Assembly (NCBI GenBank): GCA_002104945.1
Contig: MCFH01000070.1
Span: forward strand, 1-64,000
Direction of reading: 5' to 3'
Origin: Piromyces finnis finn
Taxonomy: Eukaryota; Fungi; Neocallimastigomycota
Length of the DNA stretch: 64,000 nucleotides
Part shown: piece after piece, positions 1-64,000 of the stretch
How positions within the stretch are numbered: the stretch's first letter is position 1
Layout: each line of letters opens with the position of its first letter
Made by a program: the position numbers and the translations under genes
The notes under the pieces: generated by a model
The model's input: only the letters and a program-made list of their open reading frames with translations
What the model was told of the DNA's origin: nothing
The model's database searches: none

Positions 1-849
1 TTTTTTTTTTCAATTTTTTTACCTATAGAGTAATTATAATTTTCATTACTACTATTATTACTATAATTAGTAATAGGGTTAGTATTATACAAATAAAATG
101 ATAATAATGATTATAAAAGAGATAAAGAAAAATAAATTAAATTAAAAAGGAGGGAAAAAATTTTTAATAAAATAATACACTGTTTTTTATTTTTATTTTA
201 TTTTTTTTTTTTTAAATAGAAAATAAAAATTAATTCGTTTATAATATTTAATAATAAAAAAAGCAATAATAATGGTTCAATAGAAAAAATTATGGATTTT
301 AATGAAATAAAAAACAAAGCAAAATAGAAATTAATAAAATCCATTAAATACTCATAAAAAAAAAAATTAATTAAAAAAAATATATACTAAAATAAAAATA
401 ATTATTATATTTTTATATATTAATACAAATATAATAATTTAAATAGCATATTTAATACTGTATTTTAAAACAATAATATAGATAGATATAAAAATAATAA
501 AAATAAAAAAATAAAATTTACATATAAAAAAAAAGTTAACATATCTTTATATAATTATTAATTTGTTTTATTTATTAGGATTCTTTTTTTTTTTTTTATA
601 GGATTTACAAATTTACTATATTTAAAAATTTTATAAAAAAAAATAGAAAAATTTAAACATTAGAATATACTTTTTTGTTTGTTTTTTACTTATTTTATTT
701 TATAATAATAATGAAAAAATAAAAATAAAAAAGCAATAATAAATATATAAAAGTGAAGAAGTCAAAAATAAAAAAAGAAAAAAAAATTAAAAATAAAATT
801 GTATAGTAACTCTCAATATAATGATACTGCATTGATACATCCTCCTATT

Positions 850-1039
850 CCTACCTAATAAATAAAATGGAATATATATATAAAAGGATCAAAGAATGAT
901 AGTATCAATCTACCATGAGTTATGATTTCCTATATTGTAGAATTATTAACATTAGACTTGGACACTTTCAACAGGACATTTAGAATGTTTCTTTTCAATA
1001 CCGGTATAAAATAGACATTCTTGATTTCATTTGATTTCC

Positions 1040-1045
<6 letters not shown>
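850..1045 (-). pseudogene. Decayed 3' relic of the older LINE family (downstream half; interrupted by the young element)
   Basis: Minus strand reads DRKSNEIKNVYFIPVLKRNILNV, against DR...IKSADVVPIWQRNILNV in the old element at ~45505-45580. Shared DNA anchors: ttgatagg, aatcaaga, aacattct, aactcatgg, actatcat. Confidence 0.65.
1033..1045. repeat. Target-site duplication (left copy) GATTTCCTATCAA
   Basis: Identical 13-mer directly abuts the poly(T) at 1046 and recurs at 6737-6749. Confidence 0.93.
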
Positions 1046-1089
<44 letters not shown>

Positions 1090-1324
1090 GGCATCAAATA
1101 TTTTAAACTTTATTATTAATTTAATTAAAATTATAATACATGAAATATAAAAATTAAAATAAAATAAAAATAAAAAAAATATGTTTAAATAAACACAAAT
1201 GAATAAAAATTGGGTATAATGTATTCTAGTAATTTTAATTAAAGTAAGAAAGCCACTATCATACTAAAGTATAATAATTGTATTTGACTTCCAATGGGAC
1301 ACCGAGCCAAAGATCAAAATTTTG

Positions 1325-4300
1325 TCATGGAACAAAATTATGATCTCCATTGGTTGCGCTGGCCCTCCTGGCCTGTCTTACTGTTTCTTCAGCATTGACG
1401 CTCTTGGATGTTGCTTCAAACCTTTTGAACATTGACCATTGCTGGCCAATAGCAAAAGGCATGATTTTGGTTAGAAGTTCCGCGGTTACCGTCAAGAATG
1501 GTGCTCCTTCATTAGTACCAGATTGAATCTGACGCTTACAAAGTTCTTTCCATTCCCTTGAATTGTAATTAATATTGTTAAAACTTCTTCCCCCAAGAAG
1601 GAATTTAAATATTTTACTGCACACACTAGAATAATCATACACATTAATATTCACCGGATTATTAGAACTATTACTATCATTAACTAAATTACTATCTAAA
1701 TTAGAATTATTATCTTCACTATTGCTATCATTACTAATATTATTATTTCTATTATTGTTATTATTACTATTGTTACTATTACTATTGTTACTATTACTAT
1801 TGTTACTATTACTATTGTTACTATTACTATTAATGTTATTACTATCTCTACTGATATTATCAATTTCATTATTATTGATAGGACTATTGGAATTACGTTG
1901 ACTGAAAAAATTTAATAGCTGGACTATGGAATCATAATGTTTAATACGGATATCTCTAAATGTTGGACAATCTAATAACCAATGTTTAATACTTTGATCT
2001 CCACACTTGCAACATGGACAGTAGTTAGGACAAACTGGATCAACAAATTTAGCAGCTTTGGCAACTCTAGCATCCAACTTGTATCCGCTTCTTGCTTTCA
2101 ATAGCCAGTAGAAGCCATAGGCAAACTCTGGGTACTCATAACATAATTTAATAAAATCTTTAGTTTCACTAAATTTATTATCATCATAATATTGCGCTTT
2201 GATTGAATTCCCTTTGAGATCTTTCCAATAAAAGTTTTTAACTGCTTTAACATCTCCATGTTTCTTTAGTTTTTTATCAAGTGTCCTACTTGATTTGCAC
2301 CACGTGTATTTTCTAAATTTAGGAATGTAATTGACAAGGTGTGAGATAATACAATTTGAGTTTTTCCATTTGTTAAAACATCTAACCTGAGCTAACGCAC
2401 ATTTGGCTGACAATGGAGGAATATTCAAATCTTTTGAAATAGAGTATAAAGATATAAACGATACAGCTTTATGAACTCCGGCAACCCATCGTATTCCTTT
2501 GTTAACATGCTTCTGAGCAATCCTAGACCTAGCTTTGTTGGATCCAAGTAATGGTGCAAAGTATGAAACTCTGCTAATCACTTGTGAGTTAAGTACTAGT
2601 TTTTTGAAAGGAATAGGAATATTAGGATTTCTTAAGAATTTACTGACTGAGAAAAGCCCTTTCAAAACCTTGTTATTAAGAGCTTTAATTACTGGTTTAA
2701 GGGACAAATTCTTATCAAATGGAACACCAAGATAAGTATAACAATCAGTAGTTGGAATGGGTTGTCCTGCTAAGTAAAATGTTGGATCTCTCTTGTTCTG
2801 ATTTTCTATTGATTCAGGACGAATCACCATCGTTGAACATTTCTGGATACCAAATTCCATTTCATTATACAATGCCCATTCATTAACTCTTCTAAGCATC
2901 TTTTTTAAGCATCCTCTTGTTGGAGCACAAATAACTATATCATCTGCAAAAAGTCCACCACAGCATCGAGTGTCACCTAAACTGACTCCTAGATCTTCGC
3001 ACTCTCTAAATATATCATTAATAAAGAGATTAAAGAGAATAGGAGAAAGAGGGCAACCTTGACGGACTCCTTTCTTCACATCAAAAGATTTCGAGAATTG
3101 TCCATCTAATTTGACATTAGCCTTAGATGTTAAATATAAATTTTTGATGAATTGTAAACTCTTACCTCGGATTCCTAAACAATCTAATTTATGGAGAATA
3201 TTACCGATTGGGACTGAATCGTATGCTTTCCTGAGATCTAAAAAGGCCAAATATGTCTCTTTATTATCTAATTGACGTCTACGGCATATTTCTTGGATTG
3301 AAATGAAAAGACTAATACTTTCTTCCTTTTTTCGAAAACCAAATTGTTCAGGTCTAATGAAATTATTCTTTAAACCATATTCTGAGATTCTAGTGGTGAC
3401 AATTTTGGAAATCAACTTAATACCATTATTGATAAGTGATATACCTCGATAGTTATCACAATCTGTCAAATCTCCCTTCTTAGGAATAGAAACAATACTG
3501 GATTCATTCCATGAGTTGGGGAAATCTCCATCCCAAATACGGTTGAATAATTTAAGAATAAAATTTAAACCATGAGCATCATTATCTGAAGTAGTATTAC
3601 CAGAAGAATTATTATCTGTAGCATTATTAGAATCATTACTTGATGGAACTAATGCTTTGTAAAATTCAATTGGAATACCATCCGGACCTGATGCTTTATA
3701 ATTTGGAGTAGTGAGGATAGCTGACTTGACTTCATCAATACTAATATCTTGGTTGATATCCCATTCATCAAGCATAGGAAGTGAAAAACGTTTATTCATT
3801 GGTTCTTCATACCAATGCTCTAAATCAAGACTTACACCACTTGGATCTGATGCAAGCTTTTCGAAATGATCATGCCACACATCTAGTTGTTCTTCCGTAG
3901 CAACAACTAATTCTCCATTTTTATTTTTAATTGGTTGAGCAATAAAGAAAGAATCTTTTCCAATTTTTGCAGTTTTCTTGATCCATTTCCAGGCCTTCTT
4001 AGGATTATGACTCTTCATATACTCACATCCTGTTTTAATCCAATGAAGATATTCTTGCTTCCTAAATTCATTACATCTTTTGTGGATGTAATCAATGAGT
4101 TTACGGTAGATTTTAATTCTTTTAATAAATTCATCTATATCATAAATTCTTTCTTTTTTAAATCTCTTATACAACTTCATTTTGATTTTTTGAAGATTAA
4201 AAATTTGTTGTGAAATATGAAATGAAGACTTTATAACATTATTTGCTGAAGTAATACTGAGCTCGTCTGCAATTGAAAAAGCAGTTGAAGTAAACTCTTT

Positions 4301-5848
4301 GGAAAGTTCATCTGTAGAAACATTAGGATCGTTGGATTTAGCTGAAAGTATTTGGAATTTATTATGACTGAGAATAGATTCCTTTTCCTCAATACATTTT
4401 AATCTATTCCATTTCAGAATTTTCTTAGGAACATTAAAGTCATTAGAAAAATCTTCCATAGGAATAATTTTACCATTAATAAGAAGTGGCTTATGGTCTG
4501 ATACAGGATAAAAATTATTTATAAATGATCCTGAGTGAATAAGATCTTTCATCTTCGAATTGATAAGAGCATGGTCAATGTCGGAAGATTGATCACCTCG
4601 AGTCCAAGAGATAGTAGACCCTCTAAGCGGAAGAATTTCCCAATCTCCTAATCCATTAGTTGATAACCAGTTGGATAATTTTACTTTAGACATATTAAAA
4701 TCACCAACAAGAATCGATGGATGGGATGAATGAGTTTGTAACCACAAGCGAACTTCTAACTTTGCATGATCAACATAGATGTTGTGATGACTATGAGGCA
4801 TATAAACATTACCAATCGAGCATTTGAATCTATTCCAGAGACTAAAAGTATAAATAGAAATAATATACTTTCCAGAGAAGTTTTCAAGTGAGGCTTGACA
4901 TGAATTGTGAAAACCTAAATATAAACCTCTCATTCCCGGAACTGATTCGTCAGCTTTCTTGAAAAAGTGTCTATAGTTTCGCAAAGTAACACGACAAGGA
5001 TAATCTGTATTCGATCCAGAACCATTACCAGTTTCTTGGAAACATAAAAATAATGGTTTGAAAATAGCTGTGAAATAGCTAATACTATCTCTCTTTTCGT
5101 GATTCCACCCATTGGTGTTCCAACTAAGACAAAAAGAAAAGTTATCAGGCTTGTTGGATGAGGAAGAATCGTTGCTATTATTATTATTATTAAAGTCATC
5201 GTTATTAATGGATGATGCATCAGAGGAATAAGTAGAACTATTACTAGATGGCTGTGAAACTGAAGAACTATCAACTATTGAACTGTTATCAGAGTTGATA
5301 GAGCTATTAGAATTAATTGTTGAATGTTGAGATTGAAATTGTGTTTGCTGTAGATCTGGAATATTTTCATGATTGGAAACTTGTTGAAGATCTTGTTGAA
5401 GATCTAGTTGAAGATCGGATTGTTGATGAGATTGTTGAACTGATTGTTGAAATGATTGTTGAATAGAATGTTGATGTTTATTAGAAACTAAAATTTTACG
5501 TTTGAGAGTGGAAAAAGTGTATTTGTGATTCCTTCTACTACGAGCTGAAAAGGAAATTGAGGTAACTGAAAGTTTCTTCTTTAACATGTGTAAGATTTTA
5601 ATACAATCTTTCGATGAACCATGAACCTTGACTAAGAAAAAGTGATCATTGAAAGTCTGAAAATATTTAACACTAATAACTGAATTAAATTTATCTTCTA
5701 GAATAACCTCGAGTTTTTCCCATAGCATATTTACTGACCATGATCGAATACCACGGATAAAGAAGGAGCGAATATCATCTAAGGGGATACCATAAGACCG
5801 GGTACCACGTCTGATATAATTCTTGTCTTTAATATAAAGGACTGACAT
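1325..5848 (-). CDS. Non-LTR retrotransposon polyprotein: N-terminal domain, Q/S/N linker, APE endonuclease, reverse transcriptase, C-terminal Cys/His zinc motif
   Basis: APE motifs SWNTNG, FQET, GDFN, SDIDH, SDHKPL; RT motifs GPDG, NYRGISL, EQFGFR, FLDLRKAYDSV, QGCPLSP, LFADD, YLGV; C-terminal CPCCKC...HWLLDC. Confidence 0.96.
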   Translation of the reverse strand: MSVLYIKDKNYIRRGTRSYGIPLDDIRSFFIRGIRSWSVNMLWEKLEVILEDKFNSVISVKYFQTFNDHFFLVKVHGSSKDCIKILHMLKKKLSVTSISFSARSRRNHKYTFSTLKRKILVSNKHQHSIQQSFQQSVQQSHQQSDLQLDLQQDLQQVSNHENIPDLQQTQFQSQHSTINSNSSINSDNSSIVDSSSVSQPSSNSSTYSSDASSINNDDFNNNNNSNDSSSSNKPDNFSFCLSWNTNGWNHEKRDSISYFTAIFKPLFLCFQETGNGSGSNTDYPCRVTLRNYRHFFKKADESVPGMRGLYLGFHNSCQASLENFSGKYIISIYTFSLWNRFKCSIGNVYMPHSHHNIYVDHAKLEVRLWLQTHSSHPSILVGDFNMSKVKLSNWLSTNGLGDWEILPLRGSTISWTRGDQSSDIDHALINSKMKDLIHSGSFINNFYPVSDHKPLLINGKIIPMEDFSNDFNVPKKILKWNRLKCIEEKESILSHNKFQILSAKSNDPNVSTDELSKEFTSTAFSIADELSITSANNVIKSSFHISQQIFNLQKIKMKLYKRFKKERIYDIDEFIKRIKIYRKLIDYIHKRCNEFRKQEYLHWIKTGCEYMKSHNPKKAWKWIKKTAKIGKDSFFIAQPIKNKNGELVVATEEQLDVWHDHFEKLASDPSGVSLDLEHWYEEPMNKRFSLPMLDEWDINQDISIDEVKSAILTTPNYKASGPDGIPIEFYKALVPSSNDSNNATDNNSSGNTTSDNDAHGLNFILKLFNRIWDGDFPNSWNESSIVSIPKKGDLTDCDNYRGISLINNGIKLISKIVTTRISEYGLKNNFIRPEQFGFRKKEESISLFISIQEICRRRQLDNKETYLAFLDLRKAYDSVPIGNILHKLDCLGIRGKSLQFIKNLYLTSKANVKLDGQFSKSFDVKKGVRQGCPLSPILFNLFINDIFRECEDLGVSLGDTRCCGGLFADDIVICAPTRGCLKKMLRRVNEWALYNEMEFGIQKCSTMVIRPESIENQNKRDPTFYLAGQPIPTTDCYTYLGVPFDKNLSLKPVIKALNNKVLKGLFSVSKFLRNPNIPIPFKKLVLNSQVISRVSYFAPLLGSNKARSRIAQKHVNKGIRWVAGVHKAVSFISLYSISKDLNIPPLSAKCALAQVRCFNKWKNSNCIISHLVNYIPKFRKYTWCKSSRTLDKKLKKHGDVKAVKNFYWKDLKGNSIKAQYYDDNKFSETKDFIKLCYEYPEFAYGFYWLLKARSGYKLDARVAKAAKFVDPVCPNYCPCCKCGDQSIKHWLLDCPTFRDIRIKHYDSIVQLLNFFSQRNSNSPINNNEIDNISRDSNNINSNSNNSNSNNSNSNNSNSNNSNNNNNRNNNISNDSNSEDNNSNLDSNLVNDSNSSNNPVNINVYDYSSVCSKIFKFLLGGRSFNNINYNSREWKELCKRQIQSGTNEGAPFLTVTAELLTKIMPFAIGQQWSMFKRFEATSKSVNAEETVRQARRASATNGDHNFVP
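1766..1830. repeat. 15-bp coding minisatellite (NSNNS repeats) inside the LINE ORF
   Basis: actattgttactatt repeated about 4 times. Confidence 0.8.
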
Positions 5849-6490
5849 GATAATAAATTCTAATTAAAAATATTGAATATAAAATAAATACTAATAAAAA
5901 TTATAAATATAACGTATATGGAAAAAAAATCTGTCTCTCTCTCTCTTCTTAAAAGTACTGGATAGTACAAAAATTGTTACGATGCTTTGTTTAAAGTTTC
6001 TTTTTTTGAATTCTAGTTGTAAATTTTCTTTAAAAATTCTAGTTTTGGTTTGTTGTTAGTAAATTCGATTCGCTTTTTGACACTAAACTTGTTTGACTTA
6101 CTTTTCATTAAATATTTAAATTGGTAAAAAATTTGAATCAAGAATGTCGACACCAGAAAGCTTGTGAATAGTATTTTTACATGATGTAGAGTGAATCAGT
6201 CTCTTACAAGAAACAATACAACAATAGCTACATGAATATAAAAATACAATGCAAATGCTAAAGTTGACTACATTGGATTCTTACAAGAGAAGAGTAGTAC
6301 TACATGAATACATGAATAAAAGAAAAAATACAGCAACAAAATGTATTACTCTTCTAATTAAATACTATACAAACTTACCTGAATATCAAACATTCAACTT
6401 ATTCATCAAATACTTAAATTCGATGGATAAATGTTTTTTAATCGCTCAGTACCATGAGCTTAGTCCTAATAATTTTCCCTTAAAGACTAA

Positions 6491-6735
6491 CCAAGCATCC
6501 ATTGCGCAATGCTTGGATTTAATTCTTCCTACTCTCTCAGTACCATGAGCATGAGTAGACCCCCTTGAGAAACTACATTTATTAAATAAATGAAGGCACG
6601 TTTCCAAGAGGGCACCAAGCATCCATTGCGCAATACTTGGATTTAATTCTTTCTACTCTCTCAGTACCATGAGCATGAGTAGACCCCCTTGAGAAACTAC
6701 ATTTATTAAATAAATGAAGGCACGTTCCCAAGAGG
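6491..6735 (-). repeat. Two 124-bp-period tandem monomers at the 5' end of the LINE
   Basis: 6491-6611 and 6615-6735 differ by 3 transitions. Each contains the palindrome ATTGCGCAAT and several hairpins. Confidence 0.92.
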
Positions 6736-6736
6736 A

Positions 6737-6749
6737 GATTTCCTATCAA
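6737..6749. repeat. Target-site duplication (right copy) GATTTCCTATCAA
   Basis: Identical to 1033-1045; marks the element 5' end at 6736. Confidence 0.93.
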
Positions 6750-6880
6750 ATAAAAAAAAAAAAAAAAAAATCACAAAGCTGTTAATACAAAATCATTTGT
6801 TTTGTTTTGTTTTGTTTTTTAGTAAAAAACGACTTTAAGATTTTATATATATAGGTAGTATGAGATCCTGTTGATTATAT
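6750..6880 (-). pseudogene. Decayed relic of the older LINE family (upstream half)
   Basis: Minus strand caacaggatctcat...ttttttactaaaa...attaacagctttgtga aligns with catcggggtctcat...ttttcttactaaaa...attagtagctctatga at 45413-45492. Confidence 0.6.
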
Positions 6881-8200
6881 ATAAAAAATATTTTAAACAT
6901 TAATGCACTTATGTGTAATTGGGACTAGATATTTCCAATACTACAAAGAATTTTTAATCTTGGACACTTTGTAATTCAATAATTAACCTAAAGATCATTC
7001 TTACATTATAGAAAGTAAATAGACTAATAAATATATATATTTGTTTTTGTTTTTGTTTCCGTTTTTTTGTTTTTTGTTTTTGTTTGATTTTATTCTTTAT
7101 TTTATTATATGTGATATATATGAAATGTGATAATATCTTCATTTTTTTAATCTCTTTCTTTCTTTTGGGTTTATTTTTATTTTTAAATAAAAAAGAAATT
7201 ATTTTTTTCTTTTATTATCATATAATAGAATTTTTTCTATTACCATTTTTTTTGTGTTTCTTCATTTCTTTTTTTTTTTTTTTGCTTTTGATTATGCTTT
7301 TCTCTTTTTTTTTTTTTTTTCCAAAAAAAAAAAAAATTAAACAAAATAAAATAAATAAAAATATGGGGATAACTTTTTTATTTTATTTTTTTTTTAATGT
7401 CATATTAAATAATAAATATTATATTTATTTAATATTATTATTTTTAATAGTCATTAAAAAAAACTTTTTATTTCCATATATTTCTTCTCTTTTTTCTTTC
7501 TTTTAATAAATTTATAAAAAAATTAAAAATATTTCTATTACTAAAATAAGTAAATTAAATATACTAAAATGAGTTTATATATTATTCATTCTAATCATTC
7601 CTATTCATGCATTTTTTTTCTACAAAGAAATTGCAACAAAAAATATATATTAATCTAACTATGGTAAGAACTTTTAATAAATAATCCACTTAATTATTAT
7701 TATTCTAGTTGTTGATTATTATTTATACTATTATTATTTATAATTACTGTTGTTGTTTTGTGTTGAAAATTATAATATATATTTCATTTTCTTTATATAA
7801 ATATTATAAAGTAATAAAACTTTTTATTCAAGAAAGAAAGAGGAAAAAAGTATTACTACCTATATAAAATCTATAAAGTGTAATTAAAAATTCCAAAATA
7901 TTTATCAAACTATTTTAACTAAATTTATATATTCTAGAATTTCTTAAAATATATCAAAATAGATAAATTCATTTATATTTTAAGTAAATAAATCTTAAAA
8001 CTGAAATTTAGTTTATATTGTTGTTTAAATATTATTGTCATTTTTTATTGTTTATGAACTAAAAAAAAATAACTGAAAATATTATATTAAAATGAAAAAA
8101 TTAAATTGGAAACAAAAATTATAAAGTATTTACATCATTGCAATAAACACTTTATAATAAAGGGAAATTTATTATTTAATTAATGATTAAATTAAATAAT

Positions 8201-10139
<1,939 letters not shown>

Positions 10140-13100
10140 TTTTTCTATATAATTATAAATTTGAAATATTATTTATATATTAATATATTGTTAATTATGA
10201 TAAAATAATTGTTATTAAAAAATAATGTTTATTAAATTTAATTCTAAACTCCTTTTCTATCACATCTTAATAATATTCATCTGTCTTTTTTATTACATTT
10301 TCCTTTTTATTATAATAATACATATTGAATTTAATAATTTGATATTAATCTTCCACATTTTGCCATTTTAAAGTCTATTATTTTTTTTACATTCTTTAAT
10401 CAATGATAATGTTTACTTTTGGTTTAACATTTATAAAATGTCGCTTAGAATTAAAAAAAAAGATTGTTTTTGAATTTTTTTATCCAATTTATTTTTGAAT
10501 TTTTATGATTAATTTCTCAACATGTTCAATGATTTGTTTATTACAGAATTTAATTCGCAATAAGTTTAAAGTTCAACAACAATTCAATAATTTCTTTATT
10601 TTCCCACTTACTTTTTTTTTTTTAAATCTAAATTAACAAAATTTTTTTTTTTTTATTTTATATATATAAAAATCTTTTTATAGACTATTTAACTAGTTTT
10701 TAAAAAGATTACAATTAATAATATTAAATATAAAAATATTTAATAATTTTTTTTTTTTTTTTATATATTTATTAAAAGAGACAAGAGTAGAAAAAAAAAA
10801 TTTTCTGATACTGAAAAACTTTTATTAAAATAAAAAAAAAAAAAAATTGATGTTTTTCATTGGTTAAAAATTATATATCCATTTAAATTTATTTGTATAA
10901 AACAATATTTTCTAACCCTTTAATTTTTATTTAATTAAATTAATTATCTATCAGTAAATAAAAAAAATATTTTATACAATCAAATTAGAAACTATATATA
11001 TATAATATATAGAGAAATGTATTTTTAAATAATATGGAATATACATACAATATAAAATAATATAATATAAATTAAATTACATCAAAAACATCCAAATATT
11101 AAAGTTTTATTGTATATATTTAAAAATGTACATTATTATATTATATTATATATTGTGTAATACGTAATATATAAATTATGTAAATATCTAAATATTTTAA
11201 TATAAAAAAATTAATTTAAAGTAAATCTTTAAATTCTATTTATAATAAAAAGCTATATTATCCTACATTACTTCCAGAATTTAATTTAAATATACTATAA
11301 AACAGCTACTCTACTAAATACAATAATAAATTGAAATTAACCTAAATCATAATTACATTATAGATACTTATTCCTCCTTTGAAAATTTATAAAAACCTCA
11401 TTTGCTTCCTTTTTTTTTTACATATTCTAAATAGACGACGTAATTAAAAAAATCCACATTTTATTAAATTATTATAATATAATAAATTTAATAAATTATT
11501 AGCCAACCATTATGTAAATGCCACAAAAATAAGTGTTATTAAAATTAATTTTTGATTTATTATAGTTTTGAATAATAAAAATTGAATTAATAGGTAGAAT
11601 ATCATTTTTTGTTGTTGATAATTTTTACATCCATAAAATTTACATCTAAATCTCTACTAATTAACAATGATGATAACAAATTCTACTTCAAAACCTTTTT
11701 ATAGGAATTAAATATGTTTATTTAAAATTTTTTATTAATTTATATTGTAATGCATAAATGAATTAATTAATCTGAAAATAATGTTGATAAAAATGAAAAT
11801 AAATAAAAGAATAATTATTTTAATTTTTATTACTTTTTCCATATATACATTTTTTTTAAATAAAAAATCAGAAAAATATTATATATATTTTTATTGGATT
11901 TTTAAAAATTATATAAATTTACTATTAATTTATAATTATTACTATTACAGCTTTAATATATAAATAGTTTATTACATCACAGTCTTCATTATTCCTTGTC
12001 ATTCTAAAATGACTAATATTTTATATTAATCAGTTGTTTTATTTTTGTTATAATTGAGAATGAAAATTAAATCTATATTTATAATGAAAAATATTTAAAC
12101 TCAGATATAAAATATGTAAAATTATATTTATATTTTTACATTAATTTATATACAACGTACATTTTTTAAAAAATATATATTTACATCAATATTTTAAAAT
12201 ATGAAATTACAATATTTGGTGATATTGAATATATAAAATATTGAAGCTATAATGGACTTATTCAAGCCACATATGTTTATATAATGAATAGTTTAAGCTA
12301 TTCATTTCGAAAAATAAAAATAACTTCATATACTTTAAAAACAGTATTCTTAAAGTATAATGTAATCAAGTTGACTATATTAATTAAATTTTACTTATTT
12401 ACTTATTTTGTATTTATTAAAATGTTAATATGCAACTTAAAAATAACTTTCTTTTATAGATGTATAATCTTAATGTAACCAGTTTATTTTTTAGTTGGAA
12501 AATAAAGCGTATCTTAGAGAAAATTTATAGAAAATCTTTTAAAATTTTAATAATTTTTAATATAACTATAATAAATAAAAACCTTAAAAATTTTCCTAAA
12601 AAGAAAGAGTTGCTTAACTTAATTTGTATGTTTATTAAAAAATTCTGATACATTCTCATATCCTTTTATATATATAATAGTAATAATAATAGTAATAATA
12701 ATAGTAGTAGTAGTAGTAGTAGTAATAAAATACTATTGGGAAATTTTTAAAAAAAATAAGGAAAAATAAGGAAATAAATATGTATAATTAAAAAATTAAT
12801 AATGAAATATTTCTTACCTTATTTAAAATAAATTTCTATATTCATTTAGGTAGAAATTTATTTAAATAGTTATATTTAAATTTTTTAATATAATTTTTTG
12901 TGTTTTTTTTTTATTAGAATTAAAAAAAAAAATAAAAATAAATATTTTAAATATTAAACTTATATATTTCTAAAATAATATTCATACATGAATTGAATAT
13001 ATTGAATATTATTTAATTGTAATCTTTTTGAAAAATAATTCTTTAAAAATTATTAAAATAGATAAAATATATTGTAAGTATAATTATTTAATATTCATTT

Positions 13101-13303
13101 CAATTTTATCAAATGTAAATAAAATTGTATAGTTAAATTATTATAAAAGCTTTTATTTAAAATGCAATTTAACAATAAATTTATATGAATAAATATTTTA
13201 AATTATATAAACATTGAATTAAAATAATGTATACATTGATATAATAAAAATGTTTTAATAATAAAGTTATATTTTTAAAGAATTAAATTATTCATTATTC
13301 ATT

Positions 13304-14035
13304 ATGAGTAATAAAAAAGAAAATTCATGGTTATTTACTAAAGAGGAATTAGATAATCCACCTTCAATTGAATATATGACATTAGCAAAAGAACGAGAAT
13401 GGAGAAAACTTGCAAGTAAATTTGTTTTGAACGTAGCAAAAGCACCAAGGCTCAAACTGTATGTTTGATTCTGGTACAATTAAATAATATTAAATATTAA
13501 TCAAAATTTGAAATATATTTAAAAAATTAAACATAAAATACCTGAAAATTTAAAATAAATATAAAGTTCAAGAGCAACTATAACAACGGCTCAGATATTC
13601 ATTCATAGATATTACATGAGAAGAACCTTTAATGATAATCCGTGGGATGTATCGATTGCTGCAATTTTTTTAGCTTCTAAAATTGAATATGAATATACCT
13701 CAAGAATTTCAAGATATTTAATCCATGAATGTGCAAGAGCTGCGAAAAAAATTGCAGACCCCCATTTTGAATTAAATAGAAAAGAAAAGGTTGATAATAT
13801 ATTGAAGCAAAAAGAAAATGATTAAATAATATAATTAGCAATAAAATATTAAAGGTAACTAATATTGAATATTGATTAATTTTTTTTACTAAATAATTAA
13901 TGATTAATAGGAATATGGATATTGGAGAAATAACATGTTCTATTATGAAACAGAAATGTTAAGAATACTTTATTATGATCTTAATGTAGATGAACCATAC
14001 AGTTACAGTATTAGATGGTGTCGAAAATACGAAAG

Positions 14036-14069
<34 letters not shown>

Positions 14070-15741
14070 AGTATTTTTTAATAAAATGTATAAATATATA
14101 ATTTATCAAAATTAAAATAAATATTTAGTTTCAATGGAAGAAGAAGCAGTTATAAATTATTTACTAAATGAAAGGTAATATATCATAATATATGGTAAAT
14201 ATTATATTAGCATATCATAAAAGAATAAATTTTAACTTAATTAAAAATGTAATTAAAAAAAAAAAAAACAGTTACATAAGAACAGTTCTCTGTTTACAAT
14301 ATCCAGCAAAAATAATAGCAGCAGGTGCCTTTGTATTGGCTATATATCAAAATAAAAATATTAATTGGAAAGAATGGATTAAAGAATTAAATATATCAAC
14401 AGATGATATTAAAGGTTGATATTTAATATTTAATATGGAATATTAATTAAAATAAAATAGATATAATATAAATGAAATATATATGATAAGTTCATTTTCT
14501 GATATTTTCTTTGTCGAATACTAAATTCAATTAATAGATGTAACGCTAAAATTAAAAGAAATGATAACAGAAGTTAATGAAAAAAGTCCGGTTCATCAAC
14601 CTAATAAATATTTATCCAATAAATCATTTTCACTACAAGATTTTGTAAAAGTAAATATAATTATGTAAAATAATTTTTATAATAATTTGTATTAATTAAA
14701 TAATTATAAATAGTATATTTAAAAAAAAAAAAAAAACAAGTATTGTTAACAAACTTTTTATTCTTTAAAACTAAAAAATAATATTAGTCGCCAAGTCCGT
14801 TAAAAATATCAACAATGAATAATGATATAGATATAAATAACACAAATAACAACACTTCTACTATGACTAAAACTAAGCTACTATCATCACCACCAAAATC
14901 TGAAAATTCTGACAATATCGAAAAGGATAAGAAAGAATTTAAAGCACCCGACACTAATATTGAAACTATATCAAATTCTAAACAATCTTCAAATGAAAAT
15001 GAAGACTGGGAAGTTGTTGATATGGACATTGATGAAGATGAAGATGCAATACCGAATCCAAATATAATAATTAATTCTCTAATTATTGAAAATAAAGACT
15101 TGAAAAACGGTATATTATCTTTTTACTATTAGTACTATTATTATTATTATTTGTTTATTAATTAATTTATAAATAAAATAGCCACTAACAAGATTCTAAT
15201 ATAAATTTATATATATATACATATTTAAATTAATATATATTCATAAATCATAAAACATGTACTACTTTTAATAATTTTGATTCCACATTTAAAAAACAAA
15301 AATAATTTTAATTAAATAGATGAACCGAGTTATTATAGCAAGGATAATAATAACATAAAGTATGATAGTTATAAAAATAAAAATAACTATTATTCAAATT
15401 CCAGAAAGCATTATTCCCAATCATCATCTCTATCTTACCATTATTCACGATCACGATCAAGAGGAGGAAATAGTTATCATTCAAGTCATTACTCATACTC
15501 AAGATCATATTCAAATAATTATTCTAGTTCTGGGCAAGGGTATTATAGAGGGGGTGGTTCATCTTATTATCGTTCGAGTTCTAATAGAGGAGGAAGTGGT
15601 AATAATTTTAAATTAAATAATTCAATAAACGGTAATAATATTGGTGGTTCTATTAATGTAAATAGTGGTAATATGAATAACTTGTCTCCAAAAGGATCTG
15701 GAAGACCACGAAATCCAAATTATTACCCTCAATATAAATAA
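13304..15741 (+). CDS. Transcriptional cyclin (T/K/L family) with an S/R/Y/G-rich C-terminal tail, spliced
   Basis: WLFTKEELDNPPS, ATITTAQIFIHRYYMRR, AAIFLASKIE and CLQYPAKIIAAGA cyclin-box motifs; tail containing SRSRSRGG ends at TAA 15739-15741. Confidence 0.82.
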
Positions 15742-17081
15742 TTATATTTAAAAAAAAATTTTGTATGTTTGTTAAAATATTTATAACTTTGTTATATCAA
15801 AAAAAAAAAGGGGGGGTATTTTAATAGCAGAGAAAATATAAGTAGTTTTTAATATTATATATAAATATATATATTTATATATTTATTTTTTTATAATGTA
15901 GAAAGATATTTTATTGTTTTATTTAGTACAATAATTGAAAAATAGAATATTTTTTTTTATAATAAAATATAAAAATTAATAAAAAGCGTATATAATTTAA
16001 GATAGAAAAAAAATAAACATCTCTTATGTGATATTTATATTAATTCATATATTATTCCAAAATATGAAATAACTGTAAATATTAATGTTATTACTAAAAA
16101 AAAACGAACGAAATACTCTATATATTCATTAATAATTTATTTATTTTTCTTTCTTATAAAATTTTTTTATAAAAGAAAAAATATATAGTAATTTTATTAA
16201 ATAATTTATTAAATTACATTAATGTAGAAGATTATTATTACCAATCAAAATTATTAAAATATATAATTTTATTTAGTGTATTAACAACATAAATTATTAT
16301 AAAATAATTCATTGAATTATTGAATTATTGATATTTCAACCTAAATATTTTTTTTTATTTTTCAATAAATAATTGAAATTTAATTAATACAAAAAAAAAA
16401 ATCATATTTAAATTAAAGGTAATATAACATTGTTATAAAGATAATTGTAACATATATATTTAAATATTATTGTAAAAAAAAAAAAAGAGGACTTAATGGT
16501 ATAATGAATATTAAAGTAAAAAGAAATGTAATTATAATGATAAATATTTTACATTTATCAAAATAAAGCCTTTTGAATAAATATTATTAGAAGGGTTTTC
16601 TCAATGGAATTAAATTCATAAAATTCTTTTTTAGATTAATAAAAATCATAGTAAAGAAATAATTTTCACTTATTAAGTATGAAATTAAATTCAATTTCTT
16701 AATTATAAGTAAAATTATATAAATACAAAAAAATAAATAGCATAACAATTATTTTATTATCTTAAATAATCGTAACCTAAAAATATTATGTATATGTATA
16801 AATTATGAAAAGAAAGAATATATATATATATTTAATATAATCTTTGTAAACATATTTTCATTTTAATCAGTATTATAAAATTATTTTGTAAATTTATATA
16901 AAATTAATAAATAAATATAAACTAATTAATCTTTTCATTATATTATTATTTCATTTTACAATAATATCTTTATGATAATTATTTATTATTTATATATATA
17001 TAAATAGAATAAAATAGAAAATAAAAAAAATAATAATAAATAATAAAAAAAACAAAAAATCAATTAAATATATATTAGAAA

Positions 17082-17585
17082 ATGGATTTTGATATTGATA
17101 ATATGGATTTTCCATTACCAGATCAAGGAATGTCATCTGGACCAGCCGGAATTGTCCCAAACATGACAAAAGAACAAATACAAGAAAAAATTAAAGATTG
17201 GATGTGTATTTACCCAGTATATATTGATTCAAAGAAAACTAAAGACCAAGGTAGAAAATTAGGAAAAAAAGATTGTTGTGAATCACCACAACCATTAGCT
17301 ATGTTAGAAGCAATGGGAAAACTTAAAATTAGTACTGTTTTAGAAGATAAAAAACATCCAAGAGATCAACTTAGAGCAGGTAGATTAAGGGTCGACTATA
17401 CAGGAAATAAAAAGGAATTATTAAAAAAGATAGCAAAGCTTGTTCCAGAATGTCAAAAAGAACTTGACGAACAAAGAAAAGCTGAAGAAGCTTCCAAAGC
17501 CAGTGCATCTGGTAGTGGTTCAAACAAACAAGCTTCCTCAAATAATAAAAAATCAAACAAAAAGAAGGGAAAAAAGAGACGTTAA
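17082..17585 (+). CDS. SRP19: Signal recognition particle 19-kDa subunit (Sec65)
   Basis: WMCIYPVYIDSKKT...GRK, KKHPRD...GRLRV and NKKELL motifs; single exon. Confidence 0.92.
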   Translation: MDFDIDNMDFPLPDQGMSSGPAGIVPNMTKEQIQEKIKDWMCIYPVYIDSKKTKDQGRKLGKKDCCESPQPLAMLEAMGKLKISTVLEDKKHPRDQLRAGRLRVDYTGNKKELLKKIAKLVPECQKELDEQRKAEEASKASASGSGSNKQASSNNKKSNKKKGKKRR

Positions 17586-19953
17586 ATAATATTAAAATAT
17601 ATCAATAGGCACATAAATTTACGTTATACTATAATTTTTATAATTAAAATTTGTATATTTTAATTTCACTTTTTTTTACCAAAAAAAAATATATAATTCA
17701 AAATCATTTACCATAATAGCATATGTACTTATATTATTATTTATATATATTTATATAAATTAATATATATTTATATCCAAGAATAATAACAAAAATAATA
17801 GAAATTTAGAATAAAATATTAAATAATACAATTTAATAAATCTCATAAACAAGTAAAAGAAACAGAAACAAATATTAAAAAACTAAAAATAAAAAAATAT
17901 TAAAATAAAATAATAATAAAAATAATAAACTAAAAAAAAATACAAAAATAATTTATCTTTTTTTAAAAAAACTTTTTTGAAATATTGAGGTAAAATTATA
18001 ATGATATATAATTTTTATATATGTTTGTTTATTGTTTGAATATTTACACCGATTTAGAAAAAAAAAAAAAAATAGGAAATTTTAAAAAAATAAAATATAT
18101 ATATACTCTGAGAAATCTGAGAAAGTATATTATTTTATTAATATTGACTATTCTTATTAAGACATATGTATTGTTAAAATATATAATCAATTATTCTAAT
18201 AATAAAAAATAAAATCTAATTTTTATCATATATATTTATTTTCTTAACTTTAGAATTAACAATAGTGTTTACTTACAAATATGATTTTACTTTCTTCAAT
18301 AATTAAATTTTTGTGTATATTGTGTATATATTATAATTGAATTAAAAAGAAGTAATATATTTATATATATTTTTAAATATATTTTGAAAATTGTTTCTTT
18401 TGAGAATAAAAACAAAAAGAAAAAGAGAAAGAAAACTTTTATTACAAAATTATAATAATTGAAAAAAATAAAATAAAAAAGGTGGAAAAAATAAAAAAAG
18501 GATTTTTTTTTTTGCTCCCTTTTATTTTATTTCAGCATACTATTCATCCATTTTAGGTATAAATAAATATGAATAGTATTATTAAATTTATATTGTTTGT
18601 ATAAATATTATATGTTAATCGCAATATTGACAAATTTATTCAATATATTTATTTATTATATGTTATTAAATATTAAAATTTTAGTTTTATTTTATATATT
18701 TATATATGTTATAAATTATGTTCAATACATATTAATATTGATATTTTTAATTTAGTCTTTTTGGATAAACCTATAAACCTTCCTTAATTAGTAAATACGT
18801 ATTTGAACTTTGGTTTTATTGTAATGTATGTAACATTTATTAAGATTTTTACTTAATATGGCAATTATTAAAGTAAATTGTGTAGATGAAATAAATTTGT
18901 TATTAATTACAATTATATTATAATAATATACTTTTTATTAATTGTAATATAAAAAATTACTTTTTTTGGTTACTTTTAAGATTTCCAATGTAATACAATT
19001 GATTAATAATTAATACATATATATTAAATACATATTAATATATTGAATGAAAATGAGGCTTATTAAAATATATGAACATTTAAATATTTGACTATATAGA
19101 ATATAGAAACTAAATTTAATTAAAATATATTACAATATATTATAATATATGTGTGTAATAATTATTGCTTCTTTTATTATTTTAATAATAATTATATTTC
19201 CTTTTATTGAATTGTTTAAATATTTATAATATATTTATTATATATTATCCAAAAAAATAAAGCATTTATTATTTTATTAATGTTTATATGTTTTTTTATT
19301 ATTATTATTTTATTAAAATTAGTTCCTTAAACATAAATAAAAAAACATATAAAATAAAAATTTTTCACTATTACTTTTTTTTAATTTTAACTTTTTTTTA
19401 TAATCTAATTTATAAAAACTAATTAATAAAAGCTCAAATTAAAAGTAAATATAAAAACAAATAATATGTTATTTAATTACTAAAGAAGTAAAATAGTAAT
19501 ATTAATAAAATATAAAGTAAAAGTTATATTTTATAAAAAAATAAAAATGATAAATAGAAAAGATAATCAAAGCATATATATTATACATCAATGATTATAA
19601 TAAATCCGAGTCAACAAAAAAATCCAAAATTCATATAAAACTAAATATAAATAAAATAATACGAGATTTAATAATGTTATAAAAATAAAATCTAAAAATA
19701 AATATAAATAAAAAAAGAGTGAAAGTAGTAAATAATTAGTATAACAAATATGAATGAATAAGTAAACAAAAAAAATAGTAAAAATAATTGGAAATCTCTT
19801 TTTTTATTTTTTGTTTATTAAATGACAAATATGTTAAAATTAGCTGTATTAATGATAAAAGAAAATATAATATTAATTAATGATAGTATAACTAATAAAA
19901 TTTATATTTATAAATAAAAAATTATATTTTAAATAAAATTTCAAAACAATAGC

Positions 19954-20491
19954 ATGGCCGATCAACTTTCTGAAGAACAAATTGCTCAATTCAAGGAAGC
20001 TTTCTCCCTCTTCGATAAAGAAGGTGGTAACACTATTGAAACTTCCGAACTCGGAACTGTTCTTCGTGCTTTAGGTTTAAACCTTTCTCAAGCCGAAGTT
20101 AACAAATACGTTAAAGAAGTTGATACTGGTAACGGTAAAGTTGGGTATGTATAATTTAAGTCAAAAAATAATTTATTTGTAGTATTAGTTAATAATTATA
20201 TTTACATTAATAATTAAATAAAACAGTTTCCCAGAATTCCTTACTCTTTGTGCCCGTACTATGAAGACTCAACCATCTTCTAATGATACTGATGCCATCA
20301 ACAAGGCTTTCCAAGTTTTCGATTCTAAGAACTCTGGTTTCATTTCTGCTAAGGAATTCCGTCACATCCTTACTCACATTGGTGAAAGATTAACTGATGA
20401 AGAAATTTCTCAAGTCTTAAAGGATGCTGGTATTGCTGATGACGGTAAAATTACCATTGAAGCTTTCACCAAAATGTTAAACGCTAACTAG
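19954..20491 (+). CDS. Calmodulin-like EF-hand protein / myosin light chain, one intron
   Basis: [22 protein letters not shown]...[10 protein letters not shown]; intron (gg|gtatgt...aacag|t) joins KVG-FPEFL; several EF loops deviate from canonical calmodulin. Confidence 0.85.
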
Positions 20492-21227
20492 ATTATACTT
20501 TTTTAACTATTAGTACATAATTATTGATTCAATATATAAATAATTACAAGGCTATAATTATTTAAAAAGAAATTATATAATTATATTTTCTTTTAATTAG
20601 AAATAAGCATAAAAAACTATAAATATATAGAAAAATATATTAGAAATAATATATATCTTTTTAAATCTTTTTATATGATATATTAATATAAAAAAAATAA
20701 AAAAAATAAAAAAAAAATAATAATAAAATATTTTTTGTATATAATATGTATATTAATAAAGTTGTTTTCATTTTTGTTATTTTATGGTTTTATTTGTAAA
20801 AACATATGAGTAATATATATGATCTTTAGAAAATAATAAGAAGTTTAATTCATTAATTACTATTTATATTTTATTTATATTCATAAAATTGTTTTAAAAA
20901 CAATTCGATTTTAATTAAAATTTTAAGATACAAAAGGTTTATTTTTTATTCATTTTCTTCCTACTTTAATTATTCCTTATATATATACATTAAATATTTA
21001 GAAGTATCTACAACAAAAAAAAGAGTAAATAAAACTTGCAACGTTCATAATTACTACTAGAAATTGAAAAATTATTTACAAACTATAACTAATTCAATAT
21101 TCAATAGAATATTTATTTATAATAAATAAATTTTATTATATAAAAGGTTTTTATTTATTAATATTGAAAATTGTATTTTTCTGATGAAAAAGATTATATA
21201 ATGCATTCATTATACTATTAATAATCA

Positions 21228-21421
<194 letters not shown>

Positions 21422-23077
21422 TTATTTTTTCTTTTATTTTTATCAAATAGATTAATGTATTGTACTATTATTTAATCTTTTATACATAAATTATAATCTA
21501 ATCCATGTCGTTTTTAATATTTTATATAGAGGAAAAATAATTCCTTGATTCTAATATTTTTTAAAAATAGAATCTGTAAAAGGTGGTAATTTATGTAATG
21601 ATAAATTATATAAATTATCTATTTTTTTCTTTAATTATAAATCCTTATAAATCTTTATTTATTTAGAATAAGTTAAATCGTTTTTTTTTAAATATTCATT
21701 TTCAATTTTTATTCATTGTATAATGAAATACTTTTTTACATAAAATTAATGTATTTGTATTGTATAAATAAATACTTTTTAATATATTTAAACTAGTTCA
21801 TCAAATCTAATAGGATTAACTATTTAAAAATTTAAATAATATTTTTTTAATTCACATTCCATTCTATTGTAATATGTATAAGTAATATTTTCAAACATAT
21901 CATAATATATTAATTAATTATATATAAAGTTTGAATATTAACTAAAATTATACTTTTTAATGTGACACAATTTTAATTAATATATTTTTAATATTAAATA
22001 AATTATTTTCATTTAATTTCGATACTTTATATAGATTGTTTTTTAAAACTAAAAAAAACTATATAGATATTTTTTATTTAAATGAAAATAGCTATGATAA
22101 AATAAAAATAGCAAAAATAATATCCGTTCTTTTTAATAATCAACGATAGATTCATTATTTTAATTATAACAATAAAGAATTACAATAATATAATATATAT
22201 TCATTATAAAAATTTCGATATTAAATTTAGTAAAAATAATATAATTCTCACTATTAATTTTTATATAAAATTTTAATTAATGGGTATAGATATTAATTTA
22301 TAAAATGTTTTAAAGGACCAATATTAAATTTTAATATTTAATAAAGTTTATATCAATTATTTGTAATATTTTAGTAATACCAAAAAATTAAATAAAAATT
22401 AAAAAAATATTAGATATTGTATATAAAAAACAAAAAAATTCTTTTTTTTTTTTTAATAATTTTAAATAAAAAAACAATTTTTTTTTATTAAAAAATAAAG
22501 TAAAAGAGTATATCGTTATAAAAAAAGGTATCTTTATAAAAAATATAGATATTTAAAATATCAAAATATCGTTATAATTGAAAAATAGATATTAATATTT
22601 TTTTATTTATATAATAAAGTTTCAAATATACTTTGTCGATATTAATACAGAAAATCAATTTCTATATATCAACAAAGTTATAGTTATAATAATATAATAA
22701 TATTAGGTATTTATTCAATTTATATAAAAGAAATAAATATATATAAATTTTAATATTTATTTAGTATTATTATTTATATATTTATCATATTTGTCATTAA
22801 TGCTTAACTATTTTCATAATTAAAAAATAATTAAAGTTATTAACTATTTTAATTTTAATATAATCTTATATTTTTATTTATTTTGGAACACAATTTCATA
22901 ATTTCATAATAATATATAAAATATAAATAATATTTTGAATACAATAATTTAAAAATACAAATCGTTGCATAAATAATAATATTATTTAAACAATAACGTA
23001 TATACCGATTAATTTTTTTTCTAAAAAAAAAAAAAGAAGAAAAAAAATTATTAAAATATAAATTTATAGTAGGCAAA

Positions 23078-23536
23078 ATGAATGGTGAACATAAACCACA
23101 ATTAAGAACAAATTACAAACCAAAACAAAATATTGATAAAAACTTTACTATCAATAGTAGTTATCACGAAAGCACTAGAAGACATTATGCAACTTCTCCA
23201 GGAGAAAATAAAAAGATTGATGAATCTCCAAAAGGTCGTAGACACATACAAACTCCACATAATAAAGACCATATTGTTTTTGAAACTCCAATAGAAAAAG
23301 AAAGACCAAAACCATTTGAAAAACCAAGACCAAATACTAAACCAGAATTCCATTCTAAGAAATTTGCACCATCAAGACCAATTCTCAAGAGTATCAATGC
23401 TTCTTCAATAAGTTTCAATTATTGTGCAGATAATAATGCTAACACTAATAATGCTAAAAGAAATATTAATACTCGTATTGACCCGGCTTCACTTCCAGCT
23501 GCTGGTTATAAAACTGGTTTCCATGGTATTCGTTAA
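23078..23536 (+). CDS. Hypothetical basic, proline-rich protein (152 aa)
   Basis: GC well above the flanks, coding-like codon pattern, A-rich ATG context; no family recognised. Confidence 0.7.
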   Translation: MNGEHKPQLRTNYKPKQNIDKNFTINSSYHESTRRHYATSPGENKKIDESPKGRRHIQTPHNKDHIVFETPIEKERPKPFEKPRPNTKPEFHSKKFAPSRPILKSINASSISFNYCADNNANTNNAKRNINTRIDPASLPAAGYKTGFHGIR

Positions 23537-24036
23537 ATAACAAGAATAAGATGATAAAATATCATTAAAAATATAAGATATTACGAAAATCAATATTGTT
23601 AATATATACATAATTTTAAGTATAAATAATAGTTCAAAAATATTTTAATTATATATATATATTTATATTTAAATCTTTCTTAAAATAAATATTTCTTAAA
23701 ATACTTATTAAATTTGAAAGATTTAATAACAAAAAATAATTTATTATTGGTATTTCTTTTAATATTATTAAAATTTTTATATGTTTATAAATTCATTTAA
23801 TTTATACATTTTTAATAAATAAATTGAAATTTATTATAAAAATATATATATATTATATAATTAAAATATTTGAAGTATTATGGATTTCTTAACAAATAAT
23901 TTAAAATACCAATCTAAAAGAAAATATAAAATATTAATAGAATATATAAAATAAGAAGGTGACATAAAAATATATTGTGAGATAAACTCGTATTATTTTT
24001 TTATGTTTCTTTATAAAAAAAACTAAAATAATAACA

Positions 24037-24040
<4 letters not shown>

Positions 24041-24085
<45 letters not shown>
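24041..24085. repeat. (AAT)n microsatellite
   Basis: About 15 perfect units. Confidence 0.9.
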
Positions 24086-24086
<1 letters not shown>

Positions 24087-24378
24087 TAATAGAAATAAAA
24101 AATTAAATTAATAATAAATATATAAATATAAATGTCATAGTTTATATAAATTTACTTTTAAATAATTTGAAATAATAAATAAAAATAAATATATATAAAA
24201 ATAAAAATATGGAAATGGAAATTGTGAATGATTATTATTAAAAAATTATTAATATATATTAAAATAATTTATAATTATTTATTTATTATTACAATATTAT
24301 TTTTTTTTCTTTAATTAAATGTTTATTATTTAAATATATTTATTTGTTGTTAAAAACCCTGTTTATTTTAAAGTTTTT

Positions 24379-25223
24379 TTAAGCAATTCTTAAAATTAAG
24401 TGAATACCACTATCAGAAAATATAGGTTCACTTAATTGATTGACTTCTAAGGCAAATGAAGCTTCTTCAAAAGAAGCTAAAATAATATAATTTAATAAGA
24501 TAATATAATAAATAAAATATATTATTATTAATTTATAATTATTTTATAATAACCATATTTATAAAAATAGAATAATATCTAAAATAAAATATCTATATTA
24601 AAGTAGAAAAATTAATATAATATTTACGTTGCATTTTTCCACGACCAAAGAATCCTAAATCACCTCCATTTCTTGCTGAGCCGCAATCACTTTCAGTCTT
24701 TGCTAATTCTTGTAAACTTATTTCACCACTTGCAATTCTTTCTCTATAACCCTTAATGATTTCTAAAGCTTCTTCCTTAGTTCTTGTAATATTAGCTTCT
24801 TTCCATGAAGAAGGTCTTCTTGATTGATTATGTTTTACTAAAAGATGACAAACTCTAACTTGTGGTTCATTTGAATCATCTTCTGGTTTTTCCCATCTTG
24901 ATTCTCCTGTTCTTGGATTGAAATAGTAGACTCTATTATTTATATTTTTTTTACATTATTATATTTTAATATTTTTACTTCAATTTTTTAATAATACTGA
25001 AAAGATATATATAATTCATGTTTCATTTTAATTTATTTCTATTATTTTTAAATTTTAAAATTTTATTTATTTATTAACCTGTTTCTACTTCTTGACCATT
25101 TTTCTTCCCAAACCTTATAAATAAATGTTTTTAAAATAATGATTTTTATTAATAAAGCTATGTAAAATGATATGTATATTATTTATTCCTTATCAATTTA
25201 TTTAATTATTAATGCAATACCAT
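24379..25223 (-). CDS. ESS1: Peptidyl-prolyl isomerase Pin1/Ess1 (WW + parvulin domain), spliced
   Basis: [28 protein letters not shown] (WW domain); [49 protein letters not shown]. Missed by the ORF track. Confidence 0.93.
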
Positions 25224-25420
25224 TTTTTGATTATCTTAAAATATTTTTAAATCTTGAAAAGAAGAAAATTTCAAATAACTTATATTATTAATATTATATG
25301 TAATTTAAAATTGGATAAATTAAAATTAATTTTAAATATTATTAATTTAAGATAATGTATGTATAATAAAAAAAAATTTTTTTTAAAAAAAATCAAAACT
25401 TATTCTTTATTCTTAATAAA

Positions 25421-26494
25421 ATGGTAATATTTAGTAAAATGAATAGCAAATGTAATAATTAAGAATAATATTAATTTATTATTATTACAATATAATATAA
25501 ATAGGATCGCTTAAATTTAAACAGTCAATTGGAACATTGTAAGATTGTTATATATATTAATAACTTTTAAATTCAGCTAGACAATAAAACTCATCTTATT
25601 GAAATAATTATCTATTTTATTATTATTAATTATTTTTGATAAAATAGTACAATCGAAATATGTTGGTACAGGACATGCTGATACAAACAAATTGTAATTT
25701 TCAATAATATTTCTTTTTTCTGTAAATTTGAATTTCATTCAAAATAATATTATATATTTGGATTTCATTACAATTCAATTCAATGCCATTTAATTAAAAA
25801 AAGTAATCTTGAAACATCAATATTTTTTAGATGAAAGATAGTATAATATCAATTAAAAAACAAAATTAAAGAAATGAAATCTATCGTTATAAAATCGACA
25901 TTTCAATAATAGTATTATTATATATATGATATTTATTATTTTTATTCTTTTTTCAATCGATTAATTACAGGAATAATAAATATTAGAAATAAAAAATTAA
26001 CAATTATATAAATTTCAATTAAAATAATACTATTTGAATATTTTTCATTTAAAAGGAGTATTTTCAAATAATCAAATTGTTATTATCATCATTTTTAAAT
26101 TCATTATGAAAGTTTAATAATAAAATCAATCACTAAAATAAAGAAAATAATTTGATAAAGCTTATTTTTTTAAAAAAAAAATATTATTAAAGAATATAAT
26201 GTTTAAAATTATAGACATTTTAAAAAATAAAATAGAAATAATAATATGTGATAATAACTTATTAAAACACATCGAACATGATACATTATTTGTAAAAAAC
26301 AATATTTTAATTTTTTTTTTTTCATTTTAATATTTATAAAGTGAATGGTTGCAAAATCAACATCGTGATAGCTATGCTTCTTATTTAGGACATTATGGAA
26401 TGTTAACTTATTTCTCAATAGCCGAAAATGAAAGTATTGGAAGAATGAAATTTAATTATCTCGAAGTAAGTTTATGATTTTATAATAATAATAA

Positions 26495-26563
<69 letters not shown>

Positions 26564-26720
26564 TAAACTTTATATATATATATATTCTTTTTTAACCAGA
26601 AAATGTTACAACCATGGTAATTTTATATTTAATATAATATGTTTAAGATTTTAAATATATACTAACTTTTCTTTATTGTTGTTATATAATAGCGGCCCTC
26701 CAATTAAGAAGGAAGATTAA
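25421..26720 (+). CDS. SF3B5: Splicing factor 3B subunit 5 (SF3b10), 6 short exons
   Basis: Exons join to M-DRLNLNSQLEHL-QSKYVGTGHADTNKF-EWLQNQHRDSYASYLGH...KFNYLE-KMLQPC-GPPIKKED*. Missed by the ORF track. Confidence 0.93.
26495..26563. repeat. (AAT)n microsatellite inside an SF3B5 intron
   Basis: About 23 perfect units. Confidence 0.9.
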
Positions 26721-27632
26721 ATGATGATGATGATAAATAATATTATTATTATTCATTTTCATTAGTTTAATTTTTAATTATAGTATTATAACTAGTATTA
26801 TAATTGATTTTACAATAATTTTAATTTTTTTTTTTTTATTCATCTATTTATATTTGTAAAATTATTATTCAATATTAATAAATAATTTATTTATCACAAT
26901 ATTTATTTATTTATTTATTTACTTATTTATTTATTTATTTATATTTATTTATTAATTAACATTTAATAAATAATTTTTACCATAATTTTCTATAAGTATT
27001 ATTTTTATTTTTTTAAGGATTAGTGGTGTTCTAGTTTATTCTTAAATTTAATATTTTGTGTTTGCTTCCTATTTATAGATTAATTTCATCAATATATTAA
27101 GTAATATAATGGATCATATATTATATTGAATAACAATATATTTAATTTAATAAAAATAATTATCTTTATTATTATAATTAGAAACCAAAAAAATGATATA
27201 AATAATTTTTATAAAATATTTTTTTAAAATATTTTTCTTATTACAATAGTATTTGTATTTATATAAAAATCTTTTAAAGTAAGTATATAGCAAAGAAAAA
27301 AAAAAAGTATTTTTTAAAGAAATAAATAATAAGAAGGAAAGGAATTAATTAAAATTGCAGGGAATATATATAGACAAAAATTTTGGAACATTTATAATTA
27401 AACATCAATAATTCCGAAATCATAAATAAACAGTATTTATTTATTAAGGAAAATAAAGTAAACTATATATGTATATATATAAAAGAGAGAAAGAAAAAGG
27501 AAAAAGAAAAGGAAAAGAAATATATATATAAAAAACTTATAATAATATATGTTTTTAATTTAAAAGGAAAATAAATTCTAATATTAAATAATTAACTGTT
27601 TTTAAAATTAAATTTTAATAACAGTAATAAAA

Positions 27633-28669
27633 ATGGAATCTTTTCAAGGAAGAGCACCACCAACTGGTTGGAATGATTTACCTGCTAATATAAGTCCAAA
27701 TCTTAAATTCGGAGGAGGTTCATCAAGAACAAAAAGATTTAATCGTAATAATTTATATCAACAGTATTATAGTAATAATAGTTTATACTCTAATGCCTCT
27801 TCTGCTAGTTCACAAGAATATGGATTAAATCAAAATCAAATGAGCTCTCAAGGTTCATTCGTTAATCCAAATGGCCCACCTCCAATGATGGGACAAGTTA
27901 ACACCCCACCAATGATGGGTAGTCAAAATAATTTAAATCAACAACCACCTGTCCAACAACCACCAATGATGGGAATGCAACAAAACAATAGTCAAATTCC
28001 ATCAGTTAACTATTTCAACCCAGCATCCTCTATCCCAACCCCAACATTTAATAATCAAAATGATTATAATAACAATATCAATACTTATCAACCAAATAAT
28101 TACAATAACCAAACTGTTACCCCAAATTATAACAGTAATACTTCATTAAATGCTGCTGCTCCAGCTCCAGCTCCAGTTAGTAATATTTCTGGTGATAAGA
28201 AGAACTATATAATGTCTGTTTATAATAAGCATCTTGATACTTACAATAATTCATGTAGTGTAAGTTTAATGTATAATTAATAATAGTATAATATTTAAGC
28301 AAAACTAAAAAAGGTTTTTGTATATTTATATTAAATTTGAAATATAGTTATTCCAAAGAAGAATTTATGAAGATGCTCGACAAAGAATAAATACTATGTA
28401 CGAACAATTAAATGGTAATATGATAGATGAACAAACTGTTGCTATGTTAGAAGCTATTGCTAATGGTAAATTTTTAATTATAAAATATTGATAATAAATA
28501 TTATATTTAACCTTTTTTTTTTTTTTTAATTTAAATTTTTTTATTAGCTCTCGAAACTAAAGATTCTAACACAGCTAATACAAACGCTTCATATTTAATG
28601 AGAATGTCAAATGAAATGAAGTGGGTTTTAGGTGTTAAAGAACTTGTCGATTTTATCTTCGGCAACTAG
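27633..28669 (+). CDS. SRA1/SRAP-like protein (N-terminal GWND-P motif, proline-rich linker, SRA1/Sec31-type C-terminal domain), 3 exons
   Basis: PPTGWNDLP at the N-terminus; C-terminal DKRINTMYEQL...WVLGVKELV; stop TAG at 28667-28669. Confidence 0.7.
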
Positions 28670-29210
28670 ACAATATTAGTCAAATATAGATACAATTAAT
28701 AATGAAATTATTAAAAATTATTCTTATTAATAATAAATATCGGATATTTCATATAAAAAATTTTTTAAAAAAAAAATTAAACAGTAAAACAAAAATAATA
28801 ATAAATATATAATATATTAATATAAACAGTTATGTAAATTAACCAATATAAATAATTTAAAAATATTAATAAAAATAACATGTAAAAAGAGGAAAAAAAA
28901 AATAAATTTAAAGTATTATATAAAAAAGCAAAAAATTAAAATGATTGATTTTGTTAAGAAAATTAATAATAGAAATATATATATATTAATAACTTTAATA
29001 ATTACAATAATAAAAATGTTAAAAATTAATAATGTATTTTTTTTTTTTATATATTTTCATTTTTTATTACTTCTTATTATTTTTTTTCTTTTTCTTTTTT
29101 TTTTTTTAAAAAAAAAATATATATGATAATATATATAAATAAATAATAAATGCTGATAATTAAATAATTATATTATTGGTAATTAAATTAATGAAAACTA
29201 TTTAATTAAT

Positions 29211-31912
29211 TTAATTAACAACTTGAGCTCGTTTTTGGTTTTCATTTTCAATATCAATATTTTCTTTAGTATTTTGTATTTCACTTGGTGTTATTAATAA
29301 ATTATCAAAAGATATATTATTATCTTTTAAGCATGCCATTAATTGATCTTCTTCACCATATTTATATACTGTAGATTTTGTTGAATTAATAATATTACTT
29401 GTAATACTAGTTTTACGTTGAATTTTATTATATTTAGAGTTATCAAAAGTGGATGCCATAGTTAATGGTTTTTTAATATTATCAGATACTACAATGTATC
29501 TATAATCTGAGCCAAAGTATTCATACATAATATCATTTAATATTGATTCCTATAAATATAATAATGTAATAATAATTATATTAATTTGTAAAATGCTATT
29601 ATAAAATAATAAATCAAAATAATAAATTGTAATAATTTAGTTGAAATTTATAAAAATTAATAATTACTAGAATTCTTCTTAATCCTCTAGCACCGGTATT
29701 CTTTTGAATTGCAAGCTCGGCAATAGAATTAAGAGCTGAATTTTGGAAGAATAATTGAATCTTTTATTAATATTTAAAAGTAAAAGGAATTAGTTATTTA
29801 TTTTATATTAATTTAATATATAATTATAAATAATAATAATAGCTTACTCCATTTCTCTTAAATATTTCTTTGTATTGTTTAACTATTGAATTTTTTGGTT
29901 TTATAAGAATATCTACTAAATCTAATACCTTCAATTGGTTGGTATTAGCTAATACAGGTAATCTTCCAACAAATTCTGGTATCAATCCATATTTAACTAA
30001 GTCTTCAGGTTCTACATAATTCAATGGATTCTTTAGTACATCTTTTTCATCAATTTCATTACATGAATCATCAGAATCAAAACCAATACACTTTTTTTAA
30101 AATATTTTTTATTAATAAAAGAAAATTGAATTAAATAATTATTTTTTTATCTTAATGATATTATCAAATATATAACAGCACTACTAACTCTTCTTTTGCT
30201 TAATCTATCAATAATTATTTTGTCCAAACCAACAAAAGCCCCGGAACATATAAACAATATATTTGAAGTATTAACAGTATATGTTTCTTGTTGTGGTACT
30301 GATACAAGTCCTCTCTTATTATGATTGTTCTTTACCGTTATTGTAACATTAGTTCCTTCAAGTAATCTTAATAAACCCTATATATTTTAATAATATAAAT
30401 ATTTTTTTATTTATTTTTAAATATTTCACTCTATATCTTTAATTGTTATTAAATATTAAGGATAATTATATATTATACTTACTTGTTGAACTCCTTCTCC
30501 TGAAACATCTCTTTGTCCGGAATTTACTGAATCGGAACGTCTTGCGATTTTATCGATTTCATCAATAAAAATAATACCTCTTTGAGCTCTTGCTACATCA
30601 TAATCTGAATTCTATTTATAGTATCATAAGAAATTGATATTTATTTTATTAAAAATTTATGAATTTTTTTTTTTTTTAAAAATTGTATTGAATTTCATAT
30701 TTAGTAATAGAAATTTAATATTCACTTGTAACAGACGAGCAACACAAACTTCAGAATCTTCACCAACATATCCAGCTTGGGTAAATGGTGTAGCATCATT
30801 AATTGAATAAGGTACATCCAAAATTTCAGCAATTGTTTTAGATATTAATGTTTTACCAGTACCTGTTGGACCAACTAAAAGTACATTGCTTTTATCAAGT
30901 ACAACAGATTCTTCATCAGTTTTTCTTCGATTAATTGATGAGTTGTATGTTGGGGTATCTTGATGCCATATATTTGCTGCCATTCTTGCTTTTACTTTTT
31001 ATATAATAAACAAATATATATATGATTAAATGTTTAAAAAAAATATCATTAATTCAAACTTGTATATAAAAATATTATTTACTTTCATCTTGTAAATCAA
31101 CTCTATCATCTGAAAGTTCATTTGTTTTAATATAATGGTTATATAATGCAACAGACAATGTCTGTTTTAATCTATTTTGTCCAATGACATATTTATCTAA
31201 ATACTCTCTTATCTATAGTGTATTAAGAATTAATAAAAATTTTAAATTTTTAAAAATATTAACATAATATTTGAAAAACTATTTTTAATTAATAATTTTA
31301 ATTTTTTATTACCTCTCTAGGATTATTAAAGGATGTGTTATTGTATATTTGTTGTTGAAACATTGTTTTTCCATCTATATCTTGATCATACATATGATTA
31401 ATATTATATGATTTTTGATTTGAATATCTATTTGAATTTGGTAGTGTAGATGATACATTAGCCGATCTCATAGGTCTATTAGGAGTAACGGTTGACATAT
31501 TTATTGAATTTTTCTGTTTTGCAGAATTTTCATTACGAGCTAGTGCAGGCTTTTGCATATGTTGTTGTTGTTGAATTTGTTGTCTAATTTGATGTAGCTG
31601 TTGATTTTGTCTATAAACCATAGATTCTGTACTATTTTTTAAGTCATTTTTTTTTATTGAGGTTGAAGATTTTAAATTAACTCTATTTTGATTCTTTGTT
31701 TTTCCTCTTTCATTATTTGAAAGAAATGAACTTTGGGATAGCTTACTAAATAACTTTCCATGAGTATTTAAACAAAGTGAATTATTAATATTATCGAAGC
31801 AACTAGATTTTAAATTAAGAACATGATAAAATTTATTGAAATAAGTTTTATTTAATAAGTTATTTTTATATAATCCATTGACTATACTACTATGTGATAA
31901 AAGGGATGACAT
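29211..31912 (-). CDS. CLPX: Organellar ClpX AAA+ chaperone with an N-terminal presequence-like extension, spliced
   Basis: [80 protein letters not shown]. Confidence 0.95.
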
Positions 31913-33066
31913 TTTTTATTTAAGTTTAAGAATAATGAATATTCAATAATAATTAATGAATTAATGTTTTTTAAACAAATTATAAATGATATATAATTAA
32001 TAGAAATATTGGAAATTATTTAAATAATATTTTTTAATATGAGAATTTATATTAAATGAAGATAGTATTTTTTATTTTGAATGCATATAAATGAAATGTA
32101 ATAATACTTTAATATTTTCAAGTTAAAATAAAAAAAAAATAATAATAATGTATTAATATTCTATATATTCTATAATAATTATAAAAAAAAAAATACTAAG
32201 AAAAAAATTTATTTTGTGATCTTTTTTTTTTTTATAGTAAAAATAAATTTTAAATTCACTATTAATTTAATATTATATTAATTATATATTATTGTTTTTT
32301 TATTCAAAATTAATATCATAACTTTTCAAAATATTTTTATTTTCGTTTCAATATTTTTTATGTTGGTGAATTTTATTATTCAATAAATTTTAAATTGATT
32401 TATAATAAATGTTAGAATAATATTTTTTAATAATAAAAATACTTGAATATGTTTAAGCTTTTTTTATTTTTTGATAAACTTTTTTATTAATATCCTATGA
32501 CAGTTTTAATTTTAATTAATATTTCCTAATATTAATTATGGGAGATCATGGGGAGAGGTTTTCTTAATTTTTAGAATTTTTTATATAAAAGAATGACATG
32601 TAGAAATTAACTTTAAAATATACATGCTTCGATAAAAGTTTAATGAATAATTTCCACTGTGAATTATAGTATCATTATTAATCAATATAAAATATTCTAT
32701 TTACTAATAAAATAAATGTTTAATGTAACGAAAAAGAATTATTCAAATAATCCAGCATCTTATAGTTAAAAATAAATAATAAATTATAATAATATCTATT
32801 TTATTATATTTTAAGTTTATAATACAATATTTATCAAAAGAAAAAAAAAAATAATATATAAAATGATGATTAAATGGAATAATTTATAATATATAAGTTT
32901 ATTTACATTAATTAATAAAATACAAATAAAAAATGTTCATCTACAATACTATAAATTTTATGTAATATTTCAGACATTAATAATCATACATGTATACTCA
33001 TATATATTAAATATCTAATCTATATTTATTGAATAAAAAAAATAGTCTATTTGATAATATTTAAAT

Positions 33067-36000
33067 CTACAACCTTCCACTCTTGACACCAATTGAAGTA
33101 GTTCCCATAGAGGCAGAACCAATAGTTGAGTTGTAAGCTTCGCTTTGACTTTGTGAAGTTGAAGAATATTGAGAAGGAGTCATTTGAGTAGTAACATTCT
33201 TCATCTTTGGTTTTAAAATAAATAATAAACAACACCAAGTACTAACAAGAGTAGCTAAGCAATTAATGGTCATTGAAACAGTTGGATCGAATGAACCCAA
33301 GTTTTGTAATACAATAACTAAAACTTCAATAATGAAATATACATATGTAGATAATACAATAGCCTTAGTTTCATTGAAAGCTGATGGGGCATTACGAGCA
33401 GTATATGCAGCATGAACAGCCCAGAACAAAATTGCAAATAAAAATACATCACCAATAATTGAAGTAGTATGACTATCACATTTCTGGAACTCTTTTTCTG
33501 CATGCGTGTCTTCAACCATTTTCGCCTTATCAACAGTAGTCCAAATAATAAGAAGAATAATAAATGGAATTAATATACCGAATAAATATACGATTAAACG
33601 TCTGTCAGCTAATTGAGAACCACCAATTTTCTTACCAGAGAAAATCAAAGAAATACGAATTGTCTTAACAATTAAAGCACCAACCATTAATGAGAATCCA
33701 ATATATTTACACCATTCTCGTAAAATACAAATAGTAATTGAATCATTTCTACTTTCTAAAATAATAGTTCCACTGTTACATACAGCACCAACTGTCATAA
33801 TCATTAAAAAGAGTGGTGAAGAGGAACGAACATGTTGAAGATTACGTCTGATGTAAAGCATTAAAATAAGAACACAACATAAAATTGCACTTGTAATACC
33901 AATAATAAGGAACATATATTGAAGCCATTTTGGTACCACAAATTTCACTCTATCATTACAGTTTGGACCTTCCCAATTTTCAGCACATTTACATTCGTTT
34001 AAATCAACACATTCACTACCAACATGAAGACAACCACCAGGACAGTCTGGAACGTAGCATGATTTTAAAAGAGTATTGGTAATATCTTTATATTTTGATC
34101 TATTACATGGATTTATATTGATATCAATTGAAGCATAAGCATTAATTAAAGTATCAAATTGCCAGTTTTCATTTTCGATAATAGTAAAATTAAGTGTGTA
34201 TTCACCATTATCACCAATAACTTGGAATTCATTAGCAGGAATTGAACAAGTACTATTGGCAAGGTTACATCTCCATCTCTTCTTACCATAAATAGTTGAA
34301 GTCTTTGAAGATTCACTAGTATTGTTTCTATCTACAATAATAACAGTAATAAAAAGAGCACCTTCGTTTGTTTTTTCATCATTCTTGGATTTGAAGTTGG
34401 TTCCATTGAAAGTTTTAATACCTAACATAAAGGAGTAAGGAATCCAATCACCAGATAATGTTTGAATTTCTAGATTTTCAGTTGTAGCATATCTTTCGAA
34501 TATAACGGATGAGTTAATATCATAACAATTAGTATCAGGGAAAACATCAATATCTTGTTCATTAATTTTACGTAAGAAATTGCTATGATACCAAACATTT
34601 GTTTTGTCATTATTAAATGCTTCTGGAGATAAGATGTATTGTAATTCAATTAATAAAGTATTAGCCATTGGTAATAAATGTTCATCCCAGACAGCATTTT
34701 TCTGTATTTTAGGATAGATGTTGGTAGTACTAGATTTAAATCTATAGATATTGTTATTTTTACAATAATTAAATTCATCACAATTAAGAATTTTTGAATT
34801 AGACATAAATGTACTTTTATCTTCATTAACACCAATGTCTGAAATATCAATAACAATATCAACAGAATTATCTACAATATCACTGAAATCACCAGTTTTA
34901 GTGGTTGGTGTAAATATTGATGCACCAGCATCTTCAGTTAAAATACGATAGAAATCGGAAGTTTTATAGGTCCACTTATTTTTGCTTGTATTGTATGATA
35001 CCCACGCAATAGTTTTTTTATCAGAATTAGAATCTTTTTCTTTTTTAATTACATCTTTTAATTCATTGTAATCTTCAATGAGAATATTAAATAAATCATC
35101 AGCTAATTTTTCTTCGTTATAAAATAAAGATACATATTTGATCCATTCAGCTCTAGCAAGTGGGGATTCTTCAGAAATTGCATTAAATGGAACACTGTAA
35201 TATGTTGATTCACTATCACCTAAATTTCCATAAACACTATTAGTAATTTCACCAAAAATTACACTAGAAGAGGTTAATTGACTTAAAAAGTCATCAGCCT
35301 TATCTGGGGTATAATCTTCAATAATATCAGTATCATACATATATTGAATACAACGAGATGAAGTTGATTTGATATCCTTAAATTCATTAATTGTTGATCT
35401 TTTATCTAATAACTATTATAAAATAATAAATTTTTTAGTCACTTCATTATGAATTATACTATCTAAAAAATAAACTTACTTCAATATATGGAATAACAGT
35501 TTTGTCATAAATACCAACTGTTTCGATTGGAATCTTAATAATATGTTTATCATCATATTCTTCTGGAAGGTTATCACTATCAATACCATCTTGAATAAGA
35601 AGGAATTTTTCATCATTAACTGTAACAACTTTAGTGAAATTTCCATATTCAACACTAAAATGTTTAGCATATTCAACTTTAGTTTGTCTTGGGAAATAAT
35701 AAGTTGAATTTTTACTATCAGTAACTGTATATAATGGATTATCTGAGGATGAATGAGCTGCAATAACAGATAATAAATCAATTTGGTTTGGTTGATAACC
35801 GAATTCACCAGCATAGTATTTAGCATTGTTATTAATGGACTCATAATTGTCAAGTATTGGTACAGTAGTTTCGTTAATACAAATACCAATACCACCAGCT
35901 TCCGCATAGTTATTTTCAAATAAACTATTTCTAAACACAGTACCTTTCTGTGGATTACTATTTTCACCAATGAAATATACACCACCATATTCAGCTGAAT

Positions 36001-39000
36001 TATTTAAAAATTTACAATCATCAAATAAAATGCTAAAATCAGTTTTCCAACTTTCATCACGAACTAAATGAGAGTTTCTTGACATAGCTAAAACACCACC
36101 TTTTTCTGCTTGACAATTTTTAAAATAACATTTTTTAATATCTAATTTTCCACCAAAATCACCAAACCAAAAAACGCCACCATATTCAGTAGCGACAGAT
36201 TTACTTACTAAAACATTGTTCAAATATAATTGAGGCTCATGCTTGATAAAGAATAAACCACCATTATTAGCTCTACTATTAGAAATTTGACTATTATTTA
36301 TCTCTAAAGCAGCAGTATGAATTAATGAAGCAAATGAACCAGTATCAGTTCCTTCACAATTCTTAACTTCTTTATCTTTAGGACAGAAACCAATATTTTC
36401 AAAAGTTGAGTCAGTAATCTTACACCAAGCACCAGTTTCCAAATTTAACATACCTATCATTGATTAATTTTCCAGTTTATTAATTTACTTTAAAAAAATA
36501 ATGTTTATAGTATAGTATAAAATTATTTTATTATAATTATTACTACTTACTGGAAGAACTACTGATACCATTAAATGAACAATTATCTATAATTAATGGT
36601 GTAGGATCTTGACTTAACGCACCAATATAAGAACGAGTTATAATTGTTTCTTTCGCGTATAGATCCTATTCATTATTATACATAATATATATTTATATTC
36701 ATTATTCATTAATCCTTAAAATAGACTATTTCAGTTAATTATACGATTTATACCTTAAATTTTGTATTATATAACTTCAATTCACCATATGACTGTACAT
36801 TAAAAACTATAATTTAAACATTTATTATAGAATGAATTTTCAGTTTCTATAACTATTCCAATAAAAAAAATTCAAATATTAAATTTATTGTTAATTACCT
36901 GTAGATTTACAAGAAAAATCTTGGAATTCACTATTACTTATTTGAACTGTATTCATTTTAATATTGAATGCAGGCTAATACAATTAAAAATATATATATA
37001 TATGATGAATTAAAAATTGTTAATATAATATTACTTTAGTAAATATATTCAATTATTTGTAATTACCAATGATTTTTTATCAGCATATCCACCTTGACTA
37101 ATAGAATTTTTAATTTTTAAGTTATTAATATTTATATCTATTAATTTATATATAATATTTGTTAATGAATATTTATTTATTAAAGCTAATTATGTTATTA
37201 TTTGTTATATTATTTTCACTGACTACTTACTACATTGAGATTCAAGAATACCATCAAATACTGAATCTTCAATTATAAAGTTTTCAATGCTTGAACCAGT
37301 AGCTTGTTCAATATTAATAATAGTACCATTGGAATAAAAATCTTTAACATTCACATCAGTGAAATTTACTTCAATCTTACTTAAAAACATAAAACTAAAA
37401 ATATTTATATAATAAATAGTTATTATATAATTTCGTTTGATTCCAATCTTTTAATAAAATATAAAACCCGTATTACCTTGGTTTCTAATTATTTATAACA
37501 GTAAGAAGATTAATAATTTAATATTAAAAGGAATTATTTAATAATGAATATATTAAAAGTCTAATATTAATAAGTTAAATACTATAAATATATATAATAT
37601 TATATATTTTATTTTATTACAATATCTTCTGTCCATCTTGGATCTCTTCCACCAGTAAGCTTGATATCATTTAAAACTACCTTTACATTTTCTCCATTAA
37701 CTATAAAAGTTTTATTTTTATTATTAGTGATCGGTTATTTATTTTTATGGTTAGTTAATTATTAATAAATTAGTAAGTTAAATACCAAATATATCACGTC
37801 CTTCACTGTAACTAAAATTATTTTCTAATGTAACATTTTTGAAATTAACTAATGGATATTCGAAATATAAAGACATATATATAGCACCACCTTTTTTCAA
37901 TTATTTATGTATTTATATTATTTTAATTGAAATAAAATAAATTAATCTTATGTATTCTTAAAAGTTAATTAAATACTATAATATAATATATAATAAGATA
38001 AAATAATATATACCTTGTTCATTAACTGCATTATTTTTAAATAAAGTATTTTCTACAGAAAATTCTCTTGCATTACTAACATAAATGGCACCACCATACA
38101 TAGCTCCAGGATTATGACCATATTCTTTATATTTTGATGTCTCTTTATCATTTAATGCCATATCATGATCACGAAATATACTATTCATAATATTACATTT
38201 ATGTACATTATAAATATACATTCCCCCAGCAGCATCTTTAAATTCAGTATTATTTATATTGATATCTTCACCAGAATCAATATATAAATTATAATTTTTA
38301 CATTCATTATCCTTAGGACATCCATAAAATCTTGAATTATTGATATTTACATTACAATTGCCTTCAATATTTACAATACCCTTATCAAGCTGACCATTGT
38401 TTGTAATATTAAATGAATCATAAATAATATCATGAAAGTATGTATTTTCAAATTTAATATAAGTTTGTGTGGCTGCAGTAATGGCAGCTATATATATTGA
38501 TATAACGATATATAAATAATTCATTTATTAACAATAACATTAGTATACTAAGTAAATATATATTAATTTAAAATAACAATTTAGCTTATTATAATGTTAA
38601 AATATTAATTTAATTATTAATAATATTTACGAATTTTCATATTAAAGAAATCACAACTAGTAAAGTTTATTTTTGTTGATTCTACCTATTGATTATGTGA
38701 ATATTGCAATTTTTAATATTAACAAGTATTGTAATTATTTTTATATTAAAATGAGACTAAAATTTTTACTTTAATAGCAGAAGTAGTAGTACTTTTTACA
38801 TCACAATTTCTAAACGATAAATTTTCGAATTCAATTAAGCCTGAGCATCCTTTTATATTAAAAATAGTTTTTTTATTATTATCTGGGCACTCAAAAAAGG
38901 TTTTATTTGTTCCCTGACCTATAACTTTAAAATGACCCATGACATTCATTATAGAGAAATTAGGTGTATTCTTTTTTATTCTATCAGTACTTGTTGCTGG

Positions 39001-39219
39001 ATAAAAAATAGTTCCTTCACCAATAGTAATTACACAATTATCATTTACTGTATTGTAGTTACTATTTAAATTTGTTGTTGAAAAAAAGTCATCTATTTCC
39101 TTATTAACTTTTACTCCATTACAAACAATTTCAACTTTTGCTGTGCCATCACCAAGTACACATCCTAGCACTGTTATTAGTACTAATGAGAATACTCTCA
39201 ATATTATATTTTCTTTCAT
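33067..39219 (-). CDS. Large class-C-like GPCR: signal peptide, right-handed beta-helix (pectin-lyase-like) repeats, type III (BtuF/Fe-siderophore) substrate-binding domain, EGF-like module, 7TM; 13 exons, 1656 aa
   Basis: Phase-consistent exons: 38770-39219, 38631-38685, 38014-38487, 37786-37890, 37621-37700, 37477-37484, 37231-37394, 37067-37137, 36899-36974, 36754-36806, 36551-36665, 35480-36453, 33067-35412. Repeated F.N.A..GGA motifs; EESPLARAEWIKYVSLFYN; CECKCAENWEGPNC; RSSSPLF, LIVKTIRI and PSAFNETK 7tm_3-type motifs. Confidence 0.85.
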
Positions 39220-39355
39220 TTTTAATAAATAAACTATTGGTATAATTATAAATGTATATTTATAACCTTTTTTAATTATGAAATAAATGAATATATAAAG
39301 GGAAATAAGGGATGAGAAAGATGTAGTTATTAATAGCTATCTATAAATTTAACAT

Positions 39356-39422
39356 AAAAAAAACAAAGATAAAACTAATAAAAAAAACAAAGATAAAACT
39401 AATAAAAAAACAAAGATAAAAC
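39356..39422. repeat. ~24-bp tandem repeat, 3 copies, upstream of the GPCR
   Basis: aaaaaaacaaagataaaactaat repeated. Confidence 0.75.
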
Positions 39423-39961
39423 AGTATTGTTTTTGTTTATTTTAATTTTTTATATCTAAATAATTTTAAATATATAAAATATTATTACTATTACTATTTA
39501 AAAAAAATAAAGATTTTTTATTAATGAAATGATTTCAATATCATATAAGCTTAAAAGTTTTAAAATTTTGAAGTGTATTTATAATATATAAATAAAATTA
39601 ATAAAGTTTATTTTTTAATAACTAAAAATTTTGAAATCTTATTGTTTTTATTTTGTTATTGCTATTTTTACTAATTAAATATTAATAAATAGTTATTTTA
39701 TTATTTAAAACTTTAATACTATTAATATGAAATTTAAAATACATAAAAATTATATATGATACATTTTAAAAACCTTTTTAAATCAAAAAATATTTTTTTA
39801 GTAAAAAATAATTAAAATTTAAATATTATAAATAATTAAATATAAAGCACAAGAAAAAATCAATAAAAGATCATAGTACAGTTTATTACTGCTTTAGTAC
39901 AATAATACTTTTTTTTTTTTTTTAAAAAAACTACTTATAAATGTTCATCATAATATATTAC

Positions 39962-40056
39962 TCCACATTAATTGTAATCCTAATCATTTAGTTTTTTATG
40001 GATAAGATGTAATAAATAGTTTTTAATTAAATGATTAGGATTACAATTAATGCGGA
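39962..40056. other. Long inverted repeat / hairpin (29-bp arms, 37-nt spacer)
   Basis: tccacattaattgtaatcctaatcattta (39962-39990) pairs with taaatgattaggattacaattaatgcgga (40028-40056), with one mismatch. Confidence 0.85.
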
Positions 40057-40545
40057 ATAATTAATTATAAAATTTTATAAAATTAAAAATGTTACACAAA
40101 ATCCATAAAGATGGTGGTGGAATAAACAATTAATAAAAAAAAGTTTAATTTGAATTGTTTAAAAATCATGTTAAATATGAAATTTTTTTTAACTTTATAA
40201 ATACTAAATATAAATAGTGATATAATCATTTCTGGTTTTATTAATATTCATATTCATATTATATTATTAAAAAACCATGATACTTTCTTCATGTGTAAAA
40301 TACTTATCAAATCAAAAGTCTTTCTATTTTATTTTTGTTATAAGCATATAAACAAATTGTTTGGTTATAAATAAAACAATTAAAATTTCAATTGTGAATA
40401 ATACTATCCAATCGATTAATAAAAATATTTCATCTTTCTGATTGGCTAATATTTTAATATGTGATTGGATATGTACTATTTATTATAATATAATAATATT
40501 ATATTATAATAGATATATTATTATATTTTCATATTAGATATAATA

Positions 40546-40577
<32 letters not shown>

Positions 40578-40629
40578 CTACCTTTTTTATAAAAAAATTA
40601 GTATATTTAATTTTTTTTAGTAAAATAAG

Positions 40630-42431
40630 ATGGCTACTAAGTCTGTTGATGCTTGGGTAAATAGTTAAAAAGAATTGAATTAAGATGTTTTAATAATTAT
40701 TAAAAATAAGATATAAGACATATTATTCTAAATAAAGAATGAAAATAAAAATAATGAAAATAAAAAGAATGAAAATGAGTTGCTAAATTTTTTTGAAATT
40801 GAAAAAGTATTAATAATGAATATTAATAATTTATTGATTTATATTAATTATTTGTTATAACAGAACACTTGTTTAAACGTTCCACTTAAGGAAGAAGATC
40901 CAGAAATCTACGACATCATTGAACAAGAAAAGATTAGACAATGGAGTTGTTTAGGTAAGGATAATTAATAAAAAATAATAATTTCTAAAATGAAGAATAT
41001 CGAATTAATATGTAAACAAATATATAATAATTTCAATTTAAAATAACAGAATTAATTGCTTCTGAAGTATGTATAATGAGTTAATATAATTTTTAAATAA
41101 ATTAATTAATAAATAAAAATAAATTTATTAATATGTATATAAAATTAAAATTAAAGAACTTTACTTCTCAAGCTGTTATGGAAGCTAATGGTTCTGCCTT
41201 AACTAACAAATATTCTGAAGGTCTTCCAGGTGCTCGTTACTATGGTGGTAATGAATACATTGATATTTTAGAAAGATTATGTCAAGAACGTGCCTTAAAG
41301 GCTTTCGATTTAGATCCAACTAAGTGGGGTGTTAACGTTCAACCATACTCTGGTTCTACTGCTAACTTCGCTGCTGTTATGTCAGTCTTAGAACCACACG
41401 AAAGACTTATGGGTCTTGACCTTCCATCTGGTGGTCACTTATCTCACGGTTATGCTACTCCAAAGAAGAAGATTACTTCTTCTGCTGTTGTCTGGGATTC
41501 TATGCCATACCGTGTTGACCCAGCTACTGGTTACATTGACTACGATAAATTAGAAGAAAATGTTGCTCTTTTCCGTCCAAAGTTAATTATTTGTGGTGCT
41601 AGTGCTTATCCACGTGAATTTGATTACGCTAGATTAAGAAAGATTGCTGATATCAACAACTCTTACTTAATGGCTGATATTGCTCACATTAGTGGTCTTG
41701 TTGCTGGTAAGGAAGCTGCCAACCCATTCGAATACTGTGATATTGTTACTACTACTACTCACAAGACTCTTCGTGGTCCACGTGCTGGTCTTATCTTCTT
41801 CTCTAGAACTAGTCCAAGAAATGATAAATTAGAAGCTGCCGTTAATGCTTCCGTTTTCCCAGGTGCCCAAGGTGGTCCACACAACAACACTATTGCTGGT
41901 ATTGCTGTTGCTTTAAAGCATGCTGCTTCTCCAGAATGGAAGCAATACGCTCAACAAATCCGTAAGAACTGTGCTGCTATGGCTGCTAAGCTTAAGTCTT
42001 ACGGTTACAAGATTGTTACTGATGGTACTGATAACCATCTTATTCTTTGGGATTTAAGACCAAATGGTTTAACTGGTAGTAAGATGGAAAAGATTTGTGA
42101 TTTCGTTAACATTACCTTAAACAAGAACGCTGTTCACGGTGACCGTAGTGCTGCTGTTCCAGGTGGTTGCAGAGTTGGTGCTGCTGCTTTAACTTCTCGT
42201 TCTCTTAAGGAAGCTGATTTCGAACAAATTGCTGATTACTTAAACCGTGCTACTAAGATCGCTTTAAGAATTCAAGAAAAGACTGGTAAGAAGCTTGTTG
42301 ACTTCGTTGCCGCTTGTGCTCAAGATGAAGAAGTTAAGGCTTTACAAAAGGAAGTTGAAGCTTTCGCTCGTTCCTTCCCAATGCCAGGTTTCGACCCATC
42401 TAAGATTGATTTAGCCAAGTACTCTCACTAA
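40630..42431 (+). CDS. SHMT: Serine hydroxymethyltransferase (no presequence, probably cytosolic), 4 exons
   Basis: [48 protein letters not shown] (PLP lysine), GGPHN, GTDNHL, NKNAV. Confidence 0.97.
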
Positions 42432-42897
42432 ATGTATTAAATAAATGTTAATGATTATTTAAACAATATTTATGTAAAAAGGAAATGTAAAAAAAAAAAA
42501 AATAAGAAAAAACAATAATACATTAGTACAAATAATTATTTTATAGAAAAAAAAGGAGATAATATAATATAATGTAAGAAAAATGTTAAAATTTTAAAAA
42601 AAAAATAATTAGTTTCACGAATAAACGTGAAATTTCTAATAAAGCATTTAAATTTCATAATAAAAAATGAACATTTATATTAAAATGTTTTATTTAAAAA
42701 TATAGTGTTGTTGTTTATTTAAGATAAAATTGGTTAATTAATAATTTATAGATAAAGGTTACTTCAATATAATGAATACCAAATTTTGTTTTTTATTTTT
42801 CTAAATGAATATTAGAGAAAGTTATTGAAGAAAATTTAAAGGAAATTTATCTATATAACTTTTTTTGACCTTAAAGAGAGCTATTCAATTTTCAATG

Positions 42898-43247
42898 GTC
42901 AATGTTCAAAAGGTTTGAAGCAACATCCAAGAGCGTCAATGCTGAAGAAACAGTAAGACAGGCCAGGAGGGCCAGCGCAACCAATGGAGATCATAATTTT
43001 GTCCCATGATAAAATTTTGATCTTTGGCTCGGTGTCCCATTGGAAGTCAAATACAATTATTATACTTTAGTATGATAGTGGCTTTCTTACTTTAATTAAA
43101 ATTACTAGAATACATTATACCCAATTTTTATTCATTTGTGTTTATTTAAACATATTTTTTTTTATTTTTATTTTTATTTTTTAATTTTTTATTACATGTA
43201 TTATAATTTTAATTAAATTAATAATAAAGTTTAAAATATTTGATGCC

Positions 43248-43286
<39 letters not shown>

Positions 43287-43525
43287 TCGGTGTCCCATTG
43301 GAAGTCAAATACAATTATTATACTTTAGTATGATAGTGGCTTTCTTACTTTAATTAAAATTACTAGAATACATTATACCCAATTTTTATTCATTTGTGTT
43401 TATTTAAACATATTTTTTTTTATTTTTATTTATTTTTAATTTTTTATTACATGTATTATAATTTTAATTAAATTAATAATAAAGTTTAAAATATTTGATG
43501 CCGTTAAAAAAAAAAAAAAAAAAAA
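42898..43525 (+). mobile_element. 5'-truncated insertion of the young LINE family made of two tandem poly(A)-tailed 3' ends
   Basis: Copy A 42893/42898-43250 + A32; copy B 43283-43505 + A20; both near-identical to the 3' end of the 1046-6736 element. TSD (a)ttcaattttcaatg at 42883-42897 and 43525-43539. Confidence 0.92.
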
Positions 43526-43554
43526 TTCAATTTTCAATGATAAACTTTTAAAAG

Positions 43555-43783
43555 ATTGGAAGTCAAATACAATTATTATACTTTAGTATAATAGTGGCTT
43601 TCTTACTTTAATTAAAATTACTAGAATACATTATACCCAATTTTTATTCATTTGTGTTTATTTAAACATATTTTTTTTATTTTTATTTTTATTTTTAATT
43701 TTTTATTACATGTATTATAATTTTAATTAAATTAATAATAAAGTTTAAAATATTTGATGCCGTTAAAAAAAAAAAAAAAAAAA
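43555..43783 (+). mobile_element. Independent 5'-truncated 3'-UTR-only insertion of the young LINE family
   Basis: attggaagtc...gatgccgtt + poly(A); TSD aaacttttaaaaga at 43542-43555 and 43781-43794. Confidence 0.92.
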
Positions 43784-43811
43784 CTTTTAAAAGAGTTTTT
43801 AGTTCATCGTG

Positions 43812-45770
43812 TTATGTAAAAAATCTTACATCTGATGTTACAAATCATAGCTTAAATCGGGGTTACTGGGAAAGAGCATTCCAATTCAATCATATCAATC
43901 AAATAGTATAGGTTATTAATAATTCCATTTCTATTGAGGAAATTAGAATATTGTTCTATCAAATGACGAATAATAAGGCTCCAGGTCCCGATGGTATCCC
44001 AATTGAATTCTTCAAAGCTTTCTTTTGTAACAAAGAACTGGAAAAAGAACATAAGTCTGCTGGAAATTGTCTTAAATTAATTTTTAATAAAATCTGGAAT
44101 GGATCCTTTCCTTTGAAATGGAACTCTGCTTCCATTGTTTCTATTCCAAAGAAAGGCGATCTTTAAGATTGTAATAATTATCGTGGTATTTCTCTTATCA
44201 ATGTAGGTCTTAAAAGCATTTCAAAAATTGTAACTGATAGAATTTCAAAGTATGCTCTTTCTCATAATTTTATAACTAGGGGATCTATCATATAATAGAT
44301 CCCCTAGTTATGTAGACCTAACATTTTACATCGGTATGTACTCGATTCCAAAGGTTTCTTGCTATACTTATCTTGGAATCCCATTCGACAAAGATTTTTC
44401 TCTGACTCCTATTCTGTCTAATATGTACAAAAAAGTTCAGAAATCTTTATTCTCTTTTAAGAGCTTCCTCACTAACAATTGTGTTCCTATTGGCTTAAAA
44501 ATATAGTAATTCATTCCTATATTTTAAGCAAAGTCTCTTATTATGCTCCTTTACTTGGTTCCAACAAAAATAGAACTAGAAGAGTCCAATCTCTTATCAA
44601 TACTGCTGTTCTTTGGAGCGTCAATAGCTTTCACAATAAAAGTCTGAATAACAATGATTTTGTTTTTGAACGAAATTCATTTATTAGTCTGTATGCTCTT
44701 ACAAGAGATATGAAGATTCCTATCATTTCAGGTATTTATGCTGCACAACAAGTGAAATGCTTTGTTAAATGGAGAAAATCAAATTGTATTATTAAAGACC
44801 TCGTCCGATCTATTCTTCCCATGTCTCATTACTCTTGGGCCAAAGAATCTTGTTCACTTCATAAGAAGCTTATGAAAATAAATATTAAAAGTACTAAAGA
44901 TATTAGAGAATATTATTGGAATAATAGTAGCCTAAATAATGGAAGTAAAGTCATCAGATATACTAACAACAAATTCTTTAATTCAAATCACCTAATGCAT
45001 ATCGGTCTCAATAAACCTCACTTAAATTTAGGAATTATCTGGATTATTCGTATTCGATGCGGTTTTGAATACACTACCCGAATTGCTATTGCCAGTAATA
45101 GAGTTACACCTGACTGCCCTCGTGTCTGTCCATGTTACGGATATGACGAACAATCTTTTTACCATTGGATATTAGAATGTTCTGCATTCTCTGAATACAG
45201 AGCTTCTTCACTTAGCTTTCTTGACGATCTTTTTACCCTTTTTTACAATAAATATAAGAATCAATTCATCACATACTTACTCCCTGAAATGGAAGTAAGA
45301 AAAACAATTTATAACTATATTTTTACGTTCCTTCTTGGTGGAACTTTAGCTTATGATGAGCTACAAATCGATAAGGCGGAACAAAGTCATTTGAATGAAC
45401 AGCTTTACAGTTCATCGGGGTCTCATGTTCCATATGTAGAGGGTCTCGCAGCTTTTCTTACTAAAACAATCCCTATCATTAGTAGCTCTATGAAGCTACT
45501 TTTTGATAGGTTTAGTAAGACACCTAACGTAATCAAGAGCGCCGACGTCGTACCGATATGGCAAAGGAACATTCTCAATGTTTCGTACAAAGGGTTCAAT
45601 GTTAGTATTTCCTCAAATTCGAATGAAAACATTATGAACTCATGGGAGAGTTTAGTGGACACCACACTATCATACCTGATGTTACTTCAATCTTATATTT
45701 TTGTATTCATTATCTACAAAAAACCAATTAATATGCTTATCTTGAAATATTATTTAATAAATCTTTAGAA
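43812..45770 (+). pseudogene. Dead copy of an older, related non-LTR family (RT to C-terminal zinc region), with stop codons and the RT core deleted
   Basis: NLTSD, KAPGPDGIPIEFFK, SIVSIPKKGDL*DCNNYRGISL, CYTYLGIPFDK, SKVSYYAPLLGSNK, CPRVCPC...HWILEC are collinear with the 1507-aa ORF. End coordinates approximate. Confidence 0.88.
44272..44311. repeat. Perfect 17-bp inverted repeat with a 6-nt loop at the RT deletion junction
   Basis: ataactaggggatctat-catata-atagatcccctagttat. Confidence 0.92.
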
Positions 45771-47662
45771 TTAAAATTGGACATCTCGAAAAGGAATAGT
45801 AAAATTAATTTTGTAGTTAACACATTCTTTTGACTTTAAGTAATTATAGTGTACCTATCTACCTCAAAAATGTGTATATAGTTTTGCTTATTTTTAGTAC
45901 AATTCCTTATTACGCACTACTCTTTGAATCTAATAAAACCAACACTAAAACAACATACCAAATACAACTATATACATGTTTAAAGAACTGGTTTATATCT
46001 CTATTAGTTAACTTTTGTGTGAATGTATTATTATATTATTACCCATTTAGTTAATAGTATTACAGTATTACAGTATTAAAAAGTCATGTTAGCAGCAGAA
46101 AAAAAAATCAATAAAGGAGTAAACATTATTAAGGAAATACCTTTTTCAAACTAATGGGAATTCTTAAAATCTGAAAGATAAAATATTCACACTTGGATTT
46201 TTTTTTTTTTTTTTTTTTGAATTAGTCATATTAAATATGGATTTAAATTGATATAAAGAATCTTATTAAAAATAATCTTATGGTAAGACCTGCCGCAATA
46301 TTTGTACTTATTGTGTTAATATTAATAGAGTTCCTAGTTTTACTCACTGGTATTATCATACTCAAAATTTGACAAATTTAGAAACCAATAATTCATTTTG
46401 TAGATAATAATAATATTTTTATTAATTTATTGTTGATTGTTCATGAAAAGTTATTGAACACTTATACACAATAATCATTTTGTGTATGTTCTCTAGATTC
46501 AGATTAGACTAACTGTTATTGATAGCACCAATGTTAAAGGAATAAAGTAAAAAAGAAATTCTGATATAGAATTGAATGATGATGATAAAATAACTCACAA
46601 GGAATTATCATCGAGAAATGAAAAGAATTAGAAGTCTTTCATCCTCTCCACCCACTAATGCAATTTTCTTTTATTAATTTATGTTTCATTTTTTTTTAAT
46701 ATAATTAATTTTTTGTATTTTTAATTTTATTAAATAAAAATTAAAATAGAAATAAAATATATAAAAATAAATTATTGTGCAATATATATAGTGTTAAGCT
46801 ACTATTAAAAATATTTTTTAATTATTTAATAATATTGTTTTTAAGCATTCTATTTATTTTATATTAAGAAGAAATCCATTTTTTTTTCTTATAAACCTGA
46901 TTTAATTAAATGTATAAACTCAAAAAAATATAAATCCTTTTTTTTTTTATTTCTATGTATTGAATTTAATATTTAATTTTTTATGTGCTTAATTATTTAA
47001 TTATATACTTAACCCTATTTATTTATAACCTTTTAGCACCTTAAGTAACAACCATTTTTTAAAAATATAATAAATTATAGTTTTAATTAATTAGCCTTAA
47101 TCATTTTTATGTATTTCCAAATTTCTATCTATTAATGTATATATATTAAATCACAAATTTTTAAATTTTATACCTTTAAAAAAATTTAAATGTTAATAAA
47201 CTTTAAATTATATTAAATATTTTCATTGTATATTTTAGTTTTAATATTATTTTTACTTTTTTTTATTAAACAAAACAAAAACTAAAAACAAAACTTTGTA
47301 AATCTTTTGATGAATGAATATTAAAGTTAAGGTTTTATCATTATTAAATTCAAAAACTTTACATATAACAATATATAATTATATTATCATTTATTTGTTT
47401 TATTATTTATTACATAATTAGTGTAAAATTTATACTTTATATATGACTTAAAATTTAATAGTTAAAAATAAAACAATTGTTATAATTTAATATTATTTTC
47501 TTTTCATAATTCTTTTATTTTTTTTACTTTTTTTTTTTTTTGTTCTTTTTAATATAACTATTTTATGTTTAAATATTAAGAATAATTCATTATTCTTAAT
47601 ATTTAATTGTATTGCTTATAATTTATCAATAACAATAAAATTATTTTAATTGTTTAAATAAT

Positions 47663-52743
<5,081 letters not shown>

Positions 52744-54101
52744 AAATAAATCGAATTATTAATTTATATTACAAAAAAAGGAAAGAAAAATAAATAAAAA
52801 CATTATTAATTTAGATTAATAGTAAATATAATAAATTACTATTTATACCATTAGTTCTTTTTATAAAATAATAATCTATGTTTTTACAAATTATTATTTA
52901 TTTTTGGAAATATTAAAGTAATTGTAAATAAAAATTAATTAGACATAATTTTTTATCTAAATAAAAAGAAAACAAAACAATTTATTCATACATAACATAT
53001 ATTTATGTAAGCATCATCTATACATCATGTGTTATATTTAAAAATCTTTTATTAATAAAGATCAATTAATTAAAATTCAAACATATCCTACTTATTAATT
53101 ATAAATTTTTTAATTAAATTTGAAAATTTTATAATATTTTTTATTAAATAAAATTTATTTTTTTTTATTATTAAATATTTTCATTTTAAAGAATTATTAA
53201 AAATAGTTTATTTTTCTTTAAAAAAATTTTATATTTTTTTTTTATAATTTAAATAAACATCGATAAATTCTTTAACAAACCAACAAAAAATTGTAAAAAA
53301 AAAGTTAAAAAGTAAATATAAGCAACTGCATATTGAAATATAATATAAAATATATATAATAATAATATTGAAAGAAAACTATTTTTTGGTTAAAATTACA
53401 ATTGGAGTATATTTGAATTATATTAAAGTATATTGATCTATGCTACATTTATAACCATAATAACTTTGAAATTCAAACATAATTTTTGTTGATCATTAAT
53501 AACACATTTAACAACCATTCCATATTCAATAAAAAATATAACTTATGCATAATTATATATCTATAAAGGAAATTTTCATCAATTTTATAAAAACATTATA
53601 AACTTGTATTACTATTTAAATTATGAAATTAATTTAAATAATAAATTTAATAATAAAAACATTGTTTTTAATAAGAAAAAAAAAAAAAAAAGTTTAAAAA
53701 CAACAACAACAACTAAATTTTTAAAATAATAATATTGTTATCATTTTAATTTTCTGTATTTATAATAAATAATACATAATATATAATGATAGTAATTAAT
53801 AAAATATAATTTTTAAATAACATAAATTCTTAAAATGGATGATAAATGAAATAAAGAATTCATATAATTTAATTTAACAATACTTTTGTTTTTCTATATT
53901 TCGTTTAAAATATAAAAAATATACGCATTCTACTTATTTTATAATATCATACAATTTAAAATAAAAAATTTTATTTATAGTTTATAAAAGAATTAGAGAA
54001 AAATTTAAAATATGAAATCATTACATAGTTAAAAAGGTGGTATTAATTAATCTTTTTTTTTTCTTTTCTTTTCTTTATTAAATACATAAAAACAACAGTA
54101 A

Positions 54102-55763
<1,662 letters not shown>

Positions 55764-56801
55764 GGTAACAAAAAGTATAAATACTTGTTTTATTCATTAG
55801 AATGATATAGAGTATTAAATTAAAATTACTTGTACGACATCTATTATTATAATACAAATTATGATATTAATTTATCTATCTATTGAATTTTTTCTATGTA
55901 ATTTTATAGTAATATAAATCTGATACCTTTTTTTTTTTAAGATCATAATGTAAATAATATATCTAAATATCTGTAAATGATGTTTAAAAAAAAAAAATTC
56001 AATTACTGACCACTACCTTTTTTATTTCTTTTTTTCCCCATATATATCAATTCCCATACCATTGCTTTTAAAAAAGTAGTAACTTCAATACAACAACAAC
56101 AACAACAACAAGCAACAAGCAACAACAACAATCAAAAAGTCAATATTATTTTATGCTAAAAAAAAAAAGTTTAAGAATATTAGTTTTTTTTTTTTAAATA
56201 ATAACTAGGAAGTAAAAAGAGTATTATTAAAGGAGAAAAAAAATTAGTAATCTACAACAATAAATACAATTACAATATAATAAAATAAAATAAAAAAATA
56301 TCATGGCATGCCTATTATGCACCTATATAAATAATAAATAAATACATTGAAAATAATAACAATATAATAATAATAATAATAATCATAATTACAATAATAA
56401 TAAAAAGTGAAAAAAAAAATAAAAAAAAATAAAATATACATAAAAAAAATAATAAAAAATGAACAAGTGTGTATATAATTTTTTTACTTAAAAAAAAATT
56501 TTGTGATATTTATTTGTAAAAGTATTATAAATAATTACTTACTATTGATTATGGAACCACATATATGTATTTTTGCTTCTTCTTCTTCTTCTTTGGCTTT
56601 ATTTTTACTATTATTATTTTATTTATAATGAAAAAAAGTTTTAGTATTTTTAACAAAAAATAGAGTATTATTTATTTATTTATTAGGTAAAATGCCTAAT
56701 AGATGTAATATAAAACTTTTAAATACTATTAAAAAAAATTTTTTTTTTTTTAAAATTTTCATAACTTGTCAATAATTAATTTAAAAAAAAGACAGAATAA
56801 A

Positions 56802-56833
<32 letters not shown>

Positions 56834-59800
56834 CTGTCAATAATTAAAAAAAAGACAGAATATATATAGTTTACAAACTAAGTTAAGATGACTTTTTTTT
56901 TTTTTTTCATTTTTACATTTTATACATTTTATATTTGAAATGAATTTAACTTTATAAAAACTAATTCTACCCTTTTTTAACATTTAACAATAACTAAGCT
57001 ATAATTTTATTTAACTATTATATATTATTATGTATAAGTAAAAACAAAGGTAAAATAATAATACATGTGAAAAATTTATCAGTCGTACCAAGCTATAAAC
57101 ATTATTATTTAAAATTTATGGTCTTTAATGCATTTGATTTCAGTGTGTAAATTTCAAAACTAAAATTTTAAAAGTATATAATCTTTTTTTAAAAATTTTT
57201 GCATTTCTATTGTTTGATGTTTATTTTTGAATAATTTTAACAAAATAAACAAATATTACCTGTTACAACTAAACCAATAATTTGTATGAAGATAAATGCT
57301 GCTATAATAAGTTAAGAATGTCAAAATATAAACAAAAAACTTAATAAATAGTATTTACACAAATGAATCTGTTATAATAGCGTGTGGCTAAATATTTTAT
57401 TCCTAAAAAAAAAGAGAGTTTTTTTCATCATTGAACGTAACACAAAATATCAACAAAATAAAAACGTAACACAAAAAATGTCATTTAATGTAACACAATT
57501 TTAATTCTATTTTCATTATAAAATTTATTTGAAAATATTTTAAAGAAAGTATTTCTATTTTTTTTTTTTTTTGTAGAAATATATATATATTATTTCGTTA
57601 TATTTCATTCATCGTTTCTTTTTTTTTTTTTTTTTTTTTTTGAGAAAAGAAGATTAATAAAATATTAATAATTTCTTCTTTTCTTTTTTTTTTTAAAGTA
57701 ATACTTAATAATGATATATATAATTTATATATAATTAATAAAAAAATAAGAATTAAAATTTATTATTTTTTATTTCATTTTGTTTCTTACTATTATTCAT
57801 TATATATATGCCAATAAAAAAAACTCTTCACCAAAAAAAAAAAAAAAAAAAAAACAATTTTTTTAAAAAAAGAAAATTCAACAAAAATTGAATGAACCAT
57901 AAAAAAATTTTAAAGTAAAAATATTTCCATATATGGTAAGTTTTAAATTAAAAATGTATTGTAAAAAAAATTGTACATCAACATTCTTTGCCAAAAAGAA
58001 AGTCCTATTGACAGTTTCATTATAACCTTATTATATCCCAATTCATATTTATTTTAAATAATAATAATATTTTTATTTGAATTTCTCTTTGCCTGTAATA
58101 TTATTCATTAGTAAGAATCTAATTACTGGATAAATACATCTTTTAACGCTAATTTTTAAGTATTTGTTATTACTTTACCAAAAAAAAAAAAGTATAAATG
58201 GAAAGTAGAATCTAATTGTACTACTATTCACATTATCTTTTTAATAATGATTCTATTTATTGACCTACAAACAGTATTAAACTTTTTCTTCTTTTCGTAT
58301 ATTTTTTTCTATTTGAACTTTTTTCATTAGAATGTATATTAATTTAACTTTTATTTTTATTGGCTAAACATATTTTAAAAAATTTTTGTCCCACATTTTT
58401 CATAGTGCATGTTAAGTGAAATTATAATGTTATTTTATTATTTTGTTTTTACTATTATTTTCCTATATATTTTGGTGTAATGGGTTTATGGACTTTTTTT
58501 TTTTATTTCTTTATATCTTTTATTTTTTATATTGATTTATTCAAAGTAAAACTTTTTTATTTTAAAGATTGAAATATTTTATAATTTTATTTTTAATAAA
58601 GTAAATATTAAATGAAAAATCAAAAACCTACTTGGTAGTACAAAATTAAACAAAGTCAAGTAAACAAAAAAAAAAAAAGTAAATAATTACACAGAAAAGT
58701 TCATTAAAATATAGTTTTTAAAGTGTGTATAATTGTGTATAGGAATTAGAGTATATAAGACTTTATATTTTCATTTTCTTTTTTTTCTTTATTCATGAAA
58801 TAGTTTTTTTTTTTTAAATATGTTATTTGAATAAAGACATATTGACTTTATCATATATCATGTGCATTGATGAAGTAAATTAAATGCCTCAATAAATTTT
58901 ATAATTTTAAATAAAAAATTCCATTTTTGGTAGGTGGTTTATTATTATACATAAATATGATTGGTTGAAAATATACTTTAAAATAAATCTATGTGTATGG
59001 AAATAATTAATATTATTATACTTTTTATAAATTTCCATATTGAATTATTAATATATTAAAAGTAATATTTTTAATATATTATTATATTTTAAATTAAATT
59101 TTATTTCCTTTTTTTTCTTAATTAAATCTCTTTCTTTTTTAACTTAACTTTTAATTTTGTAATAATATCTATGGACGACAGAACCAAAAAAATATGGTTT
59201 TAGTGTGTATGTAGTGGTAGTAGGATCACTAAACCTATAGAAACAAAAACACTATTTAATGTCAATTGATCGCATTCTATTGAATAATTGTAAAGAATAT
59301 TAATTATAAAACCTATTGACATCAACAATAGTAGAATTGTTGATATTTATATCTTTATTTTTTTTATATTAATTATTTACTTGTTGATGTGCAATAATTA
59401 AAAAATAAATAGTATAATATTTATTATATATTATTTTTAATAAATAATACCAACAAAATATTAATTTCATGTATAAATATTATATTATACATTATACTCT
59501 AATATATCATAAAATTGACACAGAAATGAAAGAATGGCTAATATTAGTTTATCTTAATATAAATATTAATTTAATATAATGTATAATATATTTTATTATA
59601 TTAAAATTTATATTATCAATATAACAATAAATTTAATAAACCATATATTATAATAAATTTTAATATAGTTAATTATAGTTACAGATTTTATTTTTTCAAT
59701 ATTTTTCTGTATATTTAAATTAATTATATATATTGAAATATAATGAAAAATAGTAATAATTATATTTAATATATTGTAGAATGAACTTAATATATTATTT

Positions 59801-60447
59801 TGAGTTTTGTAATAAAAATTTCTCCTTATGAATAATTTCAGAAATAGAAAAAGAATTAAATAATAAAAAACATTATAATTTCATTTAATAATAGGCTAAA
59901 TAATGGGAGGTATAAAAATGTGGGTGTTGTCAAAGGGATGTTTTCTATTTTATTATTATTATTATTTTTTAAATCTTTATTAATTTGTCATTTTTTATTG
60001 ATAATTCTTTTTTATTTTTTAATAGTTTGTTTTTGGTATTTCATTTATTCTTTCTTTTATATATTTTATTATGAATTAAAATTTATTACTTTATCCTTTT
60101 TTTTTTTTAATTTCTAAATTTTAATTTTTATTAAACGTTAAAATTCACTTTTTAAATTACCATTTTATAACTGACATAAACAAATGAAAAAATGAATAAA
60201 TGAAAGGTGCTTATCTTAAATAACCTAAAAAATTAGATTAATGGTTATTGTTGTTTTACAGATTACTAGCAGCTAGCTATTTTTTTTTTTTTTTTATTTA
60301 TTAAAATTTTATTTATTATAAAAAAAAGATATGAAAGAAAATTTTTTTAATTGGTTTATATATTAAATAAAAATTTTGTATTAAAAAAAATAAAATGATA
60401 ATAATTAATATTTTATATTATATAAAATCTATAAAATATATAAAATA

Positions 60448-60485
<38 letters not shown>

Positions 60486-61155
60486 GTTCAAGAAATTTTT
60501 GAAATTTTTACATTATCCCATTTGCTTTATTGAATACATGAATAATATTTTCAATATTTGAATGTTTAAAAGTTTTATTAACTTAAAACTATTCGCTCTT
60601 TTATAATATTAAAAACAGTAAATATTAAATTGAAAACTATTTATTGGAATAATTATTATTATTTATATTATAAATGTGTTTTTTTTTTTATATGATTTAT
60701 GATTTTAAACAAAATAAGAATAATAGTAAAGTTCCCTTAAGAACTAAAAAGGGAAAAAAAAAAAAGGCAATATATAAATGTTTCATATCATAATAAATAA
60801 TATTGTGATAAAAGTATTGATATATTTTTATTTAGAATCATTTTAATATATATATATTTAAACGAGAAATAATAGAATAATAGAATAAAACATTTAAAAT
60901 AGTATCAGAGACATATTAAATACTATTAATGATAAAAAGTTTATACAAATTTAAATAGTTAATATATAAAAAATTGAATTGCATTTTCAAGATAATAGAT
61001 ACTTAAATAAAATAATGCTTAACGGTTCAATCAAAACAATAAATGATATATATATATAAGATACTTTTTTTTTTTTTTTTAAATAAATATATTAAAAAGT
61101 TGACTATTTAGTTAATATATTTTCAATTATAAATAAATAATTCTTTTATAGTAAA

Positions 61156-64000
61156 ATGACATTGGATACCTATATGACACCTAATAATTTTAATACATTG
61201 GTAAATATATAAGACTATTAATTTAAAAGTTAGATATTTGTTCATTGTGTTAATACATATTTTTACACAAGGCTAAAAATTATGCTGCTGGAAGTATATT
61301 GGAAGAAAATCTTAAAGGATCTCAAGTATCCAATTCAATATTACTTCATTACTTCAATCAAAGGTAAAATAAAAAGTATTTTTAAATTTTTATTAAAATA
61401 ATAAAAATATTAATAATATTTTATTGATAAACAAATACAGGACAGTTATAGAAAAAGAATATTGTGAAAAATTGAAAAATTTATCCAAAATATTTAAAGA
61501 TGATGCTGTAATAGGGTATGAAGCGGAAACGTATATATATATATTTATTTAATTATTTATTCAATTGATAATGAATTATTGAATATTTTTTATTTTTATT
61601 TGTTTTATAGACGTGTCAAGGATATTTTTGAAATTACTAAAAATCAGTTATTATCGATATCAGATATAAAATCAAACATTTTTAATTTAATAAATAATCA
61701 ATATGAAAAATCATTTGCCGAGTTATCATTTCAACAAAATGAAGAATTTCAAAAGGTATAATTAAATGTAAAAGACAGCAAAATAATCAAACAAATTATT
61801 AATATATGCTTTATTATTATTATTATTATTATTATTTCAATGTTATATTTAAATAGTACTATGAAACTATTACTGATGAAAGAACTAGATTAATTAGTGC
61901 TCATAATGAGAAAGAAGAAAATTTCAAGGAATATTCAGTAATAAAAAATGAAATTATTGATTTAATTAATGAATATAAAAAGACATATGAGGATAGTATA
62001 AGTAAGAAAATCGAAGATGCATTTGATAGAGAAAAAAAATTACGTATAAAATATATTTATGCAAAGGATAAATATGATAAAGAAAAGAGGACTTGCATGA
62101 ATAATCATAATGAAACCTCAGAGGTAATATTTTTATTGATTTTAAAGAATATAATTTACAAAAATTATTTGTAATTCTTTTTACGTTCATTTGATCATTA
62201 TTAATTAAAAATAAAAATTTTGTGTTGATTGTATTGATTATAATCAAATAGTCATTTAGATATTTAGAAAGGGAACGTACTGAATTCATTATTAAGCATT
62301 TAACTAATTACATCAATAATTTGATTATAATGAATCGCAAAGAATTTGAATCTTACAATATTTTAATCAATAATTTAAATACTATATATTCTTCTAATGA
62401 TAATTTAAATGAACTTTTACAGTTTAGCGATTTATTAAATAATAAAGGTAGGATATAAACTTTTCAAAAATATAGTAAATTATATAAGAATTTGAAATGT
62501 TTATCCATTTTCTGATATATAAATATTTATAAAATATAAAAATTGCAGATGAAAATTCTGTTGAACAAGTAAATAAGGAAATAGAAAAATTACAAACAGA
62601 ATATAAAAATGAAAAAAAATTGAAAAAATTCAGAAAGGGAAAAAAGAAGCAAAATATTTTGCATGTTCAAAATGTTACTGAAACAGAAAATGAAAGTGAA
62701 CCAAGTGAAAAGAATGAGGAAAGTACTACAGAAATATTAAAAAATCAAGAAAGCCCTTCTGAAGAAATTATAACTACTGAAAGTATAAATGAACCACAAA
62801 ACCCAGAGTTATTAACAATTCATGAAAAAAGAAATACAATAAACAGTGATATAGTTTCTAATCGTTCATCTGGTTTAATCAACTTTGATGATTTAATTGA
62901 AACTATGCAAAATTTTGATAGAACATTAGATCGTTCAGATCAAGTATCTTTGGTTTCAAAGAATACCATTCAGAAAAATGGAGATAGTAACTCTAGTAAT
63001 AAAGTTGAAAACAATGTCGATAAAGAAAAAGAAAATAACAATGTTCAAATAACATCTGATGCAGATAAAGAAGAGCAAAATGCTAGTGTATCTGACAATT
63101 TAAATAATAAAAATGCTATTGATAATGTTAATAGTACTACAACTACGGAAAATACTATAAATGACAACAAACAAAATAACAACAACGATAATACTATCAT
63201 TAATAATAATACAAATTCTAATACCAATGTTAATACTATTGACAGTGTCAATGCTAAAAATACTGATTCTAATAGTAATGCTAATCAAATTGCAGATTCT
63301 AGAAATGAAAGCAATCTAAATAATAATTTAATGAATTTTAGAACACATGAACATCAATTACAAAATAGAATGTCTAATGACAATTCTAATAGTAGTATAA
63401 TGCTAAATAATGCTAATAACAGTTTTATTAATAAAATCAATAGTAGTAGGATACTCGAAAATAGTTATAGCTCAATATCTAATATAGATACTTCTAGAGT
63501 AGATATTGTGGGTAATACAAATTACTCTAAAATGATGATTTCGCCAAGTCAATCTCCTCAAAACAATATTTATTCCTCAACAAACAATATACCAACCCAA
63601 AACCTTAATCAATACCAGAGACGTAATATGCCTTCATTTTCTTCTAAAAGTAGTCCAAATCTTATGGTAAAAAGAAATTCCAATGATAGTAATAAAACCA
63701 CAGGATCAATTAAATCTAACCATTCTAGATCTAGCATTGGAAGTATGATTTCATCAATATTCCAAAGTCAATCATCACATAAAATAAGCGATGATAGACG
63801 CAGTATAAATAGTGAAATTGTAAACTCTACGTCTTCAACAAATATACCAAGTACACCCAGAAGACTTTCTTCAAAACAAGCTACACGTAGTAGACCACAA
63901 TCAGGCATATACTATCCAAATTCACAATCTGAAAAACCTCTAAGTCGTCAACGCTATTATAAACCACCTTCCAATTCTCGTCATGAATCCCTCTGCTGTA
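61156..64000 (+). CDS. Putative F-BAR (FCH) domain protein with a long S/N-rich region; runs off the window
   Basis: Spliced N-terminus ...LKGSQVSNSILLHYFNQR-TVIEKEYCEKLKNLSK followed by coiled-coil-like exons; open frame to the window end. Confidence 0.6.

What the first reader, a model, noticed from the sequence alone, without database searches (positions are those of the whole stretch)
33067..39219. GPCR fused to a bacterial BtuF/siderophore-type binding protein and beta-helix repeats: candidate B12 or iron-chelate sensor
Manual splicing joins five separate ORFs into one 1656-aa protein. Order: signal peptide; ~800 aa of beta-helix repeats; then YFPRQTKVEYAKHFSVEY...KIPIETV...IPYIELL...EESPLARAEWIKYVSLFYNEEKLADDLF...KTIAW, which follows the pattern of bacterial helical-backbone (class III) ABC substrate-binding proteins for cobalamin, haem or Fe-siderophores; then an EGF-like module and a class-C-like 7TM. 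Anaerobic-fungal GPCRs with pectin-lyase or sugar/amino-acid SBP ectodomains are known in general. A metal-chelate-type SBP combined with a beta-helix in one receptor would point to sensing of microbially made cofactors in the gut via a horizontally acquired domain. The SBP/EGF/7TM part is almost intron-free while the beta-helix part is intron-dense, consistent with modular assembly. Ligand identity is inference.
Basis: partly seen in the sequence, partly recalled or inferred. Interest (0 to 1): 0.82.

Follow-up and report, generated by a model that had tools for sequence, protein, structure and literature searches.

The report
Fungal GPCR carrying a B12-binding-type domain
An anaerobic gut fungus encodes one large cell-surface G-protein-coupled receptor whose outer part contains a relative of the algal vitamin-B12 uptake protein CBA1, so it is a candidate sensor for B12-like or haem-like molecules in a fungus that has no B12-dependent enzymes.

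Summary
Window 33067-39219 (minus strand, Piromyces finnis) is one gene of 13 GT-AG exons, including an 8-nt microexon. A 70%-identical, intron-free 1647-aa ORF on two metagenomic contigs matches it end to end, so one mRNA carries all modules.

Order of modules: signal peptide, about 767 aa of right-handed beta-helix, a 381-aa class III substrate-binding (SBP) domain, a strongly conserved 150-aa linker of unknown fold, an EGF-like knot, and a class C 7TM (PF00003, E 7e-36).

The SBP call is confirmed by fold (pLDDT 90; VIA Z 17 to CeuE, YiuA, PhuT and FepB) and by profile, although Pfam misses it.

The correction: this is not a recent bacterial acquisition. It lies inside the eukaryotic CBA1 (cobalamin acquisition protein 1) family, and its closest relatives are stand-alone proteins of early-diverging fungi. 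Grouping with prokaryotes is disfavoured (AU p 0.043).

Prokaryotic relatives sit behind cobalamin riboswitches or next to CbiZ or BtuR, which supports a corrinoid ligand for the family. Neocallimastigomycota are reported to have no cobalamin-related enzymes, so sensing fits better than uptake. Haem or porphyrin, the known triggers of zoospore release, is the main rival ligand. The ligand remains inference.

The parts
33067..39219 (-). Whole coding region of the receptor gene (13 exons, 1656 aa plus stop). Exons: 39219-38770, 38685-38631, 38487-38014, 37890-37786, 37700-37621, 37484-37477, 37394-37231, 37137-37067, 36974-36899, 36806-36754, 36665-36551, 36453-35480, 35412-33067
Evidence: Splice model with all introns GT-AG. 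The last 1180 aa are identical to annotated P0001.
39151..39219 (-). Signal-peptide-like N-terminus (aa 1-23, MKENIILRVFSLVLITVLGCVLG)
   Evidence: Hydrophobic segment at aa 5-23, Kyte-Doolittle 2.5. The orthologue P0203 begins the same way. No signal-peptide predictor was available.
35735..39150 (-). Right-handed parallel beta-helix region (aa 24-790, exons 1-12, intron-dense) with repeated FxxN...GG(A/V)(I/V/L) motifs
   Evidence: AF2 model of P0001:1-895 shows strand triplets over residues 1-290. VIA-align gives Z 23.1 to the Vag8 passenger and Z 18-20 to polysaccharide lyases and tailspikes over residues 1-315. PF13229 Beta_helix scores 35.9 bits in orthologue P0203. Only the C-terminal 315 aa of this region were fold-tested.
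37477..37484 (-). 8-nt microexon AAACCAAG (encodes K-P and the first two bases of S)
   Evidence: It is needed to reproduce the 'TEDIKPSFMFLSKIEV' of the intron-free orthologue P0203. It is flanked by AG and GT.
35480..35722 (-). CBA1-family class III SBP domain, first part (aa 795-875; start of the N-lobe), in the same exon as the end of the beta-helix
   Evidence: Profile, fold and tree evidence.
35413..35479 (-). Intron 12 (67 nt, GTAAGT...AG), the only intron in the 3' 3.4 kb; it splits the SBP domain between IPYIE and LLDK
   Evidence: The junction is confirmed by P0001 and P0203.
34513..35412 (-). CBA1-family class III SBP domain, second part (aa 876-1175; rest of the N-lobe, the 26-residue backbone helix, the C-lobe)
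   Evidence: AF2 pLDDT 90.2, pTM 0.90, helix at domain residues 182-207. Foldseek probability 1.0 to CeuE, FepB, FhuD and PhuT. VIA Z 16-17. 38 of 61 family-conserved columns are identical.
34060..34512 (-). Conserved beta-rich, cysteine-containing linker module of unknown fold (aa 1176-1326)
   Evidence: The stretch tested (P0001:695-895, which also spans the EGF-like module) is 79-91% identical between genera, against 51-69% for the SBP domain. No Pfam hit. AF2 pLDDT below 50. Not folded on its own.
33946..34059 (-). EGF-like cysteine knot (aa 1327-1364, CYVPDCPGGCLHVGSECVDLNECKCAENWEGPNCNDR)
   Evidence: Contains C-x-C-x5-G-x2-C. Pfam EGF_TEN and EGF_PEAR1L hits are sub-threshold. EGF_2 scores 19.9 bits in P0203, cutoff 22.1. 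AF2 pLDDT about 73.
33205..33921 (-). Class C seven-transmembrane domain (aa 1373-1611)
   Evidence: PF00003 7tm_3 at 124.7 bits, E 6.7e-36. phmmer to GABA-B2 E 1e-12 and to mGluR2 E 1e-11. Seven hydrophobic segments.
33067..33204 (-). Ser/Thr-rich cytoplasmic tail (aa 1612-1656) and stop codon
   Evidence: Translation. Nearly identical in P. sp. E2 and N. californiae.

Best explanation
SHOWN. This is one gene for a class C G-protein-coupled receptor. It occurs as one orthologue per species in each of the five sequenced Neocallimastigomycota strains recovered (four genera). Its ectodomain of about 1340 aa reads, from the N-terminus: signal peptide, long right-handed beta-helix, a class III (rigid-helix) substrate-binding domain, a very conserved Cys-containing linker, an EGF-like knot, then the 7TM. 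The binding domain is a diverged member of the eukaryotic CBA1 family (cobalamin acquisition protein 1). It is related to stand-alone, membrane-anchored CBA1-like proteins of early-diverging fungi, and more distantly to prokaryotic BtuF-type binding proteins of corrinoid ABC importers.

INFERRED. An ancestral fungal surface CBA1 was fused in front of a class C 7TM, taking the place of the usual Venus-flytrap domain. The domain still binds a tetrapyrrole, most likely a corrinoid (B12 or another cobamide, or cobinamide made by gut bacteria and methanogens). Occupancy is relayed through the conserved linker and EGF module to the 7TM and a G protein. The lineage is reported to have no B12-dependent enzymes, so the receptor would read corrinoid as an environmental cue (microbial neighbours, site in the gut) and not as a nutrient. 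Class III SBPs move little on binding, so the relay probably depends on a small change in lobe tilt, on docking of the loaded domain onto the linker or the 7TM loops, or on ligand-dependent dimer rearrangement. A large clam-shell closure is unlikely.
For: Single gene and single mRNA:
- 13 GT-AG exons give 1656 aa.
- An intron-free 4.9-kb ORF that is 70% identical over the full length lies on two JGI contigs with AT-rich UTR-like ends.
- One orthologue each in P. finnis, Piromyces sp. E2, N. californiae, A. robustus and Orpinomyces.

Class C 7TM: PF00003 E 6.7e-36; GABA-B2 and mGluR2 hits in the PDB.

Class III SBP fold: AF2 pLDDT 90.2; Foldseek probability 1.0; VIA Z 17.3 to 4hn9 and YiuA, 16.8 to the haem-binding protein 2r79.

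CBA1 family:
- The orthologue profile finds 1547 proteins. The top stand-alone hits that could be labelled are Umbelopsis, Sorochytrium, Apophysomyces, Allomyces and Borealophlyctis proteins, at E 1e-36 to 1e-32.
- The first 124 residues of Allomyces hit P0021 match the start of the sequence listed as the Allomyces CBA1 homologue in the supplement of PMC10828217.
- Some relatives pass the Pfam Peripla_BP_2 gathering score.
- Of the 16 residues that PMC10828217 lists as conserved, 11 are identical and 3 conservative here. Three of the four residues placed around the modelled B12 are kept: W255, W394 and E396 correspond to W218, W323 and E325.
- 38 of 61 family-conserved columns are identical, against 24% overall identity.

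Not a recent bacterial gene: the prokaryotic set is one side of a 99/90 branch in 100% of bootstrap trees, with the gut-fungal clade on the eukaryotic side; AU p 0.043 against joining them.

Corrinoid link for the family:
- CBA1 knockouts in Chlamydomonas and Phaeodactylum cannot take up B12 (PMC10828217).
- Prokaryotic relatives P0179 and P0175 lie directly downstream of cobalamin riboswitches (50.5 and 54.4 bits). P0175's operon ends with CobA/BtuR.
- Methanogen relatives P0168 and P0178 sit in CbiZ...SBP-FecCD-ABC...CbiK clusters.
Against: - No binding or signalling data exist for any fungal member.
- Neocallimastigomycetes are reported to lack all eight cobalamin-related proteins (PMC8085122), so there is no obvious need for B12. 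Land plants also keep CBA1 homologues without B12 enzymes, and PMC10828217 suggests a changed function there that still binds a tetrapyrrole.
- Two of the 16 conserved CBA1 residues are changed: P251 to K, and the pocket residue F395 to D or N.
- A cysteine pair conserved in the family (domain positions 45 and 198) is lost.
- BtuF itself is not among the top 50 structural matches. Those are mostly siderophore and haem binders. By sequence profile, the nearest solved proteins are Lmo2184 and the haem binder IsdE.
- The gut-fungal clade sits on a long branch, and its exact sister within eukaryotes is unresolved.
- I could not put the Chlamydomonas or Phaeodactylum CBA1 sequence itself into an alignment. 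Membership rests on the Allomyces link and on motif spacing.
- The beta-helix could be the true ligand-binding part.
Confidence: 0.45

Rival explanations
1. Same receptor architecture, but the CBA1-type domain has shifted to haem or free porphyrins. On this reading the receptor detects the water-soluble haems and porphyrins that induce zoospore release in rumen fungi.
For: [quoted passage not shown] No paper read here names a receptor.
- The lineage lacks B12 enzymes (PMC8085122), so a change of ligand is plausible.
- PMC10828217 proposes a different tetrapyrrole for plant CBA1 homologues.
- Haem binders are among the best structural and sequence matches: PhuT 2r79 Z 16.8, RhuT and HmuT Z about 15, IsdE E 1.9e-4.
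- The pocket residue F395 is changed to D or N.
- The receptor is conserved across the sequenced genera recovered, with one orthologue in each species.
Against: Three of the four B12-proximal family residues are retained. No axial-ligand Tyr or His typical of haem SBPs was identified here. The family's only experimental and genomic links are to corrinoids.
Confidence: 0.2
2. The SBP-like domain no longer binds a small ligand. It serves as a structural or transducing spacer, and the beta-helix binds plant or microbial polysaccharide, which is the real signal.
For: [quoted passage not shown]
- The beta-helix here resembles polysaccharide lyases and tailspike depolymerases (Z 18-20).
- The SBP domain is the least conserved module of the ectodomain between genera (51-69%, against 79-91% for the linker).
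- A family cysteine pair has been lost.
Against: Family-conserved positions, including the pocket tryptophans and glutamate, are invariant in all gut-fungal orthologues. That pattern argues for a preserved binding site and against a mere spacer. The beta-helix also matches non-enzymatic adhesin passengers best (Vag8, Z 23.1), so carbohydrate binding is itself unproven.
Confidence: 0.18
3. The domain binds a ferric siderophore or another metal chelate, giving an iron-chelate-sensing GPCR.
For: Most of the top structural matches are siderophore-binding proteins: CeuE, YiuA, FepB, FhuD, BauB and HtsA. IMG automatic names for relatives read 'iron complex transport system substrate-binding protein'.
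Against: Structural rank within class III SBPs does not track ligand. The automatic names are generic for PF01497. The specific subfamily is tied to cobalamin by riboswitches, CbiZ and BtuR and by CBA1 genetics (PMC10828217). No Fe-coordinating Tyr/His/Arg basket was identified.
Confidence: 0.07
4. The SBP domain was recently acquired from gut bacteria by horizontal transfer and fused to a resident GPCR.
For: Anaerobic fungi carry many bacterial genes, and PMC5168858 suggests HGT for their Type II SBP homologues. The SBP domain is as similar to prokaryotic SBPs (23-31% identity) as to eukaryotic CBA1-like proteins (20-29%).
Against: - The best profile hits outside the clade that could be labelled are fungal.
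- The prokaryotic sequences form a separate side of the tree (99/90; 100% of bootstraps).
- The AU test disfavours a prokaryote-plus-gut-fungus grouping (delta lnL 39, p 0.043).
- The domain contains a spliceosomal intron and shares an exon with the beta-helix.
Confidence: 0.05

Closest known systems
Non-canonical class C GPCRs of anaerobic gut fungi (Seppala et al. 2016, PMC5168858)
   Same: Same organisms (P. finnis was one of the three strains studied), same 7tm_3 core, very long ectodomains, pectin-lyase/beta-helix repeats and an occasional EGF-like module, no ANF/Venus-flytrap domain.
   Different: That study reports only Type II (sugar-type) SBP domains, beta-helix domains or 'no InterPro domain'. 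SSF53807, PF01497 and IPR002491 appear in none of the supplement text held here. Here a Type III / CBA1 domain sits between the beta-helix and the 7TM. Pfam still does not detect it.
CBA1, cobalamin acquisition protein 1 of algae (Bertrand et al. 2012; Sayer et al. 2023, PMC10828217)
   Same: Same sequence family by profile. Same class III SBP fold with BtuF-like topology. 14 of the 16 listed conserved residues are identical or conservative, including W255, W394 and E396 around the modelled B12 site.
   Different: CBA1 is a stand-alone protein of about 450 aa with a signal peptide and at most one TM helix, and it is needed for B12 uptake. Here the domain is embedded in a 1656-aa GPCR, in a lineage reported to lack METH and every other cobalamin enzyme. 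F395 and P251 are changed. No Piromyces, Neocallimastix or Anaeromyces entry appears in that paper's tables.
Prokaryotic BtuF-type binding proteins of corrinoid ABC importers (Peripla_BP_2, PF01497)
   Same: Homologous domain (profile E down to 1e-74 for the family profile) and same fold. The relatives sit with FecCD/ABC genes behind cobalamin riboswitches or next to CbiZ or BtuR.
   Different: Those proteins deliver ligand to an ABC permease. Here the domain is covalently tethered to a 7TM receptor and no ABC partner is implied. E. coli BtuF itself was not among the top structural or sequence matches.
Metazoan class C GPCRs (mGluR, CaSR, GABA-B, taste receptors)
   Same: Homologous 7TM (E 1e-12 to GABA-B2). 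Same general logic of an SBP-derived ectodomain, then a cysteine-rich relay, then the 7TM.
   Different: Those use a Type I SBP (ANF / Venus flytrap) with large hinge closure and, except GABA-B, the nine-cysteine NCD3G domain. Here there is a Type III SBP with a rigid backbone helix, an unrelated conserved linker plus an EGF-like knot, and an extra 767-aa beta-helix.
Haem-binding class III SBPs (IsdE, PhuT, ShuT, HmuT, RhuT)
   Same: Same fold (Z 15-17). IsdE is one of only two solved proteins that the family profile finds at E below 0.001 (E 1.9e-4). The ligand is a tetrapyrrole.
   Different: No closer sequence relationship was shown, and no haem-ligating residue was identified.

Membership tests
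Class C (family 3) GPCR | 7tm_3 (PF00003) domain above the Pfam gathering score | tested here: met
   124.7 bits against a cutoff of 33.5, E 6.7e-36, profile positions 8-251 of 251.
Class C (family 3) GPCR | Seven membrane-spanning segments after a large extracellular N-terminus that begins with a signal peptide | tested here: met
   Hydropathy scan finds an N-terminal segment at aa 5-23, seven segments at aa 1367-1599 (1647-aa model numbering) and none in between.
Class C (family 3) GPCR | ANF_receptor / Venus-flytrap (Type I SBP) ligand domain and NCD3G nine-cysteine domain (typical, but not universal: GABA-B lacks NCD3G) | tested here: not met
   No ANF_receptor or NCD3G hit even at E up to 1-10. 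They are replaced by a class III SBP, an unknown linker and an EGF-like knot. [quoted passage not shown]
Class III / cluster A substrate-binding proteins (Peripla_BP_2, PF01497) | Pfam PF01497 match above the gathering score (27.5 bits) | tested here: not met
   No hit for the P. finnis domain. Orthologues reach only 18.3 and 15.0 bits. Homologues found with the orthologue profile do pass: P0021 32.1, P0011 34.4, P0015 30.2, P0043 37.9 bits.
Class III / cluster A substrate-binding proteins (Peripla_BP_2, PF01497) | Two alpha/beta lobes joined by a single long rigid helix | tested here: met
   AF2 pLDDT 90.2 with a 26-residue helix at domain residues 182-207 between two beta/alpha lobes. Foldseek probability 1.0 with 153 PDB hits at E up to 0.001, all of the top 50 being class III SBPs. 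VIA Z up to 17.3 over 272-284 aligned residues.
Class III / cluster A substrate-binding proteins (Peripla_BP_2, PF01497) | Works with a FecCD-type ABC permease | not testable with these tools
   The domain is covalently part of a GPCR. The genome outside the 64-kb window could not be searched.
CBA1 (cobalamin acquisition protein 1) family | Significant profile similarity to proteins classed as CBA1 homologues by the published CBA1 HMM | tested here: met
   The profile of gut-fungal orthologues hits Allomyces AMAG_15988 (P0021) at E 5.9e-33 in 1.84 billion proteins. The first 124 residues of P0021 match the start of the entry 'Fungi_EP00129_Allomyces_macrogynus' in the supplement of PMC10828217.
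CBA1 (cobalamin acquisition protein 1) family | The 16 conserved residues listed for CrCBA1 (K78 P118 L136 E206 F214 F215 N216 E218 P251 V253 W255 G289 W394 F395 E396 D408) | tested here: inconclusive
   Mapped by motif and spacing onto domain positions K31 P65 L83 E170 F178 Y179 N180 E182 K214 I216 W218 G244 W323 D324 E325 E337. That gives 11 identical, 3 conservative and 2 changed. The first three were checked against the CrCBA1 N-terminal text. The rest rest on spacing, because CrCBA1 was not available by reference.
CBA1 (cobalamin acquisition protein 1) family | Placement inside the eukaryotic clade and not among prokaryotic PF01497 proteins | tested here: met
   Careful ML tree: the prokaryotic set is one side of a branch (99/90; 100% of bootstraps) with the gut-fungal clade on the other side. 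AU p 0.043. Position within eukaryotes is unresolved.
CBA1 (cobalamin acquisition protein 1) family | Stand-alone secreted or anchored protein required for B12 uptake, co-occurring with B12-dependent METH | tested here: not met
   Here the domain is internal to a 1656-aa GPCR. Absence of METH and other cobalamin proteins in Neocallimastigomycetes is taken from PMC8085122 and was not re-tested. Uptake function is not testable here.
Right-handed parallel beta-helix (pectin-lyase-like) | Beta-helix fold and/or a Pfam Beta_helix match | tested here: met
   VIA Z 23.1 (7akv Vag8) and Z 17-20 to PL6/PL9 lyases and tailspikes over model residues 1-315. PF13229 scores 35.9 bits (cutoff 25.9) in orthologue P0203. 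There is no Pfam hit in the P. finnis pieces themselves, and the N-terminal 475 aa were not folded.
EGF-like domain | Six-cysteine EGF signature and a Pfam EGF match | tested here: inconclusive
   C-x-C-x5-G-x2-C is present in CKCAENWEGPNC. All Pfam EGF hits are sub-threshold (E 0.022; EGF_2 19.9 bits against 22.1 in P0203).

The most novel reading that the evidence does not exclude
This receptor, found as one orthologue in every sequenced Neocallimastigomycota species recovered, is the unidentified sensor for an extracellular tetrapyrrole that controls the anaerobic-fungal life cycle. The ligand would be either the haem/porphyrin signal long known to trigger zoospore release, or corrinoids used to detect methanogen and bacterial partners. 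It would be the first G-protein-coupled receptor shown to use a class III (BtuF/CBA1-type) binding domain, and the first GPCR for a B12-like molecule.
Probability: 0.25. Interest if true: 0.9.

Novelty: new variant of a known kind. Interest (0 to 1): 0.72.

Why it matters
Class C GPCRs are textbook examples of a bacterial-type binding protein wired to a 7TM. Every characterised case uses a Type I domain, and gut fungi were known to add Type II domains. A Type III, rigid-backbone domain in the same position would show that all three SBP architectures have been recruited. It also raises a mechanistic question: how does a domain that hardly closes drive a 7TM?

Biologically, it offers a concrete and testable candidate for tetrapyrrole sensing in anaerobic fungi. 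Haem and porphyrin induction of zoosporogenesis has been known since the 1980s, and no paper read here names a receptor for it. Corrinoids are abundant products of the bacteria and methanogens these fungi live with. The finding also extends the CBA1 story. A B12-uptake protein family survives in a lineage that lost B12 metabolism, apparently repurposed as a sensor, much as the unexplained CBA1 homologues survive in land plants. Practically, a ligand-gated switch for zoospore release would help cultivation and engineering of these biomass-degrading fungi.

Tried and rejected
1. Direct sequence searches of the SBP region gave nothing usable. I tried Pfam, NCBIfam, phmmer against the PDB, and an 8-sequence profile against the PDB. 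The only signal was sub-threshold Peripla_BP_2 hits in two orthologues. The domain became identifiable only through the exhaustive profile search and folding.

2. My first splice model (1647 aa) used a wrong acceptor for intron 5. Alignment with P0203 exposed the missing 9 residues and the microexon.

3. Recent bacterial HGT was considered and disfavoured.

4. A gene-fusion artefact was rejected because of the intron-free full-length orthologue and the concordant models in five species.

5. The word-indexed search with the family alignment returned only prokaryotic SBPs. That reflects word selection, not a closer relationship.

6. A cobalamin riboswitch was absent from the Methanolacinia and Geitlerinema loci but present in two others.

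7. The linker module (aa 1176-1326) stayed unassigned: no Pfam hit, and AF2 confidence below 50 inside the 895-aa model.

8. Profile search of the beta-helix against PDB sequences found nothing. NCBIfam gave only a weak AIDA-type autotransporter hit. Structure comparison settled the matter.

9. I looked for stand-alone CBA1 genes of Neocallimastigomycota among the top 150 hits by amino-acid composition. The AT-rich-looking stand-alone hits I could place (P0097, P0138, P0149, P0187/P0188) fall on the prokaryotic side of the tree. P0041, P0201, P0094 and P0146 were not resolved.

10. The peptide was not found in the supplement text of PMC5168858.

11. I could not bring the Chlamydomonas or Phaeodactylum CBA1 sequences into the session by reference, so no direct alignment to them was made.

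Full report
**What is at the locus**

The window is Piromyces finnis DNA. The 781-aa translation of the 3' exon is 100% identical to NCBI protein BCR36DRAFT_374703 (P0001, 1181 aa). The region is extremely AT-rich: exons have about 25-33% GC and spacers 9-17%. The gene lies on the minus strand.

From the three-frame map and the sequence I built a splice model. I corrected it after aligning to an intron-free orthologue. The final model has 13 exons, listed under 'parts'. All 12 introns are GT...AG and 67-143 nt long.

One exon is an 8-nt microexon (37484-37477). The public gene model starts at an internal Met in exon 9. It therefore lacks 475 residues, including the signal-peptide-like N-terminus (MKENIILRVFSLVLITVLGCVLG). 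A hydropathy scan of the first, 1647-aa model finds that N-terminal segment, then seven segments at residues 1367-1599, and nothing in between.

**One transcript, conserved across the phylum**

A search restricted to the SBP region returned one orthologue each from P. finnis, Piromyces sp. E2, Neocallimastix californiae, Anaeromyces robustus and Orpinomyces, plus metagenomic copies.

One of these, P0203, is a 1647-aa protein encoded by an uninterrupted ORF on two JGI contigs of 5.2 kb. The contigs have short AT-rich flanks. P0203 aligns with my spliced protein from Met1 to the C-terminus at 70% identity and crosses every exon junction.

An intron-free copy, in a lineage whose genomic copy has 12 introns, is best explained as assembled mRNA.

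**Domain by domain**

- **7TM.** PF00003 (7tm_3) scores 124.7 bits, E 6.7e-36. The best solved relatives are GABA-B2 and mGluR2 (E 1e-12 and 1e-11).
- **Beta-helix.** An AF2 model of P0001:1-895 gives regular strand triplets over residues 1-290. VIA-align against 48,161 PDB representatives returns right-handed beta-helices over residues 1-315: Vag8 passenger Z 23.1, and PL6/PL9 lyases, alginate epimerases and phage tailspikes at Z 17-20. Orthologue P0203 passes Pfam Beta_helix. The further 475 N-terminal residues carry the same FxxN...GGxI/V motifs but were not folded.
- **SBP domain (P0001:320-700, model aa 795-1175).** Pfam, NCBIfam and PDB sequence searches fail. They show only sub-threshold Peripla_BP_2 hits in two orthologues. 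With a 61-sequence alignment, AF2 gives pLDDT 90.2 and pTM 0.90, with two alpha/beta lobes joined by a 26-residue helix. Foldseek finds only class III SBPs at the top (CeuE, FepB, FhuD, PhuT, RhuT; probability 1.0). VIA-align gives Z 16-17 over about 270-280 residues.
- **Linker (aa 1176-1326).** It has no family match and was modelled with low confidence. The stretch tested (P0001:695-895, which also covers the EGF-like module) is the most conserved ectodomain stretch compared between genera, at 79-91% identity.
- **EGF-like knot (aa 1327-1364).** It has the C-x-C-x5-G-x2-C signature, with only sub-threshold Pfam EGF hits.

**What kind of class III SBP**

A profile of the gut-fungal orthologues, searched without a word index against 1.84 billion representatives, found 1547 proteins at E up to 0.001. 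After the gut-fungal cluster itself came multi-domain metagenomic and algal proteins. Next came stand-alone proteins of about 440-490 aa at E 1e-36 to 1e-32.

All of those stand-alone proteins that carry a name come from early-diverging fungi: Umbelopsis, Sorochytrium, Apophysomyces, Allomyces and Borealophlyctis. They have a signal peptide and a hydrophobic C-terminus.

The first 124 residues of the Allomyces protein (P0021) match the start of the entry that Sayer et al. 2023 list as the Allomyces homologue of CBA1, cobalamin acquisition protein 1 (PMC10828217 supplement). That paper shows that CBA1 knockouts of Chlamydomonas and Phaeodactylum cannot take up B12. It also shows that the AlphaFold model of CBA1 resembles BtuF, and it lists 16 conserved residues.

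I mapped those residues by motif and spacing, checking the first three against the CrCBA1 N-terminus printed. The Piromyces domain keeps 11 of them identically and 3 conservatively. It keeps W255, W394 and E396, three of the four residues placed around B12. P251 becomes K and F395 becomes D or N. Overall, 38 of 61 family-conserved columns are identical, although mean identity to the family is only 24%.

**Origin**

The family profile also retrieves prokaryotic 'ABC transporter substrate-binding proteins' with PF01497, from cyanobacteria, Methanolacinia and many metagenomic sources. HGT therefore had to be tested.

- In a 195-row quick tree, the prokaryotic sequences fell on one side of a well-supported branch.
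- In an 82-row careful PMSF tree, that branch has 99/90 support and appears in 100% of bootstrap trees.
- Every labelled eukaryote falls on the other side, together with the gut-fungal GPCR clade. These include fungi, the nucleariid Parvularia, diplonemids, Amorphochlora and Pinguiococcus.
- Forcing the gut-fungal clade to join the prokaryotes costs 39.3 log-likelihood units, AU p 0.043. This is a marginal but consistent rejection.
- The clade sits on a long branch. Its sister changes between analyses (diplonemid N-domains in one, Parvularia in the other), so I claim only 'eukaryotic CBA1 side, probably vertical from a fungal CBA1'.

The exon structure gives no support for recent modular insertion. 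Exon 12 encodes both the end of the beta-helix and the first 81 residues of the SBP domain, and intron 12 lies inside the domain.

**Ligand**

Independent genomic evidence ties this SBP subfamily to corrinoids. Five distinct prokaryotic neighbourhoods were examined.

- Two methanogen loci read CbiZ, chelatase-like AAA/VWA, SBP, FecCD, ABC, NifH/CbiA-like, CbiK.
- One locus has the SBP-FecCD-ABC operon followed by CobA/BtuR.
- That locus and one more carry a cobalamin riboswitch directly upstream (RF00174, 54.4 and 50.5 bits against a gathering score of 31.5).
- The cyanobacterial locus has neither feature.

Together with the algal genetics, this makes a corrinoid the default ligand for the family.

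Against a simple nutritional role, Orlowska et al. 2021 report that none of four Neocallimastigomycete proteomes has any of the eight cobalamin-related proteins, and that P. finnis uses MetE (PMC8085122). Land plants show the same paradox, and Sayer et al. suggest a changed function there that still binds a tetrapyrrole.

For anaerobic fungi a specific alternative exists. [quoted passage not shown] Haem-binding SBPs are among the nearest solved relatives: PhuT Z 16.8 and IsdE E 1.9e-4 by profile. I therefore rank the ligands in this order: corrinoid, haem/porphyrin, no small ligand (beta-helix as sensor), siderophore.

**How it probably works (inferred)**

The receptor would sit in the plasma membrane with a 1340-aa ectodomain. 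The CBA1-type domain is the membrane-proximal ligand-binding unit. It occupies the place of the Venus flytrap of other class C receptors. The conserved linker plus EGF-like knot occupies the place of the cysteine-rich relay.

Class III SBPs are built around a rigid helix and move little on binding. Signalling is therefore more likely to use a small lobe re-orientation, docking of the loaded domain, or a ligand-dependent dimer rearrangement. The distal beta-helix may bind polysaccharide or act as a stalk through the cell wall. None of this was tested.

**Novelty**

- Gut-fungal class C GPCRs with beta-helix or Type II SBP ectodomains are published (PMC5168858). The Type III identifiers SSF53807, PF01497 and IPR002491 do not occur in that paper's supplement text.
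- No Neocallimastigomycota entry occurs in the CBA1 paper's tables.
- No paper in the library combines CBA1, GPCR and vitamin B12.

I rate this a new variant of known kinds: a known receptor class and a known binding-protein family, in a combination and biological context not described before.

The scan's earlier notes near this locus concern LINE elements elsewhere in the window and did not bear on this finding.

Noticed in passing
window 41133-42431 (+): The neighbouring ORF is a serine hydroxymethyltransferase (PF00464, E 1.6e-165), read as an uninterrupted 432-aa ORF. Its GC is 0.38-0.44, far above the 0.25-0.33 of the receptor's exons. It could be a highly expressed gene or a foreign-derived one. 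A one-carbon/folate enzyme next to a putative B12-type sensor is probably coincidence.
   Followed up: partly
window 37477-37484 (-): An 8-nt microexon (AAACCAAG) flanked by AG and GT. The orthologue's cDNA-like sequence requires it. The P. sp. E2 annotation reads this stretch differently (TEDIVMIIFIFMFLSK).
   Followed up: yes
window 36953-39219 (-): The public gene model BCR36DRAFT_374703 is truncated at the N-terminus by 475 aa (exons 1-8 and the signal peptide are missing). The N. californiae, A. robustus and Orpinomyces models are truncated in similar or worse ways.
   Followed up: yes
P0090 (EukProt protein g581.t1, 1310 aa): A CBA1-like domain at the N-terminus (residues 12-387) is combined with a C-terminal protein kinase domain (PF00069, E 4.9e-29). 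This may be a receptor-kinase-type use of the same binding domain in another eukaryote.
   Followed up: partly
P0165, P0012, P0011, P0013, P0015, P0029, P0033, P0050, P0037 (metagenomes, Diplonema, Lacrimia and others); also Amorphochlora P0014: Many eukaryotic proteins carry two or three tandem CBA1-like domains in one polypeptide (800-1700 aa). Their function is unknown.
   Followed up: no
L003 and L006 (Methanolacinia petrolearia and a related methanogen), 700-13200: Conserved cluster: CbiZ, AAA/VWA chelatase-like pair, AP-endonuclease-fold protein, CBA1-related SBP, FecCD, ABC ATPase, NifH/CbiA-Oxidored_nitro pair, CbiK. It looks like a corrinoid (or F430-related) salvage and remodelling island.
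   Followed up: partly
window 34060-34512 (-): The unassigned linker region between the SBP and EGF modules is more conserved between genera (79-91% over P0001:695-895) than the SBP domain (51-69%). It contains conserved cysteines (RWRCNLANSTC). It may be a new relay domain specific to these receptors.
   Followed up: partly
P0039 (1230 aa) and P0115 (979 aa): CBA1-like domains lie at the C-terminus of proteins that also carry ankyrin repeats or a homeobox. These are probably merged gene models and not real fusions.
   Followed up: no
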